From Phaeosaccion multiseriatum (lineage: Eukaryota > Protista > Ochrophyta, other classes), in assembly GCA_965112735.1 (NCBI GenBank), contig OZ218951.1, positions 1,984,001 through 2,048,000 on the forward strand: a stretch of 64,000 nucleotides of DNA, read 5' to 3'. The translations under genes were made by a program, and so were the position numbers. Numbering within the stretch: the stretch's first letter is position 1; each line of letters opens with the position of its first letter. Under the pieces are notes generated by a model. It saw nothing but the letters and a program-made list of their open reading frames with translations. It searched no databases and was not told where the DNA came from. Below are positions 1 through 64,000 of the stretch, one piece after another.

Positions 1-310
1 CCCCGTGCGTCTGCCTCCTTCCTTCTCGGTTGCTGCTGCTCCCGCGTCTCTGACTTCCACCTCTTCTCATATCGTGCTCTTCCTGCGGCAAGAAGACTGA
101 CCATGGCAGTTGGATTAGCGTATCCTGCTGTGAGGTGAGAGATACAGCTATCCCCAAGGCGCTGCTCCTGTGGATCCCCGTGCGTCTGGATCCTTCCTTC
201 TCGGTTGCTGCTTCTCCCGCGTCTCTGACATCCACCTCTTCTCATATCGTTCTCTTCCTGCGGCAATACTGACCATGACAGTTGGATTAGCGTATGGCCT
301 GCTGTGAGGA
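1..310. repeat. ~175-bp tandem repeat (about 1.8 copies, probably continuing left of the window)
   Basis: ccccgtgcgtctg...cagttggattagcgtat..cctgctgtgagg occurs from 1 and again from 176 with few differences. Confidence 0.85.
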
Positions 311-1106
311 GGAGGGCACATCGGAGGGGTGGCTCATCCAGCCTGTTGACCCTGCTGACAACGACACTAACCCCAGCGGAGACGAGGACGAGGAGGATGA
401 CGTGGGGGACGAAGGGGACTGGTTGATAGCAGATCGTGTGGGAACAGCATTTCCTCAGCACTCTCTTCCACTTGCAGTAGCACCAGCAGTAGCACCGGCC
501 CTAGCACCAGAAGACCTAGCACCAGAAGACGTCCACGCTGCAGCAGCCTCAGTCGAGGATGACAAGGCGGATGAAGAGCTGCTGGCGCAGGTGAGGGAAG
601 CCTCAGCCGGGGATGACAAGGGGGATGAAGAGCTGCTGGCGCAGGCGAGGGCAGATGTTGACAGCGCGGAATGGGTCACGCGGCAGTGGTACAGACGTGT
701 CAATTACCGTTCGCTCCGTCTGCAGCAGTGGGATGGGGACGACGACGGGCGCGTTGCGTTACAGCAAAGCCTCACCCAGGCTCAGTGCGCCTCACGGGAA
801 GCTGAAAGTGCCCGTCTTTGGGCCATTTCTGCCCGAGCTGGTGCCCGCGCCCGCATCAGTCGCAGAGAGGCAGAGGACGCTCGGAACCGCCTCACACGAC
901 AAGCACGTGCACAACGCGTTGCCATCTCCAGAGCCACCAACATCGACTGTATTGGCATCTATGGGGGTCTCACAGAGGAGCGGCTCCGAGTCGTTATTGG
1001 TGGGAAGGCGTTAGACAAGAGGAAGACAGAGGAGCAGCGGCTTCTGAGGCTTCAGGAGCTGACGCTTCAGAGGGTCAGAGGGGGGAGGGTAGTGCAACCA
1101 GGGTAG
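294..1106 (+). CDS. hypothetical acidic protein (270 aa) with internal DDK(A/G)DEELLAQ duplication
   Basis: Uninterrupted ORF with no recognisable domain; the start overlaps the tandem repeat, so it may be repeat- or TE-derived. Confidence 0.3.
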   Translation: MACCEEEGTSEGWLIQPVDPADNDTNPSGDEDEEDDVGDEGDWLIADRVGTAFPQHSLPLAVAPAVAPALAPEDLAPEDVHAAAASVEDDKADEELLAQVREASAGDDKGDEELLAQARADVDSAEWVTRQWYRRVNYRSLRLQQWDGDDDGRVALQQSLTQAQCASREAESARLWAISARAGARARISRREAEDARNRLTRQARAQRVAISRATNIDCIGIYGGLTEERLRVVIGGKALDKRKTEEQRLLRLQELTLQRVRGGRVVQPG

Positions 1107-1679
1107 GAGGGTAATAAGTGTGAGAGGGAGGTGTGTGTGTGGGTGTGTGGGTGTGGGTGTGGGTGTGTGAGAGAGGATGCGTGTGAGTGTCCGTGCGTGT
1201 GTGTGTGTCTCTGTATGTGTGTCTCGGTGTATGTGTGCGTGCGTGCGTGTAAATAGATAACGTAAATACTTCGTCGTAAATAACTGTCAATACAAAGCGG
1301 AAATTCCAACTCAACGATTGATTGGGGGACAGCTGCCAACCCAGCACCTCAGCCATAGCAGCCAACCCAACACTCTCCATCCCCTCTGAGTTCGAAAGTT
1401 TTGCCCGGCAGGGTAGTCGTGGGAGAGAGAAAGAACTGAGGTATTTCTCTCGCACGCGACTATATGCTGGCATACCCTATTATTTTTCCTACTGCAGCTT
1501 TACTCTGTAATTAAATCTCTCTTCAGATGTGATTATCCAGGAGGGAAAGTTATGTCAACAAACCGGTACGCCTCCCTCCCCCTCCTCGACCCTCCGGCCC
1601 ATTTCCCTCATTCTGTTCACTCCCCCTCGCCCATCCGCCCTCTCACTCCTACACCAACCCTCCTCCTGCTGCAATAAGG

Positions 1680-2097
1680 TCACAAGGAGAGGATGGGCAG
1701 GCGCAGGATCTCCCGAAGCTCGTCGGCTGCCATCGCGAGCGTATCCAGCGGGATGCTCTCATTGGGGCTGTGGATGACTGCCCACGAGTCGTTGGGGCCC
1801 GCTGCAGCCGCGTAGGGCGTCGCCGTTCCATTGACCAGGTGCTTGAGCACAGAGCAGCCTGTGGGTGGGTGCGTCGTGGGTGCGTGCGTGCGTGCGTGTG
1901 CGTGCGTAGGTGTGCGTGCGTACGTGCAGGCGTTTTAACAACAGGAAGGGAGGGCAGGGCTACTGAGCGCACACATGAGCGAAGCCACAGCGCAAGGCAC
2001 GAGAGTCTCGCACCATCAGTGCGGCGCACAGCCAAGCAACAGAAAAGCCTTAGGAGCAGCAGCCAGCCACTCAGTGGTGTCGACATGACCTCTTACG

Positions 2098-2129
<32 letters not shown>

Positions 2130-2579
2130 TGAGCCTAGCTGAGTTACTTTAGTACCCTTGTCTTACCCCAATTCCTCACCTTCCGCGCCATGGAATTTTG
2201 ACATGAAACGCTCCTCCAGAGCCACTGCCCGGCCGTGTCTGTTGGCCACTCGCGTCAGGCACAGCAGCAGAGAAGCAAGCGTGACGCCGACGCACGAGCC
2301 TCTGCCATCTTCGTCCTTCGTCGCTTTCTTGAGCTTCTCCGGCGACGGCCACTTGAGTAGAAGCTGGTGAGTGAGAAGGGAGGAGAGGTCCAGCAGGCCA
2401 GGAGGCGCACAGAGTTGCCATGAAGCGAGCCACCGAGGCCGACAGCAGCCAGAGACGCAGAAGCGATTTAGAGGGGAGAAGGATGAAGGATGAAAGGTAG
2501 GGAAAACGGCGGCGGTAGGGAAACGATCGGTGGGGATACGAGGCTACCGAAGGAGGGCAATCACACATACACATATAGT

Positions 2580-2635
<56 letters not shown>

Positions 2636-3955
2636 TGCGCACGCCAAGCTGGCTAGCGGAGGCCGCCCCCGCATAGCCCGTCTCGTCCAACCAGAGCGCC
2701 ACCTGAGGGACCTTGCCTGAGGCCACCAGCTCGGGGTACACTTGCATCGCCCATGGAGACCCAATCTCTTCCTCCCCGTGGAGCAGCCATACGATGGGAG
2801 GGAGGACGTCGTCGCCGCTCGCCCCCTCCGTCTCCTTCTCGTTCTGCCCCTCCTCATCCTTCTTCTTCTCCTTCTCCTTCTTCTTCTCTTCCGCCAAGCG
2901 CCGAAGGAGGTGCTTCATCGCAACGAGGCGGAGGCACAGCGGCCCGAGGTTGTCTGCCACCCCTCGTCCGTAGAGCCGGCGCTGGCCAGGAGGAGGGGGC
3001 TGTGGCTCCTTCTCGCCTGTGCGAGGGGAGGTGGAGCCGGTATGCGAGGTGTGCAATTCCGCGTAGTACAGAGTAGCAGGGGGGGAGGTGCAGCGCGCCA
3101 GGTTTATTCGTCGGTATCGCGCAAGCGAGGGAGGGAGGACGTGCAACAGTACGCATCGAAAATTTATCATCAAGACTGCTCTGAGAGCACTGCGTAGCGA
3201 ACGACTGCCTGCCTCTGGCTGTGAGCTCGTGAGTGACTAACCTGGCTCAGTGCCTCTGCCCTTGCGGTCGTCGTGCTGATGCTGATCCACGACCTCGATG
3301 CTCCACGGGTCCGTCCTCCACAAGACTCGTTGCTTGTCGCTCACCTTCTCCACATCATAGTGGCCTGGTTGGTGGGTGGACACAACAGTCGAGTGAGCGA
3401 GATCGAGCGGCTGGGGGAAGGGGGGTTGAGTCCAGATCCAGCCAGGGGGGGTGCCGTGGGGTCAACGGCAGAGGAGGAGGAGGAGGAGGGGAGGGGAGGG
3501 GAGGCAGAGGAATGGACGAACAGAGGTCGTGTCTTCGTCCGCAAACCCCCGCCTTTCAGAAGCTCAAGTGCTGAAGAGCAATGGTGTCATCAAGTCGCAC
3601 CTACGATACCCATGGTGAGAGCGGAAGCGTTCCCTGGTCGAGTCGCGAGAAGGACATCTTCGGCTCCTTCCTTCGTGAGCCTCTCTACGGCGAAGCCGAG
3701 GTCCTCCAGCATACTGGAGATGATGTTCGTTACAGTCATCATACCAGAAGGGTTGCCTGCGACAGGCTTGGCAGCCACCTTATTGTAGCAGAGCAGGGGG
3801 GGGAGGTCTTCAGAGGAGCTCTATAGCAGCCTGCTGCCTTGTTGATGCCTAACTACTACTCCCCCCCAGCCAGTCACAGCAGGACCAAGAGCGGGGCTTA
3901 CCATCGCAGCGAGAGCGGTGGTGAACTCTTCTTCATGCTCCCATGCTCCTCCCAT
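1680..3955 (-). CDS. M20/M25/M40 family metallo-amidohydrolase, 6 exons, ~366 aa (alternative ATG at 3982)
   Basis: Exons 3955-3902, 3778-3601, 3364-3242, 3016-2634, 2363-2180, 1858-1680, all GT-AG and phase-compatible. Motifs GIVGHYDV, WRTDPW, LYGRGVADNLG, HGEEEIGS, WLDETG and IHSPNESI give the full M20 dinuclear metal-ligand set. Confidence 0.9.
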
Positions 3956-3982
3956 CTTCTCGTGCTGTCTCACATTCTCCAT

Positions 3983-4230
3983 CTCCCCCTCTTCTTTCTC
4001 TCTCTTTTCCCCTCCCTCTTTTTTCTGTGGTGGGTGACCTTTTACAAATTTAATATCATACCCTGTGTCGCATTGTTTCAATAGAAGGGAGGGGAGGGAC
4101 AGAACCGCGAGTCACCGCTGCAATAAGGAGTATAAAGCGGCCGCGCCTGGAGAGGAGGAAAGGAGAGGAAGGCAGGAAAGGGAGGGAGGAAGTGAAGTAG
4201 TAGCCAGAGGTCAAGGAAGAAAAGACAGCC
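3983..4230. promoter_or_regulatory. putative bidirectional promoter between the M20 gene and the mega-enzyme gene
   Basis: Head-to-head starts only ~250-275 bp apart; TATAAA at 4131-4136 and an AT-rich patch at ~4040-4060 in otherwise GC-rich DNA. Confidence 0.5.
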
Positions 4231-4699
4231 ATGTGTGGGATAGTGGTGAGTGTTGGGCTGCGCGACGGAGAGGAGCGGGTAGGACCAGCCGCTCAGAGCC
4301 TTGAGCATCGTGGGAGGGAGGCCCCACAGCTCAGGTCATTCACAGCAGCAACGGATACTGACAAGAAGGTCAAGGGGAAGGAGGTGCTCATCTCCATGGC
4401 CTTTGTACGGCTTCGCGTCTGTGGCGGCAGCGGGGATGATCAGCCCCTCCACACCATCGGGGAGGCAGCGTGTGGCGAGGGTGAGTAAGGAGGCGCCGGA
4501 AGGGGAAGAAAGAGAGAGTAAGGAGGCGCCGGAAGGGGAAGAAAGAGAAGGGGAAGAAGGGGAAGAAAAATGGCGAGAGTACGGGGATGGCAGTAAATGG
4601 CTTCCCCCCCTTCTAATCATCCCCTTCTACATCTTCCCGTCCCAAGTGAGAAGAAAACTGCGGCAGTGCCAATCGTTTGGGCTAAGGTGAAGATGAAAC

Positions 4700-4790
<91 letters not shown>

Positions 4791-6967
4791 TCTCGCTTCT
4801 CTCTGCTTCATCAGTCCATTCTATTCTCTCCCTCATCCCTTCCGCCGCCTCTTCCTCCTCATCCCTGTCCCCCCCCACGCTCCTTCCATACCCCCTTCCT
4901 TGCCACATCTTGCCAGGCCACAACTTCTTCAGCGAGCTCTACCTTTGTTTCAATGGCGAGATCTACAACGCCCAAGAGCTTCTCGACGAGGACAAACACC
5001 GTGATGCCGCTGCTACCGATCATCATGGACGTGGCGGAGAGGAAGAGGACGCCCCTCAGAATCCCAGAGGCGTGTCCGTCCCGAGCACGTCCTCCTCCGA
5101 TACGCACATGCTCTCACGCCTCCTCCTCCGCCACGGCCCTGCCGTCCTTCCGAGACTGAGGGGACAATTCGCGATTGTGGTGGTCGGGCGGGAGCGACAA
5201 AATGATGGAGAGAGTGTTTCCCTCCCCGCCTCAGCGGGGCAGTGGTCCGTACTGGCTGCGCGAGACCCCCTCGGTATTAAGCCACTACTGGTGGCTGCCG
5301 GGGGGGAGCCGGGGTCTCTAATCTTCGCAAGCGAGATTCACGCTCTTCCACACTTCAATCTGCTCGCAGATGGGCAAGTACAGGAGGTCCTAGCTGGGCA
5401 CTCCTGCTGTTTCAGACTGGGCAGGGCCATGCCACTGCCACTCTTTCACCGGTACTGCCCATCTCTGCTTTCCCAGCACTCGAGCAGCGACGACTGCTCG
5501 GCCCCCTCCCCACGATTGGCAGTATTGGACCGCGCAGCCCCTCTGGTGCTAAGCGAGCTCCGTGCCTCTGTGGCCCGGCGCATGAATAACTGCGACGGTC
5601 ATTCGGTGGGTGTGCTTCTCTCAGGAGGCATCGACTCTGCCCTCATCGCGGCCCTTGCCGCCGAGCACCTCTCGTCTTTCGCGACCTCCACTGGAGAGGT
5701 TCAAGGAGCACGTCCTGCTGGCTGTGAGACGCCGCTGAACAAGGGCATTGGCGACAAGAGGCTGTACACCTTTACCATCGCATTCGTTGAGGACGAGGAC
5801 GAGGAGGGGGAAGGGAAGGGGCGCAGCAAGGCGAGCAGCCTGCTGGACGTTGACGCGACAAAGGCAAGCCTCATCGCCAAATACATTGGCTCCATTCACC
5901 ACGAGGTAAGGCAGGTTTGAAGGCTGTGAGCGGAAAGAAAGAAGGCACCCAAGGATAGCCTCCACCCTTCGCTGCCTCGACCCACTCAGGGAGGGCTATG
6001 CACACGCATGAAAGTGGAAGCGAATCCTGTCTTGTTCACTGCTGACCGACCCGACCCACACCGCCCTTCCCCTCCTTCCCCCCTGCCTGCCCCCCCGCCC
6101 CCCCCCCTCCTCCTCGTGGCCGTGCCGCGTACCTCCTCCTCCCTCCCCTCCCGCGCCCTGCTCTGTTGCGTAGTTGCTCGTGCCCGTCAAAGATGCTCTC
6201 GCCGCTCTGCCCGAGGTGTTGCGGCACTGCGCCACGGCTGATGTAAGCATCGTGCGGGCAGCAGTGCCCCTCTTCCTCCTCTCTGGGTTCATTCGACAAA
6301 GCGCGCCCACAGTGAAGGCTGTTCTCTGTGGGGAGGGTGCAGATGAACTCTTCGCAGGCTACGCAATGTTTGAACATGTTGCGGAAGGAGGAGGAGGAGG
6401 AGGAGGAGGAGGAGGAGGAGGAGGAGGAGCAGGAGGAGCAGGAGGAGCAGGAGGAGCAGGACGGGATAATTGCCGCTGGGAGACGAGCTCAGCGGAGACA
6501 GAGAGTGGTGCTGCTGGGCATGATGATGCCATTGCTTGGGGTGACGAGGACAGCGAGGAGAAGGCGACGGCAGCCCGCGTGGCGCGTATGAGCAGGGCGC
6601 TGTTGGCCTCAATCTCCGGCACAGAGCTGCTGAGGGTGGATCGGATGACGAGCGCGCACGGCCTCGAGGCTCGCGTGCCCTACCTTGACACGGACCTCAT
6701 CGACACCGTCCTGCAGAGGATAGACCCGCGTCTGCTGCTGTCGGGGGGGCATGCGGGGGGGCATGGGCGGATGGAGAAGCTGCTGCTGCGGACTTGCGCC
6801 ACCTTCCCCTCCTTCTCCTCCTCCGATGGACGACCGCTGCTGCCCCGGAGCGTGATATGGGAGAAGAAGCGGCAGATGGCGGACGGGGTGGGAGGCAAGT
6901 GGTTGCAGCGCCTTCGTGAGCACACAGAGCGTGACAGTCCCTTCGCAGAGAGGGGAGGAGTGATACC

Positions 6968-7004
<37 letters not shown>

Positions 7005-10000
7005 TTGGTGATACAGCAGGACAGCAGTGAGCCGGGTAGCAGCCGAAGGACGACCCCGGCGACGTGTGCGGAGCAGAAATGCTTCGACCGCGTGCTGGAG
7101 GATGCGCTCAGCTCAGCTGCCCTGCGATACGCACGATCTCTTCATCGAGAGCGGAGTGCGCTGCGTCGTGAGGCGCTGAGGGACTTCATGCACAAGCGCG
7201 GCGCAGACGATGGGTCGAGGGTGCTGGCGAGCCATCAGCAGAGGAAGAGAGTGGCCAACGACCCTGACCTCAGGGAGATGCTGACGAGGGACGAGGCGCG
7301 GGCCTTTGTAAAGGACACGCTGCAGCTGTCGCTTCTTCGTTCACCATCATCACCATCATCTTGTTCATCTTCAGCAGGCAGCAGCGAACATGATGAGCAG
7401 CGGCTGCAGCGATATGATGATGATGATGATGATCAAGACCAGCAGCATCAACAGCAGCAACGGCAACTGCAGCGGCCTACTCGCAGTACGAAGGAGGAGG
7501 AGGAGGAGGAGGAGGAGGAGGAGGAGGAGGAGGAGGAGGAGGAGGAGGAGGAGGAGGGGGAGGAGCATGCACAACTCGAGCTAAGCCTGCTGTCGCTTTC
7601 GAGCATCGTCCGTGCCATGCTGCTGCGTGGCGTCACATACAACAACCTGTCTATGCTCCTGCCGGAGACCTCGGGCCGAGTGCCCACCCCTCCCGAGATG
7701 AAGCGAGATGTGTTGGAGGGGCTTGGAGGGCCTTGCGTCGTGCTCAACAGCTTCCTCGCCGCGCTATTGCACCGTCTTGGCTTCAGCGTGTACCTCGCGG
7801 CTGGCGATGTGCACCGGCCCTCATGCCATGTTGTGGTGATGGTGGAGCTGGAGGGGGGGTTGGTGTGGTGCGATGTGGGCAACTCTGCGCCGTACTTCCA
7901 GGCGGTCGTGCTCGGAGACGAGAGCATCTTTCAAGGGGGAGAGAGGAGGGAGGAGGAGGAGGAGGAGGAGGAGGAGGAGGAGGAGGAGGAGGAGGAGGAG
8001 GAGGAGGAGGAGGAGGAGGAGGAGGAGGAGGAGGTGGCGGACAACCGCCATCACCGCAGGCGCTTTCGATACAGTGTGCAGAGACAGAGGAATGACGCAA
8101 GTAGACCAAGGCCTCAAGGGAGGCAGCAGCAGCAGCAGCAGCAGTTGCTGCAGCAGCAGTATCGTGTTGTTCATCATCACGGGACAAAGGACAAGACAGC
8201 ATACACCTTCCGGCCCTTTGAGCGCATGCATTTTGCGGATTTCCGAGCCATGATTCATACCTCGCGGACAGATCCGAACTTCTCCTCCTTCCTGAATGCC
8301 GTGAAGGTGGTTTGGCTGGGGGCAGATGGCACCAAATGCGGGGTGAAGGACGGCTGCCTCTACGATGCCAACGGGCGCTTGTCTGATCACGAAGCGACTG
8401 ATGATGAGGTGATGGAGGCTGTTTGCAGTACGCACCCGCGGCTGGCCACGAATCTGAAAGTTTGCCTGGCCGTGGTCCGAGCGAAGAAGGATGCGAAGGG
8501 GGGTCACGGTGGCAAGGGAGGGAGGGAAGGTGGGGCCGGAGGAGGAGGAGGGACCGGAGAGGGAGAGGGAGAGAGCGGGGGTGCGTGTGAGGGAGAGGGT
8601 GCGGCGAGAGAGGGAGGCGGCGGAGCGAGCGATGACAAGGGAGAGGAGGGAGGGGGCCCTCCCAGAGAAAGTCGAGGTCGAGAAGATGAAGCCAACAAGA
8701 CGTCGGCAGCAGTGGGGCTTGCAGCTGGAGCCTCAGTCACCGTGGCCGTTATCATTGCGACCTGTAACAGAGACGATCTCCTTTGCAAGAGGGCAGTCAC
8801 CTCTGTGCTGCAACAGACGCGGAGGCCGTCGTGCCTGGTCATTGTCGACGACTACAACATCGCTGGTGACAGGGTCCTTCCCAGCCAGGGGGGGGTGCGT
8901 GCGTCATCGCCCTTGTCGAAGGAAGAGGCAAAGGACGGGCGGAAGAAGCTGAAAACGCGACTATTGGAGACTGTGCAGCGGGTGTGCGTGGAGGGCGGCG
9001 ATCAGAGCGAGAGGAGTGGGGCAGAGATGCGAGGAGAAGAGCATGGGGAGGAGGAGGAGGAGGAGGAGGAGGAGGAGGAGGAGGAGGAGAAGATCTGCTC
9101 TTTCCCCTTCCCAATCTTCCTCATTAGAAACGGGCGGACGAAAGGGGCGTCAGGTGCCTGGAACAGCGGCGCGTCGTGGGTTCATAGGCGCTTACTCACA
9201 GGAAAAGGCCTGGTGGAGCAGCAGCGGTTGGCGGTACAGGAGCAGCAGGAGCAGCAACAGCAGCAATTGGTGATACAGCAGCATCAGCAAGAAAAGCGGC
9301 CTCTGTCCAGTGTCTTTATTGGTATCCTCGACGACGACGACGAGTGGAAACACGAGCACTTGAGCCTCATATATCGCAAGCTTCGCCCTCCTGGAGATCA
9401 CCAGCGTCTTCCTCATGCACACGACAAAGAAGGCAAAGGCGAGCGCGAGGCAGCCGCAGGGGTGGGGGGGGGAGTGGGAGTGGGAGGTGGCGGAGGGGAG
9501 GTGGACGATGGGGGGCAGACGGTCGAAGAGCTGCTGAGTGGAGTGGCGATGGTGGTACCGGGTCTGCTGCGAGTCACGAAAGCACCCCGATCCCCTGAAG
9601 TCCCTGATGGGTGGAAGGAGTCGAAGCAAGAGCTGCCGTCAACAGTGGGGGAGCTGTGGAGAGTGGAGAACTTCCTCAAGGGGAACCCAGGCATACAGGT
9701 AAGGGAGCAGCTTAGTTTCGCACACACGTGAGACGAAGGATGGAGCGGAGGGGTCGCGTGCTAATGCTCTGACGACCGGATTGATGCCCCCCCGCTTTTC
9801 GATGGCTGCACTCGTGCCCACGCACTTGGCTTGCTTTGCTGTCGATCCTCGAGTCTTACACTCGCTAACCCTTCATCTGTCTGACTTATCATTTGTGTGT
9901 GTGTGTGCGTGTGTGTCTGAACGCTTCTCTCTTCTCTCTGGACGTCACAGGGCTCCAACCTGTTTCTCCGCCTGGACGTGTTCATGGCCGCAGGCGGCTT

Positions 10001-11281
10001 CGATGAGGCCCTCTCAAGCTGCACAGATAGGGTAAGGAATGGCAGGCAGAGTATCACACCAAGACAAAGGCAGGCAGACAAGTGGTTGCTGACGCTGCTG
10101 TGAGACAAGAGGGGGGAGGGGAGGCGAGGCAGCAGGGAACATCTCATCGACTTGCGTAAGGCGCACTTGATCTCCTCGATTTCTGATGTGTGTTTTACTC
10201 TCTCCCGCCCTTGCCCTTCCTTTGCCGCTTCACACCACGCTAGGACCTCCTCCTCCGTCTGGTATCGATGATCCCGCACGACGAGGCCGAGCGTCGCGTC
10301 CTTCTCCTGCGCGACACCTACACTGTCCGACACTTTGCCGACGATGACCGAGAGAGGATGTCCACCAAGGACAGTCCACAGAAGCTGAGAGGGCTGGATC
10401 ACTTCTACAGGAAGTGGTGCGCGCTCTTTCTGTCGTTCCCGAAAGATGCGGAAGCTTTTCGGGAGAGAGCGCAGAGGCTGTTTGGGTGGCCGCAGGAGGG
10501 AGAGGAGAGTGCTCGACAGACTGCTGTACCACCAGCAGCAGCGCCATCAGCAGCTCCATCAGCAGCTCCGTCAGCAGCTCCATCAGCAACTCCATCATCA
10601 ACTCCATCAGCAGCGGTTGCTGTTGGCGCTGCTGCTGTCGCTGGGACGGAGCAGTCGGTGCCACGGCTGCCCTCTGCGAGCTCACGGAGGCAGGTGCAGA
10701 GGCGGGTTATCCTTCATGTTGGTATCATCTCCGACTCCAACAGCAGCGCGGTGACACCCTTGCTCAAGGACTTCATTCGACACTTTTGCCAGCCTGTAAC
10801 TCGTTCTTCGGAGGAGGAGGAGGAGGAGGCGGCGGCAGCAGCAAGGGGGATGAAGGTGCAGGTGGAGGTGCACGTGTTGGAGAACGGGCCACGCGACCCA
10901 CCCAACTGCGAAGCTTCTCAGACGTTACTCGCTAAGACAGTGTGCACGGCACAGCAGCAGCAGCAGGAGGCGGAGCAAGGGCGACCGTTTCAACTGGGTG
11001 GGGACACGTGCTCTTTCCACTTCCTTAGCCTCGAAGAGCAGGAGAAGGCGTATGCGGAGGGGGCTCTCATGCTGCCTTCGAATGTTCGGCTGTCACCGGA
11101 GGAGAGGAAGAGGCAGCCCATTGCGGTGACCAGGACCATTCTACAAACGCACCTCGCTGCCTATATGAAGGAATCGGAGAGGAAAGAGGCAGCGGGCAGG
11201 AAGGGGCCAGGAAGGACACCGGCCTCGGTGCTGGCATGGGGTGAGTGAAGTGAAGTGAGCGGTCGTGCGCCATGTAACTGT

Positions 11282-11318
<37 letters not shown>

Positions 11319-11658
11319 TGTGTGTGTATGTGTGTGTATGTGTGTGTGTGTGCGTGTGTGTGTTTTTGTGTATTTGTGTGTGTGCGTGCGTGCGTGCGTA
11401 CGTGCGCGTGTGCGTGTGCATGCACGCAAGCGCAATCGCATTGTTCATGGTATGAAAGAGCAAGCGAAAGGGGGAGCAGTTTCTTGTTGTAGTCTCTCCT
11501 CTCCTCACGGCCACCCCCGTATTCTCCTGCCTTGTTGGCCCCTTTGTCGCGTGTGTGTGTGTGTGGTGCGTGCTTGGTCCAGTCTTGGACGACGACAAGC
11601 GGCTCGAAGCCCTGACGCTCTCCACTTTGCAAGTACCTACATCACCATCATCATCACT

Positions 11659-11726
<68 letters not shown>

Positions 11727-14700
11727 CATCATCCTCATCATCCTCATCAGCAGCAGCAGCAGCAACAACCTCAGCCGGAGCAGAGGCGACGGCTCACCAC
11801 CCTCCCGACCCGTGCGCCACTCCCATCCTCGCCATCACGCCAAAGCGAAGCGGTCACGCGCACCGCCTCGTTCGCCTGGCCCTCCGCCTCCATGAGGAGA
11901 GGAGCGCAGACATCGTGATCGGGGTGGACAACGGAAGCCCTCCCCTCCCCGCGGCGTATTCCGTGCGTACTCAGCTTGTGGATGTGCTCCACGAGCTCCT
12001 GCACGCGACGATGGCAGTGGACGGAAGCGAAGGCGCATGGCATCGTCGGTGTCTGTTGGAAGAGATGCATTTCGACGTGTTGGGTGTCTCTCCACAGGAG
12101 TGGCGAATGGAATCTATGACCAAGAATCCAGAATACTATCACGATTGTAAGTGACAAAACATGAGCTGAGGATGGTCACGTCGCTCTACTATGGTCACCT
12201 CGCTGTACTGCTCCCTTGGACCGCCCTTCTTTGTTTCGCTTTGCTTGCTTGTGCCCTCCTACTTATGTTCCCTCTGTCTTGCTGCCACGCTCATTTGTAA
12301 GATCCGATTTGCGTGCCTGCTTCCACCCCTCTGCTTTCCTTTCATCCCCCCCCCTCCCTCCCTTATCCTCCCTCCCTCCCTCCCTCCCTCCCTCTCTCCC
12401 TCCCTCCCTCCCTCCCTCCCTCCCTCCCTCCCTCCCTCCCTCCCTCCCTCCCTCCCTCCCTCCCTCCCTCCCTCCCTTGCCTGTATTTCTGTCTGGTTCG
12501 CAGTGGCGTCACGCCTGTGGGCTCATCTGGAGATGCCCTTCCGTTGCATCCCGACACGTGTCGAGGCGGTCGAGGAGGCGAAGCTCGGCGACGAGGACGG
12601 AGAGGACAGCAGAGACGACCGTAGACACGAGGGGCGCACCGAGGCTCTGAAGGAGATTGAGAAGCTGAGTAGGGTAGTGGGTGACATCTTGGCAGGCCTA
12701 GAGCACAGTCGACCGCTTCTCACCCTACCATCAACACCAGCAGGGAAGTGCTCGAAGGAGGAGGAGGAGGAGGAGGACAACAGAGCCGTACGCGAGGCCT
12801 TCCCTGCGTGGAGGCGAGGCGGCAACACCTTCTTCTTCTCGGCAAACTCCCTGCTGGAGGTGCCCAACACATCGCCGTGCGTCAATGGGGTATTCACTCG
12901 CCGGTCGGACTTTGTCCATTGCATGCTCCAGACGATGCTTGGGAGGACTGTGCTGATGTGTCCTGCCATGGCGGTGACGCACTCCCGCGACCGCTGGGAA
13001 GACTGCGACATGAGCACAAGGGAGGGAATCGGGGAGAAGGGGGAGGGGGAGGAAGGGGAGGGCGCGGAGGCGGAAGAGGAGGAGGGGAAGGAAGGAGAAG
13101 ATCAGCACGACGATGACGAGGCGGGGAAGGATGAGGATGAGGTGCGCCGCCTCGAGATGATGGAGCAGGTGAAGAAGGACCATCTCGGGTCGGCGGTGTA
13201 TCGCGCACTGGAGAAGGTCATTGCTCTCGCGCTGAAGGAGGAGGTTAGTGCACCCCCCAACACGAAGGAGGAGGAGGAGGAGGAGGAGGAGGAGGAGGAG
13301 GAGAAGGAGGAGGGGCCGGACAATGTCGGGGCCGTGGGTGTAGAGGCTGCCATTGCGTTCTTCTCCACCAGCAACAGCAAGAGAGTAGAGCTCTTCCGGC
13401 GCTGCTTCCGTGAATGCCTTCACAGCAGGGCGGCGGCCTTTGAGGAGTCCGTGCTGCGCATTCACGGCCTCACGCACAGCATAGACAACGTGCTCTCTCG
13501 CTGTCCGTCGTCGCCGTCCTCCTCCTCCCCCCCCTCCTCCTCCTCCCCCTCCTCCTCCTCCCCCTCCTCCTCCTCCTCCTCCTCCTCCTCATCATCATCA
13601 TCATCATCATCATCGGCATCAACATCAACATCAACATCAGCATCTGCTTGCCGTTGGTGGGTTGGCACACCGGAGGCCTCATCTCTCTCTGTGGCGATGG
13701 AGAGGATTCGTCGCCTCTTCCATCGACCGGGCCAGCACCACTACTTCCAGCTCGTCGTGGGCACCAGTGACCTCGGGGAGAGCGTGCGGGAGGAGTCGGG
13801 GGTCAGGGGCGTGGAGGACCAGGTGGTGCAATGGCTGACGAAGGAGCTGCCTGACCAGCTTCGGCAGAGGCACGATGGAAGCCGGTTGGAAGGCTTGGCA
13901 GGAGTAGACGAGCGATACAGAGACGCGCGGGCGGTGCTGGCGATGGCGTGCCCAGGCGAGTGGGAGGTGGTGGGTCGAGGGGACGAAGGAGTCACGTTTC
14001 TGCGGCAGCACCACCACCAACAGGGGAAGGTGAAGGTGAAGGTGCTCGACCGGTTCAACGAGAGAGCCACAGCGGAGCAAAGACGCTTCGTCCTGAAGGA
14101 GCTGCCCCTTATGCTCTCCACTGACAAGCCCTCACTGCATTTCCCTCACATTCTGAATGTGCTTCAGGTGCCATCGCCGAGGTTTGATGGTGGCAGTGAG
14201 GAAGGGGGCGTTGCGGTAGTGCCTGGTGGCAGTGAGGAAGGGGGCGTTGCTGCAGTGCTACCGCCGTGCATGATGATGCAGTGGCAGGAAGGGGAGACCT
14301 TCGGCGAGGTTGGAGGTCTTCTCTCCTCTCTCTCAGACAGAGAGCAGACGGAGGTGCTCCTCTCGTTTGTCGACGAGTGCGAGCAATTGGGTCTCGTGTG
14401 CAGGAACGTACATCCCAAGAACATGCTCTTCCGTGGCGGGGAGGAGGAGGAGGAGGAGGCGGAGGAGGAGGTGAAGGGGGTTGGAGGGGGGAAGGGAGAG
14501 GGAGGCGGAGGAGGGGCAGCAGTGGCAGAAGCACCAGCAGCACCAGCAGCAGGAAGAGGAGAAGGAGCAGAGATCCCAAAGAGGAGGAGGGGGAGGCTGC
14601 TATTCTTTGATGTCGGCCTCGACATGATGCCATGGAGCGAGAAGGAGGCCATCGCGATGGTGAAGAAGCTCGTGCTGTCCTTCCATCATACCATCAGCAA

Positions 14701-15311
14701 TCAATGTGGTGATAGGAAGACGGGCGACGGTGATGGTCTGACGGAACTGCTGAGTGCAGCGGTGCGCTCGCCTTGGCATGCAGGAGAGGCGAGGGGGCTG
14801 TTTGGTCTTCGTGCGCAGCTGGGAAAGCGTGGTATCGCCGTCGTCGGAAGCGAGCTGAGACAGTGGATCATGGATTGGGGCGGAGGCCGCGGAAGTGGTG
14901 CAAGCCCCGCTACTGGAGGAGGAGGAGAAGGAGGAAGCGGAAGAGGAGGAGGAGGAGGAGGAGGAGGAGGAGGAGGAGGAGGAGGAGGAGGAGGAGGAGG
15001 GGAAGAAGAAGAAGAAGAAGAAGGAGGAGGAGGAGGAGAGCGAGGAGGAGAGGGAGGAGGAAGCGGAGGGGGAGGCGGAGGAAGCGGAGGAGGAGGAGGA
15101 GGCGGAGGAAGCGGAGGCGGAGGGGGAGGCGGAGGAAGCGGAGGAGGAGGGGGAGGAGGATGCGGACGTGAAGGAGGAGTGCTCCCCTGCACCCCTCCCG
15201 CCGCCAGAAGACGCAAGAAGGTGGCGGTCATCGGAGGGGCGAGCTGCGACGATGCGACGCGCCAAATGAGTGAGCAGGTCAGTCGGTCAGTCCGTCAGAC
15301 AGAGTATGTAC

Positions 15312-15353
<42 letters not shown>

Positions 15354-15612
15354 GTTCAAGAAAAAGATGCGGACGAGAAGGTGTGGCCCGCTGAGCAGCT
15401 CGTCAGGAACGTGCATGCAGTCCACCCCCACCTTGCTTCTCTACATCAGTCACAAGCAATCCCCCTGCTGGACGCCTGCCGTAGGGTCCAGGAAGACAAG
15501 CAAACGATGGTTTCATGAGCATGTGCACTAGCCAACTCATGTCGTAGCTTGCTACCCCTCCCACCTCCCACCCCCCCGCTCTGCCTGCCTGCCTGTCTGC
15601 CTGCCTGCCTGT

Positions 15613-15654
<42 letters not shown>

Positions 15655-16789
15655 ACCTGCCTGCCTACCTGTCTGTCTGCCTGCCTGCCTGCCTATCTGG
15701 TCGGGCCTCGCTTCGCTCTGCACTGCAGCTGGGCTTTGCTTTGGCTGGTGCGGGCTTCGACGTCCAGACGGGAGGTCTCGGCGGGGTCATGAAGGGAGCG
15801 TGTCGTGGTGTGCAGCGCTGGAGGAGGGAGCACTGGCGCTCCACATTGGCCGCCTCTAACGACCCGTGCGCAGTTCCTCCACTCGCCATTGGAATCCTCC
15901 CCGGGGCGTGGAGTGGCGATGCCAACAGTTACGTAGACGTCGGTAAGTCGTGGAGGGGAGGGGAGGAGGAGGGGAGGAGGAGGGGAGGAGGAGGGGAGGG
16001 GGGGTCGCTCGGGAGGAGGGGACAGGGTCAAGAGCCAGCAGGGGAGGGGGGAACAGCACAAGTAGGGAGGGGGGCGAGGTCAAAACGGTTTGGGAGGGAG
16101 GAAGGAAGGACGGTTTGGGGGGCTACGTCTGCCCAATTCTTCGTCGCTCGATGTTTGTGTAGTTGCCGCCGCCCTTTTAGTATTGGTACGCACCCGCTAT
16201 TTTTCGCTCGCTCGCTCCTCCCCCCCCCCCCCCTCGCCCGGCTTTCCTTTGCGCTGACCAAAGGCCCGTCTGCCTCACTTCCTCCTGCCTCGGTCCCTCC
16301 TGCCTCCGCTCCTCAGTGGTGCCCACCGACATGCAGCACGTGCTGAGTGTGCTGGTGTGCCAGGACGCTTACGCCGTGGTGGCTGTAGGCGGCGGTGCAG
16401 GCACAGTTACAGAGATTGCCATCGCTTGGAACCTGAGGCGGCTCCTCCTCGCCTGGCGTGGACCCCATCCGACTCCGAGTTCGTCGTCTTCTTTGGCCTC
16501 TCCTTCGCCGCTCCAACAGAACGACGGAGAGAAGCAACAACAGCACGGTCCCTCCGCAGCAGCGGAGTCTGTGGGCCTGGTCGAGCCTCCCCCTCCCCCT
16601 CCCACGGCAGGTCAGAGGTTTGCAGGCGAGAGAGTGGACCACAGACGCCGGGTGAGGGATGCGGACGGCTCCTACGGCTGCTTGCATGCGGATGATCGAG
16701 TTTTCCCCTTTGATTGCGCCGCCGAGGCTATATCGATCATCAAAGACAAGGGCCCCTCGTACGATAAGGCTGCGAAGCGAATCGCGTGA
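4231..16789 (+). CDS. ~3,288-aa multi-enzyme fusion: Asn-synthetase-like amidotransferase + arylamine N-acetyltransferase + GT2 + second GT-A-like domain + kinase-like + SLOG/TIGR00725 domain; 9 exons
   Basis: Exons 4231-4480, 4917-5905, 6174-9698, 9951-10031, 10244-11240, 11583-12146, 12504-15277, 15729-15942, 16317-16789 (9,867 nt, all GT-AG, in frame). Motifs: MCGI, NGEIYN, RDPLGIKPL, SGGIDS, GEGADELFAGY, RVPYLD; GGPCVVLN/H/CDVG; IIATCNR, IVDD, ILDDDDEW, GGFDE..CTDRDL; WVLDDD; GRGDEG, CRNVHPKN, FDVG; VIGG, TGGLGGVM, GILPG, GGGAGTVTE. Confidence 0.88.
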
Positions 16790-17183
16790 GCAGGCAGGGC
16801 GGTCGGATATCACAGGCCCAAGAGAGAGAGAGACTGGGACAGAAGAGGTGGGGAGCCCCACTCGCGTGCCTGCCACTCTTACATCACTTTTATAGATTGA
16901 TAAATTAAAATCGCCACGACAGTTCTTCCACAAAGTGGGAAAGGAAAATGTCAGGGGGATGGCCACCCTGATGCTTGACATCACACGGACGGACGCTAAC
17001 GACACGAACGAAGAGGGCGAAAGCATCAAAGGAAGCATTAGTGGCATGCACGAGGGCGGAGGAGGAAAAAAGGGGGAGGGAGGAATGGGGGTATTAACCC
17101 GTAAGTCAATGAATCCGGGCCGGGCGGGGCCCCCCATCGATCCCCCATCTCCCATTAGCTTTTGGCTTCACAGGACGTCGATC

Positions 17184-18072
17184 ATGTTGAGGACTCTGGG
17201 AGTGGGGACGACCGCTGCGCTAAGAAGAGTAGGTGCGAAGAGCACGAGGGAAGGGCTATCACGTACCGCAGCAGGAGCCGCTGTTCCACACGTCAACGCT
17301 GGATCAGGAGCAGCAGGGGCTTTCGGACAATGTCACTCTTGCGGGGGCAGGAGAGGGATGATGATGGCGGCAGCGGCGAAGGGAGGGAAGCCGGCGGCAG
17401 CGGAGAAGGGAGGCAAGCCGTCGGCTGGTATGGGGCTGGACGATGAGGAGGAGGCGGTGACCACCTTCCCTCTCAACTTCCTCAAGGAAGGAAAGGACCC
17501 GGCCATCTTGCCCGACGATGAATACCCCGAGTGGCTGGCAGACTTGGAGGTGAGTGAGTGAGCGAGGGAGACAGGTCGGGGAGCCGGGAGGGAGGAAGTG
17601 GATCGGAGGGGGCGGATCAAATTCCAGGAGCTGGATTCCGAGAGCTCAGGGAAAGAGCGCACTGTGCCACCATCTCAAGGGTGCTGGGGCGGAGGGGTTG
17701 CAGCAAACCCAGACGAGTGGAGAGCTAAGACCGGTGCCACATTTTGAAGTGAAAGAATGCCTGCACAGCAAAGTTTGGTTATCGGAAAGTGCCTCCGAAA
17801 GACACGAGTGAGAGGGGGGAAGACGTTGGAAGGAGGGCGCTCAGCTCGCAGACCCTGGCCCTCGTGCTATTATCCTAATTTCCTCATCCGCCCTTCGCTG
17901 CTGTGCTTCCGTCCTCCTCCTCTACCTTCCAATCCATCCTCTAAAGGCCCCGTCCCTGAAGCAGCTCAGGAAGAAACCAATCGAGACCCTGGACAAGAGG
18001 GAGGTTAAGAGAAGGCTGAAGCTCGTGAATAGGAAAAAAATCAAGCAGCAGAACATCGAGGCCAAGACGTGA
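17184..18072 (+). CDS. MRPL54: mitochondrial ribosomal protein mL54 (yeast MRPL37 family), 2 exons
   Basis: Exons 17184-17549 and 17947-18072; Arg/Ala-rich presequence; LNFLKEGKDPAILPDDEYPEWL motif followed by basic helix KRRLKLVNRKKIKQQN. Confidence 0.85.
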
Positions 18073-18809
18073 TAATTGAAAGCATGAGTACATTCTTAAA
18101 ACAAACAAAATTAAAAAGGATAAATGTCGGTCTCCCCGGGCGGGCGATCTGCCTGCTGTCTTCTTATGCCTGACTGACTCAGGGCCTTGTCCTCCTGCGG
18201 GCTGCCTCTCCGCACGGCCCTACCCCTCCTCAGTAGCGCAGCAGGCTACACGGGCGGCCCTGTGGACGGCAATATTACGTGCTCCAGTGAGAGAGGCACC
18301 ACACTTAAGTCCCAAAGGTGAGAACCACATGGAATGGGTGGCTCAGCTTGACGCGCTGTAGCGGGCCCGAAGAGCGCTCCCGCTTCGTGTTCACGAAAAT
18401 CATTGTAGCTATGCCGCTGAGCAGCGCGGAGGCAGTCGGAGGGGACAGTCAGCAGAGCAGGCCCAAGGCGCGAAAGCAGCATCAGGGCTGCACGCGATCC
18501 TCTTTGCAGAGCAGTGTGCCGTCGTAGCTTCTTCCTCCGCCATGCGCCCAGCCTGTGCGTCATCGCCACCAGCACGCGTGGGGCCCAGCGCTTCCTACCC
18601 AGTGTGCAAAGGAACCTCGTCCGCTGCCCTCCTGTTGCCTAGACCACCTCCCCCCGGACCACCTCTGGCCATGCCCATACACCTGCAAATGCAAGGGGGG
18701 GGGTCCAAAAGGGCTCCAGAGGGGTGCGTTTCTTCGTTTTTCTCAGCCTTGCTCACAACCACAGTTGCCTCAGGCCTCGCTACTGCCGCAAGACTACCAA
18801 CAAAGCACC

Positions 18810-19513
18810 ATGACTCGCGTCATCCTCACTCTCTTCGCCCTGCTCTTCGTGGCAGTTCTCTCCGGCGCCGCCGAAGTCCCCGACACCATCAAGGACAAGC
18901 CGGCCCGCAAGCTGTAAGTTCAAGGATCGGATCTTTCGTGCTTGTGCCCGTGCACGTCCTCTACACTCGCTCCGCTCTCCTCTTCTCGGCTCTCGCACAC
19001 CTCTTCTCTGCCTCACGCTCCGCTCGACTTATGTTGTACGCTCGCTTTTGCCCCTGCCGCCTCCGTTCCGCCCTTCGTCCCTCCCCCGTCGCTCTTCACC
19101 TTCACTCCGGGCGCCGCTCCGCTACAGGAGCTACGGCTCTCGAGGCGAAGGCCACCAGAGGGGACGCAAACTGTAAGTGACGTCTCCCTACATCGCTCAC
19201 ACCTGCTTACTGTCTGTCTCTCACCGTCTTTCCCTTTCCACTCCGCGCTCCTCATCTACTCGGATCCAATTGACTCCGCCGCCATCGACCCGGATCATGT
19301 GCGCCCCCCCCCGCTCAACTTCTTTACCCTGGCGATAACAGCTACCACTGGGGCGGATGGGGCGGATGGGGCGGATGGGGCAAGTGGGGCAAGTGGGGCA
19401 AGTGGGGAGGGTGAGTGCTGGTGGGGCAAGTGGGGACTGAGTATATACTTCCACACTATAGTCTCACATCTGTCCTCCTCCCTTCACCTCCTCCTTCGCG
19501 CTGCAGCTGGTGA
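18810..19513 (+). CDS. secreted RKL-motif precursor of a Trp/Gly-rich peptide (74 aa), copy 1, 4 exons
   Basis: Exons 18810-18913, 19128-19172, 19342-19410, 19507-19513 give MTRVILTLFALLFVAVLSGAAEVPDTIKDKPARKL-SYGSRGEGHQRGRKL-YHWGGWGGWGGWGKWGKWGKWGGW*; strong gtaagt/gtgagt donors, all phase 2. Confidence 0.8.
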
Positions 19514-20887
19514 GCGATGTCCATCTTCCGGATGGGTCTAGCTACCTCCGCCCCCGCCCATCGTTCGCGTCCGCGCTGCTCTGATGGCAAGCACCTTCAC
19601 CACCAGCAGGTGCTCGGTGCTCCGGAGCTTTCGACAACAAGCTTCGTGTGACCATAGGCAGAGAGAAAGGAGCCTTATTTATTTGATATCGTATTTGCAT
19701 TAATTCAGTCTCGCAACTTAAGATCCTTCTCAGAGCGATGTCTCGGCCTCGACATGTGTGTGCTCCTTGAGATGCTAAGGTCAAGCAGCACGCTGATGGG
19801 TTGAGTGCTGCCCCCTCAAAACAATCCCAAGACGGCGGCGCAGTCTTTTCTCACTCCACACCCCAAAGACTAGCTAGCCAGAACAGACTGCCGATCCATG
19901 TCTAGCTATGAGGCAAGAAGGAAGCGAGAGTAAAAGGCAGCGGGAGGGAGAGAGAGAGACTGGGAGGGAGAGCGGGATAGATATCTCCGCTCCTTGTGCT
20001 GCTGCCCTTCTCAACGCCTCCGCGCTCTTCGACAAGGTAGCTAACGGCGCTGAGGGGAGTTGTAATCCAATCCAATGCTGAAGTCAATGGGAGTGAGTGT
20101 GGTACAGGAGCCCTTCCTTTCCTCGTGCTGCCTCTCTCTACAAGTGAGCACCCGCTGCAGCAGCGAAGGCATAGAAAGCTTCTTGTAGTCATCGGTCACT
20201 CTGCCTGTCACGGGTCCTCCCCGCTCTCTGGTATGTTTAGCCATGGAGGCCTCAGAAGGCATTGGGTTTGGTGATCCGATTCACAGATCCCGATCGCAGG
20301 AGGGGGAAGTTCCGTTGCTTGGGGCGAGGGGGCAGCGGTAGCAAGACTGTATTGAGTGCGGACAGACGCGACCGCGCAGCTACTGCCTAGATGACCGGTG
20401 CCTGCCTTTTGCCTCCACACGAGCACGACCCCCGCCTAGGACCTGGCGTTCACCTTTTATCATTGTGTGTTTAGCAGGGCAGTACCCTTCTAAGTAATGC
20501 CCCACCCTGGAAGCCCTCGGCCTCGATCCATTGGGACTACACTCTCCCCCCTTCAAACGAATTGACCTTCCCTTTCCCCCCCCCCTCAAGCTATACACTA
20601 TATCCATTCTTGGTCCCGTACGCTACACACTTGACTTCCCCCCCCCCCCCGGACCCCCTACCTCCTGTGCTCCGCTCCTCTCTGCGACAGACGATCGCAA
20701 TCACTTCACCGCTCTTACGCCAAGCCAGTGTGCCGTGGACTGTCTCTCTCTCTCATCGCATCCTGAGTACAGGCTCACTCGCATGGGCGGCATGACTGGT
20801 GCAAGTGAGCAGCTGGAGTGGTACTCTTTCGTTGCCAAAGTCGTCGCTGCCCTACCAGCCCCCACCCCGCACATCCCTCCTGCTCGC

Positions 20888-22586
20888 TCAGCCCATCTCC
20901 TCCGCCATGCTCTCCCACGTCTCGCTCTGCACCCGCCCGGGCCTCTCCAGCGGCAGGATTCCGCTCTCCTTGCCGAAGGTCTTATCCGTCCTTCGCATGA
21001 GGTCCAGCGCGGTTTGGGACCGGAAGAAGGCTGCTGCCGCCTCCGTAAGTCGCTGCTCGATGTCCCGGCCGAGCTGCCACCGCCGGGCCTCAGCCAAGGC
21101 CTTGTCCACCGAAGCACCGGCCGAGAGGAGCTGCCGCACAATGCTGTGATGATCACTGCAGATAGCGGCAGCCAGCGGGGAACAAGGGATGTCGACTCTT
21201 GAGGCATCCATGGGGGCTCCCGCAGAGATGAGACGAGCGACGACGGCCTCGTGCCCACCCTCCGCGGCAAGAAGGAGGGGTGTTGCGCCAGTGTTGGCCT
21301 CTTTGTCCACACGCGCTCCCGCACAGAGAAGCTTCTCCACCACGGCGTCGTGTCCATGTTGACAGGCAAAGTGAAGAGCAGTGTAACCTTTGGGTTCAGC
21401 CTTGTCGATCGGGGATCCCGCAGAGATGAGACGAGCGACGACGGCCTCGTGCCCATTCTTCGCGGCAAGAAGGAGGGGCGTCGCGCCATTGTTGGCCTCT
21501 TTGTCCACACGTGCTCCCGCAGAGAGAAGCTTCTCCACCACGGCGTCGTCTCCACGTTGAGAGGCCATGTGAAGAGCAGTGAAACCTTTGGGGTCAGCCT
21601 TGTCGATGGGTGACCCCGCAGAGATGAGACGAGCGACGACGGCCTCGTGCCCACCCTCCGCGGCAAGGATGAGGGGTGTTGCGCCAGTGTTGGTCTCTTT
21701 GTCCACACGTGCTCCCGCAGAGAGAAGCTTCTCCACCACGGAGTCGTGCCCTTCCTGACAGGCAAAGTGAAGAGCAGTGAAACCTTCGGGGTCAGCCTTG
21801 TCGATGATGGCGTGAGCCCTGATGAGCTGCTGTACAATGCCCGCATGTCCATTGAACGATGCCTGCAGAAGCGGAGTAGCCCCGAGATTATCTGCGTGGT
21901 TCACATCCGCTTGGGCTGAGATGAGGAGCCTTACAACAGAGCCATGCCCGTTCTGAGCGGCCATCCAAATCGGAGAAAACCCCTGCTTCTCCGCCAAGTC
22001 GACACTAGCACGCGCCGAGAGCAGCTGCTGCACTATCGTGGAGTGCCCCTCATCTGAGGCTGCAATCAAGGGAGTAGCTCCTGCGTCATTCGCTTCGTCG
22101 ACAGGGGCTCCAATGTCCAACAGCCGCCTCACCACCTGATCGTGTCCGTTGCAGACAGCGCCTATCAACGGCGTGTCTCCACAGGGCCCCCCTCTGGTTC
22201 TGAAGGAGGCCCCTTCCCGCAGCACAAGGTCCACGACATCCAGCCGACCGTATCTTGAAGCGCAGAGTGCAGACGAATCGCCCTCTTCATTGATAGGCTC
22301 ATCCAAACGCGCTTTGCCGTGCTTGGCGATGAGCTTCACAATCAGCGCTCTCACAGTGAGGAAGCTATCTCCTCTTTCCAGAGCCTGCCCGAGTCGCCGC
22401 GCCTGGGGTTGAGGGAAACGAGTTTAGGGGGGAGAGGCGGAAAAACTGGAAAAAAAGGGATAATGAAGAGAAAAAGTATAAGGACCCCTCTCTTTGATTT
22501 GTTTTTCTAGAGGACACCATCTTATAGGAGGCAGGACGCTGATGCTACATCCGTACCTCCTGCGTCAAAGTTGCCTGCTGCGCCAT
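20888..22586 (-). CDS. ankyrin-repeat protein, 12 repeats, 514 aa (array copy 1)
   Basis: 30-nt exon 22586-22557 (MAQQATLTQE) spliced to 22402-20888; canonical G-x-T-P/A-L-x-x-A-x-x-x-G-H 33-aa repeats. Confidence 0.9.
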
Positions 22587-22789
22587 GGTGAGCAAGTGGC
22601 CCCGCCCTTACAGCGTATGTACAGTAGTTGGTTTGGTGATCGGGGGGTTCACAGATGCCGATGGCTGTGTTGAGAGTGCTGACAGACACGTCCGCGCAGC
22701 CGCTGCCTAGATGAGCGGTGCCTGTCTTTTGCCTCTTACACGAGCACAGCACCCTTCTCCCCCCCTCTCTCTTTCTGCCTTGCTCAACC

Positions 22790-24362
22790 ATGTAAAGGAC
22801 CCTCAGCACTGAGGTCTACAAATTTTCAAACTCCCCCCTTGTCCCTCCCTCGAACGACGCACCCACTCGCTCGGTCCATGCATGCCCCCCTCTTACACTC
22901 GCGCTGCTCCTTTTTCTCCTTGTGGCAGGCCACCCGCCTGAAGGGAGCCATCATCAGTGGCCAGAGCGTAAAAAAAGGTGAAAGGGGCGGTGAGAGCCCT
23001 CGTCGCTGAAAACGGAGGGAGCAAGGCATGCTTGGACGAGCCCCTCGATAAGAGAGAGTGGGTTGCCCTACCCGCAGCTATATATGAAGGGCGGGGTGAC
23101 ATCATAGCTCTTCTGCTGCAAGAGGGGGCGTCGGCGAATGCTGCAAATTGGGTGTACGGGTTGACTGCGTTAATGGGTGTATGTACGGTAAAGGATGCTG
23201 CTGCTATTGTACCACGGCTTGTCTCTGCTGGTGCGGACGTCAATGCAGTAACGATGGAGAGAAACACGGCTCTCATGACGGCCTCCTCGGAGGGGGCCGT
23301 TGTGGTGGTGCACAAGCTGGTCTCCGCCGGTGCCAGCGTGGACTGGGTTGACAGTGAAGGTTCCACAGCGTTGACCCATTCGGCACAGGACGGCCATCAT
23401 GCGGTGGTGCAGTAGCTGCTCTCAGCCGGCGCGGAGGTCGATATGACAGATTCCGTAGGCTTTACGCCATTGGTAGTGGCCTCCCATCGAGGACATCTTG
23501 CGGTGGTGCAGCAGCTGCTGTCGGCCGGCGCTGATCCCAACCACTGTGATGACAGAAATGTTTGGGCCGCACCCCCTTGACGATGGCCACACGAAACGGA
23601 CACCACAGGGTCACGCAGCTGCTCCTCATCTCCGGGGCGGAGGCGAATTTAGGAGGCCGCAGCCAGTGGGATGCGCTCTATCTTGCAAGCCAACATGGAC
23701 ATGGCATTGTGGTGGATCAGCTCCTCGCAGCCGGCGCGAAACTCGAACGCCGCAATGGTGAGGAGGGGAGAAGTGCGTTGATGGGAGCGTCTATGGAAGG
23801 GCACAGAAGTATTGTGCGAAAGCTGCTCAGGGCGGGTGCAGAGTTGAATGCCGTGGGTGGCGACGGGTGGGGGGCGATACACTTGGCATCTCACGGAGGT
23901 CATGCTCGTGTCGTGGAGGAGATCATCTCAGCAGGTGCCGATGTGGAAATGCTGACTAGGGTGGGGGGTATACCTTTGTTGCTGGCTGCTGCGTTTGGTC
24001 ATGGGGCAGTGATTCATGAGCTCCTGTCTGCAGGGGCTGATCCTGACAATGAGGGCAGTGTCAGCAGCGGAACGCCCTTGTTTTGTGCAGCATTGAATGA
24101 CCACAGCGGGGCGGCGCTGGAGCTGCTCTCAGGAGGGGCCTCACTGGCAAAGGCTCTGACCAAAGCGCGAGAGGATCGCGATGAAGCCCGTATTGTAGAA
24201 TTCCTCCTGACCGCCGACAGGCAACACTTTGCGTCACAAAGCGCGCTGGACCTGATGCGGGACATTGACCCTGTCTTTGGCAAGGAAGGGGGGCTGAAGG
24301 TGTCCCAGAGAGAGATTGGCCCTGACGTGCTGCAGGAGGTGGCGGAGGAGATGGCATGGTGA
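22790..24362 (+). pseudogene. ankyrin-repeat pseudogene (divergent paralog), copy 1
   Basis: Ankyrin repeats split over ORFs 22978-23415 and 23562-24362; ATG-TAA at 22790, TAG at 23413, frameshifts; C-terminal SQSALDLMR..FGKE motif shared with the intact genes. Confidence 0.8.
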
Positions 24363-24659
24363 AAGCGGCACCTCTCGCCTGCGGTTTGGCCAGGGCGTTG
24401 AGAAGGAAGGGGACGAAAATGGCCCTCGTCAGACTTGCAGAGGCAGTGTTGATGGGGTGGAGCAGAGGTCAGCGTGAGAGGCTGTGGGGTAGGTAGGAGG
24501 ATGAAGGAGGGAGAGACGTCCAAGGAGGTTGGTGTGAGTGTAGGTGGTAATAACGTAAGAACAAGCTGCTTCACCACTCCTCCTCCTATCTTCTTTTCCC
24601 CTTCCCCCTTCCATCCCCAGCCCCTACGCACCCCTCACCCACTCACATAAACACGCACG

Positions 24660-25660
24660 CTTTCCAGCACTCACTCACCCACTCCTCACCCACTCACTCA
24701 CGCGGGACACACGGACGCACGCACTCGCACGCTCGCATGCACGCACTCACTCATTCACTTCCTCACTCCCTCCTCCGTCTCTCCCTCTTCCCTCCCTCTC
24801 TCCCTTCCTCCTTCCTCCCTCCCTCCCTCCCTCCCTTCCTTCCCTCCCTCCCTCCCTCCCTCCATCACTCACTCACTCACTCATTCACTCACTCACTCAC
24901 TCACCCACTCACTCACTCACTCACTCACTCACTCACTCACTCACTCACTTACTCACTCACTCACTCACTCACTCATTCAATCACTCCCTCCCTCCCTCCC
25001 TCCCTCCCTCCCTCCCTCCCTCCCTCCCTCCCTCCCTCCCTCCCTCCCTCCCTCCCTCCCTCCCTCCCTCCCTCCCTCCCTCCCTCCCTCCCTCCCTCCC
25101 TCCCTCCCTCCCTCCCTCCCTCCCTCCCTCCCTCCCTCCCTCCCTCCCTCCCTCCCTCCCTCCCTCCCTCCCTCCCTCCCTCCCTCCCTCCCTCCCTCCC
25201 TCCCTCCCTCCCTCCCTCCCTCCCTCCCTCCCTCCCTCCCTCCCTCCCTCCCTCCCTCCCTCCCTCCCTCCCTCCCTCCCTCCCTCCCTCCCTCCCTCCC
25301 TCCCTCCCTCCCTCCCTCCCTCCCTCCCTCCCTCCCTCCCTCCCTCCCTCCCTCCCTCCCTCCCTCCCTCCCTCCCTCCCTCCCTCCCTCCCTCCCTCCC
25401 TCCCTCCCTCCCTCCCTCCCTCCCTCCGTCACGCTTTTACTCCCTCAATCCCTCACTTCCTGGCAGACCCCCCTCACTCCCTCAGTCCCTCGCCTACCCA
25501 ATCACTCCCGCACGCACTCACTCTCACTCACGCACGCACGCACGCACTCAAGCCTTCACTCACTCCCCACCCTCACTACTCACCCCTCTCTCACTCACAC
25601 AGCACTCCATCCTTCCCTCACTCACTCCCTCACTCACCCCCCCTACTCCCTCACTTCGGC
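24660..25660. repeat. compound microsatellite (CACT)n/(CCCT)n, pure CCCT run ~24985-25426
   Basis: Directly visible; source of the spurious LPPS and GGRE ORFs. Confidence 0.95.
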
Positions 25661-26532
25661 TCCATCCCACCTATAGGCCTAGAGGTGTCTAGGCCTAGGC
25701 CGCTTACTGTGCCATCTAGCAGCAGGAACATTCTCTCCCGGGGGCTATTAGGGAGAGGAAGGGTCCGTAAGACCTTACGTATAGGTTAAAAGTAACGGGC
25801 CCGTGTCCCACATCCCCTCCTCTCCCCTTAGTTCTTTACCTGAGACAGATCGAGATAGGTACCTCTTAGGCTTCAGCTCCTTCGAGCAAGGTTAATCGGA
25901 GGCACCACTACGGACACTTAGTCTGTGGTGCAGTACTCTAACGGGCCCCCATCGGTTCTCTCGAGATCCACCACACTTTGTTCGGCTGTGAGATGCATAC
26001 TCACATAGCTACTACCGTCCGCCGTCGATTTCCTCTACAAACTACCACAATTGCCTCGACCAGGCACCACCTCCCATCCATGTGGATCTGCAGGTCGATG
26101 ACCAGGGAAGGGGAGCGTGGGCCGAGGGGCAGGAGCCCGAGTACGACAGCAGCGAGGAGGCCGCCGGCGCCACTGCCCCCTCGCCACCCCAACTGAGGCG
26201 GTTGCCCTTTCCGACTCCAGGAGTGGCGACGAGGGCGACAGCAAGCGAGCACCTCCACGACCCGGAGCCGAAGCGGTTCCAGCACGAGGAGAAGCAGGGG
26301 CAGTAGCCACAGCGACAGCACCGCCCTGCATGCCTTCGTGCTACACGAACTTTCGTCGTTCTCCGCCCAAGATGTTAGAAGCATACCGAGGTGATGAGGT
26401 TGGACTTATCAAGCATAAATTGTTAAATCTCCTGTGCCCTCTGCCCCTACGCTGACAATGCACGGAGCTCTCCCACGGAGTTCCCACCAAACAGCTTGAC
26501 CAAAGCTTGCACGCCTTGAAGAAGGACATCGC

Positions 26533-27717
26533 TCAGTTGCGGCAGTCGGCTCCTCTGCAGCGAAAAGAAGGACTACGATACGGAGGTGGAGTAAGCAAAA
26601 AGAAGAGCGGAAAACGCCGAGCTGGAACTTACGTAGAGGGCGCAGGTGTGGGTGATGCTTGGCTGTTGTCGATATAAATGAAGACCGAAGTTGATAGAAG
26701 CCATAGAAGCCCGGTCCGCGGTGTGAAGCGCAGGGCCGAGAAGAGAGGAGAAGTGGAGAGAAGAGAGTAGAGTGAGGAGAAGAAGACTCCGCTTGAGCAT
26801 GCAGTTCACTTGGGGGCTTACAGTTTGCGGGCGTGGCGGTCGCGATCATCCCCTAAGCCATCTTCATCGCCATCATCCCCGAACTCATCTTCTTCGTCTC
26901 CGTCCCTGACACGACGCGACGATGGTGTGCAGATGGCGCGCGATGGAGATAGGACAGCAGAGGGAAGAAGCGCGAGGGTAGGGGCGGAGAGGAAGATGTC
27001 AAGACGCCGGCAAGTGTAAAGCCGGGAGAGGGGGGGACGGAGAGAGAAACCCAGGGAGGGACGCAAAGAGGGCGCGAGGGGGAAACTTACTCCTGCAGCT
27101 TGCGGGCGCGGCGGTTGCCAGAGGGCGCAGGTGTGGGCGATGCTTGACTGTTGTCGATGTACATGAAGACCGAAGTTGATAGAAGCCCGGTCCGCGGTGT
27201 GAAGCGCAGGGCCGAGAAGAGAGGAGCAGTGGAGAGAAGAGAGTAGAGTGAGGAGAAGAAGACTCCGCTTGAGCATGCAAGTTCACTTGGGTGCTTACAG
27301 TTTGCGGGCGCGGCGGTCGCCATTATCCCCGAAGTCATCTTCATCGTTTCCGTCGCTATTGTTGGCGCAGTCCGTGAGGTCGCATGGAGAGGAAACGTCA
27401 CAGGAGAGGACGAAGCGCGAGCCCGGGGGAGTGGAGGCGGTGGAGGCGGATGTCAAGAGAGGAGGAGGGGGAGAGAAGCGCACAGAGGCGGGCAATGAGT
27501 CGGGGGGTTGCGAGGCAGAGGAGGGACAGCGGGCTCAAGAGCAGGTGTGTTCGAATGAGGCGACAAGAGCGGGGCAAAAGATCTTCCCCCCTTTTGATGC
27601 TCATGGAACTTACTCCTGCAGTTCGCGGGCCTCGGAGAAGGTGTCAGGGACTCGGGCGGCGCTGGAGAGCACTGCGACAAGGAGCAGGGTGAAGAGAGCG
27701 AAGAGAGAGAGGTGCAT
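26533..27717 (-). CDS. secreted RKL-motif multi-peptide precursor with Asp/Glu-rich and Pro/Ser/Thr modules (117 aa), 6 exons
   Basis: Exons 27717-27614, 27355-27299, 27147-27091, 26905-26822, 26662-26633, 26554-26533 give MHLSLFALFTLLLVAVLSSAARVPDTFSEAREL-QDDGNDEDDFGDNGDRRARKL-QASPTPAPSGNRRARKL-QEDGDEEDEFGDDGDEDGLGDDRDRHARKL-QASPTPAPSTGADCRN*; five gtaag..ag introns, all phase 2. Confidence 0.8.
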
Positions 27718-27999
27718 GGTGTGCTTGCGTGGGTTGGTTGGGTCCTGCGAGATAGCTCCTGTGTGTGTTGTTGTTGTGTTGTGTGACACGGGCAACACTC
27801 CACTCTCTTGGAGCCCTTTTGGATGATAGTATTCTTGATTGCAAAGGCCGTCCTGCAAAGACCCAAATTTGATGAGCGGGATGAGCACAGAGGCGGGTCT
27901 TTGCGGCATGTACCAGGCTGTGCAGACTGCGAGTGGGCCACTTGTGCCGTCCGCACATGTGCACAGAGGGGGGATAGCGCCCCTTCTTCTACGCGGAGG

Positions 28000-28840
28000 A
28001 GCCTTCGCCCCGTGCCAAGGTGCTGGCGCTGGAGGACATGAGGCGGAAGGTCCTGGCTGGCCATTGTGGGGGAAGGGCACCTTCGTCGCTGGTGTGAGCA
28101 AGGACTGGAAGAGGCTGTACAGCGCCGCTTATCCCCGGTTGGAGACCTCTCTTCTATTCGGATCTACGGCGGGCGCGCGTCAGTTTTTTCCACGCTACAG
28201 CCTTGTGGGGAGATGTGAGCATCTGCGAGGCCAAGGCCAAGGCCAAGGCCCTCCATCGCCACGGCTGCGCATGGGGCGAGAAAGTGTGCCAAGGCGCTGC
28301 CGAGAATGCCAAGCACGGCACGAGTATTCTCAAGTGGCTCCGCTCGGAAAGCCCTAACAAGAGACCGTGCCCCTGGAACGAGTATACTTGCACTCAAGCC
28401 GCATTGAGAGGGGACGTGGACATGGTCACGTGGCTGTTGTCGGATGAGGCATTTACTCCATTGGACTGGGGTGTGTGGAGCGAGGCTGCGCACAAGGGAT
28501 GTATCAATGTGCTGGAGATGCTTCTGAATCACCGCAGAGTCAGGCCTGAGCTTGAGGCGGCAGCGGGTGGTAGCGAGTGGCGATGGGGGGCTACCTGGGC
28601 TGCGGGGGAGGGCACTTGGAGGTGCTGTGCAAGAGGGACCTTATTGTTTGTTTCTTTGCTGTCAAGTACGCCGAAAGCCTACAGTATAGCTGCCGAGCGC
28701 CATGTGTCCATGGAACCAGGGTTCATTTCCGGATGTGCTGCTCAACACGGGTAGGTGGAGGGCGGGGAGGAACGACGCCTTTGAGGACATGAAGCGGTGG
28801 GCGCACGCCAATGGCCTCCCCTGCAACTGCGAGAACTGAG
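28000..28840 (+). pseudogene. degraded CPW-type ankyrin-like repeat gene
   Basis: Frameshifted fragments: FVAGVSKDWKRLY, HGCAWGEKVCQGAA, LKWLRSE..PCPWNEYTCTQAALRGDVDMVTWL, AAHKGCINVLEML, GGHLEVL, MCPW..WAHANGLPCNC. Confidence 0.65.
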
Positions 28841-30214
28841 GACTGAGGGCCGCCGGTGCATGTGGGATGATCACGGATGGGAGTGATAGGTGAAGGGGTC
28901 GCGATATGGTTGGCGGGTTAGGCCTGTGACGAGCACAGCGCCCACCGAAGGAAGGCACTGGTATCTATCGCTCGCCAGGGCATTGGAAATTTTGCTCTCT
29001 GGCGAAAGGGGTCCTCTCGTGCGGCGCCATGAATGGGGGAGTGTAGGCAAGAGGCAGCGGGGGACGGGAGGGGAGAGGGAGGGAGGGAGAGGGAGCGAGG
29101 AAGGGAGCGAGGCAGGAGGCGAGAGGGAGGAAGGGAAGGAGGCCGAGTGACAGGAGGGCAGCTACGAGGGATGGGGAGCCACTCTTCACCCGCAGCTTCA
29201 TGTCCAAGCTTCGAATGCTTCACCGGAAAAGCGGCGCATCGCAGTGTCGATCGTCCGAAGCACTCACAGGGTCCTGCTATCCGCGCACCAGGCTACATCG
29301 CGGGCTTGGCTCTTTGATGCTTCCACGACAGTCACATCAGAACAGGGCTAGGGTTAGGGTTAGTGTGAGGAATTGGGCTCATGGCGCTTCTGCACAGTAC
29401 GTGCTTCGTACGTGAGAAAATGATTCGGAAGGCGGTCAACGATGGGACTGCTGCAGCTCTTTGCGTATCGTAATACATCGTCGTCAACAGGCCCCTGCAC
29501 TCGGCCTTCTGCCTACGGTCTCCGCGGGCGCTCTGCCTGCTGTCTTCGTATGCCTGACTCAGGGCCTTGCCCTCCTGCGGGCTGCCTCTCCGCACGGCTC
29601 TACCCCTCCTCAGTAGCGCAGCACGCTACACGGGCGGCCCTGTGGTAGGCAGCATTATGTGCTTCAGCGAGAGAGGCACCACACTTTGGTCCCAAAGGTA
29701 AAAACCACATGGAATGGGTGGCTCAGCTTGACGCGCTGTAGCGGGCCCGAAGAGCGCGCCCGCTTCGTGTTCACGAAAATCATTGTAGCTATGCCGTGGA
29801 GCAGCGCGGAGGCAGTCGGAGGGGAGACAGTCTGCAGAGCAGGCCCAAGGCGCGAAAGCAGCATCAGGGCTGCACGCGATCCTCTTTGCAGGGCAGTGTG
29901 CCGTCGTAGCTTCTTCCTCCGCCATGCGCCCAGCCTGTGCGTCATCGCCACCAGCACGCGTGGGGCCCAGCGCTTCCTACCCAGTGTGCAAAGGAACCTC
30001 GTCCGCTGCCTTCCCGCCTGACCACCTGCCCCGGACAACCCTCTGCCATACCCATACACCTGCAAATCTTGGCACGGGTTGTCACGATCACTTATCAAGG
30101 GGGGTGGTCCAAAAAAAGGGCTCCAGGCATTTTTTTTTGTTTTTCTCTGCCTTGCTCACAACCACAGTTGCCTCAGGCCTCGCTACTGCCCCGCAAGACT
30201 ACCAGCAAAGCACC

Positions 30215-30919
30215 ATGACTCGCGTCATCCTCACTCTCTTCGCCCTGCTCTTCGTGGCAGTGCTCTCCGGCGCCGCCGAAGTCCCCGACACCATCAAGGA
30301 CAAGCCGGCCCGCAAGCTGTAAGTTCAAGGATCGGATCTTGCCTGCTTGTGCCCGTGCACGTCCTCTACACTCGGCTCTCCTCCTCGGCTCTCGCACACC
30401 TCTTGTCTGCCTCACGCTCCGCTCGACTAATGTTGTACGCTCGCTTTTGCCCCTGCCGCGCGCCTCCGCTCCGCCTTCGTCCCTGCCTCCCTTCACCTTC
30501 CCGGGCGCCACTCCACTACAGGAGCTACGGCTCTCGAGGCGAAGGCCACCAGAGGGGACGCAAACTGTAAGTGACGTCGTCTCCCTACATCGCTCACACC
30601 TGCTTACTGTCTGTCTCTCACCGTCATCCCCTTTCCACTCCGCGCTCCTCATCCACTCGGATCCAATTGACTCCGCCGCCATCGACCCGGATCGTGTGCC
30701 CCCCCCCGCTCAACTTGGGCATCCTTTACCCCTCTGGCGATAACAGCTACCACTGGGGCGGATGGGGCGGATGGGGATGGGGCAAGTGGGGCAAGTGGGG
30801 CAAGTGGGGAGGGTGAGTGCTGGTGGGGCAAGTGGGGACTGGCTGAGTATATATATATGCGTGTCCGTCTCACATCTGTCCTCCTCCCTTCGCCTCCTCC
30901 TTCGCGCTGCAGCTGGTGA
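30215..30919 (+). CDS. secreted RKL-motif precursor of a Trp/Gly-rich peptide (73 aa), copy 2
   Basis: Exons 30215-30318, 30522-30566, 30747-30812, 30913-30919; protein identical to copy 1 except for one in-frame Gly deletion, while the introns carry more indels. Confidence 0.8.
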
Positions 30920-32336
30920 GCGATGTCCATCTTCCGGATGGGTCTATCTCCGCCCCCGCCCATCGTTCGCGTCCGCGCTGCTCTGATGGCAAGCACCTTC
31001 ACCACCAGCCAGCAGGTGCTCGGTGCTCCGGAGCTTTCGACAACAAGCTTCGTGTGACCATAGGCAGAGAGAAAGGAGCCTTATTTATTTGATATCGTAT
31101 TTGCATTAATTCAGTCTCGCAACTTGTTGAGATCCTTCTCAGAGCGATGTCTCGGCCCCGACATGTGTGCTCCTTGAGATGCTAAGCAGCAGCAGCGTCA
31201 CAACTAACTGCTGATGGGTTGAGTGCTGCCCCCTCAAAACAATCCCAAGACGGCGGCGCAGTCTTTTCTCACTCCACACCCCAAAGACTAGCTAGCCAGA
31301 ACAGACTGCCGATCCATGTCTAGCTATGAGGCAAGAAGGAAGCGAGAGTAAAAGGCAGCGGGAGGGAGAGAGAGAGACTGGGAGGGAGAGCGGGATAGAT
31401 ATCTCCGCTCCTTGTGCTGCTGCCCTTCTCAACGCCTCCGCGCTCTTCGACAAGGTAACGGCGCTGAGGGGAGTCGTAATCCAATCCAATGCTGAAGTCA
31501 ATGGGAGTGAGTGTGGTACAGGAGCCCTTCCCTTTCCTCGTGCTGCCTCTCTCTACAAGTGAGCACCCGCTGCAGCAGCGAAGGCATAGAAAGCTTCTTG
31601 TAGTCATCGGTCACTCTGCCTGTCACGGGTCCTCCCCGCTCTCTGGCATGTTTAGCTATGGAGGCCTCAGAAGGTATTGGGTTTGGTGATCCGATTCACA
31701 GATCCCGATCGCAGGAGGGGGGGGGGGGGGGGGGTTCCGTTGCTTGGGTCGAGGGGGCAGCGACAGCAAGGCTGTATTGGGTGTGGACAGACGCGACCGC
31801 GCAGCTGCTGCCTAGATGAGCGGTGCCTGCCTTTGGCCTCCACACGAGCACGACCCCCGCCTAGGACCTGGCGTTCACCTTTACCATTGTGTGTTTAGCA
31901 GGGCAGTACCCTTCTCTAAGCTACGACTACTTGCTGTGCCCGCATGCCCCACCCAGGAAGCTCTCGGCCTCTATCCATCGGGACTACACTCTCCCCCCTT
32001 CAAACGCATTGACCTTCCCTCTCCCCCCCCCCTCAAGCTATACACTATATCCATTGGTCCCGTAAGCTGCACACTTGACTCCCCCCCCCCCCCCCCGGGC
32101 CCTCGTACCTCCTGTACTCCGCTCCTCTCTGCGACAGACGATCACAATCACTTCACTACTCCTACACCAAGCCAGTGTGCCGTGGACTGTCTCTCTCTCG
32201 CATCGCATCCTGATGTACATGCTCACTCGCATGGGCGGCATGACTGGTGCAAGCGAGCAAGCTGGAGCGGTACTCTTTCGCTGCCAAAGTCGTCGCTGCC
32301 CTACCAGCCCCCACCCCGCACATCCCTCCTGCTCGC

Positions 32337-34408
32337 TCAGCCCATCTCCTCCGCCACGCTCTCCCACGTCTCGCTCTGCACACTCCAGGGCCTCTCCAGC
32401 GGCAGGATTCCGCTCTCCTTGCCGAAGGTCTTATCCGTCCTTCGCATGAGGTCCAGCGCGGTTTGGGACCGGAAGAAGGCTGCTGCCGCCTCCGTAAGTC
32501 GCTGCTCGATGTCCCGGCCGAGCTGCCACCGCCGGGCCTCAGCCAAGGCCTTCTCCACCGAAGCACCGGCCGAGAGGAGCTGCCGCACAATGCTGTGCTG
32601 ATCACTACAGATAGCGGCAACCAGCGGGGAACAAGGGATGTCTACTCTTGAGGCATCCATGGGGGATCCCGCAGAGATGAGAAGAGCGACGACGGCCTCG
32701 TGCCCTTTCAGCGCGGCAAGGTGGAGGGGTGTTGCGCCAGTGTTGGCCTCTTTGTCCACACGTGCTCCCGCAGAGAGAAGCTTCTCCACCACGGCGTCGT
32801 GTCCATGTTGACAGGCAAGGTGAAGAGCAGTGTAACCTTTGGGTTCAGCCTTGTCGATGGGGGATCCCGCAGAGATGAGACGAGCGACGACGGCCTCGTG
32901 CCCATTCTTCGCGGCAAGAAGGAGGGGCGTCGCGCCATTGTTGGCCTCTTTGTCCACACGTGCTCCCGCACAGAGAAGCTTCTCCACCACGGCGTCGTCT
33001 CCACGTTGAGAGGCAATGTGAAGAGCAGTGAAACCTTTGGGGTCAGCCTTGTCGATGGGTGACCCCGCAGAGATGAGACGAGCGACGACGGCCTCGTGCC
33101 CACCCTCCGCGGCAAGGATGAGGGGTGTTGCGCCAGTGTTGGCCTCTTTGTCCACACGTGCTCCCGCAGAGAGAAGCTTCTCCACCACGGAGTCGTGCCC
33201 TTCCTGACAGGCAAAGTGAAGAGCAGTGAAACCTTCGGGGTCAGCCTTGTCCACACGTGCTCCCGCAGAGATGAGACGAGCGACGACGGCCTCGTGCCCA
33301 TTCTGCGCGGCAAGCATGAGGGGTGATTCGCCGGTGTTGGTACATTTGTCCACCTGTGCTCCCGCACAGAGAAGCTTCTCCACCACGGCGTCGTGCCCTT
33401 CCTGACAGGCAACGTGAAGAGGAGTGAAACCTTGAAGTTCAGCCTTGTCGATGATGGCGTGAGCCCTGATGAGCTGCTGTACAGTGCCCGCATGCCCATT
33501 GAGCGATGCCATCAGAAGCGGAGTTCTGCCGAGATCACTGGCGTGGTTCACATCCGCTTGGGCTGAGATGAGGTGCCTTGGAACAGAGCCATGTCCATTC
33601 TGAGAGGCCATCCAAATCGGAGAAAACCCCTGCTTCGCCGCCAAGTCGACACTAGCGCGCGCCGAAAGCAGCCGCTGCACTATCGTGGAGTGCCCTCTAC
33701 CTGAGGCTGCCATCAAGGGAGTAACTCCTGCGTCATTCGCTTCGTCGAAAGGGGCTCCAATGACCAACAGCCGCCTCACCACCTGATCGTGTCCGTTGCC
33801 GGCAGCGCATATCAACGCCGTGTCTCCAAAGGGCCCGCCTCTGGTTCTGAAGGAGGCCCCTTCCCGCAACAGAAGGTCCACGACATCCAGTCGACCGTAT
33901 CTTGAAGCGCAGAGTGCAGACGAATAGCCCTCTTCATCGATAGGCTGATCCAAACTCGCTTTGCCGTGCTTGGCGATGAGCTTCCCAATCAGCGCTCTCA
34001 CAGTGAGGAAGCTATCTCCCCTTGCCAGAGCCTGTCCGAGTCGCCGCGCCTGGTGTTGTGGAGGGAAAGGAGTTAAGGGGGGAGAGGGCGCATAAACCGG
34101 ACAAAAAGGGATCAACGGAGAGCGGCTCATAGGTCGACACGCGAGCTTCCCAGCGCAGCTATCGTATCCGCAGAATGACCCCCCCTCCCTTCTTTCTCTC
34201 CAGTCGTCTTGCTACTGCGTACTGTGCCTCAAAAGAGGGCAAGCTGCTCACAACTTCGGGAGCGTTACGTAAGCGTCCTTCCGCAGCTATCGTGTCTACC
34301 ATTCGAACTCCCCCCTCTCGCTTTGCGCTTTTCTCTCTGAAGCACAGAGTCGTCCTCCAAGAGGGCGCTAGGTCGTACCTCGGGCGTTGTAGTTGCCTGC
34401 TGCGCCAT
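32337..34408 (-). CDS. ankyrin-repeat protein, 14 repeats, 580 aa (array copy 2)
   Basis: Exon 34408-34379 (MAQQATTTPE) + 34049-32337. Confidence 0.9.
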
Positions 34409-34498
34409 GGGGAGCAAGTGGCCCCGCCCTTGAGACGGGAGTGGTGACACAAGGGTGATATTTTTCCTTCTTGATTCCTGAAAGGCCAAGGAGCGCGG

Positions 34499-35436
34499 TC
34501 TTAAAGTGCCATCTATGGTTGTCTAAAAGTAACTCTCACCGCCCCGTCGTATCGTCGAGTATCGGCCCCGTGCACGCCTAGCGGCCTAGGCTCTAGGCCG
34601 CTAGGCCGCTCGGCCTTCGGCTGAAATAGGCCTAGGCCGGCGGCCTCCGGCCGCTCTAGGCCGCTCACTTTTCAGCCCTAGGCGGCCTATAGCCCGCCTC
34701 TAGGCAGCCTCCCAGTGACCGTGGGCGCGTGCGTGGTGCCGCCCAGCCAGTGGGTAGCAGCACACCTGTAGGCCTGCACTCCTCGTAGGGCCAGCGAGGC
34801 GGAAACAGACAACACGAACCAAGTCTACTCCTCACTTATCCCATGCAATACATTTGCTTAAAACTGACGACACTTGGGCGGGTTCCGGGCCAGCCCAGGG
34901 GCATACGAGCTTATTCCCGCCCTGGACCGGCGCCTAGTTGGCGTCTGCCCTAGGCCGCGGGCCTCCGGCCCCCGCCTAGGCCGCCTACGAGCTTATTCCC
35001 GCCCTGGACCGGCGCCTAGTTGGCGTCTGCCCAAGGCCGCGGGCCTCCGGCCCCCGCCTAGGCCGCCGCCTAGGCGGCCTATAAATAGGCCGAGGGCCTA
35101 CAGCCCTCGCTAGGCCGGGCAATTTTCCAAAATAGGCCTAGGCCGCTAGGCGTGCACGGGGCCGAGTCGTACAATGTATTCCCCCCTCGTCAGTCCTCCC
35201 CATCGGACAAAGTATAACCAGTTCTATTTTCGCGGTCCCCTTAAAGTGCCATCTATGGTTGTCTAAAAGTAACTCTCACCGCCCCGTCGTATTCCCCCCG
35301 ACTCGTCAGTCCTCCCCATCGGACAAAGTAGAACCAGTTCTATTTTCGCGGTCCCCTTAAAGTGCCATCTATGGTCGTCTAAAAGTAACGTCTCACCGCC
35401 CCGTCGTATTCCCCCGACTCGTCAGTCCTCCCCATC
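34499..35436. repeat. ~116-bp tandem repeat, ~3 copies, first copy interrupted by a MITE
   Basis: ttaaagtgccatctatgg..gtctaaaagtaac..tctcaccgccccgtcgtat at 34501, 35241 and 35357. Confidence 0.85.
34562..35165. mobile_element. MITE / non-autonomous DNA transposon (604 bp)
   Basis: Perfect 30-bp TIR tcggccccgtgcacgcctagcggcctaggc (34562-34591 / 35136-35165); many subterminal CCTAGG palindromes; internal ~82-bp direct repeat; inserted into a tandem-repeat unit; TSD ambiguous. Confidence 0.8.
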
Positions 35437-36115
35437 GATGATATAGCAGGACCCTGTGTCGAATCGATCGCTCGTGTCGGGCCCGCTGGAGCGCCACGGC
35501 CAATCGCCGCCGAAACTGAAAGGCATTTGGGTCTGGTTTGGTGATCCGATTCACAGATCACCGCGCGCGCAGCTGCTGCCTAGATGAGCGGTGCCTGCCT
35601 TTGGCCTCCACACGAGCACGACCCCCGCCTAGGACCTGGCGTTCACCTTTACCATTGTGTGTTTAGCAGGGCAGTACCCTTCTCTAAGCTACGACTACTT
35701 GCTGTGCCCGCATGCCCCACCCAGGAAGCTCTCGGCCTCGATCCATTGGGACTACACTCTCCCCCCTTCAAACGAATTGACCTTCCCTCTCCCCCTCCCC
35801 CTCAAAATCCCCCCTTTCCCTTTTCCCTAGCCTACACACTTGACTCTACACTTGCGTGACTTCCCTCACCCCCCGACCCCCTACCTCCTATTCTCCGCTC
35901 CTCTCTGCGACAGAGGATCGCCATCACTTCACCGCTCTTACGCCAAGCCAGTGTGCCGTGGGCAGTCTCTCTCTCGCATCGCATCCTGATGTACAGGCTC
36001 ACTCGCATGTGCGGCATGGCTGACTGGTGCAAGTGAGCAGCTGGAGCGGTACTCTTTCGTTGCCAAAGTCGTCGCTGCCCTACCAGCCCCCACCCCGCGC
36101 ATCCCTCCTGCTCGG

Positions 36116-37834
36116 TCAGCTCATCTCCTCCGCCATGCTCTCCCACGTCTCGCTCTGCACCCGCCCGGGCCTCTCCAGCGGCAGGATTCCGCTCTCCTTG
36201 CCGAAGGTCTTATCCGTCCTTCGCATGAGGTCCAGCGCGGTTTGGGACCGGAAGAAGGCTGCTGCTGCCTCCATAAGTCGCTGCTCGATGCCGAGGCCGA
36301 GCTGACACCGCTGTGCCCCAGCCAAGGCCTTGTCCACCGAAGCACCGGCCGAGAGGAGCTGCCGCGCAATGATGTGCTGATCACTGCAGATAGCGGCAAC
36401 CAGCGGGGAAGGGACGTCTACTCTTGAGGCATCCATGGGGGATCCCGCAGAGATGAGACGAGCGACGACGGCCTCGTGCCCATTCTGCGCGGCAAGAAAG
36501 AGGGGTGTTGCGCCGTCGGTGGCCTCTTTGTCCACACGTGCTCCCGCGCAGAGAAGCTTCTCCACCACGGTGTCGTGTCCAATTTGAGAGGCCATGTGAA
36601 GAGCAGTGAAACCTTCGAGTTCAGCCTTGTCGATGGGGGATCCCGCAGAGATGAGAAGAGCGACGACGGCCTCGCGCCCATTCTGCACGGCATGATGGAG
36701 GGGTGTTGTGCCATGGTTGGTCACTTTGTCCACCTGTGCTCCCGCAGAGAGAAGCTCCTCCACCACGGCGTCGTGTCCATGGTGAGAGGCAATGTGAAGA
36801 GCAGTGACACCTTCGGCATCAGCGTTGTCGATGGGGGATCCCGCAGAGATGAGCCGGGCGACGACGGCCTCGTGTCCATTCTGCACGGCATGGTTGAGGG
36901 GGGAATTGCCGGTGTTGGCCCATTTGTCCACCTGTGCTCCCGCACTGAGAAGCTTCTCCACCACGGCGTCGTGTCCATCGTGAGAGGCAAGGTGAAGAGG
37001 AGTGAGACCTTCGTGGTCAGCCTTGTCGATGATGGCGTGAGCCCTGATGAGCTGCTGTACAATGCCCGCATGCCCATTGACTGATGCCTGCAGAAGCGGA
37101 GTTCTGCCGAAATTATCTGCGTGGTTCACATCCGCTTGGGCTGAGATGAGGTGCCTTACAACAGAGCCATGTCCGTTCTGAGAGGCAATCCAAATCGGAG
37201 AACGCCCCTGCTTCTCCGCCAAGTCGACACTAGCACGCGCCGAGAGCAGCTGCTGCACTATCGTGGAGTGCCCCTCATCTGAGGCTGCCATCAAGGGAGT
37301 ACCTCCTGCGTCATTCGCTTCGTCGACAGGGGCTCCAATGTCCAACAGCCGCCTCACCACCTGATCGTGTCCGCTGCTGATAGCGCTTATCAGCGCCGTG
37401 TCTCCAAAGGGCCCGCCTCTGGTTCTGAAGGAGGCCCCTTCCCGCAGCAGAAGGTCCAAGACATCCAGCCGACCGTGCCTTGAAGCGCAGAGTGCAGACG
37501 AATCGCCGTCTTCGTCGATAGGCTGGTCCAAACTGGCTTTGCCGTGCTTGGCGATGAGCTTCCCAATCAGCGCTCTCACAGTGAGGAAGCTATCTCCTCT
37601 TTCCAGAGCCTGTCCGAGTCGCCGCGCCTGGGGTTGATGAGGGAAACGAGTTTAGGGGGGAGAGGCGCATAAACTGGACAAAAAGTGATCAACGGGGAGC
37701 TGCTCACTGGTCACACGTGATCTCAGCGCAAAAATAAGTTCCTCTCTCTTCTCTCTTTTTCCAAATAACACCATCTTATAGGAGGCAGGGCTCTACATCC
37801 GTACCTCGGGCGCTAAAGTTGCCTGCTGCGCCAT
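36116..37834 (-). CDS. ankyrin-repeat protein, 12 repeats, 513 aa (array copy 3)
   Basis: Exon 37834-37805 (MAQQATLAPE) + 37627-36116. Confidence 0.9.
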
Positions 37835-38002
37835 GGTGAGCAAGCGGCCCCGCCCTTGAGAGGGTTTACACCTTTGATGGCGGGGGGGAGTAGATAAAGA
37901 AAAAAGGGGGGGAAGAAGAAAAAAAAACGCGAGGCGATACCCGATACCCGAGGCCTTGATGGGTTTGGTGATCCGATTCACAGATCCCGATCCCAGGTGC
38001 AA

Positions 38003-38242
38003 TCGGCTCCAGGCTTTAGGCTTCTGGGCCGTAGCCCCCTCCAGGCTTCGGGCTTCTGGCCGCAGGCCAGTGGTCAGGCTTCAGGCTTCTCAGGCTGGGA
38101 GAAAAATGGGGGACTTGGCAGGCTTCTCGTTACTTTCTGCAGGCTTCTGGCCGCAGGCCAGCCGCAGCCAGGCTTCTTACTTTCGGCCGCAGGCCGCCGC
38201 AGGCTTCTGCTTTATCGCCCGAGAAACCTCGCCTGGAGCCGA
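38003..38242. mobile_element. MITE (240 bp) with 12-bp TIR and 6-bp TSD
   Basis: TIR tcggctccaggc / gcctggagccga; GTGCAA duplicated at 37997-38002 and 38243-38248; interior rich in caggcttc motifs; absent at paralogous sites ~20290 and ~31710. Confidence 0.8.
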
Positions 38243-38783
38243 GTGCAAGGCTGTGTTGAGTGCGGACAGACGCGACCGTGCAGCAGCTGCCTAGATGAGC
38301 GGTGCCTGCCTTTTGCCTCCACACGAGCACGACCTCCGCCTAGAGGACCTGGCGTTCACCTTTTACCATTGTGTGTTTAGCAGGGCAGTACCCTTCTCTA
38401 AGCTACGACTACTTGCTCTGCCCACATACCCCACCCAGGAAGCTCTCGGCCTCTATCCATCGGGACTACACTCTCCCCCCTTCAAACGAACTGACCTTCC
38501 CTCTCCCCCCCCCCTCAAGCTATACACTATATCCATTGGTCCCGTAAGCTGCACACTTGACTCCCCCCCCCCCCCCCCGGACCCCCTACCTCCTGTACTC
38601 CGCCCCTCTGCGACAGAAGATCGCAATCACTTCACCGCTCCTACACCAAGCCAGTGTGCCGTGGGCTGTCTCTCTCTCGCATCGCATCCTGATGTACAGG
38701 CTCACTCGCATGGGCGGTACTCTTTCGTTGCCAAAGTCGTCGCTGCCCTACCAGCCCCCACCCCGCACATCCCTCTTGCTCGC

Positions 38784-40886
38784 TCAGCCCATCTCCTCCG
38801 CCATGCTCTCCCACGTCTCGCTCTGCACCCGCCCGGGCCTCTCCAGCGGCAGGATTCCGCTCTCCTTGCCGAAGGTCTTATCCGTCCTTCGCATGAGGTC
38901 CAGCGCGGTTTGGGACCGGAAGAAAGCTGCTGCCGCCTCCATAAGTCGCTGCTCCAAGTCCCGGCCGAGCCCATTACGCCGTGCCCCAGCCAAGGCCTTG
39001 TCCACCGAAGCACCGGCTGAGAGGAGCTGCCGCACAATGCTGTGCTCATCACTGTAGATAGCGACAATCAGCGGGGAAATACGGTCTACTCTTGAGGCAT
39101 CCATGGGGGATCCCACAGAGATGAGACGGGCGACGACGGCCTCGTGCCCATTCTGCGCGGCATGATGGAGGGGTGTTGCGCCATTGTTGGCCTCTTTGTC
39201 CACACGTGCTCCCGCACAGAGAAGCTTCTCCACCACGGCGTCGTGCCCTTCCAGACAGGCAAAGTGAAGAGCAGTGAAACCATCGGGGTTAGCTTTGTCG
39301 ATGGGTGATCCCGCAGAGATGAGACGGGCGACGACGGCCTCGTGCCCATTGTTCGCGGCAACTATGAGCGGTGTTGCGCTTTTGTTGGTCACTTTGTCCA
39401 CACGCGCTCCCGCAGAGAGAAGCTCCTCCACCACGGCGTCGTGTCCATGGTGAGAGGCAAAGTGAAGAGCAGTGACACCTTCGGCGTCAGCCTTGTCGAT
39501 GGGGGATCCCGCAGAGATGAGACGAGCGACGACGGCCTCGTGCCCATTCTCCGCGGCAAGAACGAGGGGTGTTGCGCCAGTGTTGGGCCCTTTGTCCACA
39601 CGTGCTCCCGCACAGAGAAGCTTCTCCACCACGGCGTCGTGCCCTTCCTGACAGGCAAAGTGAAGAGCAGTGAAACCTTCGGGGTCAGCCTTGTCGATGG
39701 GGGATCCCGCAGAGATGAGCCGGGCGACGACGGCCTCGTGCCCATTCAGCGCGGCAAGGTTGAGGGGTGTTGCGCCATTGTTGGCCACTTTGTCCACACG
39801 TGCTCCCGCACAGAGAAGCTTCTCCACCACGGCGTCGTGCCCTTGCTGACAGGCAAAGTGAAGAGCAGTGAAACCTGTGGGGGAAGCCTTGTCGATGGGT
39901 GATCCCGCAGAGATGAGACGAGCGACGACGGCCTCGTGCCCATTATGCGCGGCAAGAAGAAGGGGTGAATTGCCGGTGGTGGTCCATTTGTCCACCTGTG
40001 CTCCCGCACTGAGAAGCTTCTCCACCACGGCGTCGTGTCCCTTGTGAGATGCAAGGTGAAGAGGAGTGAAACCTTTGGGGTCAGCCTTGTCGATGATGGC
40101 GTGAGCCCTGATGAGCTGCTGTACAATACCCGCATGCCCATTGCGTGATGCCGGCAGAAGCGGAGTTCTGCCGAAATTATCTGCGTGGTTCACATCCGCT
40201 TGGGCTGAGATGAGGAGCCTTACAACAGAGCCATGTCCGTTCTGAGAGGCCATCCAAATCGGAGAAAACCCCTGCTTGTCGGCCAAGTCCACACTAGCAC
40301 GCGCCGAGAGCAGCTGCTGCACTATCGTGGAGTGCCCCTCTCCTGAGGCTGCCATCAGGGGAGTAGTAGCTCCTGTGTCATTCGCTTGGTCCACAGGGGC
40401 TCCAATGTCCAACAGCCGCCTCACCACCTGATCGTGCCCGTTGCAGACAGCGCCTATCAACGGCGTGTCTCCAAAGGGCCCGCCTCTGGTTCTGAAGGAG
40501 GCCCCTTCCCGCAGCAGAAGGTCCACGACATCCAGCCGACCGTCTCTTGAAGCGCAGAGTGCAGACGAATCGCCCTCTTCATTGATAGGCTCATCCAAAC
40601 TCGCTTTGCCGTGCTTGGCGATGAGCTTCACAATCAGCGCTCTCACAGTGAGGAAGCTATCTCCTCTTTCCAGAGCCTGCCCGAGTCGCCGCGCCTGGGG
40701 TTGAGGGAAACGAGTTTAGGGGGGAGAGGCGCATAAACCGGACAAAAAGGGATCAACGAAGAGCTGCTCACTACTCGACACGTGAGCTTCCCAGCGCAGC
40801 TATCGTATCTTTTTAAAGGACACCACCTTATCGGAGGCAGGACGCTACATCCGTACCTCGGGCGTAAAAGTTGCCTGCTGCGCCAT
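38784..40886 (-). CDS. ankyrin-repeat protein, 16 repeats, 646 aa (array copy 4)
   Basis: Exon 40886-40857 (MAQQATFTPE) + 40694-38784. Confidence 0.9.
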
Positions 40887-41193
40887 GGTGAGCAAGCGGC
40901 CCCGCCCTTTAGAGGGTGCTGCTGACTAGGGAGCTACAGAAGGCTCTGCTTTTGCTTGTTGTGGTTGCTTTTTCTGTGGAGTCTAAAACGTTACTTAAAC
41001 TTACGTATGTGGAGTAGGGCGTATGTACAGTAGTTGGTTTGGTGATAGGGGGGTTCACAGATGCCGATGGCTGTGTTGAGTGCTGACAGACACGTCCGCG
41101 CAGCCGCTGCCTAGATGAGCGGTGCCTGTCTTTTGCCTCTTACACGAGCACAGCACCCTTCTCTCCCCCTCTCTCTTTCTGCCGTGCTCAACC

Positions 41194-42760
41194 ATGCAAA
41201 GGACCCTCAGCACTGAGGTATACAAATTTTTAAAACTCCCCCCTTGTCCCTCATTCGAACGACGCAGTAACTCGCTCGGTCCATGCGTGCCCCCCTCCTG
41301 CTCTCGCGCTGTTGCTTTTACCCCTCGTGGCAGGCCACCCGCCTGAAGGAAGCCATCACCAGTGGCCAGAGCGTCAAAAAGGTGAAAGGGGCGGTGAGAG
41401 CCCTCGTCACTGAAAACGGAGGGAGGAAGGCGTGCTTGGACGAGCCCCTCGATGAGAGAGGGTGGCTTGCCCTACCCGCAGCTATACATGAAGGGGGGGG
41501 GGGGGGGGTAAGAGGGAGCGTCGGTGAATGCTGCAAATCGTGTGTGCGGGGGTTGACTGCGTTGATGGGTACATCTACGGTAAAGGATGCTGCTGCTATT
41601 GTACCACAGCTTCTCTATGCTGGTGCGGATGTCAATGCAGTAACGATGGAGGGAAGCACGGCTCTCATGACGGCCTCCTAGGAGGGGGCCGTTGTGGTGT
41701 TGCCCAAGCTGCTCTCCGCCGGTGCCAGCTTGGACTGGGTTGACAGTGAAGGTTCCACGGCGTTGACCCTTTCGGCACAGGACGGCCATCTTGCGGTGGT
41801 GCAGTAGCTGCTCTCAGCCGGCGCGGAGGTCGATATGACAGATTCCGTAGGCTTTACGCCCTTGGTATTGGTCTCCTGTGGAGGACATCTTGCGGTGGTG
41901 CAGCAGCTGCTGTCGGCCGGCGCTGATCCCAACCACTTGGATGACAGAAATGTTTGGGGCCGCACCCCCTTGACGATGGCCACACGAAACGGACACCACA
42001 GGGTCACGCAGCTGCTCCTCATCTCCGGGGCGGAGGCGAATTTAGGAGGCCGCAGCCAGTGGGATGCGCTCTATCTTATCTTGCAAGCCAACATGGACAT
42101 GGCATTGTGGTGGATCAGCTCCTCGCAGCCGGCGCGAAACTCGAACGCCGCAATGGTGAGGAGGGAAGAAGTGCGTTGGTGGGAGCGTCTATGGAAGGGC
42201 ACAGAAGTATTGTGCGAAAGCTGCTCAGGGCGGGTGCAGAGTTGAATGCCATGGGTGGCGACGGGTGGGGGGCGATACCAGTTGGCATCTCATGGAGGTC
42301 ATGCTCGTGTCGTGGAGGAGATCATCTCAGCAGGTGCCGATGTGGAAATGCTGACTAGGGTGGGGGGTATACCTTTGTTGCTGGCTGCTGCGTTTGGTCA
42401 TGGGGCAGTGATTCATGAGCTCCTGTCTGCAGGGGCTGATCCTGACAATGAGGGCAGTGTCAGCAGCGGAACGCCCTTGTTTTGTGCAGCATTGAATGAC
42501 CACAGCGGGGCGGCGCTGGAGCTGCTCTCAGGAGAGGCCTCACTGACAAAGGCTCTGACCAAAGCGCGAGAGGATCGCGATGAAGCCCGTATTGTAGAAT
42601 TCCTCCTGACCGCCGACAGGCAGCACTTTGCGTCACAAAGCGCGCTGGACCTGATGCGGGACATTGACCCTGTCTTTGGCAAAGAAGGGAGGCTGAAGGT
42701 GTCCCAGAGAGAGAGATTGGCCCTGACGTGCTGCAGGAGGTGGTGGAGGAGATGGCATGA
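41194..42760 (+). pseudogene. ankyrin-repeat pseudogene, copy 2 (paralog of 22790-24362)
   Basis: Block 41020-43062 parallels 22614-24660; stops at 41679 and 41805 plus several frameshifts. Confidence 0.85.
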
Positions 42761-43321
42761 TGAAAGCGGCACCTCTCGCCTGCGGTGTGGCCAGGGCGTT
42801 GAGAAGGAAGGGATAGAGATGGCACTTGTCAGACTTGCAGAGGCAGTGGTGATGGGGTGGAGCAGAGGTCAGCGTGAGAGGCTGTGGGGTAGGTAGGAGG
42901 ACGAAGGAGAGAGAGACGTCCAAGGAGGTTGGTGTGAGTGTGGGTGGTAATAACGCAAGAACACAAGCTGCTTCACCACTCCTCCTCCTATCTTCTTTTC
43001 CCCTTCCCCCTTCCATCCCCAGCCCCTTCGCACCCATCACTCACTCACACAAACACGCACGCTCACTCGCACTCACTCACACGCACGCACGCACGTTACC
43101 ACGGTTTCACTTACGCCCATGTTCAACTCCTCACCTCAACGTACCAACGTACCCCTTCCGGCCATGAAACTGGCACTCTGTCATCCCGCCCCCCCCCCCC
43201 GTTCAACCGCCAATAAGGTCACGCCACGCTGCCCGAACAGAGGAAAGCGAACTGCGACGAGACGCGCAGAGTGGAGAAAGAGATACGACCGGCCAGGCGT
43301 GGCTGCGAAGCGGCGCCTCAC

Positions 43322-45651
43322 ATGACGTCCTTTAGCAAAGAGAAGAAGGGCAGGGGTAGAGTGATTCAACTGCTCCACTTTGCTCAATCAATCCTCGTCG
43401 ACGCAGCCGTCCAATGCGCGGATCAGCTGGAGCGCTGCTCGTTCCGGTTGAGCCTGCAGGACGATGTCAGCGTGCAGGGTAAGGGGTTGGTGGCTTGTGT
43501 GGGATCACTTCTTAGAGACACGTCTTGACCCAAGCAAACCTTTCTGTCCGCCTAATTATGACAGGTATTCTCCGCGATTACGTGGTTTCATGCATCCAGC
43601 TTATAGGCAAGTGCAGTATGAAGGCCGGGGGAACGGGGGGGGGGGGGGTTGCGTGAAGCAGCGGAGGGCTTTCTTGCCCATCCAAACATTGATTTTTCCC
43701 TCCTTTCTCTGGCTGCACTTCAATCCACAGACGAGGCCTGCAGACTTTTGCCCCGGGATGACAAGGAGCAGCTGTGGCTTGCTTCTGGAGTCCTGGGGCT
43801 TCCCCACGAGGTGAGACGTCGGAAGAAGGGGCAAAAGAGGGAGGGGGGGGGGGTGCTCTGGAGAACGTGAGAAGGAGGGCAGTTTTGCTACGGTTCTTAC
43901 CGTGCATGCAATGACCAATGTATGGGTTCTGCTGCTCCTACTGCTGTTGCTGCCCCAGGGGATGGCGGTGGAAGAGCCGGCGTGGGATGACGTGTTCCAT
44001 CAAGCCTACAAAGAGCACGTCGCCGCATTCTATGAAGAGCGGACTGGAGAGGAGCGCTTGTCTCCCCCCTCCCCTTCCAGTGGTGACGGCCGCCGTTACC
44101 GGCTGGGGGAGCCCCTCAAAGGCACCAAGGTGAGCCCGCTGACAGAGATGTTCGGCGTGGACGCGGAGGAGCTGACCGAGGCCCAAGTGACCAACGGCAT
44201 CACCATCGTGCATAACATTATGAGCGATCTCAAGAAGCAGGTGAGTGAGTGCGGGGGTGTGGTGCTGGTACGGGTTGCTGCCTCTGCCCCCTCTACTCGA
44301 GACCGTGTGAGTGTGTATGTGTGCGTGTGTATGTGTGTGTATGCCTCTGAGCCAATGACTTCATTCATTTCCATCTCTTCCCTTCCTTTCCCTGCGGACT
44401 GCCTGACCAAACAAACTCTCCCTCTGCGTTGCTCCTTGGTGTGCACCCACCCCACCCCTACACACACCCCGCAGCTCATGGACATCTCCGACGCCGAGCT
44501 GAAGGGCATCGGAGACGTCTCTCTCCTTGCCGGCCTCGTACTCGTGCACAGGGCAAGGCTCCTCACCTACCCCTTGTTGGGAGCGCTCACGGGCGTTGAC
44601 TTCTACGCAAGGGCCCGCAGGACCATCGAGCTCATCATGCAGCAGCAGGGCAAGGGGGTGGAAACAGTGGCCAAGAAGGGGTCGAAGCCGAGGGGGCTGC
44701 TGACTGGGGAAGATGACCGCAAGTGTCTGCCCTGGCCCGAGCTTGCTTATCTCGTTAAGGGCAAGGCGGAAGACATCTTGGACAAGGGAGACAAGACGTG
44801 AGTGACTCGTTGGAATGGTAGGGTGGATAGATTGAGTACTGTCCTGTGCTTCCCACTAAGCTTGTAAGTGACCCTGCCCTCCTCCGCCTCGCCCCCTCCC
44901 CCCTACCCTCTACTCTGCTGCGCTCGTCACTGTCACTCTCTCTCTCTCCCTCCCTCTCCCTCTCTCTCTATCTCTCTCTCACACACACACACTCTGTCTC
45001 TCCCTCTCCCTGCAGCTTCCTGGAGTACATCGCCACGCTGTCGTGGGGCCTGCCCGCCACCGGCTTGATGCTGTGGGCAAGCTCTGGCGCCATGGTTTTG
45101 GACACCATGGCTCGAGTGCTCGTGGACACGGGCGTCGGACAAGGGGTGAGTGAGGGCATATGGGCATGTCGCTTGTCCTTCAATCAATCAATCAATCAGT
45201 CAGTCAGTCACTCAGTAGTTACTTTGCTTGCTTTGCCCGTCCTGTGGACAAGCAAGCTCGCTGAGAAACCAAGCACTCTCTCTCTCTCTCTCTCTCCCCC
45301 CCTCTCCTCCCGCTGCCGCTCCATTACTTCATTCTCTTCTCTCCGCTCTCCCCTACCGAGCAGGTGACGGCAGGGGTCGAAGATATCGCCATCCTCGCAC
45401 AGCTCGGGGTCATCTTCACCAAGGTCAGCCTCACGCATGCTGCCAAGTTCTCGTGCCGAGAGTTCGACCGAATGGGCGGCTGGGGTGGTTGCGGCAAGCT
45501 CAGCGTGGGCTTTGTGGCAGGTGTGGTCAAGGATCCCAAGGGGGCGGCCGTGGCGTGTGTGGACACCGTCAAGATGGCAGGAGGGGCGGTGGGGGCGGCG
45601 ATTCGCTGGACAGGTCAGCTTTTTCACTGTCTTAAGGCCAAGCGGGACTAA
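43322..45651 (+). CDS. hypothetical protein, ~433 aa, ~7 exons
   Basis: Phase-compatible exons 43322-43478, 43565-43606 (GC donor), 43731-43810, 43959-44240, 44475-44797, 45016-45145, 45364-45651; no domain recognised; both termini uncertain. Confidence 0.6.
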
Positions 45652-45680
45652 AGTTGTCGTCACGCACACACTCACACAAG

Positions 45681-45719
<39 letters not shown>

Positions 45720-46943
45720 TACATACATACATACAACACACTCATTGACTTGGTGGGTGGGTGGTGGTGTTACTGTGTGGAGGAGGTGGTCTGTGGATTG
45801 AGGGTCAAGGCTTTAAACGGCAGGCGAGAAAGAGGAGGGGGGGGGTGGTAAAGGAGGAGGGGAGGAGAAGCGTGGCGCCTGTGCGAGGTATGTAAGACTT
45901 GCACACACCATGCGATGTGTCTTCATTGGAGAATAGAGTGTATATAGACAGCTGGACAGCCGGACAGCTGGACACAACATGGGTGTGGGCTGACTCGGGG
46001 CTTCTTGTCCAACGTAACGTGGGGAGCTGTGCGCAACACCCAACAGGTGAGCGGCACAGCACTAAGAATAAGAACAAGAACAAAATGACATATGGAGGGG
46101 AGGCGGGATGGAGGCTTGTAACGCTCTCAACGCCTTGACGGAGGGGGATGAGGAGGAGCAGGAGCAGGAGGAGGAGGAGGAAGGGGGAAGGGGGCCGGGG
46201 AAAGAATGACCAAGACATAGAGTAGAGCAACGAGTCGAAGGATCGATCGACGGGGGGGTCGCTGAGCAAGTGCAAAAACAAATAGGTCAAGAACAGTACA
46301 AGACCGATCGCTTGCACTCTACATACGTGTTCTTATGTATGTGTGTGTGTATGTATGTAAGGTACGGCATGTGTACGGGAGGGAGGGGTGAAGGGCAGGC
46401 AGCGCGGGCTAAGCAGCACCGCAGAATGGGTACTACACCCCGACCTTTCCTTGTGCGTGCGTCTCTTCCTTGTTATGCATAATATATTATATATGTATAC
46501 ATCACGCTTATTCGTACGTTCGGGGCGTGGACTTGCCTCCTGCTGTCGCCGCGGTGCATCGCCCTCTATGGTTTCCTTGTCCTCCTGGCTTGTTTGGGGG
46601 GACGGGGGGGGGGGAGGGCACTGGAATACGCAAGGAATGAGGCCCTCTACTCACTTACTCAATTACTTCGTGCACTATTTAGCACAATCGAACTGCGACC
46701 TGCGCTTTCCGCTAGACTGTACGCGTTTGACTTGTCTGCACACACTCAGACAGACACGCCTTTGTTACCTTCTCTTCAGCTTCCCTCCTCGCTGCTGCAC
46801 CAAGCTGAAGCGAAGAGCAAGGCTTGCCCTTCCCGGCAGGAGGGCAGGACACGCGCTCATCCATCTGCTTCCACTCTACAAAGTAATGATCTCCCCCACA
46901 TTTCTTCGTCCGTAGCACCACAAGGGGCACCCTGCAGATACAG

Positions 46944-46999
<56 letters not shown>

Positions 47000-47186
47000 G
47001 GTCCCTCTCAGAGAGTCACACAGTAGACCGTTCCAACGCAGTAACGGTGCCCCCGCCCCTCCTTTTGTCTGCCCAGCCTACCCAGCAGCAGCCCCACTAC
47101 GTCTCTCTGATCCGATTTCTGACTGCTGCCTCCTCACTCAGCGCATGCCCTCACTCTCCCGTCGAGCTGCTCGAGGACTCAACTGA

Positions 47187-47540
47187 TCAAGCCAAGACTC
47201 CCATGGACCACAGGTCACCTCCTGCCTTATCGCTGGAAGTACGTGCACACCCTCGCGCGTCGCCCTCATCCTCGCAGTCACAGGGGCGGCCATTGTATTG
47301 TACCCACTGCTTGATGTCTTCAAAAAACTCCCTCATCCCCGCATCGGTCCACCCCGCCGTGCTGATGTGTGGCAGCGTCCCCGGGCATGAGTATCTGTCC
47401 CATGGACACATGACGCTCTCGGACCGCAGCCCAACATTGGTAGGCTCCTGGCACCATGGACAGCGTCAACACACAATTTTTTTTCCCAATGGTACAGATC
47501 ACGAGCGTTTGCATGCAGCCAGCGCAGCAATACAGCAATA
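47187..47540 (-). pseudogene. C-terminal relic of the CPW-type ankyrin-like family
   Basis: LRWLHANARDLYHWEKKLC and MCPWDRYS..FEDIKQWVQYNGRPCDC align with MCPWNQGS..FEDMKRWAHANGLPCNC at ~28700-28835. Confidence 0.55.
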
Positions 47541-47714
47541 GCAAAATAAATAGAAGCAAGCTGTGGGAAAATGAGAAATGAATAAAGAAGTTGGTGATGG
47601 AGCGTCGCATCTGTGAAGTGTTCTCGACCGCTGCCGACTGCGCCTTCCGATCGCCTTCCCAACCCAACGACTTGTGGCATAGGATATCGGCATAGAGAAC
47701 AATAGGCAAAGAAA

Positions 47715-49760
47715 ATGGTGAAGGTCTTCGTGCACTATGAGGAGGGTTCGGATGCCGAGCTGCACACTGTACTCAAGCTCACGCTGCCAAAGAAGTGGGC
47801 CACGGAGAGCCCTGTCAAAGTGATGGAGGTGAGGATGGTGAAGAAAGCGGAGCAGGGGGGAGGGAGGGGGGGACAATGAGTGGAACAGGGAAAGGGGTGG
47901 CAGGCAGGGAGTGTGGATCTGTCGTAACGGAAGGGACAAGGGAGAGGAGCGAGGGGGGGTTGAGGAGGGATAAAGAGCACGACAAAAAAAAAGTGCGTTA
48001 GTCGTTCTCTCCGCATAGCACTTGGGTGAGAGTGAGCCAACTGCTGCGACGGGCTTGGAGAGGTTTATTTTGACCTCTTTTACCTCTTTCTTCTCCTCTC
48101 CCCTCCCCCTAACCTTTCAATCTCTTTTCCTTACCGGCCGCCTTATGGGTCACTCACTGACTTGACTGCAGCTCTTCCTGGACACGTACAATGGACGTAA
48201 GCCAGAAAACAAGCTGGACTTGGCGGACTACCACTTAGAGACGGCCAGGTATGGTGCGGTATAGTATGATTTGGCCTTCGCATCCATCCAGCGTGGAGGA
48301 GGTGGAGGGGGGGGAGGGGGGGCTCAGGGGCGGGGACGTCCCTGTCCTGGATAGGAGGCTCTTCACGCCTTGTATCGTGTGCATCTGCCGACCTAGGGGA
48401 CGTGATGCCCAGCCCCTTGGAGCTGGTGACCTGGGCATTTAATCGATACCTCCTTTGGTACAATCGTGCACTACCACTTTGTTGCGTTTCTCTTTTCGTT
48501 TTTTGTTTTTTTTTAATATATATATACTCACACACACACAGAGAGAGAGAGAGTGAGAGGGACAGAGAAGGAAGTGGCACGTGTTGACCCTCCACACCTC
48601 CACCCGCTCCCCTTCCCCCTCCCCTCCTCGTTCCTTCCACACCTCCACTCCTTGTGTCACCACCCCCTCCGCCTGACCACGATCAGTGGCATCACCCTCG
48701 CGCATGGCGACGTCATCGGAGAGTGCATGGCCGAGAAGAACGGCGCCTTCTTCGTGCGAAAGGGGCCCACCCTAGAGACCGGACCCTTCCGAGAGGAAGC
48801 AGCCAAGGCAGCAGCAGCGGCGGCCGAGGCAGAGGCAGAGGCAGAGGCAGAGGCCGCAGCAGTGGCGGCGGCAGCGGTGGAGGCGGATCGGGCAGCCGCG
48901 GCGGCACTACAAAAGAAGAGAGACGATCAGGCGGGCAAGGTGCGGTGCCGGAACTTTGGCTGCAATCAATTCTTCGACGAGGCGGAAAACAGGTGCGTGC
49001 GTGTGGGGCGTGCGTGTGTGCGTGCGTGTGTGCGTGCGTGGGATCTCTACAGTGGGGATGGTCAGAAGGCGTGTTTGTCTCTCTCTCTGTCTCAGGCATA
49101 CTCTCCACTCGTTCCTTTCTCATGGGTAACGGTTCTTGTCTCTCTAATTTTGTGTCGTGGTATTCCCTCCCTCTATTTCTGGGCTCTCGTTCTCTCTCTC
49201 TCTGTGTGTGTGTGTGTATATATGTGTGTATATATGTGTGTATGTGTGTATGTGTATGTGGTGTGTGCGGAGCAGCGACCCCACTGCCTGCGGTCACCAC
49301 ACGAAACCGCCCATCTTCCATGACACCAAGAAGGGCTGGGGCTGCTGCGAAAAGCGAGTGTACGACTGGGAAGAGTTCCAGGTGAGGGAGGGAGGGAGGA
49401 AGGGGAGGGAGGGAGGGAGGGGAGGGAGGGAGGGAGGGAGGGAGGGAGGGAGGGAGAGAGGGACGGAGGGAGGGACGGAGGAGGGACGGAGGGAGGAAGG
49501 CAGGCAGGGAGGGAGGGAGGGAGGGAGAGAGAGAGGGAGAGAGGGAGGGACGGAGGGAGGAAGGCAGGGAGGGAGGGAGGGAGAGAGAGAGGGAGAGAGG
49601 GAGGGAGGGAGTGATTTGGCGCTTAAAATCGATGGATGGGGCGGTGGTTTGAATGGATTAGACAAGCAAGCAGGCGAATGGCGGACTGGACAGCCCATTC
49701 CTTACACAGACGCACTTGGACTGACCTTGCCGCTTACTCTCCCACTCTGGGTGTGTGTCT

Positions 49761-49825
<65 letters not shown>

Positions 49826-51458
49826 TCGCTCCCCCTCCCCCCCTCTACAGGCGCTCCCCACCTGCAGCAGAGGCCGGCACAGCTCCGTCCCGCCTGTAGA
49901 GGCTCCCTCTTCCTCGCCTGACGCTAACGCCACCGCCGTCGCCGCTGCTCTCCCGCTCAAGTCCATTTCCGACTACAACAAGGTGAGGGAGCTTACGTAA
50001 GAATGTATGTGTGTGTGTGGGGGGGGGGGGGGGTGCGTGCATGCCCAGCGGCGGCGAAGGAGGGCATAAGACTGGCGTTTCGTTTCGGTTTTTCTTCTTC
50101 TGTTCTGCCTTCCCTTGCGTCCGTACCTTCTTGTTTGCTCTTGTCTCCCCCTCCCCCTCCCCCCTACCCCCCCCCCTGTTAGCTCCCTCTCCTTCTGTCT
50201 CTCCATCCCCGACCCACTTTCTCCGCAACACCGAACACGAAACACGCTAAATCACACACCCTCCTCCTCCTCTTCCTCTTCCTCCTCCTCCTCCTCCTCC
50301 TCCTCCTCCTCCTCCTCCTCCTCCTCCTCCTCCTCCTCCTCCTCCTTACTGTCTCAAAAGTCGAATCCAAACGCTGTAACCGCCGCGAGCTCGGCTGTGA
50401 AGACCGTCATGGAGAAGCCCAAGTGCACGAGGAGAGAGGACGGTACAGCATCGTGCATCAACAAGGGTGAGAAAGCCTCACTACTTTACTCATTGACTGA
50501 GAGACTGACTGAGAGACTGACTGAGTGACTGACTGAGAGACTGACTGAGAGACTGACTGAGAGACTGACTGAGTGACTGACTGAGTGAATGACTGAGAGA
50601 CTGACTGAGAGACTGACTGAGAGACTGACTGAGAGATTGACTAAGAGACTGACTGAGAGACTGACTGAGAGACTGACTGAGTGACTGACTGAGAGACTGA
50701 CTGAGAGACTGACTGAGTGACTGACTGAGAGACTGACTGAGAGACTGACTGAGAGACTGACTGAGAGACTGACTGGAGACTGACTGAGAGACTGACTGAG
50801 AGACTGACTGAGAGATTGACTGATAGACTGACTGAGAGACTGACTGAGAGACTGACTGAGAGACTGACTGAGACTGACTGAGTGAGTGTGCATGCGGATG
50901 TGGATGATGATGATACTGATGATGATGATTGTTGGCTGATCGGCGCTCAAGCGAGCAAGTGCTCCCTCCCTTCCTTCCATCCTTCCCTTCCCTTCTGTCT
51001 CTTTTGTTCTGTCTGTATCGCTCAGGCTGCCAGAAGGACTTTGTGGTCGCCGACAATCACGCCACAGCCTGTACCTACCACGTCCAGGTATATGGGTGAC
51101 AGCTTTGGTTGACAGCTTGGGTCATTGTTGGTGATGATGAGGACGATGCTGCGTCGTCTGCTCTGTTTCTGTTCCGTTTCTGTTTCTGCTCTGTTTCTGT
51201 TCAGTTTCTGTTGCTCTGTTTCTGTTTCTGCTCTGTTTCAGGGCGGCTTTCTCACGCCCCACCCGCCGCCCCTCTCCCCCCCTCCTCCTTCCTAATCAAC
51301 TGCCATCAACTGCCATCCGTCAGGGCCCTGTGTTCCACGACACCGGCAAGTATTGGGCGTGCTGCCCCGGCGTGGTGAAGTACGACTTTGAAGACTTCAC
51401 AAACATCAAGGGGTGCACCACCGGGTACCACAACGACGGAAGCGGCGACCACTACTGA
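47715..51458 (+). CDS. double-CHORD zinc-binding protein (RAR1/CHORDC1-like Hsp90 co-chaperone), 8 exons
   Basis: Exons 47715-47828, 48172-48248, 48687-48992, 49276-49381, 49851-49982, 50361-50466, 51026-51087, 51324-51458. CHORD1: CRNFGC..CGHH..PIFHDTKKGWGCC..CSRGRH. CHORD2: CINKGC..CTYH..PVFHDTGKYWACC..CTTGYH. Confidence 0.92.
50495..50885. repeat. intronic (GACTGACTGAGA)n minisatellite
   Basis: Directly visible 12-bp unit; source of the spurious SLSQ/SLSV ORFs. Confidence 0.9.
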
Positions 51459-52490
51459 CGGAATGAATTCCATATTGATTCATTCTTTTGAAGTACCACA
51501 ACCACAGAAGCCGATCGCAATGGGGAATTGGTTCACATTGATTCATTCCCCGCCACAACGACGGAAACGGCGAGCAATGCTGACGACTGACGACTGGGAA
51601 GACTGATGGGGGGAAAATGCGTTCACTCATGCTTTTTTCTTTTTGCACCACAACGGCGCTTGGATAGGACCGCTCCTCCTGGCGGAATGATGCGCCGCTA
51701 TGGCACCGCTATGGCGCCGCTTTGGCACGGCTATAGCGTCTGATGCATCATGAGCTAAGCGGCGGGAGGGATTCTTTCTGTCATTCAAGAGAGCAGCGTT
51801 TTTGTGCCCCACTAGCCGAGGGGGGGGGGGGCAACGGGAGCGTGGGTGGGCCGCACCGAGCAAAGACTTTTAAGTTTGCATGTGCGTTTCTTGTCCGATG
51901 GCCGTTTCGTGTCAACCGACACAACGTGTATTTCTTACTCCTTACAGTACTTTTAAATTCTGAAAAAATGAGTGCTTTGTTCTCTCCAAGAGCCGCACAC
52001 TGGGTGCTTCTCCTCCCTGCCTGGTGCTGGCACGGCCTGTGTATAGCCTGCGTGTAGCGTGTCCTGTCCGCCTACGACAACACCGTGCCCACATGACTAC
52101 TTCCCCCTCCCCACCCCCACAAAATTCCTCCCCGCCCTACTCATTAATACTAGCCTACAGTCAAAGCACACACTCGTGCGAAATACACAAACCATCCATC
52201 GGCACGCACGCACACACACACACACCCAGCACGAGCATGTTACAGTTGCATCGTTACAGCCACCCTTCCCCTCCCGCCGATGGATCCATCTCCTAAGTAG
52301 GCAGAAATGTAAGTATATAGAAGGCGAGAGTGAGAGACAGAGAGAGAGGTGATGCCTCTTGCTCCCTCTCCTCCTCCTCCTCCTCCTCCCCGCCCCGGGT
52401 ATATGCCCATACCATGCACCCGGGCATATGGGCATATCACATCACAGCTTTTCGGCCGCCCCTCACCCCCCTCTTCCCCTCACTGTCCCC

Positions 52491-55400
52491 TCAATGTTCG
52501 CTCGGGCTCTCAAAGCGTGCGATAAGGTTGCCGATCTTTCGTCCGCTCACTGCCGCCTGCAGCCCTGGAGACGTGGTGCCAATGGGAGGCCTTCCTTTTG
52601 AGCCCCCGCCGCCGCCGCCACCGACGCTGATGCTGTTGCCGCTGATGGAGATGCTGCTCACATTGCTCTTGCGGCCGACGCTGCTGATCTTGCTGCTGCT
52701 GCTGCTGCTGCTGCTCCTGTTGTTGGGGTTCGTGTTCTCGAGGTTTGCCTGCTCCCCCCCCTCTACGCCCCCTTCTTGCTGCTCCCCCCCCTTGCCTTTG
52801 CCTTGGTTGACGCTCAACCCATCGCCCTCATCGGGAAGAGCGTCGTCCTGACACCTGCCACCGCTGCTGTCCCTGCTGCTGCTGGTGTCAGGACTGGCCA
52901 TAGCACTGCCCATACCCATAAGACTGCTGCTGACACTGGCCCCACTCACCCCGAGCCTGCTGTGCCTGTGCTTGAGGCTCGTGGCGGGGGTGTAGAAGCT
53001 CCTGGCCGCCATGGCCTTAATCCGCTTCTCTTTGGTGCTGGGAGTGGCAAAGCCTTCCGCCATCCGTACCGCCCCCTCGACAGTGGCAGTGCTACTTCTC
53101 GCACCCCCTTCACCACCCCCTTCACCACCACCACCCCCAGCAGCAGTAGTAGTACCATCCGCTCTGTCGTCCACGTCGCCCTCGACATCGCTGTCGGCAG
53201 AGTCGTAACCGTCGTCACCGCTGCTGCTGTCGTCGTCATCCCCGAAGCCAATATTGAGTTGGTCGTACTCCACCTCGTCGCCAGAAGTGTCGTCGTACGG
53301 ACAGGGGGAGGGGCAGGGGGAGGGTGAGGAGGCAAAGGGACAGGGAGAGGAAGGAGCGGAGCCACAGGATAGCGCCCGAGCCGCTTCAGCCACAGGACTA
53401 CGCACAGCAGCCGAAGGAGGAGGCGAGGACGAATGAGTATTCGGTTGACGCCCGCGTGCTACCACTCCCTTGGCCGGGGTAGCGATGCGAGGCCTCCGGC
53501 GGGGGCTCTTGCTGCGACGAGGGCTGCGGCTGCTGCTGCGGTTGAAGCTGCATCGCCGGATAAGGGCAGCCGCCGGGGAAGGAGAGCGAGACGAAGGGGC
53601 AGCTCCACCCCCTCCCCGCCGTGATGAGGAGGAGGGGTTAGGGGAGGAACTGCTTCCCCGCCTGCTGGCGAGACCCTCGTACACGCGAGACAAAAGCCCC
53701 TTCTTGCTGCCGCCCTTGGAGCTTGAAGCGTCGCCGACTTCCCCCCCTGGTCCCTCCTCCTGCCCTTGGCCTTGCCCACTGATGCCGCTGTTGGTGCAAG
53801 GACTGGGACAGAGACTGCCGCTGCTACCCACCGCCTCCCCAACCGTCGCCCCTGACCCCGCCATGTGGCTCACCCCTCTGCCCAGAGGGCTGCGGCTGCT
53901 GCGGCGCCTCATTCGAACCATCTGCGTAATGGTGTCGTCGTCTTTCCGCCCGTCGAGCACCATGGGCAGCGGCACCACGCTCTCTCCATTCTCTCCATTC
54001 TCATCCGCACAGCTGTCGCCGCTTCGTCCGCTGGTGGCAGCGGCCACAGCCGCCGGCGAGAGTCCGCCCTCCTTACCCTCGGCCCCCGCATGAAGCTCCT
54101 TGCTGTCCTTCCCACTGCCCTTCTCGCTGCTCTCGCGGCGGTTGAGGGAGGAGCGGGCCATAGCCGTGCCAAATCCCCTGCTGATACTGCTGTCGCGGCG
54201 CGACTGGGGCGAGGCAAAGCGAGAGTCAACGCCATCACCATCGGCCTCACTGGACAGGGAGACGGCCACAGCAGGAAGACCAGTTGGTGATGCAGCCGCG
54301 TCAGCAGCAATCACGCCCTCCTCTTCATCCTCTGCAGTCGTCGCCGCTGTGACTTCGCCGTCGTCACACACCACTTTGCCCCCGTGACCGGGCTCTGCAC
54401 AATCACTCTCACATGTAACAACTGCTGCCTTAACACCAATTGCTGCTTCTGCTGCTGCCGCCGCAGTTGTCTCGTCGGTTTCAATCTCGGTGTCGCGGGC
54501 AGTGCCAATCGTAAGCGCCAATAAGTCGGCCTCTGAAGGTGACGAAACGTCTTCCTCCTCTGCCTCCTCACTTTCCGCCCCTGCGCCTACCCCATTCCCA
54601 CCTGTTGCTACTGTATCACCAACTGCTGCAGCGGCCTCAGCGGTGCGATCGCTCGACACCGTCACTGTGGCGCTGTGCTCGTCGTCGCTCGCCGCGTCTA
54701 CCAAAGTATCCTCCTCCTCCACGCCACCCGTGGCCGCCTCCACCGCCTCCGGAGCAACCACGTCACCCCCCTCCTCCTTCTCCTTCTCTTCCTCCACTTC
54801 CTCAGTCACACCCGGTGGTGAATGAGCGGTCGCTTCAGTGACCTCCTCGGCGGCATCAACGTCGGCGGTATCCGTGGTATGAGTGGTGGCACCGGATGCG
54901 GCGGGAGAGCGTGCATCGTCATCATCATCATCACCACCATCGACAGTTGCTTCAGCTTCACTCTCTCCTCCCCTCACTGGGCTAGGGCAAGAGTCCTCCG
55001 AAGCAACCGCATGCGCCACCGTAACCGCGTAGTCGGCGTGTGTCTTGATCTGGAAGCTGCTCGCCCTCTCCGTCATCAACCGCAAGTCCCCCTCCTCCTC
55101 CTCCGGTTGGTCACCCACGTCCTCGCCCTTGTCGTCGCCATTGGTGTCGCCGCTGACAGGAGGAGGAGGAGGGGGAGGCATCTGCATGCCCATGTCAACA
55201 TCGCTCTCCACTGCGTTTCCCTCTGCTGGTGCTGCTGCTGTGGCCTCACCCCCTCCGTGTGCATCGAGAGTGAGCGCAGCGCTTTTGTCGGCGCTCTGGC
55301 CCTCGGCGTGCACCACTTCACTGACTTCACTCCTCGGCTGTTCCTCTTCTACTGCCGTCTCTTCCTCATCCTCGTCCACTGCCATCTGCGCCATGTCTGC

Positions 55401-58400
55401 TGTCCTCTGCTCCTCGGCAGACACAGAGACCCTCTCCTCCACCGACTCGGTCATCGTCGGCTTAAACTCCCCCCCCTCCTTCTCCTCCTTCTCCTCCTCC
55501 CCCGCCGTTCCTCCTCTTCCGCCTGCCTCGGCACCTCCTTCCCTGACAAGGATGGCGTCGCCCTCTCGCTCATGAACGCTCTCGTCGATCAGCAGGTCCT
55601 CCTCCGACAGCGCCGCGCAAGCATCTTCGCCAGCGTGTTTGCCAGCGCAGTCGGCAGAAAGGACATCAAAGACTTCAGCGCCGCCCTCGACGGGAGGAGC
55701 AGCCGCAGTCGCAGTATCGCTCCGGGTTGCTGTAGCTGCAGCTCCAGCAGTTGGTGATACACCCCTAGTCGAAGGGATGGCGTCGCTGTCTTCTGTCCGT
55801 ACGTGCTCCTCCACAACCGCCGCCGCCGCCGCTGGAGCATCAGGCACAGGCACCGGCATCGGGGTGCCACCGAAGGCAGGGGCGAGTAGCTGTGCCCCTC
55901 CGGGGGGGTGAGCACGGGCCATCGACGCAGCGCACTCTCTCCGCGGCGCAGCGGCAGGAACCGTCGTAGTTGGTGATACAACACCAACAACAGAAGCAGC
56001 AGCTTCTCCAACCTCCGTAGCAGCGGCTGGGCGAGCCTCCTCCAAGGCGGCATGGACGACAGGAGCAGGAGCGGGCTTCATGGTTGCGTAGTACTCGTAC
56101 GCGAGGGGCAACTCCGTCATCGCCTCCAGGGTGGCAGGGGTGGTAGCCATCAAGACACCAGCAGGTGCAGAAGCAGTTGGTGATACAGCAGGGGCGCTGG
56201 TACTCGCCGTAGGCAGTGCGCTAGCAGCAGCAGCAGCAGCAGCAGCAGTTGGTGGTACATCAGGGGGAAAAGAAGGAGCAGACGATTCCACATAGGCCGC
56301 CAGCATCGCTTCCACTCGGCGGCGCTTCCTCCCCTCCCCCTCCTCCTCCTCCTTCTCCTCCATGTCGTCCCCCCACCCCCCCCCCTTCTTTCCCCTTGCA
56401 GCAGGCAAGTACGGCCGCAGCAGACGCAACCCCTTCTCCGACAGCGCTGACGACGGCGACAGGGGCGACAATAGCGCGGCTGGACCACCTCCACTCCCAT
56501 TGCTTGCACCAAGGCTTGCCCCAAGGCTGGCCCCAAGGCTGACACCGAGGTTAAGCTTGAGGATGGTGGCGGTGGTAGCGTGCCCTCCCTGCTCGGCGTG
56601 GAAGAGGGCACTTTTACCTGCCTTGTCACGGATGGAGGTCTTGGCGCCACGGAGCCGCAGCACCGCCACAGCCGCTTGCTGTCCGAGGCTACTCGCCACA
56701 ACCAAGGCCTGCGCGCGCGCGTGTGTGTGTGGGGGGGGGGGAGAATTGGCGAATGAATAAACGGATGAATGAGTGTGATAAGTGAGTGAGGGGATGAGGT
56801 AAGGCAGTGGATGGAAAGGAAGGTAGTTGATTGTTCGAAGTGGCAGGCAGAGCACACCAAAAACAACAATGACAACTGCAGCAGTAGCTGCAGCACTAAC
56901 AACAACAACATGAGCAAAGGAGTGGAGCTTTGAGTGCAAAGGGCTGTATCACCAGCTGCTGTTGCTGAGGCTGCTGCTGCTGCTGCTGCTGCTGTATCAC
57001 CAACTCCTGCTTCTTCTTACCGTGCTCCCGTCCCGCTTGCGTGCATTGATTTTGGCCCCTCTGTCCAGAAGCAGATGCAAGGTGGTCCCCTGTGCCTCGC
57101 TGCCCTCCTGCTGACACGCGTAGTGCAGCGCCGTGGATCCGGTGCGGTCGCTTTTGTTCGGTTTCGCCCCTCCGTCCTGAGTAGTACAAGTGGAGGAGGA
57201 GGAGGAGGAGGGGGGGGGGTATGTAGATTTTGAGTTTGAGTTTTGTGGTTTCATGACGATGATGATGATGATGATGATGGTATTATGCGCGTCTTGCGGG
57301 ACAAGAAGACTGCCGTGGTATCATTATGACCAACAGCAAGAGTAAAAGCCCCACCTACCAGCGCACCCACCCACACACAAACAACAAACGCAACACCCAT
57401 CCAGACACAAACTTATCCACACCCACACCCACACACGCACCAGCAGTGCCTCCACCACGGCCGCCTGCCCCAGCGCTGCTCCCCCCATGAGCGCCGTGAG
57501 CCCTTCCGAGTCGGCCTTGTCGGTATCAGCCCCCTTGCAGAGGAGGGCGTCCACCACGTCAATGAGGCCCATCACTGCTGCGGCCATCAAGGGCGACACC
57601 CCGTCGTGGTTCTGGGCGTTCACGTCGCTGCCGTGGGCCACCAGACACAGGGCCGCGCCTCTGTTCGTCATGTTTGTGTGGGGATGTGTGTCAGGGGGGG
57701 GGGGGTTGAGTGAGGTGAGTGTGGACAGCAATTGAGTCAGTCAAGGTGGCGCAAAACGAGGCTCGGTTGGTCGAGTTGGTAAGGCAGACAGGACAGGCAC
57801 ACATGCACGCGGAAAGTAAGCCCTTTCTTCCCCTCCTTGCCCCCCGAAATGTCACCCCGGTACACGTTTCGCTCGACGTTGAGATGAACAGACACACACA
57901 CACGCACCGCAGGCCCGCCTCGATGGCGAGGATAAGAGCGGTGGAGCCCTCCCTGTTGGTGGCCTCCATCTGCGCTCCTCCCGTCACAAGCTCTCTCACG
58001 GCAGCGACACGGCCGCTCTGGGCAGCTCGCATAAGAGCGGTGAAGTCCCACGTGTCTGTGAGTTCGAGGGAGGCAGAGGCAGACACCAGCATGCGCACCA
58101 CACGGTGGCGGCCCTGCTCGCTGGCCTTGATGAGCGCCCTTGAGGAGTGGGGAGAGGGAGGGAGGTGGTGGGAAGGTTGAGAGGTTCGGATGGAGAGCGA
58201 CAGGCTGGGGGTCAGGGAGGGAGGGGAGGAGGGAGGGATCGCTGAGGGAGGGGGGGGGGGGAGAGGAAGGTATGGAGGAGTGTATAGAAGGTGCAAGGAC
58301 TGAAAAGGAAAGAGAGAAACGGGTTCGTTCCGTTGCTAGAGGGCTGCAGATGCGGGGAAGAGAAGGGCAAAGCCAACGTACGTGGTATCGTCCACTTTGC

Positions 58401-58989
58401 AGACCGCGTCGACGTCGCACCCCGTCTCCAGCAGGAGTCGCACGGTCTCCTCCCTCCCCATGCAGCAGGCGTGCATGAGGGCAGTCATGTCGTTCTCGTC
58501 GCGGCTGTCCAGTAAGGCCTTCAACTTCACCGGCATCGATGCCTTCGCCGCCGCCGCCGCCTTTGCGCTGAATTCCCTACCCCCACCGCTACCTTCAGCG
58601 GCAGGAAGGGTGGAGGAGAGTGCTTCCTTGCTCCCCTCGCCCTCGAGGCAAGAGCGGAGCAGCTTGTCCACTTGTTCGGTGATGCCGTCCTCGGCGAACC
58701 GATGGAAGTCGTCAAGAGAGCACTCCTCGTCCCCTCCCTCTTGCCCCTCCTCGTCTGCCCCCTCGGCCATCTCTCCGTCTCCAGCCTCACCCTGTGAGGT
58801 ATCTATGGCGAAGCTCATCCGCCGCTGCTTCCTCTTCTCCACAGCTGGCAGAGTGAGAAGGGAGCACCGTCTCTTGAAGGGGGAATCACCCTTCTTCTCT
58901 TCCAGTCTGTCCAGTCTGTCCAGGACGTCCATCCCCTCCTCCTCCTCCTCCTCTTCCTCGCCTCGCTCCTTGTTCCGCCGCCCCACCAT
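52491..58989 (-). CDS. ~1,810-aa protein: N-terminal ankyrin repeats + ~1,350-aa low-complexity disordered tail, 5 exons
   Basis: Exons 58989-58382, 58138-57908, 57660-57441, 57176-57021, 56708-52491, all in phase; ankyrin motifs MTALMHAC, FTALMRAA, STALILA, VSPLMAA, LTALMGG, STALHYAC, KSALFHA. Confidence 0.8.
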
Positions 58990-59310
58990 CTTGCAATGGA
59001 CCTTAGCAGCAGCGCAATGCCTCCAGCCCAACTCCTCGCCTCTCTCTCCTCTCTAGCTGAGCCTGGTGAGGGTATTTTTTCAGTCGAGCAAAAATGCTCA
59101 ACAGGATAAGGGCTGGTAAGGTTACGTAAGGATGGCAGCAGAAGGATTGCGTTCCCTCCACCCTCTCCCTTTCCTTGCATTAAAGGCTTTGGTACTGGGG
59201 GCGCAGCTCCCGCGTTATTGGAGCTGCTCCTTGTGCTGAAGGCCAGCTCATCGCTGCACTGTAGAGGAAGCCGGATCTCCGCAAGGGAGGGGAGAGCGCC
59301 TTGCTTCATC

Positions 59311-60485
59311 ATGATTTCAAGCGTCTGCCGAACAAGGACGGTCGCGTCTACAAGAATTCAGAGGACAGCCGTAGCAGCAGCGAGGGCGGTAGGAGGAAGG
59401 GCACATCACGCCGCCGGTGGGACGACAGTGGACTTGGACGACGCGGTTATGGACAGGACTGGCCACGAGGAAGCGCATCACTGTGATACTGAGTCAGTGA
59501 CGGTCGCCCGAGGTGGCCGGAGGAGGGCTCATCACGGGAGCAGTGGGTGTAGATACGACGTGGACAGAAGGAGATTTAGCAGCAGCAGTCGCTGTAGCAG
59601 TAACAGTAGCAGCAGTGATGGCAGCGGCAGCGGTGGCAGTAGCAGCACCGGCCGGGAGAACGAGAACGAGAGCACGGCCCTGATCGCCAAGCTAAACAAG
59701 CAGAGTAACAGCCTGAGGGCCGAAAAGTACTGGACGGGGGGTGGCATTACAGACGCCAAGGATCTGGCAAGTTTGCGCAAGTTCATCTTTGCGGACCGCG
59801 CTGTCACGCCGCTGCCCAAGGTGGCAGAGACGGAGGGCAGCGGATGGGCAAAGTGGGCAACGCCGGGCTTCGTGGGGAGGAAGTTCCGGGACACATACGG
59901 CCGGACCATTCTCATCGCCGCGGGAGGAGAGGCGCTGTTTCGAGCGTGCTACTACCAGGTGGGTGGGTCGCTCTCTCTCTCTTGTCTGTCTCTTTCGTCT
60001 CTCTGTCTCTGTCTCTGTTTCTCCTTCCACCTCTGTCTGTCTGTCTGTCTGTCTGCCTCGCTCTCCTCTCGATCTGAGGCGGCACATCGGAGCGCCATGC
60101 TCAAGCACCCTCCCCGCCGCGCCCGTCCATCCGTCGCCCCACGCAACTTTTCTGCTCTTTCCACCAAACGTCATGTAATACCTACCCACCTACCCACCTA
60201 CCCACCCAACTCCTCACATCTCAGCGTTCGTTCCATCTGAATCCTGCCTTCTCTCCCCCTACTTGCTTTACATCTGAATCCTGCCCCCCCCCCCTCCCCC
60301 TACTTCCACTCTCAATGCACAGGGGCGGAGGTGGCTTTGGCAGAAGCACGGAGGCATCAGCAGCAACTTCCGCGCGCGACACGTGTGGCTCGCCGTGCAT
60401 GTATGGATGCTGCACAGGCGGCTGTTGAAAGAGGTGAGAGCAAGGGCGAAGAAGGATCACCAATGGAAGACAGGCGGAAAGGATC

Positions 60486-60538
<53 letters not shown>

Positions 60539-62741
60539 ACGAAAGAAAGAAAGAAAGAGTGAGGGAGGAGGGGACCTCCCGCTCGCGTGCTGCCTGACCA
60601 TGGCACGTTCAATCTCCATCTCATCCCACCCTTTTTATCTTCAATCTCATGTCGGATCTTACACCCTTACACCTTCTCTCATCTTATTTATCTTCTCTCT
60701 CCTCCTCCTCCTCCAGGGCCAAGTGGGCAAGGAGGTGTCCGAGGTGCTGTTCAAAGACTTGTGGGAGGACACCATCCACCGCATGCGTAACGTCAAGATC
60801 GATGAGATGCTCGTCAACAAACGCCTGGAGGGTGTGCAGACCTACACGTTTCAGGCCTTCTTGATGCTCGACGAGGCGGTGGATGGACCAGCGCCGCCCA
60901 AGAGGAAGAACGGGAAGAATGGACAGCAGCAGGGGGGGGGGGACGGGGCGACGCAGGTGAGGAGGGAGAAGGAGGGGAGGAGAGCCAAAATTGACGTACT
61001 TTACTTACTTCCGGGCTGGCGGATGCCTACCCGTTCCCGTACTTGGCTGAATCGCTCTTGGCTGCCTCGCCCTATGCTGCCTCACTCTTTGCTGCCTCGC
61101 CCTATGCTGCCTCACTCTTTGCTGCCTTGCCTCGCTCTTCCCTCCCAAGTGGACTTGTTTGTGTTCTTTGCCGCTCTCATTGGTCTGTGCTTCGGTGTTG
61201 ACGTATTTGGCAAGCGTCGAGTGTACCACCGGTTCCGCTTGTGTTTAGTTTTCAGTTTTAACTCACTCTCTCTCTCTTCTGGCCCCCCCTCTAGCTTGCC
61301 GGAGAAAGCACAATAGGGAGTAGCGATGCAGCAGCAACAGGAGGAGGAGGAGGAGTAGCAGCAGCAGGAGGAGGAGGAGGAGGAGGAGGAGGAGGAGGAG
61401 GAGGAGGAGGAGGAGGAGGAGGAGGAGATGGGCAAGATATGCAGCCCCCCCCAGAGGAGAAGCGTACGGAGGAGGTGATTCTCGACAAGCTTGGGGAGGA
61501 GCTTTGGAGACAGGTGTATCTCGAGAGAGAAGACATCTCCAAGGAGTTCGTCATGGAGTAAGTCAAGGAGCGGGGGTGCTGAGGAGAGACACAGAGTGAG
61601 AGAGAGAGGGAACGGAGTGGGGCAGGGCACACACGAGGGGCGTGTTGTGTTGCCCCCTCCCACCTTATCTCGCGGGTTCAGTTCCGGGGGTGCTCTTTCC
61701 TTTTTTTTTCTTGTGGCTTTTTCATGCCGTCCCTTCCCTTCCTTGCGCCCTGCCCTTGTCTTTCCCTTGCCCTCCCGCCCCCCCCCCCCCCCAAGCCGCC
61801 CTTACCCCTCACCCTCCCTCCTCCCCTCTCCACCCTCCCTCCTCCCCTCTCCACCCTCCCTCCTCCCCCTCCCTCCTCCCTCCTCCCTCCTCCTCCCTCT
61901 CTCCTCCCCCCTCCTCCCCTGTGCCCCCCCAGGCTGGCCCGTTACGTTCGGAGGGAGATGATATCTCTGGAGCAGCTGCCAGCAGAGGACGTGCTTGCAG
62001 GGCTCATTGAGTTCGGAGAGCCGCCCACGTGGGAAGGTGCGTCAGTCAGTCAGTCCCAAGTACCTTCTCTTCGCCTCACTTAACTTCATTCACGTTAGTC
62101 ACTCAACTCGTCAGTTGGCGCAGTCAGTCACTCTCCTATATGAGTGGCGCAGGGGCAGGGAGGACAGAACAGCTCTTCCTTCTCAATGGGGAATATTCCG
62201 GGCGGAACATTCCGGAAGGTTCCTTTCCATTGCAATCTTTCTGTGGTCTGCTGGACACACCATCCGCAGGCAATTTGTTCTCTCATTTGCTTCGCGCAGG
62301 CCTCAAGTCTCCTTTCTTCCCTCTTGTCCTGCCTTACATCCTTACCCCAACCTCCTTCTTCCCTCTTGTCATACCTTGGCTCCTGTGTGTGTGTGTGTGT
62401 GCGTTTGTTCGTTTGTGGGTGCGTGCGTTTGCTCTTTTTTGGTGGGGTTTGGTTTGTCGGTGGACGACTACACAGGCCTGGAAACCCCACCCCCTGCGGT
62501 GGACCCAAACATGCCCGAGGAGGCATGGGCAGACGAGGACTTGCCAGATGGCGGCGATTGGCGAACCAACATGACCATCGAGGGAGAGCTATACTACTGG
62601 AATACGAGAACGGGGCAGGCCAGCTGGGTCAAGCCAAGGGAGGAGGGGGAGGGGGGCGGTTTTGTCGGCGTGCCACCACAGCCACAGGATGCGGATGCCG
62701 TATCACCAACTGCGCCTGCCGCTGGTGGGGGGGCTTCATGA
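59311..62741 (+). CDS. CBP3: ubiquinol-cytochrome c reductase assembly chaperone (Cbp3/UQCC1 family) with C-terminal WW domain, 6 exons
   Basis: Exons 59311-59958, 60323-60433, 60717-60956, 61295-61557, 61933-62036, 62476-62741; mitochondrial-type presequence; NFRARHVWLAVHVWMLHRRL, LFKDLWED, LWRQVY, LARYVRRE motifs; WW consensus W..GELYYWNTRTGQASWVKP. Confidence 0.8.
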
Positions 62742-63360
62742 CAGACTCACTTGTGATGGATCTGTCAGGGAGGCAGGAGGAGGAGGAGGAGGTGCTTCCG
62801 AAGTTTTGGAAGTGTGCTACTTACGTACGGATACGTCTGAACGATTCCCACACGTGTGGGGCAGAGTGCGTGGGTGCGCGTGTCAAAATTCCGCAGTAAT
62901 GTTACGATGATACATGGAATTTTGTAGAAAATCTCTTCCTGTATCTATTCCCTGCCTCTTGCTGCTTGCCTGCAAGCCTTTTGCCTGCCACCCAAAGAGG
63001 GCAAGCGCCGCATCAGGCCTCTAACAATCCAGATAAATGTAGGCCTCAAACCCGAAAAAACAAAAGCAAAACGAGGCAGCAGCAGCAGCAGCAGCAGCAC
63101 CACCATCATCACCACCGCAGCGAACACTACAATGCTCCCCCTCCGCGTCCTCGTCCTCCTCGTCCTCCTCGTCCTGCTCCTCCTCCTCCTCCCCCCCTCC
63201 CTGTTGCTGCATGGTGGTGTGCGCTTCATCTTCTCGCCTCCCGCGAGAGTCCCCGTTCCCTCCTCCTCCCCCTCCTCCACTTGCCGCAGTCATCCCCTGC
63301 CTGTTCAAACCCTCCTATGAAGGACGCCTGGCAAGGCCTGGTACAATCAAATGCCCATGC

Positions 63361-64000
63361 CTATGCGCCATGTCGATGCGTGCCCGTATACCTGCCTATG
63401 CGTGGCCAGAGCATTACCATCGCCACCACGATCAAAGCGAGCGAGGAGAGCACCGAAAATGCACTTTCTCGACCCGTCAACGGAAAGGCCTCTCCTGGGG
63501 CCCCGTGGCCTTCGCGCTGTTTGAATGCTTCTTCCTACGAGCAGTCAATCCGCCCTCTTGTCCTGAGCAGTCAATCCGCCCTCTGTCCTCCTGTCCTCCT
63601 GTCCTCCTTGTACTCTTGCCCACTGCTGCTGTTCTCTCATGTCCTGTCTCAGCTCTGCTCCACTCCACTCGGCTCTGGTCTCCCCTCCCCTCGCCCTACC
63701 CTGGCCTTAGTTGGGCACCCCCGACCCAAGCGCCGCTGCCCCCATTCTCCAGAACTCCACATGGTCTCTCACATCCTTGACGTCCTTGGTGGCCTCGAGG
63801 AAGTCTCCAATGACCTCCAGCTCGGTGTCGTCCATCTCGTCGATCCAGCTCATGCAGTCGATCGCGTTCTCGGGCTGGGGGGGGGGGGGTGGGAATGAGA
63901 GAGTGAGAGAGTGAGAGAGTGAGACAGTGAGAGAGTGAGATAGGGAGCGCCGAAGCTCAACTTACCCCTCCCTCCCTCCTTCACGGACCCGCAAGCTGAA
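63361..64000 (-). CDS. 3' part of an unidentified spliced gene running off the window
   Basis: Putative exons FSLRVREGGREG | PENAIDCMSWIDEMDDTELEVIGDFLEATKDVKD | EEAFKQ..SLALIVVAMVMLW (possible TM) with GT-AG borders. Confidence 0.4.

Follow-up and report, generated by a model that had tools for sequence, protein, structure and literature searches.

An algal mega-enzyme gene that may fuse two conserved proteins of a nucleotide-sugar pathway

Several described systems share part of their logic or layout with the locus considered here. In the Wbp/Vim pathway, which includes a UDP-sugar dehydrogenase and steps of de-acylation and re-acylation, uronamide sugars are made by an AsnB-like enzyme, WbpS, that amidates a uronic carboxylate; in Porphyromonas, WbpS together with de-acetylation and re-acylation yields N-seryl or N-acetyl glucuronamide (PMC7468200). 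WbdD, the chain terminator of the Escherichia coli O9a antigen, combines a methyltransferase, a eukaryotic-type kinase, and a coiled coil, and resembles ROCK (PMC3482155), and assembly enzymes of this kind differ in how their modules are arranged (PMC11231755). The GT75 family consists of NDP-pyranose mutases that depend on Mn and carry a DDD motif (PMC9937993). Nucleotides are cleaved by LOG-type enzymes bearing a PGGxGTxxE motif, the LOG-type nucleosidases share the motif GGxGTxxE, and the CMP nucleosidases BlsM and GouE open the blasticidin and gougerotin pathways (PMC12500856). A cytosylglucuronic-acid core is common to the blasticidin S and gougerotin antibiotics (PMC5572114).

In the alga Phaeosaccion multiseriatum, a window of 64,000 nucleotides (the whole stretch of DNA that was analysed) contains a predicted gene for a single chain of amidotransferase, acyltransferase, glycosyltransferase, kinase-like, and SLOG modules. 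The logic of the Wbp/Vim pathway is the same, although its acyltransferase and deacylase belong to families other than those of the window's set and, unlike WbpS, the asparagine synthase-like (AsnS) part of the window protein scores higher against housekeeping AsnB models than against TIGR03108, a model of WbpS type. Like WbdD, the window protein puts a kinase fold of eukaryotic type next to helical spacers in what would be a sugar-assembly enzyme; unlike WbdD, it has no methyltransferase and carries Asn in place of the kinase catalytic Asp.

Gene model and domain content

The predicted features are as follows.

4231..16789, forward strand: whole mega-enzyme coding sequence; 9 exons, 8 introns, 3,288 aa, stop included
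4231-4480, 4917-5905, 6174-9698, 9951-10031, 10244-11240, forward strand: exons 1-5 (frame-keeping GT-AG search)
11583-12146, 12504-15277, 15729-15942, 16317-16789, forward strand: exons 6-9 (same search)
4231..5347, forward strand: class II (N-terminal Cys) glutamine amidotransferase (Pfam GATase_7 7.7e-15, GATase_6 1.7e-11)
5549..6932, forward strand: asparagine-synthase (ATP pyrophosphatase) domain (Pfam Asn_synthase 3.7e-12 in exon 2, 2.3e-29 in exon 3)
7593..8423, forward strand: arylamine N-acetyltransferase-family (NAT) domain (Pfam Acetyltransf_2 9.7e-09, 35.8 bits, cut-off 22.8)
8484..8735, forward strand: Gly/Glu-rich low-complexity linker in a continuous open frame, where the AsnS-NAT and GT2-to-SLOG halves meet
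8736..10487, forward strand: GT2 glycosyltransferase domain (Pfam Glycos_transf_2; motifs VIVDD, ILDDDD)
10694..13100, forward strand: second GT-A-fold domain, "domain 2" (family alignment; predicted structure of a homologue)
13100..13895, forward strand: helical region with Glu-/Ser-rich inserts between domain 2 and the kinase-like domain (model of homologue P0154; colinear blastp)
13895..14872, forward strand: protein-kinase-like domain (family profile against solved protein kinases, E 5e-6 to 1e-3)
14876..15190, forward strand: Gly-rich linker, ~100 aa (low-complexity map, domain maps of relatives, blastp)
15218..16460, forward strand: SLOG cluster-4/TIGR00725-type domain (Pfam LDcluster4 3.4e-06; motif GGGAGTVTE)
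1698..3778, reverse strand: M20-type amidohydrolase neighbour, head-to-head with the mega-gene (tblastn, exon pieces only)

The nine exons and eight in-frame GT-AG introns of the initial annotation were reproduced by a frame-keeping search of GT..AG pairs linking open frames. The joined exons total 9,867 nt, and the assembled translation of this predicted model contains the terminal stop only. All splice donors read GTRAGK or GTCAGT, and intron sizes range from 212 to 451 nt. Intron-free homologues align without a gap across each junction of introns 2-8, and the five motifs said to be completed only by splicing (NPGIQ/GSNLF, CTDR/DLLLRL, AW/VLDDD, YYHD/LASR, and MSEQ/LGFAL) are all present and gaplessly bridged in this way. 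Intron 1 is less well supported, since the homologue alignment shows a 9-residue gap near its junction. Unitigs of four runs (X1-X4, all of genomic behaviour) break at simple repeats only and agree with the assembly letter for letter, the one exception being a contig of run X4 that lacks a single base at 10111. A search for RNA runs returned none among those listed. A search of the protein for transmembrane segments found none.

The amidotransferase opens with Met-Cys at 4231 (MCGI, read from the sequence) and contains intron 1 (4481-4916). The asparagine-synthase domain contains the SGGIDS PP-loop and intron 2 (5906-6173), and its profile positions run on from exon 2 (3-77) to exon 3 (78-306). 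With asparagine synthase B as the best NCBIfam model, these matches bear out the AsnB-like assignment made at first inspection, as does the Acetyltransf_2 match for the NAT domain, in which the proposed triad of Cys (TGC, 7734-7736), His (CAT, 7827-7829), and Asp (GAT, 7872-7874) aligns to that of GdmF, a solved NAT-family enzyme. A poly-Glu run interrupts this domain. The GT2 domain, likewise upheld by its Pfam match, holds introns 3 (9699-9950) and 4 (10032-10243), with exon 4 (81 nt) between them. The SLOG assignment agrees with both LDcluster4 and NCBIfam TIGR00725, the latter matching exon 8 (profile 26-51) and exon 9 (profile 78-123); introns 7 (15278-15728) and 8 (15943-16316) split the domain and homologues bridge both. 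Its solved relatives include LOG phosphoribohydrolases and also a molybdenum-cofactor carrier.

Neither domain 2 nor the kinase-like domain has a Pfam match, and their folds were assigned from a family profile against solved structures and from the predicted structure of P0154. Domain 2, in which introns 5 (11241-11582) and 6 (12147-12503) fall, carries the family motifs ISDSNS, LENGP, VLDDDK, GSPPLP..RTQL, YYHD, HLEMPF, RGGNT, and RRSD. In the P0154 prediction it resembles GT-A enzymes, the best being the GT75 enzyme MtdL (Z 18.2 over 303 residues), with which it shares the DDD motif; Atlas features point to DUF6271 and RGP, and sequence-level matches to WbdD or to GT75 mutases (MtdL, plant RGP/UAM) were sought and not found. 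The GT-A-like fold proposed initially therefore stands, and glycosyl transfer becomes doubtful, since by its modelled fold domain 2 lies nearest to GT75 NDP-sugar mutases and may not be a transferase. The kinase claim fared similarly. The P0154 model has long helices at residues 381-564 and a fold matching CaMKII, ROCK, and CK2, and the window domain retains a GRGDEGV loop, KVKV, a catalytic loop CRNVHPKN, and FDVG; phosphorylation is doubtful because Asn sits at the position of the catalytic Asp throughout the family.

Conserved halves and the join between them

Top matches to exon 3 among 1.84 billion representatives were AsnS-NAT proteins of 640-1,300 aa, 18 of them at E<=1e-30. These include transcriptome proteins of the amoebozoans Dracoamoeba and Vermistella and of the diatom Corethron (Corethron hystrix, UniRef A0A7S1BSN8), which have the window's order of amidotransferase, asparagine synthase, and NAT, are 42-47% identical to it over the matched stretches, and keep the NAT triad region. 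They stop after NAT, at a length of about 730-1,030 aa, whereas the window protein continues for another 2,100 aa.

The second half has relatives of its own. Three eukaryotic proteins, P0154 (2,085 aa), P0155 (2,007 aa), and Gonium pectorale GPECTOR_54g189 (3,317 aa), run colinear with aa 1273-3135 of the model, share the order GT2, domain 2, helical region, kinase-like domain, and SLOG, and show identical motifs where exons of the window gene join; the GT2 domain is also colinear with those of P0156 and bacterial homologues. Unlike the window protein, all three lack AsnS-NAT and keep an extra GT2 before SLOG, and that of Gonium also keeps a methyltransferase. The Gly-rich linker stands where relatives have the methyltransferase (bacterial homologues and Gonium) and the further GT2, so the window protein, without both, could be a reduced version of its relatives.

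In three other eukaryotic loci, on intron-bearing contigs, the two halves adjoin along with M20. Contigs L003 and L008 carry genes for M20, AsnS-NAT, and GT-to-SLOG in differing orders, and L001 carries an AsnS-NAT-M20-UDP-sugar dehydrogenase (UGDH) fusion beside an epimerase-GT2-to-SLOG protein. The window's M20 neighbour (pieces at 3778-3620, 2975-2673, and 1856-1698) was found by querying with the M20 genes from L003 and L008 and with the M20 part of fusion protein P0011; neither a UDP-sugar dehydrogenase nor an epimerase gene was found within the window. The suggestion that the architecture is unlike that of any described protein holds for the whole, as the searches made returned no protein with all six domains, and fails for the halves, which are conserved and adjoin in other eukaryotes.

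The exact NAT-to-GT2 join was absent from every other eukaryote seen, and a metagenome scan for close relatives of the window protein returned none. Met1 of the separate protein P0154 maps just past the linker when N-termini are compared by eye (the BLAST alignment begins further in), while alignments of P0156 and of bacterial homologues start at model aa 1273. Two tandem genes, AsnS-NAT and GT2-to-SLOG, would be an alternative, with 8484-8735 as a stop-free untranslated spacer or as a segment spliced out or ended by polyadenylation in ways invisible in DNA. The halves are indeed separate in L001, L003, and L008, and the linker is purine-rich, of low complexity, also open in a second frame, and of a codon-position composition unlike that of the domain-coding parts. 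Against two genes, the frame is uninterrupted across 6174-9728, and there is no in-frame ATG in the linker or anywhere from the end of NAT to the first strand of GT2. Similar low-complexity inserts interrupt domains elsewhere in the window protein and must there be translated. Further, a bacterial-looking contig, L004, encodes AsnS-NAT-GT2-domain 2 in the same order in a single ORF. Two genes are thus improbable. The fusion requires no splicing guess, as had been argued, because the AsnS-NAT-GT2 boundaries lie within exon 3 (1,175 open codons) and GT2-to-SLOG is colinear with single proteins elsewhere. We therefore favour, at a probability of about 60%, one gene in which two conserved proteins of a single pathway, engaged in cytosolic nucleotide-sugar work, have been fused.

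Prokaryotic gene sets and the putative product

The idea of an operon fused into one chain is borne out in that prokaryotes have operons containing much of this gene set. In Marine Group II archaea, GT2-domain 2, GTP cyclohydrolase II-NADAR, AsnS, NAT, and an epimerase are separate genes in operon form. In L004, genes for a deacetylase, a carbamoyltransferase, UGDH, and an epimerase come after the fusion (P0196, 1,454 aa), which shares four modules with the window in the same order. Both sets share AsnS, NAT, GT2, and domain 2 with the window and, unlike it, have GTP cyclohydrolase II-NADAR instead of kinase-like or SLOG domains. The GT part of P0196 falls, with weak support, in a clade apart from the window's, and the two joins therefore probably arose independently. 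Bacterial "glycosyltransferase" proteins of 1,200-1,980 aa (Myxococcota, Phycisphaerae, and others) are ~25-31% identical to the window's GT2, domain 2, and kinase-like domains. Their SLOG partner, like the window's SLOG domain, is of LDcluster4 type; unlike in the window, it is encoded by a gene of its own next to theirs, and the bacterial proteins have a methyltransferase and a second GT2, lack AsnS-NAT, and in some cases are fused to a histidine phosphatase or UGDH. In L005, L007, and L009 the gene for SLOG adjoins the big GT gene or is stop/start-coupled to it; in L010 it lies one gene further away. A UGDH is fused or adjacent in L001, L004, L009, and L010, and an NAD-dependent epimerase/dehydratase in L001, L004, L005, and L012.

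SLOG domains are tied to nucleotide-centred conflict systems, and several bacterial loci adjoin defence or mobile genes: BrxC/PglY and RES (L006), a restriction-type helicase and NERD (L007), PemK and a DprA-like SLOG (L009), integrase and recombinase (L010), and AbiH and NYN (L004). The family could then act on nucleotides or nucleic acids, by DNA-base glycosylation or nucleotide depletion, with the algal gene a domesticated or transferred copy. This is very unlikely: PADLOC has no model for these proteins and gave weak domain-level matches only, the partner genes are sugar-nucleotide enzymes (UGDH, epimerase), the eukaryotic loci form a stable three-gene metabolic set, and variable surface-glycan loci also occupy such islands.

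Most likely, the window gene encodes a soluble nucleotide-sugar pathway enzyme making an amidated, N-acylated glycoside or glycan. Acting in the cytosol on nucleotide-activated sugars, the AsnS part would adenylate and amidate a uronic-acid carboxylate, as WbpS does in making uronamide sugars; the M20 enzyme would free an amino group that NAT would re-acylate through its Cys-His-Asp triad. The GT75-like domain may supply or handle the sugar donor, possibly by pyranose-to-furanose conversion, and GT2 would transfer the sugar. SLOG would bind or cleave a nucleotide, possibly releasing a base as acceptor, and the kinase-like domain may bind ATP or the growing product. The finished compound would be a glycoside or short glycan, amidated and N-acylated.

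A narrower version of this explanation, which does not contradict it, is that the product is no glycan but a nucleobase glycoside, a small nucleoside-like hexuronamide. SLOG would free the base, GT2 would couple it to UDP-uronic acid, AsnS would turn the carboxylate into a carboxamide, and NAT would acylate the amine, with a logic as in the cytosylglucuronic-acid antibiotics blasticidin S and gougerotin. In nine loci SLOG is either fused to the big GT gene or lies beside it, and LOG phosphoribohydrolases are among its solved relatives. The SLOG-less operons L004 and L012 carry GTP cyclohydrolase II-NADAR (Pfam-checked; L013 and L014 have size-matched ORFs), which could likewise free a base from a nucleotide. 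NAT enzymes favour arylamines, the protein is soluble, and the eukaryotic loci showed no lipid-carrier initiating transferase or flippase. The proposal is possible but doubtful, as BlsM and GouE belong to a family other than SLOG cluster 4, the nearest solved relatives of SLOG include the molybdenum-cofactor carrier, and the SLOG-NADAR complementarity is drawn from about a dozen loci; the two to three GT-A domains, helical spacer, and kinase-like domain, with the methyltransferase of relatives, suit glycan building more.

Those same modules suggest a polymer or protein-linked glycan built in the manner of ABC-transporter-dependent O-antigen assembly, with several GT modules per chain, a helical ruler and kinase/methyltransferase capping the non-reducing end as in WbdD, and AsnS, NAT, and M20 converting a single sugar into an N-acyl uronamide, on the pattern of Wbp/Vim. 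Bacterial homologues have a long helical region, a kinase-like domain, and then a methyltransferase; ROCK, which WbdD resembles, is also among the kinase-like fold matches; ABC-2 transporter genes lie near the L005 set; and the L004 deacetylase is of polysaccharide type and accompanied by the carbamoyltransferase. This too is a tentative candidate, given that the window protein has neither the methyltransferase nor the catalytic Asp, that the conserved neighbours of the genes include no initiating phosphoglycosyl transferase, polymerase, or exporter, and that WbdD itself is missing among the structural matches listed. SLOG domains are not known to have a role in glycan assembly.

As a fusion, this one algal gene would join enzymes encoded side by side by separate genes in other eukaryotes, in bacteria, and in archaea; because they are neighbours elsewhere, it would tie together parts of a widespread, uncharacterised sugar-based pathway.

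Structure of the gene and continuity of its reading frame

Stop-to-stop frames on the forward strand between 3.8 and 17.5 kb of the window were joined by trying all GT..AG pairs that keep the frame from one open frame to the next, and this search returned exactly the nine-exon chain that the initial annotation had proposed.

Exons of the mega-gene (frame-keeping GT..AG search)
4231-4480, 4917-5905, 6174-9698, 9951-10031, 10244-11240, 11583-12146, 12504-15277, 15729-15942 and 16317-16789, forward strand, nine exons

The chain has a coding length of 9,867 nt, with a single, terminal stop, and predicts a protein of 3,288 aa that comprises, in order, a class II amidotransferase with asparagine synthase (together AsnS), a NAT domain, a family 2 glycosyltransferase (GT2), a second GT-A domain (domain 2), a helical region, a kinase-like domain, and a SLOG domain. 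The eight introns measure 212-451 nt and have the donors GTRAGK or GTCAGT. As a stand-in for RNA, the 60 residues around each junction were aligned to homologues. Introns 2-8 are all bridged without a gap at the junction, while homology support for intron 1 is weaker than for these seven. For example, GNPGIQ/GSNLF...SCTDR/DLLLRL in the window (slashes mark junctions) corresponds to GNPHIQGSNVV...SCTDRDLLIRF in P0154, the 2,085-aa GT2...SLOG protein of eukaryotic locus L003; AW/VLDDDKRL corresponds to AWVLDDDKRL in a protein of the green alga Gonium pectorale, and YVDV/VVPT to YCDVVLPT. Contigs of four public sequencing runs (X1-X4) read through both intron 3 and intron 4 with no change in depth, indicating that these runs are genomic DNA, and a second search of runs found no RNA run.

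Across positions 9690-15689, the scope of the run comparison, unitigs of the four runs show no letters differing from the assembly except that one X4 contig lacks a single base at 10111, and the joints listed in this comparison have sides of only ~20 letters and lie at simple repeats. Given that the unitigs agree with the assembly and break only at simple repeats, this span gives no sign of a misassembly, and that explanation is rejected. Such repeats, of (CT)n, (GT)n, A/T-poor triplet, and CTGCCTGC type, crowd the introns of the mega-gene (4690-4800, 11280-11350, 11640-11760, 12330-12480, 15300-15350, and 15560-15700), and the unitig breaks of the public runs coincide exactly with them. The G+C content is ~60% across the window, and low-complexity sequence rich in Glu, Gly, Ser, or Gln, some of it inside domains, makes up about a quarter of the protein (795 of 3,288 residues). 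No hydrophobic segment fitting a membrane helix was found in the mega-protein, which rules out a membrane-embedded synthase of the cellulose or hyaluronan type.

From the end of the NAT domain near 8423 to the beginning of GT2 near 8736 runs a Gly/Glu-rich linker of 80 residues. Two genes rather than one could meet in this linker, as its codon-position composition is unlike that of the domain-coding parts and a second frame is also open, so that composition alone cannot prove translation. However, there is no in-frame stop anywhere in 6174-9728 and no in-frame ATG in the linker at which a separate glycosyltransferase could start, and similar low-complexity inserts interrupt the NAT, GT2, and kinase-like domains, whose translation is beyond doubt; a division into two genes is accordingly judged improbable. 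Read from its sequence, the mega-gene is the AsnS-NAT and glycosyltransferase-SLOG proteins of a conserved three-gene cluster, predicted to lie in one reading frame. A metagenome scan with six patterns, two of them poly-Glu, recovered no close relatives of the NAT-GT2 stretch, and no paper on this combination of domains turned up in the literature searches. The initial annotation, too, knew of no described protein with this architecture.

The AsnS-NAT half and its relatives

Library models match four of the six parts that the initial annotation had named in the protein (AsnB-like, NAT, GT2, and SLOG/TIGR00725). The translation opens with MCGI at 4231, placing the catalytic Cys of a class II amidotransferase right after the Met, and this part matches Pfam GATase_7 (7.7e-15) and also GATase_6. 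The match to Asn_synthase (PF00733) begins in exon 2 and is taken up in exon 3 at the next profile position, and the SGGIDS loop is present. Among NCBIfam models, the AsnS part is nearest to asparagine synthase B (3.3e-22 and 1.8e-35; 68 and 123 bits against an equivalog cut-off of 499, for two exon pieces scanned apart), and the WbpS-type model TIGR03108 (eps_aminotran_1) is weaker (1.9e-10 and 3.3e-06). The NAT domain matches PF00797 (Acetyltransf_2) with 35.8 bits against a gathering threshold of 22.8, over profile positions 4-226 of 240. The proposed triad codons at 7734 (Cys), 7827 (His), and 7872 (Asp) are borne out by alignment to the solved NAT-family enzyme GdmF, where they fall on its GGxC, H, and DVG.

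When 1.84 billion cluster representatives were searched exhaustively with exon 3 (HMMER), no match was of a size similar to the mega-protein. The best 18 matches (E<=1e-30) are 640-1,300 aa long and cover both AsnS and NAT, and in those scanned Pfam confirmed GATase, Asn_synthase, and Acetyltransf_2 together. The AsnS-NAT proteins with a named source are transcriptome proteins of two amoebozoans, Dracoamoeba and Vermistella, and of the diatom Corethron hystrix; thus AsnS-NAT is a conserved, expressed eukaryotic protein in its own right. In P0011, the fusion protein of eukaryotic locus L001, AsnS-NAT is continued by an M20 peptidase segment and a UDP-glucose/GDP-mannose dehydrogenase (Pfam; UDP-sugar dehydrogenase, UGDH, below). 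On the 542-kb contig L003, an M20 gene stands head-to-head with AsnS-NAT and is followed on the other strand by the 2,085-aa gene with GT2 and LDcluster4 (Pfam SLOG cluster 4); L008 has the same trio of M20, AsnS-NAT, and glycosyltransferase-SLOG genes, rearranged; and in L001 the AsnS-NAT-M20-UGDH fusion adjoins an epimerase-GT2-...-GT2-SLOG gene. A short GT..AG intron inside these genes in L003 and L001, and the interruption of the L008 AsnS gene at a matching position, indicate that these loci are eukaryotic. P0154 aligns colinearly with the mega-protein over residues 1459-3135 of the latter, and the Gonium protein, a hypothetical protein of 3,317 aa, has the same GT2 at its start and SLOG at its end.

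The M20 gene beside the mega-gene and the fused pair of L001
1698-3778 (pieces 3778-3620, 2975-2673, and 1856-1698), reverse strand, M20-type amidohydrolase gene, by homology to the M20 genes of L003 and L008 and the P0011 segment
L001:8441-12355, AsnS-NAT-M20-UGDH fusion
L001:333-6661, epimerase-GT2-domain 2-kinase-like-GT2-SLOG fusion, two ORFs joined via a short intron

The M20 gene in the window is head-to-head with the mega-gene, and only ~400-450 nt separate its 5' end from the start codon at 4231, so that one bidirectional promoter may serve both genes. Members of the same M20 family lie beside AsnS-NAT in L003 and L008, and in P0011 M20 and AsnS-NAT share one chain. The L001 pair shows that another eukaryote has a second, different set of mega-fusions for this pathway. 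The glycosyltransferase part of the window is most similar to the L001 copy, at 35% identity.

The glycosyltransferase-SLOG half and its prokaryotic relatives

GT2 (PF00535) scores 27.5 bits against a cut-off of 23.3 on the whole exon-3 ORF, and the translation holds the Asp-rich motifs VIVDD and ILDDDD, colinear with the GT2 matches of homologues. For domain 2, no Pfam match (PF03214 in the case of GT75) was obtained at E<=1 among 15 family members, its profile found no PDB sequence at E<=10, and exons 5 and 7 gave only low-complexity matches among sequences of solved structures. An AlphaFold2 model was made of residues 330-1110 of P0154 (mean pLDDT 79, pTM 0.80). According to Foldseek, the first 380 residues of this model resemble GT-A glycosyltransferases and the last 210 resemble CaMKII, ROCK, and CK2, with long helices between. 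In VIA-align, domain 2 of the P0154 model, which is not the window's own copy, ranked MtdL first (7xpt, a GT75 NDP-pyranose mutase; Z 18.2 over 303 residues, rmsd 3.1), with the next family at Z 15.0, and it has the GT-A fold with core and C-terminal helices like those of MtdL. Language-model features agree with VIA-align, placing the domain toward the DUF6271, RGP, and STELLO clusters. Foldseek alone did not rank GT75 first, a plant UDP-arabinopyranose mutase appearing at rank 28 among Swiss-Prot models. GT75 enzymes have a DDD metal motif and a catalytic, autoglycosylated Arg with Asp and His partners (PMC9937993). In domain 2, an invariant DDD is followed by conserved R, D, RxxD, and H in the same order as the GT75 motifs, a putative likeness to the catalytic residues that is best taken as a lead. 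The GT-A-like fold assigned in the initial annotation is borne out by the P0154 model; with GT75 mutases nearest, the modeled domain may be a mutase rather than a transferase.

For the kinase-like domain, a profile of A2, a family alignment whose rows are the fetched loci and the window only, matched solved kinases in hmmsearch at 5e-6 to 1e-3 (CDKL5, 5.1e-06, and also TTK, CaMKII, and ROCK2), with matches spanning the N-lobe and catalytic loop. The catalytic Asp of the HRD loop is replaced by Asn (CRNVHPKN, window 14390-14420) in every aligned eukaryotic and bacterial copy as well as in the window, while the Gly loop, Lys, and DxG are retained; loss of the Asp is a family trait and not decay of this gene. 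The fold named in the initial annotation is upheld by profile and model, and the phosphorylation attributed to it is doubtful, judging from the residue replaced. The window's copy keeps every family motif of A2 in both domain 2 and the kinase-like domain. Pfam detected no methyltransferase in the mega-protein, although Gonium and bacterial homologues have one.

Linker following the kinase-like domain
14876-15190, forward strand, Gly-rich linker of ~100 residues between the kinase-like and SLOG domains

This linker stands where relatives hold a further GT2, plus a methyltransferase in bacterial homologues and Gonium. In the SLOG domain, exon 9 alone matches LDcluster4 (PF18306) with 27.2 bits against a gathering threshold of 26.3 (82-102 bits in homologues), pieces of TIGR00725 match exons 8 and 9 in the correct profile order, and the translation contains GGGAGTVTE, a GGxGTxxE motif. 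Solved relatives of this domain include an uncharacterised Thermotoga protein, a molybdenum-cofactor carrier, and LOG phosphoribohydrolases.

A word-index search with GT2 and domain 2 of P0154 found ~60 proteins of 1,200-1,980 aa that align nearly end-to-end with P0154; those with a label are annotated as glycosyltransferases from Myxococcota, Deltaproteobacteria, and Phycisphaerae. They are built of GT2, domain 2, a kinase-like part, a methyltransferase, an unassigned stretch, and a second GT2, in some cases with a histidine phosphatase or an N-terminal UGDH in addition. In four of five bacterial loci the glycosyltransferase gene is followed by a separate LDcluster4 gene (adjacent in three, with a common stop/start position in two, and one gene beyond in L010), L006 being the exception; many of these loci also have a gene for an epimerase or UGDH close by. 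In P0196 of prokaryotic locus L004, AsnS, NAT, GT2, and domain 2 form a protein of 1,454 aa in an operon of overlapping genes that continues with a GTP cyclohydrolase II-NADAR fusion, polysaccharide deacetylase, carbamoyltransferase, UGDH, and epimerase; a scan of species genomes with P0196 found a Flavobacteriales copy and also Marine Group II archaea, where GT2-domain 2, GTP cyclohydrolase II-NADAR, AsnS, NAT, and epimerase are five consecutive genes. The initial annotation had asked whether bacterial operons encode the same set; the answer is yes, prokaryotic operons having much of it.

Selected genes of the prokaryotic loci
L005:15286-16596, L007:11804-12406, L009:12858-13382, and L010:16751-17314, SLOG genes of loci with a full-length glycosyltransferase
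L004:4439-5482 and L012:12255-13349, GTP cyclohydrolase II-NADAR fusions in AsnS and NAT operons that lack SLOG
L006:3678-9499, L007:1006-5258, L009:3376-6616, L010:514-3856, and L004:9615-12382, defence or mobile genes

Loci with the full-length glycosyltransferase have a SLOG gene and no GTP cyclohydrolase II-NADAR fusion. The defence or mobile genes, often beside the bacterial glycosyltransferase (and SLOG) genes, encode BrxC/PglY, RES, restriction-type helicase, NERD, PemK, DprA-like SLOG, integrase, recombinase, AbiH, and NYN. In a tree of GT2 and domain 2, whose branches are long, the window groups with the eukaryotic copies (88/89), and P0196 and the archaea form a separate clade (96/99), suggesting that the two AsnS-NAT-glycosyltransferase joins arose independently, insofar as these sequences can tell. 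Inheritance of the fusion from one of the L004 type is not favoured, as the window's glycosyltransferase part lies outside the L004 and archaeal clade, a placement with weak support.

Possible products and significance

From the association of modules, which is conserved across loci, we infer a cytosolic nucleotide-sugar pathway whose product would be a glycoside or glycan that is amidated and N-acylated. Nucleotide sugars and uronic acids are suggested by the presence of UGDH and epimerase/dehydratase partners. In the Wbp pathway, AsnB-like enzymes turn uronic acids into uronamides, and de-acetylation and re-acylation also occur (PMC7468200). By analogy, AsnS, M20, and NAT could fill the amidation, de-acylation, and re-acylation parts, with the difference that the window's AsnS part scores higher with AsnB models than with the WbpS type.

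A small molecule and a polymer are about equally likely as the product. A small molecule is suggested by the prospect that SLOG and GTP cyclohydrolase II-NADAR both deliver a free base: LOG phosphoribohydrolases are among the solved relatives of SLOG, and operons without SLOG have the NADAR fusion instead, which may be a non-homologous replacement of the base-releasing step, although this pattern is based on few loci. LOG-type enzymes with the same Gly-rich motif cleave nucleotides, CMP nucleosidases begin the blasticidin and gougerotin pathways (PMC12500856), and cytosylglucuronic acid is the core of both pathways (PMC5572114). A pathway that crosses the domains of life is possible, at perhaps one chance in five, in which SLOG (or GTP cyclohydrolase II-NADAR) frees a nucleobase and the GT2/GT75-like pair adds a uronic-acid-derived sugar that is then amidated and N-acylated. 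Assembly of O-antigen or another glycan, in the manner of the O-antigen terminator WbdD (PMC3482155), would instead yield a polymer; glycans dependent on ABC transporters have modular assembly enzymes (PMC11231755), and the kinase-like, methyltransferase, and helical layout of the relatives recalls WbdD. However, WbdD has kinase and methyltransferase together, a pairing found in Gonium and bacterial homologues, whereas the chain in the window has the kinase-like part only. Defence is a weaker third candidate, hinted at by the defence neighbours of several bacterial loci; against it, PADLOC-DB 2.0 has no model for these proteins, no defence-protein model matching over most of its own length (only weak domain-level matches to the methyltransferase part of mad2 and the kinase part of PD-T4-6) and none matching the SLOG partners.

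The observation itself was confirmed wherever DNA and homology allow it to be checked. The interpretation largely holds, with corrections on four points: the halves are conserved proteins that already exist, domain 2 may be a mutase, phosphorylation is doubtful, and the single transcript is a prediction. The superfamily of each domain is already known, as are multi-domain sugar-assembly enzymes, and the halves, going by their homologues, are existing, unstudied proteins and not new in themselves. It is the combination that is new, the whole architecture having been found nowhere else in the searches made. The fusion thereby acts as a Rosetta stone that ties AsnS-NAT, the M20 amidohydrolase, and the giant GT2-GT75-like-kinase-like-SLOG protein into one pathway, and it brings to light a conserved cluster of metabolic genes in protists, where such clusters are uncommon. 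Parts of the gene set recur in this alga, Gonium, protists, Myxococcota, Planctomycetota, and marine archaea, so that the pathway spans the three domains of life; none of its members is known to have been studied. The fusion also offers testable roles for two little-understood modules, SLOG cluster 4 and the kinase-like domain whose catalytic Asp is replaced by Asn. A nucleobase glycoside or a new amidated sugar polymer, if either proves to be the product, would represent a new class of algal metabolite or of cell-surface chemistry. Should the nucleobase reading be true, this would be the first nucleoside-antibiotic-like or signalling glycoside pathway in a conserved cluster of algae and other protists, carried here in a single gene.

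Follow-up and report, generated by a model that had tools for sequence, protein, structure and literature searches.

A leader-sharing family of small genes with phase-2 mini-exons bounded by Arg-x-Leu in the alga Phaeosaccion multiseriatum

Introduction

In the precursors of diatom shell proteins, R-X-L is a processing motif that follows the signal peptide and closes the repeat units, and these sets include acidic peptides (silacidins) as well as Trp- or Tyr-rich regions (cingulins) (PMC4557024, PMC5525289). The genes described here share the layout of the silaffin (Sil1p), silacidin and cingulin precursors, namely a signal peptide, a short stretch to R-x-L and then units ending in R-x-L, but no sequence relation to them was found. 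They lie in a 64,000 nt stretch of P. multiseriatum DNA (the window) and are named A, B and C. The Trp/Gly cargo of gene A, compared with silaffins and cingulins, contains Lys, whereas Ser and KXXK clusters are absent, and the acidic exons of gene B, compared with silacidins, consist of Asp, Glu and Gly, with no Ser and no phosphoserine-type sequence. Furthermore, each peptide here occupies a separate mini-exon, and a phase-2 intron lies at the R-x-L, an arrangement we do not know from diatom genes.

Other systems resemble this locus in part. Cone-snail conotoxin superfamilies and the frog-skin preprodermaseptins, with their conserved exon 1, combine a conserved signal or prepro exon with unrelated mature peptides and gene duplication. 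The first-pass annotation had likened the present genes to conotoxin precursors, and this is apt as an analogy, given a homologous leader exon in front of unrelated peptides at 15 loci with four kinds of cargo. There is no homology, however, and conotoxin and preprodermaseptin precursors carry one mature peptide released at basic sites, whereas the genes here have several mini-exons, R-x-L boundaries and cassette duplication within the gene. Animal extracellular phase 1-1 modules are alike in having flanking introns of the same phase and tandem module duplication within a gene; the modules here are phase 2-2, encode 10–28 residues and no folded domain, and it is the leader alone, not the cargo modules, that occurs in different gene contexts. 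The nematode NLP-29 group and the caenacins are small secreted peptides, mainly Gly together with Tyr or Trp, from duplicated genes that lie in clusters, but their likeness to this family is in composition only, and they lack both the paired acidic genes and the R-x-L exon structure. The family offers a compact case in which to study the origin and multiplication of short peptide-coding exons downstream of an unchanging leader.

Gene models and transcription

Three small genes were rebuilt from the sequence of the window: A (18810-19513, plus strand), B (27717-26533, minus strand) and C (30215-30919, plus strand). In gene A, exon 1 (18810..18913, 104 nt) encodes the predicted signal peptide and a short pro-segment ending in A-R-K-L, with a phase-2 GTAAGT donor. 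It is followed by a spacer peptide ending in G-R-K-L (exon 2, 19128..19172, 45 nt), the Trp/Gly/Lys cargo YHWGGWGG...KWGG (exon 3, 19342..19410, 69 nt) and a terminal exon of 7 nt (19507..19513) with the last Trp codon and TGA. Gene C has the same arrangement, with the leader in exon 1 (30215..30318, 104 nt), a spacer ending in G-R-K-L in exon 2 (30522..30566, 45 nt), a Trp/Gly/Lys cargo in exon 3 (30747..30812, 66 nt) and a terminal exon with the stop (30913..30919).

Gene B is longer and alternates acidic with Pro/Thr/Ala peptides. Its leader exon (27614..27717, 104 nt) encodes a predicted signal peptide and pro-segment with A-R-E-L, and is followed by an Asp/Glu-rich peptide ending in R-A-R-K-L (exon 2, 27299..27355, 57 nt), QASPTPAPS...RRARKLQ (exon 3, 27091..27147, 57 nt), a further Asp/Glu-rich peptide ending in H-A-R-K-L (exon 4, 26822..26905, 84 nt), a QASPTPAPS peptide (exon 5, 26633..26662, 30 nt) and a terminal exon of 40 nt including the stop (26533..26572). 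The first-pass annotation had started this last exon at a ctgcag acceptor; a spliced joint instead places its start at 26572, 18 nt upstream, and the exon is in frame with either acceptor.

The rebuilt models otherwise bear out what had been read from the letters. Every internal exon lies between two phase-2 introns and has a length divisible by 3 (45, 69/66, 57, 57, 84 and 30 nt), with boundaries backed by RNA-like joints. The 11 introns are without exception phase 2; their donors read GTAAG or GTGAG, their acceptors CAG or TAG, and 8 of the 11 interrupt the Leu codon of R-x-L or lie two codons past it, although these counts are not independent, since A and C are copies within a segmental duplication of ~11.4 kb and B has an internal two-exon duplication. 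The introns away from R-x-L are the last ones of A, B and C. The sequence said to be shared at the stop, TGAGCGATGTCC, has exactly three copies in the window, one at each stop (chance expectation ~0.008), and the likeness between the genes continues for ~19 nt.

Evidence of splicing came from the public run X4, the only run in which joints were found; its kind is unrecorded, and its contigs behave like RNA. For gene C, joints were found at 30318>30522, 30566>30747 and 30812>30913 (GT..AG), and a single contig of 436 nt has exons 1–4 joined. The X4 contig begins at 30191, the 3′ UTR is present in RNA to at least 31100, and X4 depth was little or none in the introns and none in the spacer upstream of C. 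For gene B, minus-strand joints were found at 27614>27355, 27091>26905, 26822>26662 and 26633>26572 (CT..AC on the plus strand), the second of these being listed as 26903>27090, a single letter separating the two parts. Intron 2 is covered by a 23-nt loose end of a contig, which links ~27147 (27146/27147) to 27299. Taken together, the X4 joints cover all eight introns of B and C with exact canonical splice sites, though the contigs may be drawn partly from near-identical paralogues; the one over the exon 4 junction of B has a variant present in paralogues L013 and L008. The window genes, or near-identical copies of them, are thus transcribed and spliced as predicted, with exact splicing for both the A/C type and the B type, and this RNA support is new. 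Alternative splicing had also been proposed, but the contigs gave neighbour-to-neighbour joints only, in a kind of assembly that loses rare forms.

The leader family across the genome

The first exon had been described as common to the Trp/Gly and acidic genes. A profile of exon 1 searched against the 67-Mb genome returned 15 loci at E 1.6e-20 to 4.3e-16, with the next match only at E 0.23. Each of the 15 first exons ends in phase 2 at a GTAAGT donor, and the reading frame is kept at 15/15 loci. The leader exon is shared by common descent. The cargo is Trp/Gly/Lys in 8 genes, acidic plus Pro/Thr/Ala in 5, Tyr/Gly/Lys/Arg in 1 (the Y/G gene), and the remaining member, on contig 10, is a larger gene sharing the leader, for which splicing is predicted. 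Similarity between types is confined to exon 1, a promoter motif before it, part of intron 1 and the surroundings of the stop; the intron 1 block is homologous at the nucleotide level among the A, Y/G, contig-10 and contig-13 types. The conserved module is the promoter-proximal motif, the leader exon and the 5′ part of intron 1. A tree of this module, meant to order the cargo changes, supported only the B and contig-13 groups. At the telomeres, only TTAGGG-type repeats were seen.

The upstream motif, AAAAGGGCTCC, lies 103 nt before the ATG in genes A (18707..18717, plus strand) and B (27810..27820, minus strand) and at 30114..30124 (plus strand) in gene C, and is exact in 12/15 family members, ~85–110 nt upstream of the ATG. 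Across the genome it has 54 sites as opposed to 30 in the control; 12 of the 54 are in the family and the remainder is at background level. Its use as a marker of a genome-wide regulon was rejected, as 0 of 40 non-family sites checked precede a similar secretion-signal gene.

Searches beyond this genome were run exon by exon, with the spliced reading used for frame checks. No Pfam family was matched by the leader, by any of the W/G, acidic and Y/G cargos or by the pieces of the contig-10 gene, and weak matches below the cut-off were obtained for the Lys/Glu-rich contig-13 leader only. A PDB sequence search with a piece of the contig-10 gene gave no match, and metagenome contigs gave no exact match to the degenerate leader DNA pattern. 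The sole match of the leader profile among 1.84 billion representative proteins was repetitive, had no N-terminal match and was judged spurious. No relatives were found outside the genome in the protein library, metagenome contigs or Pfam, and the genes appear to be unannotated. As they are transcribed and precisely spliced, we regard them as a real orphan gene family.

Predicted secretion and R-x-L processing

The signal peptide was read by eye from its n-, h- and c-regions: a basic start, a hydrophobic core of 14–15 residues and small residues at −3/−1 (S-G-A-A or S-S-A-A). In algae with complex plastids, plastid-targeting signals usually have an aromatic residue after signal cleavage; here the residue following the predicted site is Glu or Arg, which we count in favour of a secreted precursor. 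In the peptide genes the leader module precedes symmetric phase-2 mini-exons, the majority of which end within Arg-x-Leu or shortly beyond it. The motif occurs as ARKL, GRKL, AREL and ARKL (three times) in the window and as ARSL and ERKL in relatives, and is kept with different codons (CGCAAGCTG, CGCAAACTG, CGCGAACTG, CGTAGCCTG).

We propose that the precursor would enter the ER and lose its signal peptide after ...S-G-A-A or ...S-S-A-A, and that the pro-protein may then be cut after the Leu of R-x-L, as has been proposed for the diatom silaffin, silacidin and cingulin precursors. With such cutting, the A-type, Y/G and contig-13 genes would yield cationic aromatic/Gly peptides, and the B-type genes polyanionic Asp/Glu peptides as well as Pro/Thr/Ala peptides, each with Gln as its first residue. 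The earlier reading of one exon as one peptide is roughly true of the peptide genes, with the peptides bounded by R-x-L. Overall, the three expressed members of this 15-locus multigene family in the window probably encode small secreted pre-pro-peptides. As for the protease, subtilase genes are present at at least three loci in the genome, but none could be tied to the peptide family, and the candidate was set aside. The Arg-x-Leu precursor layout of diatom shell proteins is extended by these genes to an alga without a detectable silicon transporter, which opens a second system for work on the R-X-L protease and its substrates.

Duplication and cargo change

The family has grown by segmental duplication. 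Among six A-type copies, 0–1% of sites differ in exons 1–2, 3–5% in introns and 9–12% in flanks, and the cargo exon varies from 54 to 75 nt through repeat slippage. In the acidic gene an exon pair has been duplicated in tandem: the number of acidic units among B paralogues is 2 or 3 (exon lengths 104,57,57,84,(57,84,)30,40) and differ by one whole pair (acidic plus PTPAP), the duplicated introns being ~91% alike. The DNA separating B from the Y/G gene is collinear with the spacer from B to C, which places the Y/G gene in the A-type position, a positional homologue with the same leader followed by Tyr/Gly in place of Trp/Gly cargo. Because internal exons are phase 2 at both ends, gain or loss of an exon keeps the frame.

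The first-pass annotation had read this architecture as a conserved leader with interchangeable cargo, shuffled between genes as cassettes. The part about the leader stood, with 15 members and four unrelated kinds of cargo, but no cargo exon was found in a second context: in the genome search the Y/G cargo was unique and the W/G cargo was present in A-type genes only, each cargo exon being confined to its own gene type. The same cargo module was not found in otherwise unrelated genes, and the leader alone recurs in different gene contexts. A search for the junction pattern CGCAA(A/G)CT/GTAAG listed 25 junctions, all inside the family. The uniform phase 2 is best explained by all exon ends deriving from one duplicated RKL-plus-donor boundary, rather than by selection for shuffling.

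Alternative explanations

That these are chance open frames in duplicated, repeat-rich DNA and not real genes could be argued from the lack of any member in the 1.84-billion-protein library and of any exon with a Pfam family, but chance frames would not be expected to have exact canonical joints in RNA-like contigs at every intron of B and C, exons conserved over introns and a frame kept at all 15 loci, and we consider this explanation highly implausible. A different question is whether the products are cut at all. They could stay intact as small disordered secreted proteins, with R-K-L recurring through a copied CGCAARCT/GTAAG module or a need of splicing, given that the junction is near-identical in nucleotides at 25 places and that B exons 1 and 3 agree at their ends in ~27/30 nt across it. 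However, R-x-L is kept despite codon change (the Y/G gene has CGT AGC CTG, and B exon 1 has CGC GAA CTG) and also two codons before the junction, and the layout matches the diatom precursors, whose mature peptides do not carry the RRIL/RRNL of the C-terminus; uncut products therefore seem unlikely to us.

We likewise find it improbable that the phase-2 introns let peptide cassettes move between genes while alternative splicing picks the peptides made. Every internal exon is indeed symmetric 2-2, the leader and the 5′ part of intron 1 are joined to four unrelated downstream parts including the larger contig-10 gene, a different cargo is found at a syntenic position, and one unspliced X4 contig crosses B intron 1. 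Against this stand the confinement of the cargo exons and of 25/25 junctions described above, the failure to find a donor for any cargo and the lack of an exon-skipping joint in the X4 contigs; in-place repeat expansion could also have produced the low-complexity cargos. The same precursors and processing could instead serve antimicrobial defence, with cationic Trp/Gly and Tyr/Gly peptides acting like the nematode NLP and caenacin peptides. The A-type cargo would suit this, having 24 residues, about one third of them Trp, and a net positive charge, and tandem gene amplification with fast repeat turnover is common in defence genes and seen here, but this leaves unexplained the Pro/Thr/Ala peptides and the consistent presence of a separate polyacidic gene in head-to-head orientation, and defence is in our view a rather doubtful role.

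Possible function

Each acidic gene lies head-to-head with a cationic-peptide gene, and for this reason we prefer, tentatively and at somewhat less than even confidence, a paired polyanion/polycation extracellular material such as a wall, a coat, an adhesive or a matrix associated with mineral. A two-part material of this kind is suggested by the pairing of acidic with cationic peptide genes, though the pairing could be mere inheritance with the duplicated segment. A role in silica formation was considered and found no support: the peptides do not have the Ser/Lys-rich make-up of silaffins, and a six-frame search of the 67-Mb genome for Silic_transp (PF03842) gave no match, which leaves other routes to silica possible.

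A broader and more speculative reading, which we think possible but would not yet favour, is that the promoter motif, leader exon and start of intron 1 form a secretory cassette behind which low-complexity peptide exons are born, duplicated and replaced, yielding matched polycationic aromatic and polyanionic peptides that are cut at R-x-L by the diatom shell-peptide pathway. If true, R-x-L processing would predate silica formation and be more general than it. Finally, a phase-2 intron beginning GT(A/G)AG puts a stop codon right after the exon, so intron retention could set the number of peptides per transcript.

Gene models and intron phase

Rebuilding the three small peptide-precursor genes from sequence placed the exons of gene A (plus strand) at 18810-18913, 19128-19172, 19342-19410 and 19507-19513, those of gene C (plus) at 30215-30318, 30522-30566, 30747-30812 and 30913-30919, and those of gene B (minus) at 27717-27614, 27355-27299, 27147-27091, 26905-26822, 26662-26633 and 26572-26533. 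The models agree with much of the first-pass annotation: 11/11 introns are phase 2 (donors GTAAG or GTGAG, acceptors CAG or TAG), internal exons measure 45, 69/66, 57, 57, 84 and 30 nt, eight of the 11 introns fall in the Leu codon of an Arg-x-Leu (R-x-L) boundary or two codons past it, and the window holds three copies of TGAGCGATGTCC, each at a stop, within a similar context reaching ~19 nt. One site was corrected: the last acceptor of gene B moves upstream by 18 nt from its earlier placement, to 26574-26573, and the frame is the same either way.

The 11 introns are not independent events, because genes A and C lie within an ~11.4-kb segmental duplication and gene B holds an internal duplication of its acidic and QASPTPAPS exons, introns included. 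The ends of gene B exons 1 and 3 match at ~27/30 nt across the junction; given such nucleotide likeness between exon ends, uniform phase 2 is most simply explained by descent from one duplicated boundary. R-x-L is retained under different codons, and also when it sits two codons before the junction, which argues for constraint at the protein level.

A leader family in the genome

The genome searched comprised 67 Mb in 22 contigs. Exon 1, which encodes the leader, gave 16 places, and a profile built from nine leaders gave 15 loci (E 1.6e-20 to 4.3e-16), the next match being at E 0.23. We looked for the two outcomes that would count against the proposed single family, an absence of other members and an exon 1 no better conserved than generic signal peptides, and found the opposite: further members exist, and they resemble one another far more than generic signal peptides do. 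The pattern CGCAA(A/G)CT|GTAAG, suggested for listing members, gave 25 genome matches against 2 in the control, all 25 of them inside known members.

Contig 2 carries six A-type genes (Trp/Gly/Lys cargo), five B-type genes (acidic and Pro/Thr/Ala cargo) and one two-exon Y/G gene (Tyr/Gly/Lys/Arg cargo). Two contig-13 genes combine Trp/Gly cargo with the family stop context and a 21-nt spacer exon that ends in E-R-K-L, but lack the last intron; on contig 10, one leader stands in front of a larger gene of several exons. In 15/15 members the first exon ends in phase 2 at a GTAAGT donor. Homology extends past the coding part, to an upstream motif, (T)CCAAAAGGGCTCC, ~85-110 nt before the ATG in 12/15 members, and to an intron 1 block of ~45 nt common to the A, Y/G, contig-10 and contig-13 types.

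In one contig-13 member (C13:846858-849953), the spacer exon and its donor have a tandem copy at ~2020-2090 of the locus; the last coding bases differ (..gcaagca vs ..gcaagct), which makes this a fresh small cassette duplication. The contig-10 member (C10:1428700-1434700) has a 110-nt, phase 2 leader, and one in-frame model gives a signal peptide, ~45 residues with R-R-M-R-D-L, and an acidic stretch; neither Pfam nor PDB had a match to pieces of the gene. Convergent to it, at 3870-5861 of this locus on the minus strand, is a gene for a Cys-rich protein with ~20 PAPSATEAAT repeats.

Routes of diversification

Segmental and exon-pair duplication and one syntenic change of cargo are shown, but the proposed shuffling of cargo cassettes between genes is not supported: no cargo exon was found in a second gene context across the genome. 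The segmentally duplicated blocks carry ankyrin-repeat genes too, and the window's tandem ankyrin-repeat genes (20888-22354, 32337-34130, 36116-37579 and 38784-40646, minus strand, 198-nt or two-repeat internal periodicity) were co-duplicated with the peptide genes. The B-type two-exon unit is tandemly duplicated, exon lengths being 104,57,57,84,30,40 in the window copy vs 104,57,57,84,57,84,30,40 in another, and the Trp/Gly exon varies from 54 to 75 nt among A-type copies by repeat slippage. Every B-type gene has a cationic-peptide gene head-to-head with it at a distance of 2.5-3.8 kb. From one B-type gene to the Y/G gene, the spacer runs collinear with that between B and C in the window through exon 1 inclusive, and similarity stops after exon 1; the Y/G gene carries the same leader in the same position with different cargo. 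No donor sequence was found for any cargo, no recent exchange between gene types was shown, and a tree of the leader module left its branching without resolution.

Among the six A-type copies, aligned sites differ by 1.0% in exon 1 and 0% in exon 2, introns by 3-5% plus indels, and flanks by 9-12%. Such low divergence is consistent with exons held alike either by purifying selection or by gene conversion.

Secretion, processing and known systems

Read by eye, the leader begins with basic residues, followed by a 14-15-residue hydrophobic core and then small residues ahead of the likely cleavage point; Glu or Arg comes next. Plastid-targeting signals of algae with complex plastids usually have an aromatic residue there, and the leader points to a secretory rather than a plastid route.

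In diatoms, R-X-L past the signal peptide and at repeat-unit ends marks removal by an unidentified endopeptidase, and mature silaffins are without C-terminal RRIL or RRNL (PMC4557024, PMC5525289). By analogy, the gene A precursor would yield a pro-piece, a 15-residue spacer and a 24-residue Trp/Gly/Lys peptide, and a B-type precursor two or three Asp/Glu-rich peptides plus Pro/Thr/Ala peptides, each beginning with Gln. A kexin-like enzyme is a possible candidate protease for the B-type because its boundaries also hold R-R-A-R or R-H-A-R, a motif that the other types lack. The genome holds subtilase genes, and nothing was found that connects them with the peptide family.

The layout works like that of diatom silaffin, silacidin and cingulin precursors and of conserved-leader peptide families, although this family is a member of none of these, and its composition is not silaffin-like. 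Similarity searches were run exon by exon, and the exons matched no Pfam family. In a set of 1.84 billion representative proteins the leader profile found no genuine relative, nor did exact matching of a degenerate leader DNA pattern find one in metagenome contigs, and no silicon transporter was found in the 67-Mb genome. We assign the family to secreted multi-peptide precursors with a conserved leader.

Transcription and splicing

Four public sequencing runs from one sample, their kind unrecorded, were compared over 26300-31100. Runs X1-X3 cover introns and have no splice joints, and therefore behave as DNA; the RNA-like nature of X4 is taken from its behaviour. X4 joints match the predicted splice sites of genes B and C exactly: 30318>30522, 30566>30747 and 30812>30913 in gene C (plus, all GT..AG), and 27614>27355, 26822>26662 and 26633>26572 in gene B (minus, all CT..AC on the plus strand). 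Gene B intron 3 is joined at 27091>26905 (given as 26903>27090 with a single intervening letter), and for intron 2 a 23-nt loose end links 27147 to 27299. All four gene C exons are joined in a single 436-nt contig starting 24 nt before the ATG and ending at least 181 nt beyond the stop; X4 has no depth in the upstream spacer (29681-30163) or in intron 1, and intron 2 has a single contig, at a low depth of 2. The contig across gene B's third intron has a one-base difference matching two paralogues (L013 and L008), so some X4 contigs derive from sister copies, and they show expression of the gene type rather than proof copy by copy.

With phase 2 and GT(A/G)AG, each retained intron would put TAA or TGA straight after the exon, so that a transcript left unspliced would stop being read precisely at a peptide boundary. 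At ~1/10 the depth of the spliced joint, one X4 contig crosses gene B intron 1 unspliced; intron retention ending products at peptide boundaries is only a lead.

RNA-like X4 contigs also tile 27326-29564 throughout at an even depth of ~43-59, taking in the first intron and first exon of gene B, the region upstream of the gene and an ankyrin-like frame at ~28000-28840. These may represent an overlapping or read-through transcript on either strand.

Neighbouring DNA and contig ends

In the DNA-like runs X1-X3, 153/154 nt are skipped at 28348-28503, which is either a length difference of repeat units or the form that the ankyrin-like gene takes in a paralogue. A plus-strand ankyrin-like frame at 23000-24360 may be a pseudogene, because a TAG near 23413 seems to interrupt it; a copy at 41541-42578 is 93-99% identical. 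The stretch from an ankyrin gene to gene B contains a pure (CCCT)n microsatellite of ~640 nt (24790-25430) with (CACT)n-like tracts on both sides.

The telomeres seen in this genome are all of TTAGGG type, and the end of contig 13 (C13:1-400) consists of clean CCCTAA repeats. The ends of contigs 2 and 10 (C2:1-400 and C10:1-400) hold long CCTGG/CCTGGC runs, an unusual repeat adjoining the telomere or in its place; on contig 2 these are intermixed with CCCTAA.

Follow-up and report, generated by a model that had tools for sequence, protein, structure and literature searches.

Diatoms provide some of the closest described systems. The repeat units of their silaffin, silacidin, frustulin, and cingulin precursors end in an R-x-L motif, which has been proposed as the cleavage site of a dedicated endopeptidase, and in cingulins, clusters of K-x-x-K alternate with Trp- or Tyr-rich regions (PMC4557024). 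The same paper documents R-x-L as a maturation site of silaffin, cingulin, and silacidin precursors, on which the initial annotation of the DNA considered here had relied.

We analyzed a window of 64,000 nucleotides from Phaeosaccion multiseriatum (contig OZ218951.1) and found in it a gene, here called the W gene, whose predicted product is built like diatom wall-protein precursors (PMC4557024), with an N-terminal signal peptide, R-x-L after the pro-region and at unit ends, and a low-complexity payload. As in diatom wall proteins, Lys occurs in K-x-x-K spacing, and Trp and Tyr versions (compare W-cingulin and Y-cingulin) are accompanied by acidic partner peptides. Unlike diatom precursors, the W gene shows no sequence similarity to them, has no Ser-rich blocks, carries a single 24-residue payload with a strict Trp period of three, and distributes its units one per micro-exon between phase-2 introns; moreover, its genome yielded no match to a silicon transporter. 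The payload (the W peptide) also resembles the nematode NLP/caenacin peptides (YGGWG/YGGYG; PMC6780910, PMC2453101), which are secreted, basic, made up almost entirely of Gly plus Trp/Tyr, and encoded by clustered, diversified small genes, although these belong to an unrelated lineage, have an unrelated leader, are not processed at R-x-L, and lack the strict three-residue Trp period. With marine cements (tubeworm Pc-1/Pc-2 plus acidic Pc-3, and mussel fp-3; PMC4275877), it shares a basic, repetitive, Gly/aromatic/Lys-rich composition and predicted secretion; the cements, which coacervate with polyanions, are animal proteins of 10-20 kDa whose Tyr is converted to DOPA, whereas here we find Trp in a short peptide. 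The family member closest to the cements is a Tyr/Gly/Lys/Arg sister peptide, described below.

The W gene consists of four micro-exons and three introns, with the following positions in the window.

18810..18913, plus strand: exon 1, with start codon, signal peptide, and pro-segment ending A-R-K-(L) (translation and copy alignment)
18914..19127, plus strand: intron 1, phase 2, GTAAGT...ACAG (copy alignment)
19128..19172, plus strand: exon 2, 45 nt, a 15-residue basic spacer ending G-R-K-(L) (translation)
19173..19341, plus strand: intron 2, phase 2, GTAAGT...ACAG (copy alignment)
19342..19410, plus strand: exon 3, 69 nt, encoding Y-H, three W-G-G, three W-G-K, and W-G-(G) (translation)
19411..19506, plus strand: intron 3, phase 2, GTGAGT...GCAG (copy alignment)
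19507..19513, plus strand: exon 4, with the final base of the Gly codon, Trp, and stop (translation)

The exon translations give a product of 74 aa, composed of the signal peptide, the ARKL pro-segment, the GRKL spacer, and a Trp-rich tail, and they uphold the initial proposal of four micro-exons, absent from the ORF track, that encode a signal peptide, ARKL, a 15-aa spacer ending GRKL, and 8 Trp in 24 aa. The codons split by the introns, read by hand, are Leu (exons 1/2), Leu (exons 2/3), and Gly (exons 3/4). The tail is short (24 residues, ∼2.8 kDa) and net positive (charge of +3); it starts with Y-H, followed by eight Trp, one per three positions, with Gly-Gly or Gly-Lys between them, so that it contains 8 Trp (33%), 11 Gly (46%), 3 Lys, 1 Tyr, and 1 His. 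Its W-G-K units form two to three overlapping K-x-x-K motifs in a payload with zero Ser, whereas the silaffin/cingulin clusters are Ser/Lys-rich.

Since the three introns are all in phase 2, an unspliced reading runs into a stop at once (TAA, TAA, and TGA), which explains why the ORF list misses the gene; these in-frame stops are a simple result of phase 2 combined with GTAAG/GTGAG intron starts, and no special device is involved. The donor G closes apparent CTG/GGG codons, and one-base donor corrections therefore place the ends of exons 1, 2, and 3 at 18913, 19172, and 19410. In HSP90, a conserved multi-exon gene of the same genome, introns measure 130 to 330 nt, begin with GTGAG or GTAAG, and end with ACAG or GCAG; the splice sites and intron sizes of the W gene match these, and its splice sites are thus normal for this organism. 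Retention of intron 3 would cost the product just its final Trp. Two alternative ORFs over the locus, of 212 and 199 aa, have no Pfam family and vary in extent from copy to copy, and we discarded them as chance frames in pyrimidine-rich DNA. The coding strand of exon 3 (window positions 19349-19407, plus strand) contains seven GGGG tracts at 5-nt spacing; such tracts are forced by Trp-Gly codons (TGG GGN) and make the exon and its mRNA strongly G-quadruplex-prone, which may influence transcription, translation, or repeat instability.

We then looked at the genome as a whole (67.1 Mb, 22 contigs) and found six full copies of the W gene, all of them on contig 2 within 230 kb (2.00 to 2.23 Mb) and arranged as three pairs with ∼12 kb between members, the middle pair being in inverted orientation. 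The second copy lies in the same window, and the conserved unit extends past the stop codon of the first.

30215..30919, plus strand: second W copy, with exons 30215-30318, 30522-30566, 30747-30812, and 30913-30919
19514..19763, plus strand: conserved 3' flank, a probable 3' UTR (mean pairwise difference of 0.047 versus 0.32 further downstream)

As first described, this duplicate keeps identical splice sites and differs by one in-frame codon; our alignment shows that exon 3 is the one shorter by this codon and adds one synonymous change in exon 1. Across the six copies, the conserved unit runs from ∼120 nt before the ATG to ∼250 nt beyond the stop (window positions 18690-19763), and outside it the set is essentially unalignable. 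We aligned all six copies and counted variable sites in ungapped columns, with exons 1, 2, and 4 as the exon set: 3 of 158 exon sites varied versus 63 of 443 intron sites (Fisher P = 2.4e-6). Exon 2 shows no base difference among the six copies, and the three variable sites, all in exon 1, comprise two synonymous changes and one Val/Ile exchange. Intron 1 has 26 variable and 25 gapped columns, and intron 3, the most diverged segment of the gene (mean pairwise difference of 0.146), nevertheless retains both splice sites in all copies. Indels follow the same division. Those in exons measure 3, 6, 9, and 15 nt, all multiples of three (with 6, 9, and 15 nt among the length differences of exon 3), whereas those in introns include 1, 2, 4, 7, and 11 nt (1, 3, 4, and 6 nt in intron 1; 2, 3, 4, and 11 nt in intron 2).

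At the peptide level, the payload ranges from 22 to 25 residues and differs by whole units, with two to three W-G-G and three to four W-G-K. Three of the six copies have one Gly less. In a single copy, W-G-R-R-W replaces the W-G-K run, and the 7-nt exon 4 of this copy contains an extra in-frame TGG. The conservation of exons far above introns, combined with in-frame exon indels, is a pattern beyond chance, and we consider it highly probable on these grounds that the locus is a real, multicopy nuclear coding gene. Gene conversion among the copies could contribute to the identity of the exons, and the payload has the character of a microsatellite with a 9-nt unit, in which length changes would stay in frame even in the absence of selection.

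Searches for relatives elsewhere were run exon by exon. In Pfam, neither exon 1 nor exon 3 nor the payload exon of a paralogue described below matched any family at a cutoff as loose as E ≤ 10, and word searches of protein collections returned no match for the exon 3 open frame or for exon 1 padded with in-frame 5' sequence. An exhaustive phmmer search of 1.84 billion representatives yielded no genuine relative: the sole match, an 18-fold repeat protein (P0001), covered just the intron-derived half of the query and is spurious. An Atlas feature search with the Trp-rich part gave no usable match either. When metagenomes were scanned for three consecutive W-G-K, 104 contigs were retrieved, almost all of them (about 100) plain 9-nt microsatellites, and none showed an R-x-L, Y-H, or signal-peptide context. 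A few contigs carry W-G-K runs inside longer ORFs (L045, L057, L080, and L114, from Ga0115005/Ga0115006; L101 and L102, with a GC content of 0.72) and might encode unrelated Trp/Lys-rich peptides of other eukaryotes. Nothing like the W peptide is thus present in the protein collections or metagenomes searched, and the R-x-L precursor design is already known from diatoms.

The lack of such a protein in these collections and the microsatellite nature of the metagenomic runs are what one would expect if the W model were not expressed as drawn, the locus being silent duplicated DNA, or its transcript remaining unspliced and giving a 35-residue exon 1 product or a noncoding RNA, with the W-G run as a G-rich 9-nt microsatellite. 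We regard this as distinctly unlikely, given that six copies with introns diverged by 2 to 15% share an invariant exon 2 and a nearly invariant exon 1, and that all donors and acceptors are intact in every copy. The period-3 pattern of four Trp is also nearly restricted to the six W loci (13 of its 16 matches in the genome, with 13 matches for the reversed control), and a paralogue has the same leader, phase, and donor in front of a different payload, again in the correct frame.

This paralogue is one of several. The leader exon of the W gene has relatives in the genome, in which the phase-2 design, the R-x-L motif, and an upstream motif recur with other payloads.

Contig 2, about 2103806 (L019:1493-2417), plus strand: ARSL paralogue, with leader, intron, and single payload exon
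26533..27717 of the window, minus strand: acidic-peptide sister gene, with related leader, upstream motif at 27809-27822 (minus strand), and acidic/Pro-rich cassettes
Contig 13, about 889898, minus strand (L023), and 848358, plus strand (L026): leader paralogues

The ARSL paralogue, 100 kb from the W gene, retains 76% of the leader, in which ARSL comes last, and has a phase-2 GTAAGT donor. An intron of ∼650 nt, pyrimidine-rich with a CT microsatellite, is followed by a 53-codon exon in the correct frame, encoding a 53-residue Tyr/Gly/Lys/Arg-rich peptide reminiscent of the cement proteins of tubeworms and mussels. In the acidic-peptide gene and four further copies of it, the leader is 60% identical, ends with AREL, and precedes acidic and Pro-rich cassettes. 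The two contig 13 genes carry the W-type leader for a Lys/Glu/Asp/Leu repeat (with units like D-E-L-K-E-K-L-G-D-K-K) and have no intron after it. Every member of the leader family has an A at position -3 of the ATG. Fragments of the W 3' flank also recur, alone or duplicated, near other family members (L007 and L009 to L011, contig 2), which suggests that the family shares or shuffles its 3' ends in addition to its leaders.

By inspection, the signal peptide encoded by exon 1 has a basic n-region with Arg, a 14-residue hydrophobic core, Gly at -3, and Ala at -1, and the next residue is Glu, not an aromatic residue, which counts against plastid targeting. ARKL closes exon 1 and GRKL closes exon 2 in all six W copies, and the sister genes have ARSL or AREL at the position of ARKL. 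Since only the middle residue of the motif (K, S, or E) varies across the leader family, with R and L constant, an R-x-L site is favored over a dibasic one, and we lean slightly toward the view that the predicted precursor is cut at R-x-L. To our knowledge, no R-x-L protease has been identified so far, diatoms included.

The upstream motif was located at the following positions for the two W copies of the window.

18705..18718, plus strand: motif CCAAAAGGGCTCCA, ∼100 nt before the W ATG, a candidate promoter element common to the sister genes
30114-30125, plus strand: core of the motif, second W copy

With up to one mismatch, the 14-nt motif CCAAAAGGGCTCCA had 40 matches in the genome versus 5 for the reversed control, an eight-fold excess. 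It lies 87 to 125 nt before the start codon in the W, acidic-peptide, and contig 13 genes, where the remaining upstream DNA has diverged, and its core AAAAGGGCTCCA is carried at this distance by most genes of the leader family. From this distribution, we take the motif to be a shared promoter element and a candidate cis-regulatory element of a coexpressed set of secreted peptides; alternatively, the genes would share it because their entire 5' ends descend from a common ancestor.

Concerning function, we infer that the W gene is expressed and its product cleaved and secreted. We propose that the signal peptide would take the precursor into the endoplasmic reticulum, and that an R-x-L endoprotease, as proposed for diatom wall-protein precursors, would cut after ARKL and GRKL and free a basic peptide of 22 to 25 residues with Trp at every third position. 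This peptide may then act as a sticker-and-spacer unit, with Trp as sticker and Gly as spacer, in an extracellular material such as a wall, coat, mucilage, or glue, which Trp-Trp and Lys-Trp (cation-π) contacts would hold together and in which the acidic and Tyr/Gly/Lys-rich sister peptides, with the same leader and motif, are probably partners. In tubeworm cement, basic Gly/Tyr-rich and acidic proteins coacervate (PMC4275877). The encoding of basic Gly/aromatic and polyanionic peptides under one leader, as in that coacervation, favors a material or glue, and by this analogy we tentatively view the W peptide as a processed building block of an extracellular material or adhesive, at somewhat less than an even chance.

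Trp-rich cationic antimicrobials, such as indolicidin, tritrpticin, and the Trp domain of puroindoline, are short, cationic, and very rich in Trp like the W peptide, whereas indolicidin-type peptides are, unlike it, Pro/Arg-rich and Gly-poor and have no three-residue period. The main rival to a material role supposes the same gene and processing, but with the cationic Trp-rich peptide disrupting microbial membranes and the clustered, length-variable copies reflecting diversification under pathogen pressure. A short, basic payload that is one-third Trp fits antimicrobial peptides in composition, and it varies by copy next to a frozen leader and spacer; yet its Gly content and modest charge make it a weak amphipath, and the sister genes combine the W-type leader and motif with polyanionic/Pro-rich peptides, which are better suited to a composite material. 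The nematode basic Gly/aromatic peptides with YGGWG or YGGYG, the products of clustered and diversified genes, are counted as antimicrobial (PMC6780910, PMC2453101), but PMC6780910 itself states that they lacked direct activity tests. On balance, we hold an antimicrobial role to be unlikely, if still to be reckoned with.

A third reading would make the W peptide a component of a biomineral matrix, silica forming or silica associated as in diatoms, to which the R-x-L sites, the K-x-x-K spacing in the W-G-K units, and a richness in Trp like that of W-cingulins (PMC4557024) would point. The exon-by-exon search of the whole 67-Mb genome, however, found no member of the silicon transporter family PF03842, an absence that is likely rather than proven; the W product has no Ser-rich or phosphorylation-prone segments, and our searches found no diatom protein similar to it in sequence. 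Since no silicon transporter gene was found, a role in silica appears very improbable indeed. The precursor architecture of the initial annotation (signal peptide, R-x-L pro-segments, and Trp/Gly/Lys peptide) gains support from the six paralogues and the sister genes. Among the possible functions it listed (structural, biomineral, adhesive, and antimicrobial), the biomineral branch gains none.

The Gly-flanked Trp and overlapping W-x-x-W of the payload are also features of GW/WG Argonaute-binding repeats and of the C-mannosylation sequon W-x-x-W, respectively. Argonaute hooks work in the cytoplasm or nucleus; the W product instead has a signal peptide, and this reading was ruled out for that reason. 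The initial annotation had allowed for modification after translation, of which C-mannosylation was the form examined indirectly here. This idea was set aside with no match to a DPY19 enzyme gene in the genome: of five candidates scored for the C-mannosyltransferase family (PF10034), none reached E ≤ 0.001, a provisional absence, the control genomes being prokaryotes.

If the W gene is expressed, standard ORF- or homology-based annotation overlooks an entire class of secreted peptides encoded by micro-exons in this alga, and the R-x-L precursor design, hitherto tied to diatom silica, would extend to an organism with no detected silicon transporter gene. The W peptide would then also be useful as a very simple natural sequence, made of Trp with Gly-Gly or Gly-Lys spacers, for studies of cation-π assembly, wet adhesion, or membrane activity, and the upstream motif shared within the leader family provides a means of finding the coregulated gene set. 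Starting from the material role that we prefer, one could go further and suppose that R-x-L exon-cassette precursors form a general extracellular-matrix system of photosynthetic stramenopiles, which arose before or independently of diatom silica. The peptide with Trp at every third position would in that case be a new self-assembling unit, extended and polyproline II-like (three residues per turn) with Trp, Gly, and Lys faces, locking by cation-π contacts with itself and with acidic partners into a salt-tolerant glue or wall layer. We consider this extension speculative and rather improbable.

Finally, we recorded two features of the neighborhood. A microsatellite of ∼1 kb, (CCTC)n/(CACTCACT)n, lies between the two W copies at window positions 24668-25637 and is the source of the strongest GC-skew excursion of the window, and related arrays occur at 12268-12525 and 15525-15694. 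Inside the duplicated blocks, the W genes adjoin ankyrin-repeat ORFs.

20888-22354, 32337-34130, 36116-37579, and 38784-40646, minus strand: four paralogous ankyrin-repeat ORFs, with an internal period of 198 nt (two repeats)

Follow-up and report, generated by a model that had tools for sequence, protein, structure and literature searches.

A gene of Phaeosaccion multiseriatum predicted to encode a secreted precursor of acidic and proline-rich peptides separated by Arg-x-Leu sites

In the precursors of the diatom proteins silaffin, silacidin, cingulin and frustulin, an RXL motif follows the signal peptide and also terminates each repeat (PMC4557024). Mature silaffins lack the RRIL and RRNL tails (PMC4557024). 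The silacidin precursor of Thalassiosira pseudonana is repetitive and begins with a signal peptide, and its Asp/Glu-rich peptides are placed between basic R-x-L-type sites; silacidins contain numerous serines that are phosphorylated, and phosphorylation is essential for activity (PMC4557024). Cleavage after the leucine of R-x-L is also known from PEXEL of Plasmodium, TEXEL of Toxoplasma and RXLR of oomycetes (PMC11754927 for RXLR), leader motifs that aspartic proteases of the plasmepsin V type process. Plasmepsin V (PMV) cuts the sequence RxLxE/Q, and PMV-like proteases are present in oomycetes and in a diatom (PMC3116508). Another type of repetitive precursor is that of multi-copy hormones such as yeast alpha-factor, neuropeptides and plant CEP/CLE, in which a signal peptide is followed by a repeated short conserved peptide; acidic spacers under weaker constraint lie between the basic sites, and kexins or subtilases cut at dibasic residues. 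We know of no RXL endoprotease that has been identified, even in diatoms. A search of the open literature returned no paper containing both 'silaffin' and 'plasmepsin', and thus the protease link seems unexplored in that literature.

We analysed a window of 64,000 nucleotides on contig OZ218951.1 of Phaeosaccion multiseriatum, which is contig C2 in our numbering of the 22 contigs of this 67-Mb genome. Mapping of splice donors and acceptors on the minus strand, from position 27717 to 26533, gave an unannotated nuclear gene with six exons and five introns:

Exon 1, 27614..27717, minus strand: 104 nt; ATG at 27717; signal peptide MHLSLFALFTLLLVAVLSSAA, propeptide RVPDTFSEAREL, Gln and two nucleotides of the next codon
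Intron 1, 27356..27613, minus strand: GTAAGT..AG, phase 2
Exon 2, 27299..27355, minus strand: 57 nt; acidic module 1, (Q)DDGNDEDDFGDNGD, and spacer RRARKL; core charge -8
Intron 2, 27148..27298, minus strand: GTAAGC..AG, phase 2; near-copy of intron 4
Exon 3, 27091..27147, minus strand: 57 nt; QASPTPAPSGN and spacer RRARKL, then Gln
Intron 3, 26906..27090, minus strand: GTAAGT..AG, phase 2
Exon 4, 26822..26905, minus strand: 84 nt; acidic module 2, (Q)EDGDEEDEFGDDGDEDGLGDDRD, and spacer RHARKL; core charge -14
Intron 4, 26663..26821, minus strand: GTAAGC..AG, phase 2; near-copy of intron 2 with a 9-nt insertion
Exon 5, 26633..26662, minus strand: 30 nt; second QASPTPAPS module, without a spacer
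Intron 5, 26555..26632, minus strand: GTAAGT..AG, phase 2
Exon 6, 26533..26554, minus strand: 22 nt; tail (T)GADCRN with a single Cys, then TGA

The coding sequence comprises 354 nt and encodes 117 amino acids before the stop codon TGA. All five introns interrupt the frame in phase 2, with GTAAGT or GTAAGC as donor and an acceptor ending in AG. The predicted product has the order signal peptide-AREL / QDDGNDEDDFGDNGD-RRARKL / QASPTPAPSGN-RRARKL / QEDGDEEDEFGDDGDEDGLGDDRD-RHARKL / QASPTPAPSTGADCRN, corresponding to a full translation by unit of MHLSLFALFTLLLVAVLSSAARVPDTFSEAREL / QDDGNDEDDFGDNGDRRARKL / QASPTPAPSGNRRARKL / QEDGDEEDEFGDDGDEDGLGDDRDRHARKL / QASPTPAPSTGADCRN. The signal peptide was judged by eye from its hydrophobic core and the small residues at -1 and -3; it is followed by a short propeptide that ends in RXL and then by Gln (MHLSLFALFTLLLVAVLSSAA, RVPDTFSEAREL, Q). 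Splicing and secretion, like cleavage of the precursor, are predictions from the DNA sequence. A Pfam search with the exons and open reading frames gave nothing beyond one insignificant signal-peptide match. An Rfam scan of positions 26300-28000 gave no match, so the conserved introns do not correspond to a known RNA.

A first-pass annotation had proposed this six-exon structure, a Gln at the start of every product and a two-exon duplication. On rereading of the minus strand, its exons and the coordinates of introns 2 and 4 were exact, and the other two observations were borne out as well. Identity between introns 2 and 4 is about 97%, with four substitutions and two indels (1 nt and 9 nt) as the only differences. 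Exon 4 owes its greater length relative to exon 2 to a tandem duplication of 27 nt (9 aa) within it, at 26840-26896. Gln directly follows R-x-L at all four module borders, each of which reads A-R-x-L/Q: AREL first (REL/Q) and then ARKL three times (RKL/Q). At each junction the Leu codon is divided as CT/N and the next full codon is that of Gln; therefore, one exon corresponds to one peptide together with its basic spacer or tail. With internal exons of 57, 57, 84 and 30 nt and introns that are all in phase 2, the exons are symmetric cassettes.

The first border, EAREL/Q, contains neither a dibasic pair nor R-x-x-R, so the common denominator of the four sites is R-x-L and not a furin-type site. 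The three internal spacers carry RRAR, RRAR and RHAR and would fit a furin-type site too. The sites also resemble those of exported effector proteins: RELQD at the first border and RKLQE at the internal ones match RxLx[EQD], and the genome holds a PMV-like gene (below). PEXEL, TEXEL and RXLR are, however, single motifs near the signal peptide that license export of a folded effector, whereas the four motifs here would release predicted short peptides. A point against the proposed cutting is that PMV and its oomycete counterpart work on a site next to the signal peptide, while three of the four borders in this protein lie inside the chain.

The same arrangement, with RXL after the signal peptide and propeptide and again at the close of each repeat, is found in silaffin Sil1p of Cylindrotheca fusiformis, in cingulins and in frustulins. 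These diatom proteins are rich in Lys and Ser, bear heavy modification and are linked to silica, whereas the modules described here are acidic or proline-rich. Likewise, the layout analogy with silacidin that the first-pass annotation had drawn is apt, and its statement that this is analogy and not shown homology also stands, since exon-wise word searches (words from the last 40 residues; candidate proteins of roughly 57-285 aa) returned no relatives. Silacidins are Ser-rich and phosphorylated, whereas Ser, Thr and Tyr are absent from the acidic modules of this gene and from all 12 acidic modules across five paralogs. Additionally, silacidins lack an interleaved proline peptide, and here each peptide has a phase-2 exon of its own. 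The gene thus resembles silacidin in layout without being one, and no observation connects it with silica. As in multi-copy hormone precursors, a signal peptide precedes a short conserved peptide that is repeated between less constrained acidic stretches and basic sites; on the other hand, those precursors have no homology to the gene, and the canonical kexin expected from their dibasic cleavage was not seen in this genome. Plant hydroxyproline peptides are similar in size to the 11-aa Pro-rich peptide.

A search of the organism's own genome found four further paralogs, all on contig C2 inside a span of 220 kb, at 91-98% DNA identity. All five gene models were rebuilt independently from the DNA. 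Two of the paralogs are longer by one acidic/proline unit and so have eight exons and encode 164 aa. Across the five genes, all 29 introns are GT..AG and in phase 2, and all frames are open. RKL closes all units in the four other paralogs as well. In one paralog (P3), one spacer reads RRDRKL and so retains RKL, and a 1-nt deletion in the last codon makes the tail longer by 41 aa. Recurrence of this grammar in the four other paralogs puts it far beyond chance. With a divergence of 2-7%, the paralogs are young, and intact frames and splice sites are therefore only moderately informative. Short matches on contig C13 in the same search proved to be CT-rich low complexity from intron 4.

The distribution of variable alignment columns among the five genes was as follows:

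Exon 1: 4 of 104
Proline exon: 3-5 of 57
Intron 1: 21 of 258
'b' introns: 21 of 185
'a' introns: 22 of 160
Acidic exons: 17 of 84
Flanks: 17-19%

The kind of change differs between the modules. The proline module QASPTPAPS is invariant as protein in 12 of 12 copies, with three synonymous and no non-synonymous variants, and the peptide QASPTPAPSGN is identical in all seven full-length copies of the family. A pattern coding for ASPTPAPS was found in the 12 family copies only, the other genome matches being at control level. In the acidic exons, 12 variants are non-synonymous and none is synonymous, and the net charge of the acidic modules ranges from -7 to -15 across the family. The four changes in exon 1 are likewise all non-synonymous. 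Comparison of exons 2 and 4 within the present gene shows 6 differences in 57 aligned positions, each of which changes the amino acid, against only 4 in about 150 positions for the adjoining introns 2 and 4. Indels are concentrated outside the exons: 28 events were counted in about 1226 non-coding columns, and the 267 exon columns contain one frameshifting indel and one in-frame 27-nt difference. Given small synonymous and non-synonymous counts and young copies, this pattern is suggestive of QASPTPAPS(GN) being the constrained product and of acidic modules that conserve composition only.

Genes for enzymes that could act on such a precursor are present. Contig C7 carries a gene for a secreted A1 aspartic protease that is plasmepsin-V-like and has both the DTGS and the DSGT motif. 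The best PDB match of its first exon was plasmepsin V, with an E value of 2e-14 compared to 7e-5 for chymosin. Aspartic proteases on C9/C5/C12 and C13 were set aside as cathepsin-D/pepsin-like and not PMV-like. A glutaminyl cyclase gene (Glu_cyclase_2) lies on contig C4, and at least 11 prolyl-hydroxylase-type 2OG-FeII_Oxy_3 domains, a generic Pfam domain, were found in the genome. RxL cleavage, pyroglutamate formation and proline hydroxylation are thus made possible by the enzyme genes present.

Taken together, the anatomy of the gene, its paralogs and their substitution pattern are best explained, at roughly even chances, by a real secreted multi-peptide precursor that is processed at Arg-x-Leu, in which the proline peptide is constrained and the acidic peptides serve as spacers or polyanions. 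If the gene is transcribed, the signal peptide would be removed and an endoprotease of the secretory pathway would then cut after the Leu of each A-R-x-L/Q. The candidate endoprotease is the plasmepsin-V-like aspartic protease of this genome, a link that we infer. The expected products are two Ser-free D/E/G polyanions (-8 and -14), the 11-aa QASPTPAPSGN and the C-terminal QASPTPAPSTGADCRN. The N-terminal Gln of each product could cyclise to pyroglutamate, and the predicted forms include pGlu-DDGNDEDDFGDNGD, pGlu-EDGDEEDEFGDDGDEDGLGDDRD and pGlu-ASPTPAPSTGADCRN. The basic RRARKL tails would probably be trimmed, as are RRIL and RRNL in silaffins. The proline peptide may be the main product of the precursor, and the acidic modules might be charge-balancing spacers or extracellular polyanions or counter-ions. 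New peptides could arise by duplication or swapping of symmetric phase-2 exons inside a fixed chassis of first and last exon.

Should the gene be expressed and its product cleaved in the predicted way, the RXL grammar known from the precursors of diatom shell proteins would also exist outside silica biology. The gene would then provide a clean case of peptide diversification by symmetric phase-2 exon shuffling with one peptide per exon, and the plasmepsin-V-like enzyme would be a testable candidate for the RXL endoprotease that connects the processing of RXL in diatoms, RXLR in oomycetes and PEXEL in apicomplexans. The genes would then form a lineage-restricted, unannotated family of secreted peptides, with a conserved product that might serve in signalling or in the wall. 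A bolder extension, which we regard as doubtful, is that RXL multi-peptide processing is no peculiarity of diatom silica but an older stramenopile/alveolate secretory pathway run by plasmepsin-V-type proteases, and that a non-silicifying alga uses it to make extracellular, lineage-specific peptides encoded by exon cassettes, among them the invariant pGlu-ASPTPAPSGN, possibly for signalling.

An alternative that leaves the protein uncut is unlikely, although several features agree with it. It assumes a secreted, intrinsically disordered wall or mucilage (glyco)protein in which Ca2+-binding acidic stretches alternate with basic RRARKL blocks for anionic polysaccharides and with Hyp-glycan SP/TP/AP blocks similar to AGP/extensin glycomodules. 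Classic arabinogalactan glycomodules consist of non-contiguous [A/S/T]-Pro dipeptides, and S-P-T-P-A-P-S, invariant in 12 copies, is composed of such dipeptides. The single C-terminal Cys could cross-link chains, and RxL cleavage of the precursor is itself a prediction. The 2OG-FeII_Oxy_3 domains that would suit hydroxylation belong to a generic family, however, and the protein would be small for this role at about 96 aa after removal of the signal, with neither a GPI signal nor a hydrophobic tail. The strict A-R-x-L/Q at every exon border, the end of the propeptide included, also speaks against an uncut protein, since it is as in the processed precursors of diatoms.

The neighbourhood of the gene suggests a second alternative. 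A six-frame genome search with exon 1 returned the five acidic genes and six weaker matches at 60% identity, two of which fall inside the window. The window contains two Trp/Gly/Lys peptide genes:

Trp/Gly/Lys peptide gene, 30215..30919, plus strand: four exons, phase 2; head to head with the acidic gene at a distance of 2.5 kb; signal-KPARKL / SYGSRGEGHQRGRKL / YHWGGWGGWGWGKWGKWGKWGGW
Trp/Gly/Lys peptide gene, second copy, 18810..19513, plus strand

Both encode signal-KPARKL / SYGSRGEGHQRGRKL / YHWGGWGGWG(G)WGKWGKWGKWGGW in four phase-2 exons, the first of which has 104 nt as in the acidic gene. The acidic and the cationic genes have the first exon (84% identity over 68 nt), the phase, the last acceptor and the start of the 3' UTR, TGAGCGATGTCC, in common. 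In four of the five units an acidic gene stands head to head with a Trp/Gly/Lys gene at a distance of 2.5-2.7 kb, so the co-location noted in the first-pass annotation extends to most of the family. Cationic Trp-rich and Gly-rich peptides are a known antimicrobial class. It would be conceivable that the genes form a defence pair, in which the Trp/Gly/Lys peptide is antimicrobial and the acidic peptides neutralise or co-package it, or are anionic antimicrobials themselves. The recent expansion in copy number and the fast-changing acidic exons would agree with this, as would the paired layout. That layout, however, was inherited by duplication, and the four pairs are therefore not independent. 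The predicted charge of the Trp/Gly/Lys peptide is only about +3, a poor stoichiometry against -8 and -14, which weakens the proposed pairing of the acidic with the Trp/Gly peptides. Additionally, a defence pair leaves the invariant proline peptide unexplained. We consider this alternative improbable.

We give equally little credence to the possibility that the locus is not expressed, either as a young tandem or segmental repeat that splices on paper only or as a pseudogene family. The genes are unannotated and young, most exon changes are non-synonymous and one terminal frameshift occurs (P3). The only public runs that contain the locus are four from one study; their contigs cover the introns without joints over 25900-28300, and the runs are therefore DNA. 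Searches with the proline exon (through a 104-aa ORF), acidic exon 4 (152-aa ORF) and the signal exon (163-aa ORF) returned no relatives at E<=1-10, and a degenerate pattern for QASPTPAPSGNRR had 0 matches in metagenomes. A metagenome pattern for the neighbouring peptides, (WGK)3WG, did match 86 contigs, but these are 9-bp microsatellites in unrelated DNA and not relatives. Against a non-expressed repeat, the sole conserved ATG opens a textbook signal peptide, the 29 introns are canonical without exception and share a single phase, the exons are almost free of indels, unlike the introns and flanks, and the changes in the proline module are synonymous only. The Trp/Gly/Lys genes, moreover, represent a second family with different internal exons and the same grammar.

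Cleavage behind RRAR or RHAR by a convertase of the kexin/furin type, which would yield peptides that start with KLQ and cannot carry pyroglutamate, appears very improbable. R-x-x-R and the dibasic RK do occur in all three internal spacers, and P_proprotein domains are present in the genome. Nevertheless, EAREL has neither R-x-x-R nor a dibasic pair, yet it retains R-x-L/Q, and RRDRKL in paralog P3 still has RKL. In genome domain searches, whose counts are lower bounds, P-domain matches lie on C13, C1 and C9 and Peptidase_S8 matches on C8, C2, C12 and C7; no S8 domain adjoins any P-domain or shares its contig region, as it would in a canonical kexin. The one P-domain locus inspected, on C1, combines the P-domain with somatomedin B.

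Finally, the silica role raised in the first-pass annotation, with the acidic peptides as functional analogues of silacidin that would organise polycations for deposition of silica or another mineral, is scarcely credible despite the matching overall layout and the nearby cationic peptide genes, since a six-frame search of the 67-Mb genome gave no match to Silic_transp (PF03842), the sole Si-transporter family searched, the acidic modules lack the serines whose phosphorylation is essential in silacidin (PMC4557024), the acidic exons change at about the intron rate and by non-synonymous changes only, the partner peptide carries only +3, and homology searches were empty.

Two minor observations concern the surroundings of the gene. 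The neighbouring Trp-rich/Lys-rich peptide genes loosely recall the W-type domains of cingulins. The whole gene cluster is embedded in an ankyrin-repeat gene array.

A candidate for the enzyme that would cleave the acidic peptide precursor at its RxL (Arg-x-Leu) borders was found in the Phaeosaccion multiseriatum genome (G000; C-numbers are its contigs, L-numbers loci):

G000:C7:3043300-3047000, + strand: multi-exon A1 aspartic protease gene, predicted secreted (L024, L026)

The N-terminal lobe of its product matches plasmepsin V (PDB 4zl4, 8tyf) with an E-value of 2e-14, compared to 7e-5 for chymosin. Both DTGS and DSGT were found in the gene, and the protein carries a Cys-rich nepenthesin-like insert. 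Judged from sequence, this protease is a candidate RxL-cleaving enzyme.

Further protease-related frames were observed on other contigs:

G000:C5:1946681, C9:141928 and C12:460033: three intronless cathepsin-D-like aspartic protease ORFs (L016-L018)
G000:C1:5160440-5162194 (L015:3440-5194): ORF with a proprotein-convertase P-domain and a somatomedin-B domain

The cathepsin-D-like frames (565-769 aa open) are near-identical. Because such intronless copies, with equal Pfam score, lie on three contigs, the sequences suggest a recently dispersed or mobile-element-borne gene. No subtilase domain was found near the C1 ORF; another P-domain ORF lies 3 kb downstream of it.

Among the paralogs of the acidic gene on C2, the eight-exon copies P4 and P5 (L004, L005) differ by 2.8% in exons and 6.4% in introns, whereas their flanks diverge by 18% and 38%. 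Such high similarity within the gene body, compared to the flanks, hints at gene conversion limited to the gene body, or at differing duplication boundaries. A third paralog has an altered end:

G000:C2:2227036-2228217, - strand: paralog P3 (L003)

Here the last codon before the stop loses 1 nt (AAC to AC), so that the tail reads ...CRT plus 41 more residues instead of ...CRN*. This deletion may represent true variation between the copies, or else a mistake in the assembly.

Around the acidic gene itself, the window contains:

20888-24362 and 28203-28754, both strands: ankyrin-repeat ORFs flanking the peptide genes
24737-25789: long CCCT/CTCC-type microsatellite just downstream of the acidic gene

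The 2.5 kb that separate the acidic gene from its head-to-head Trp/Gly/Lys peptide partner contain one short ankyrin-like ORF, and thus may not act simply as a bidirectional promoter. The two strands of the microsatellite translate as (SLPP)n and (GGRE)n, respectively, and the repeat coincides with a strong GC-skew dip at 24001-26000.
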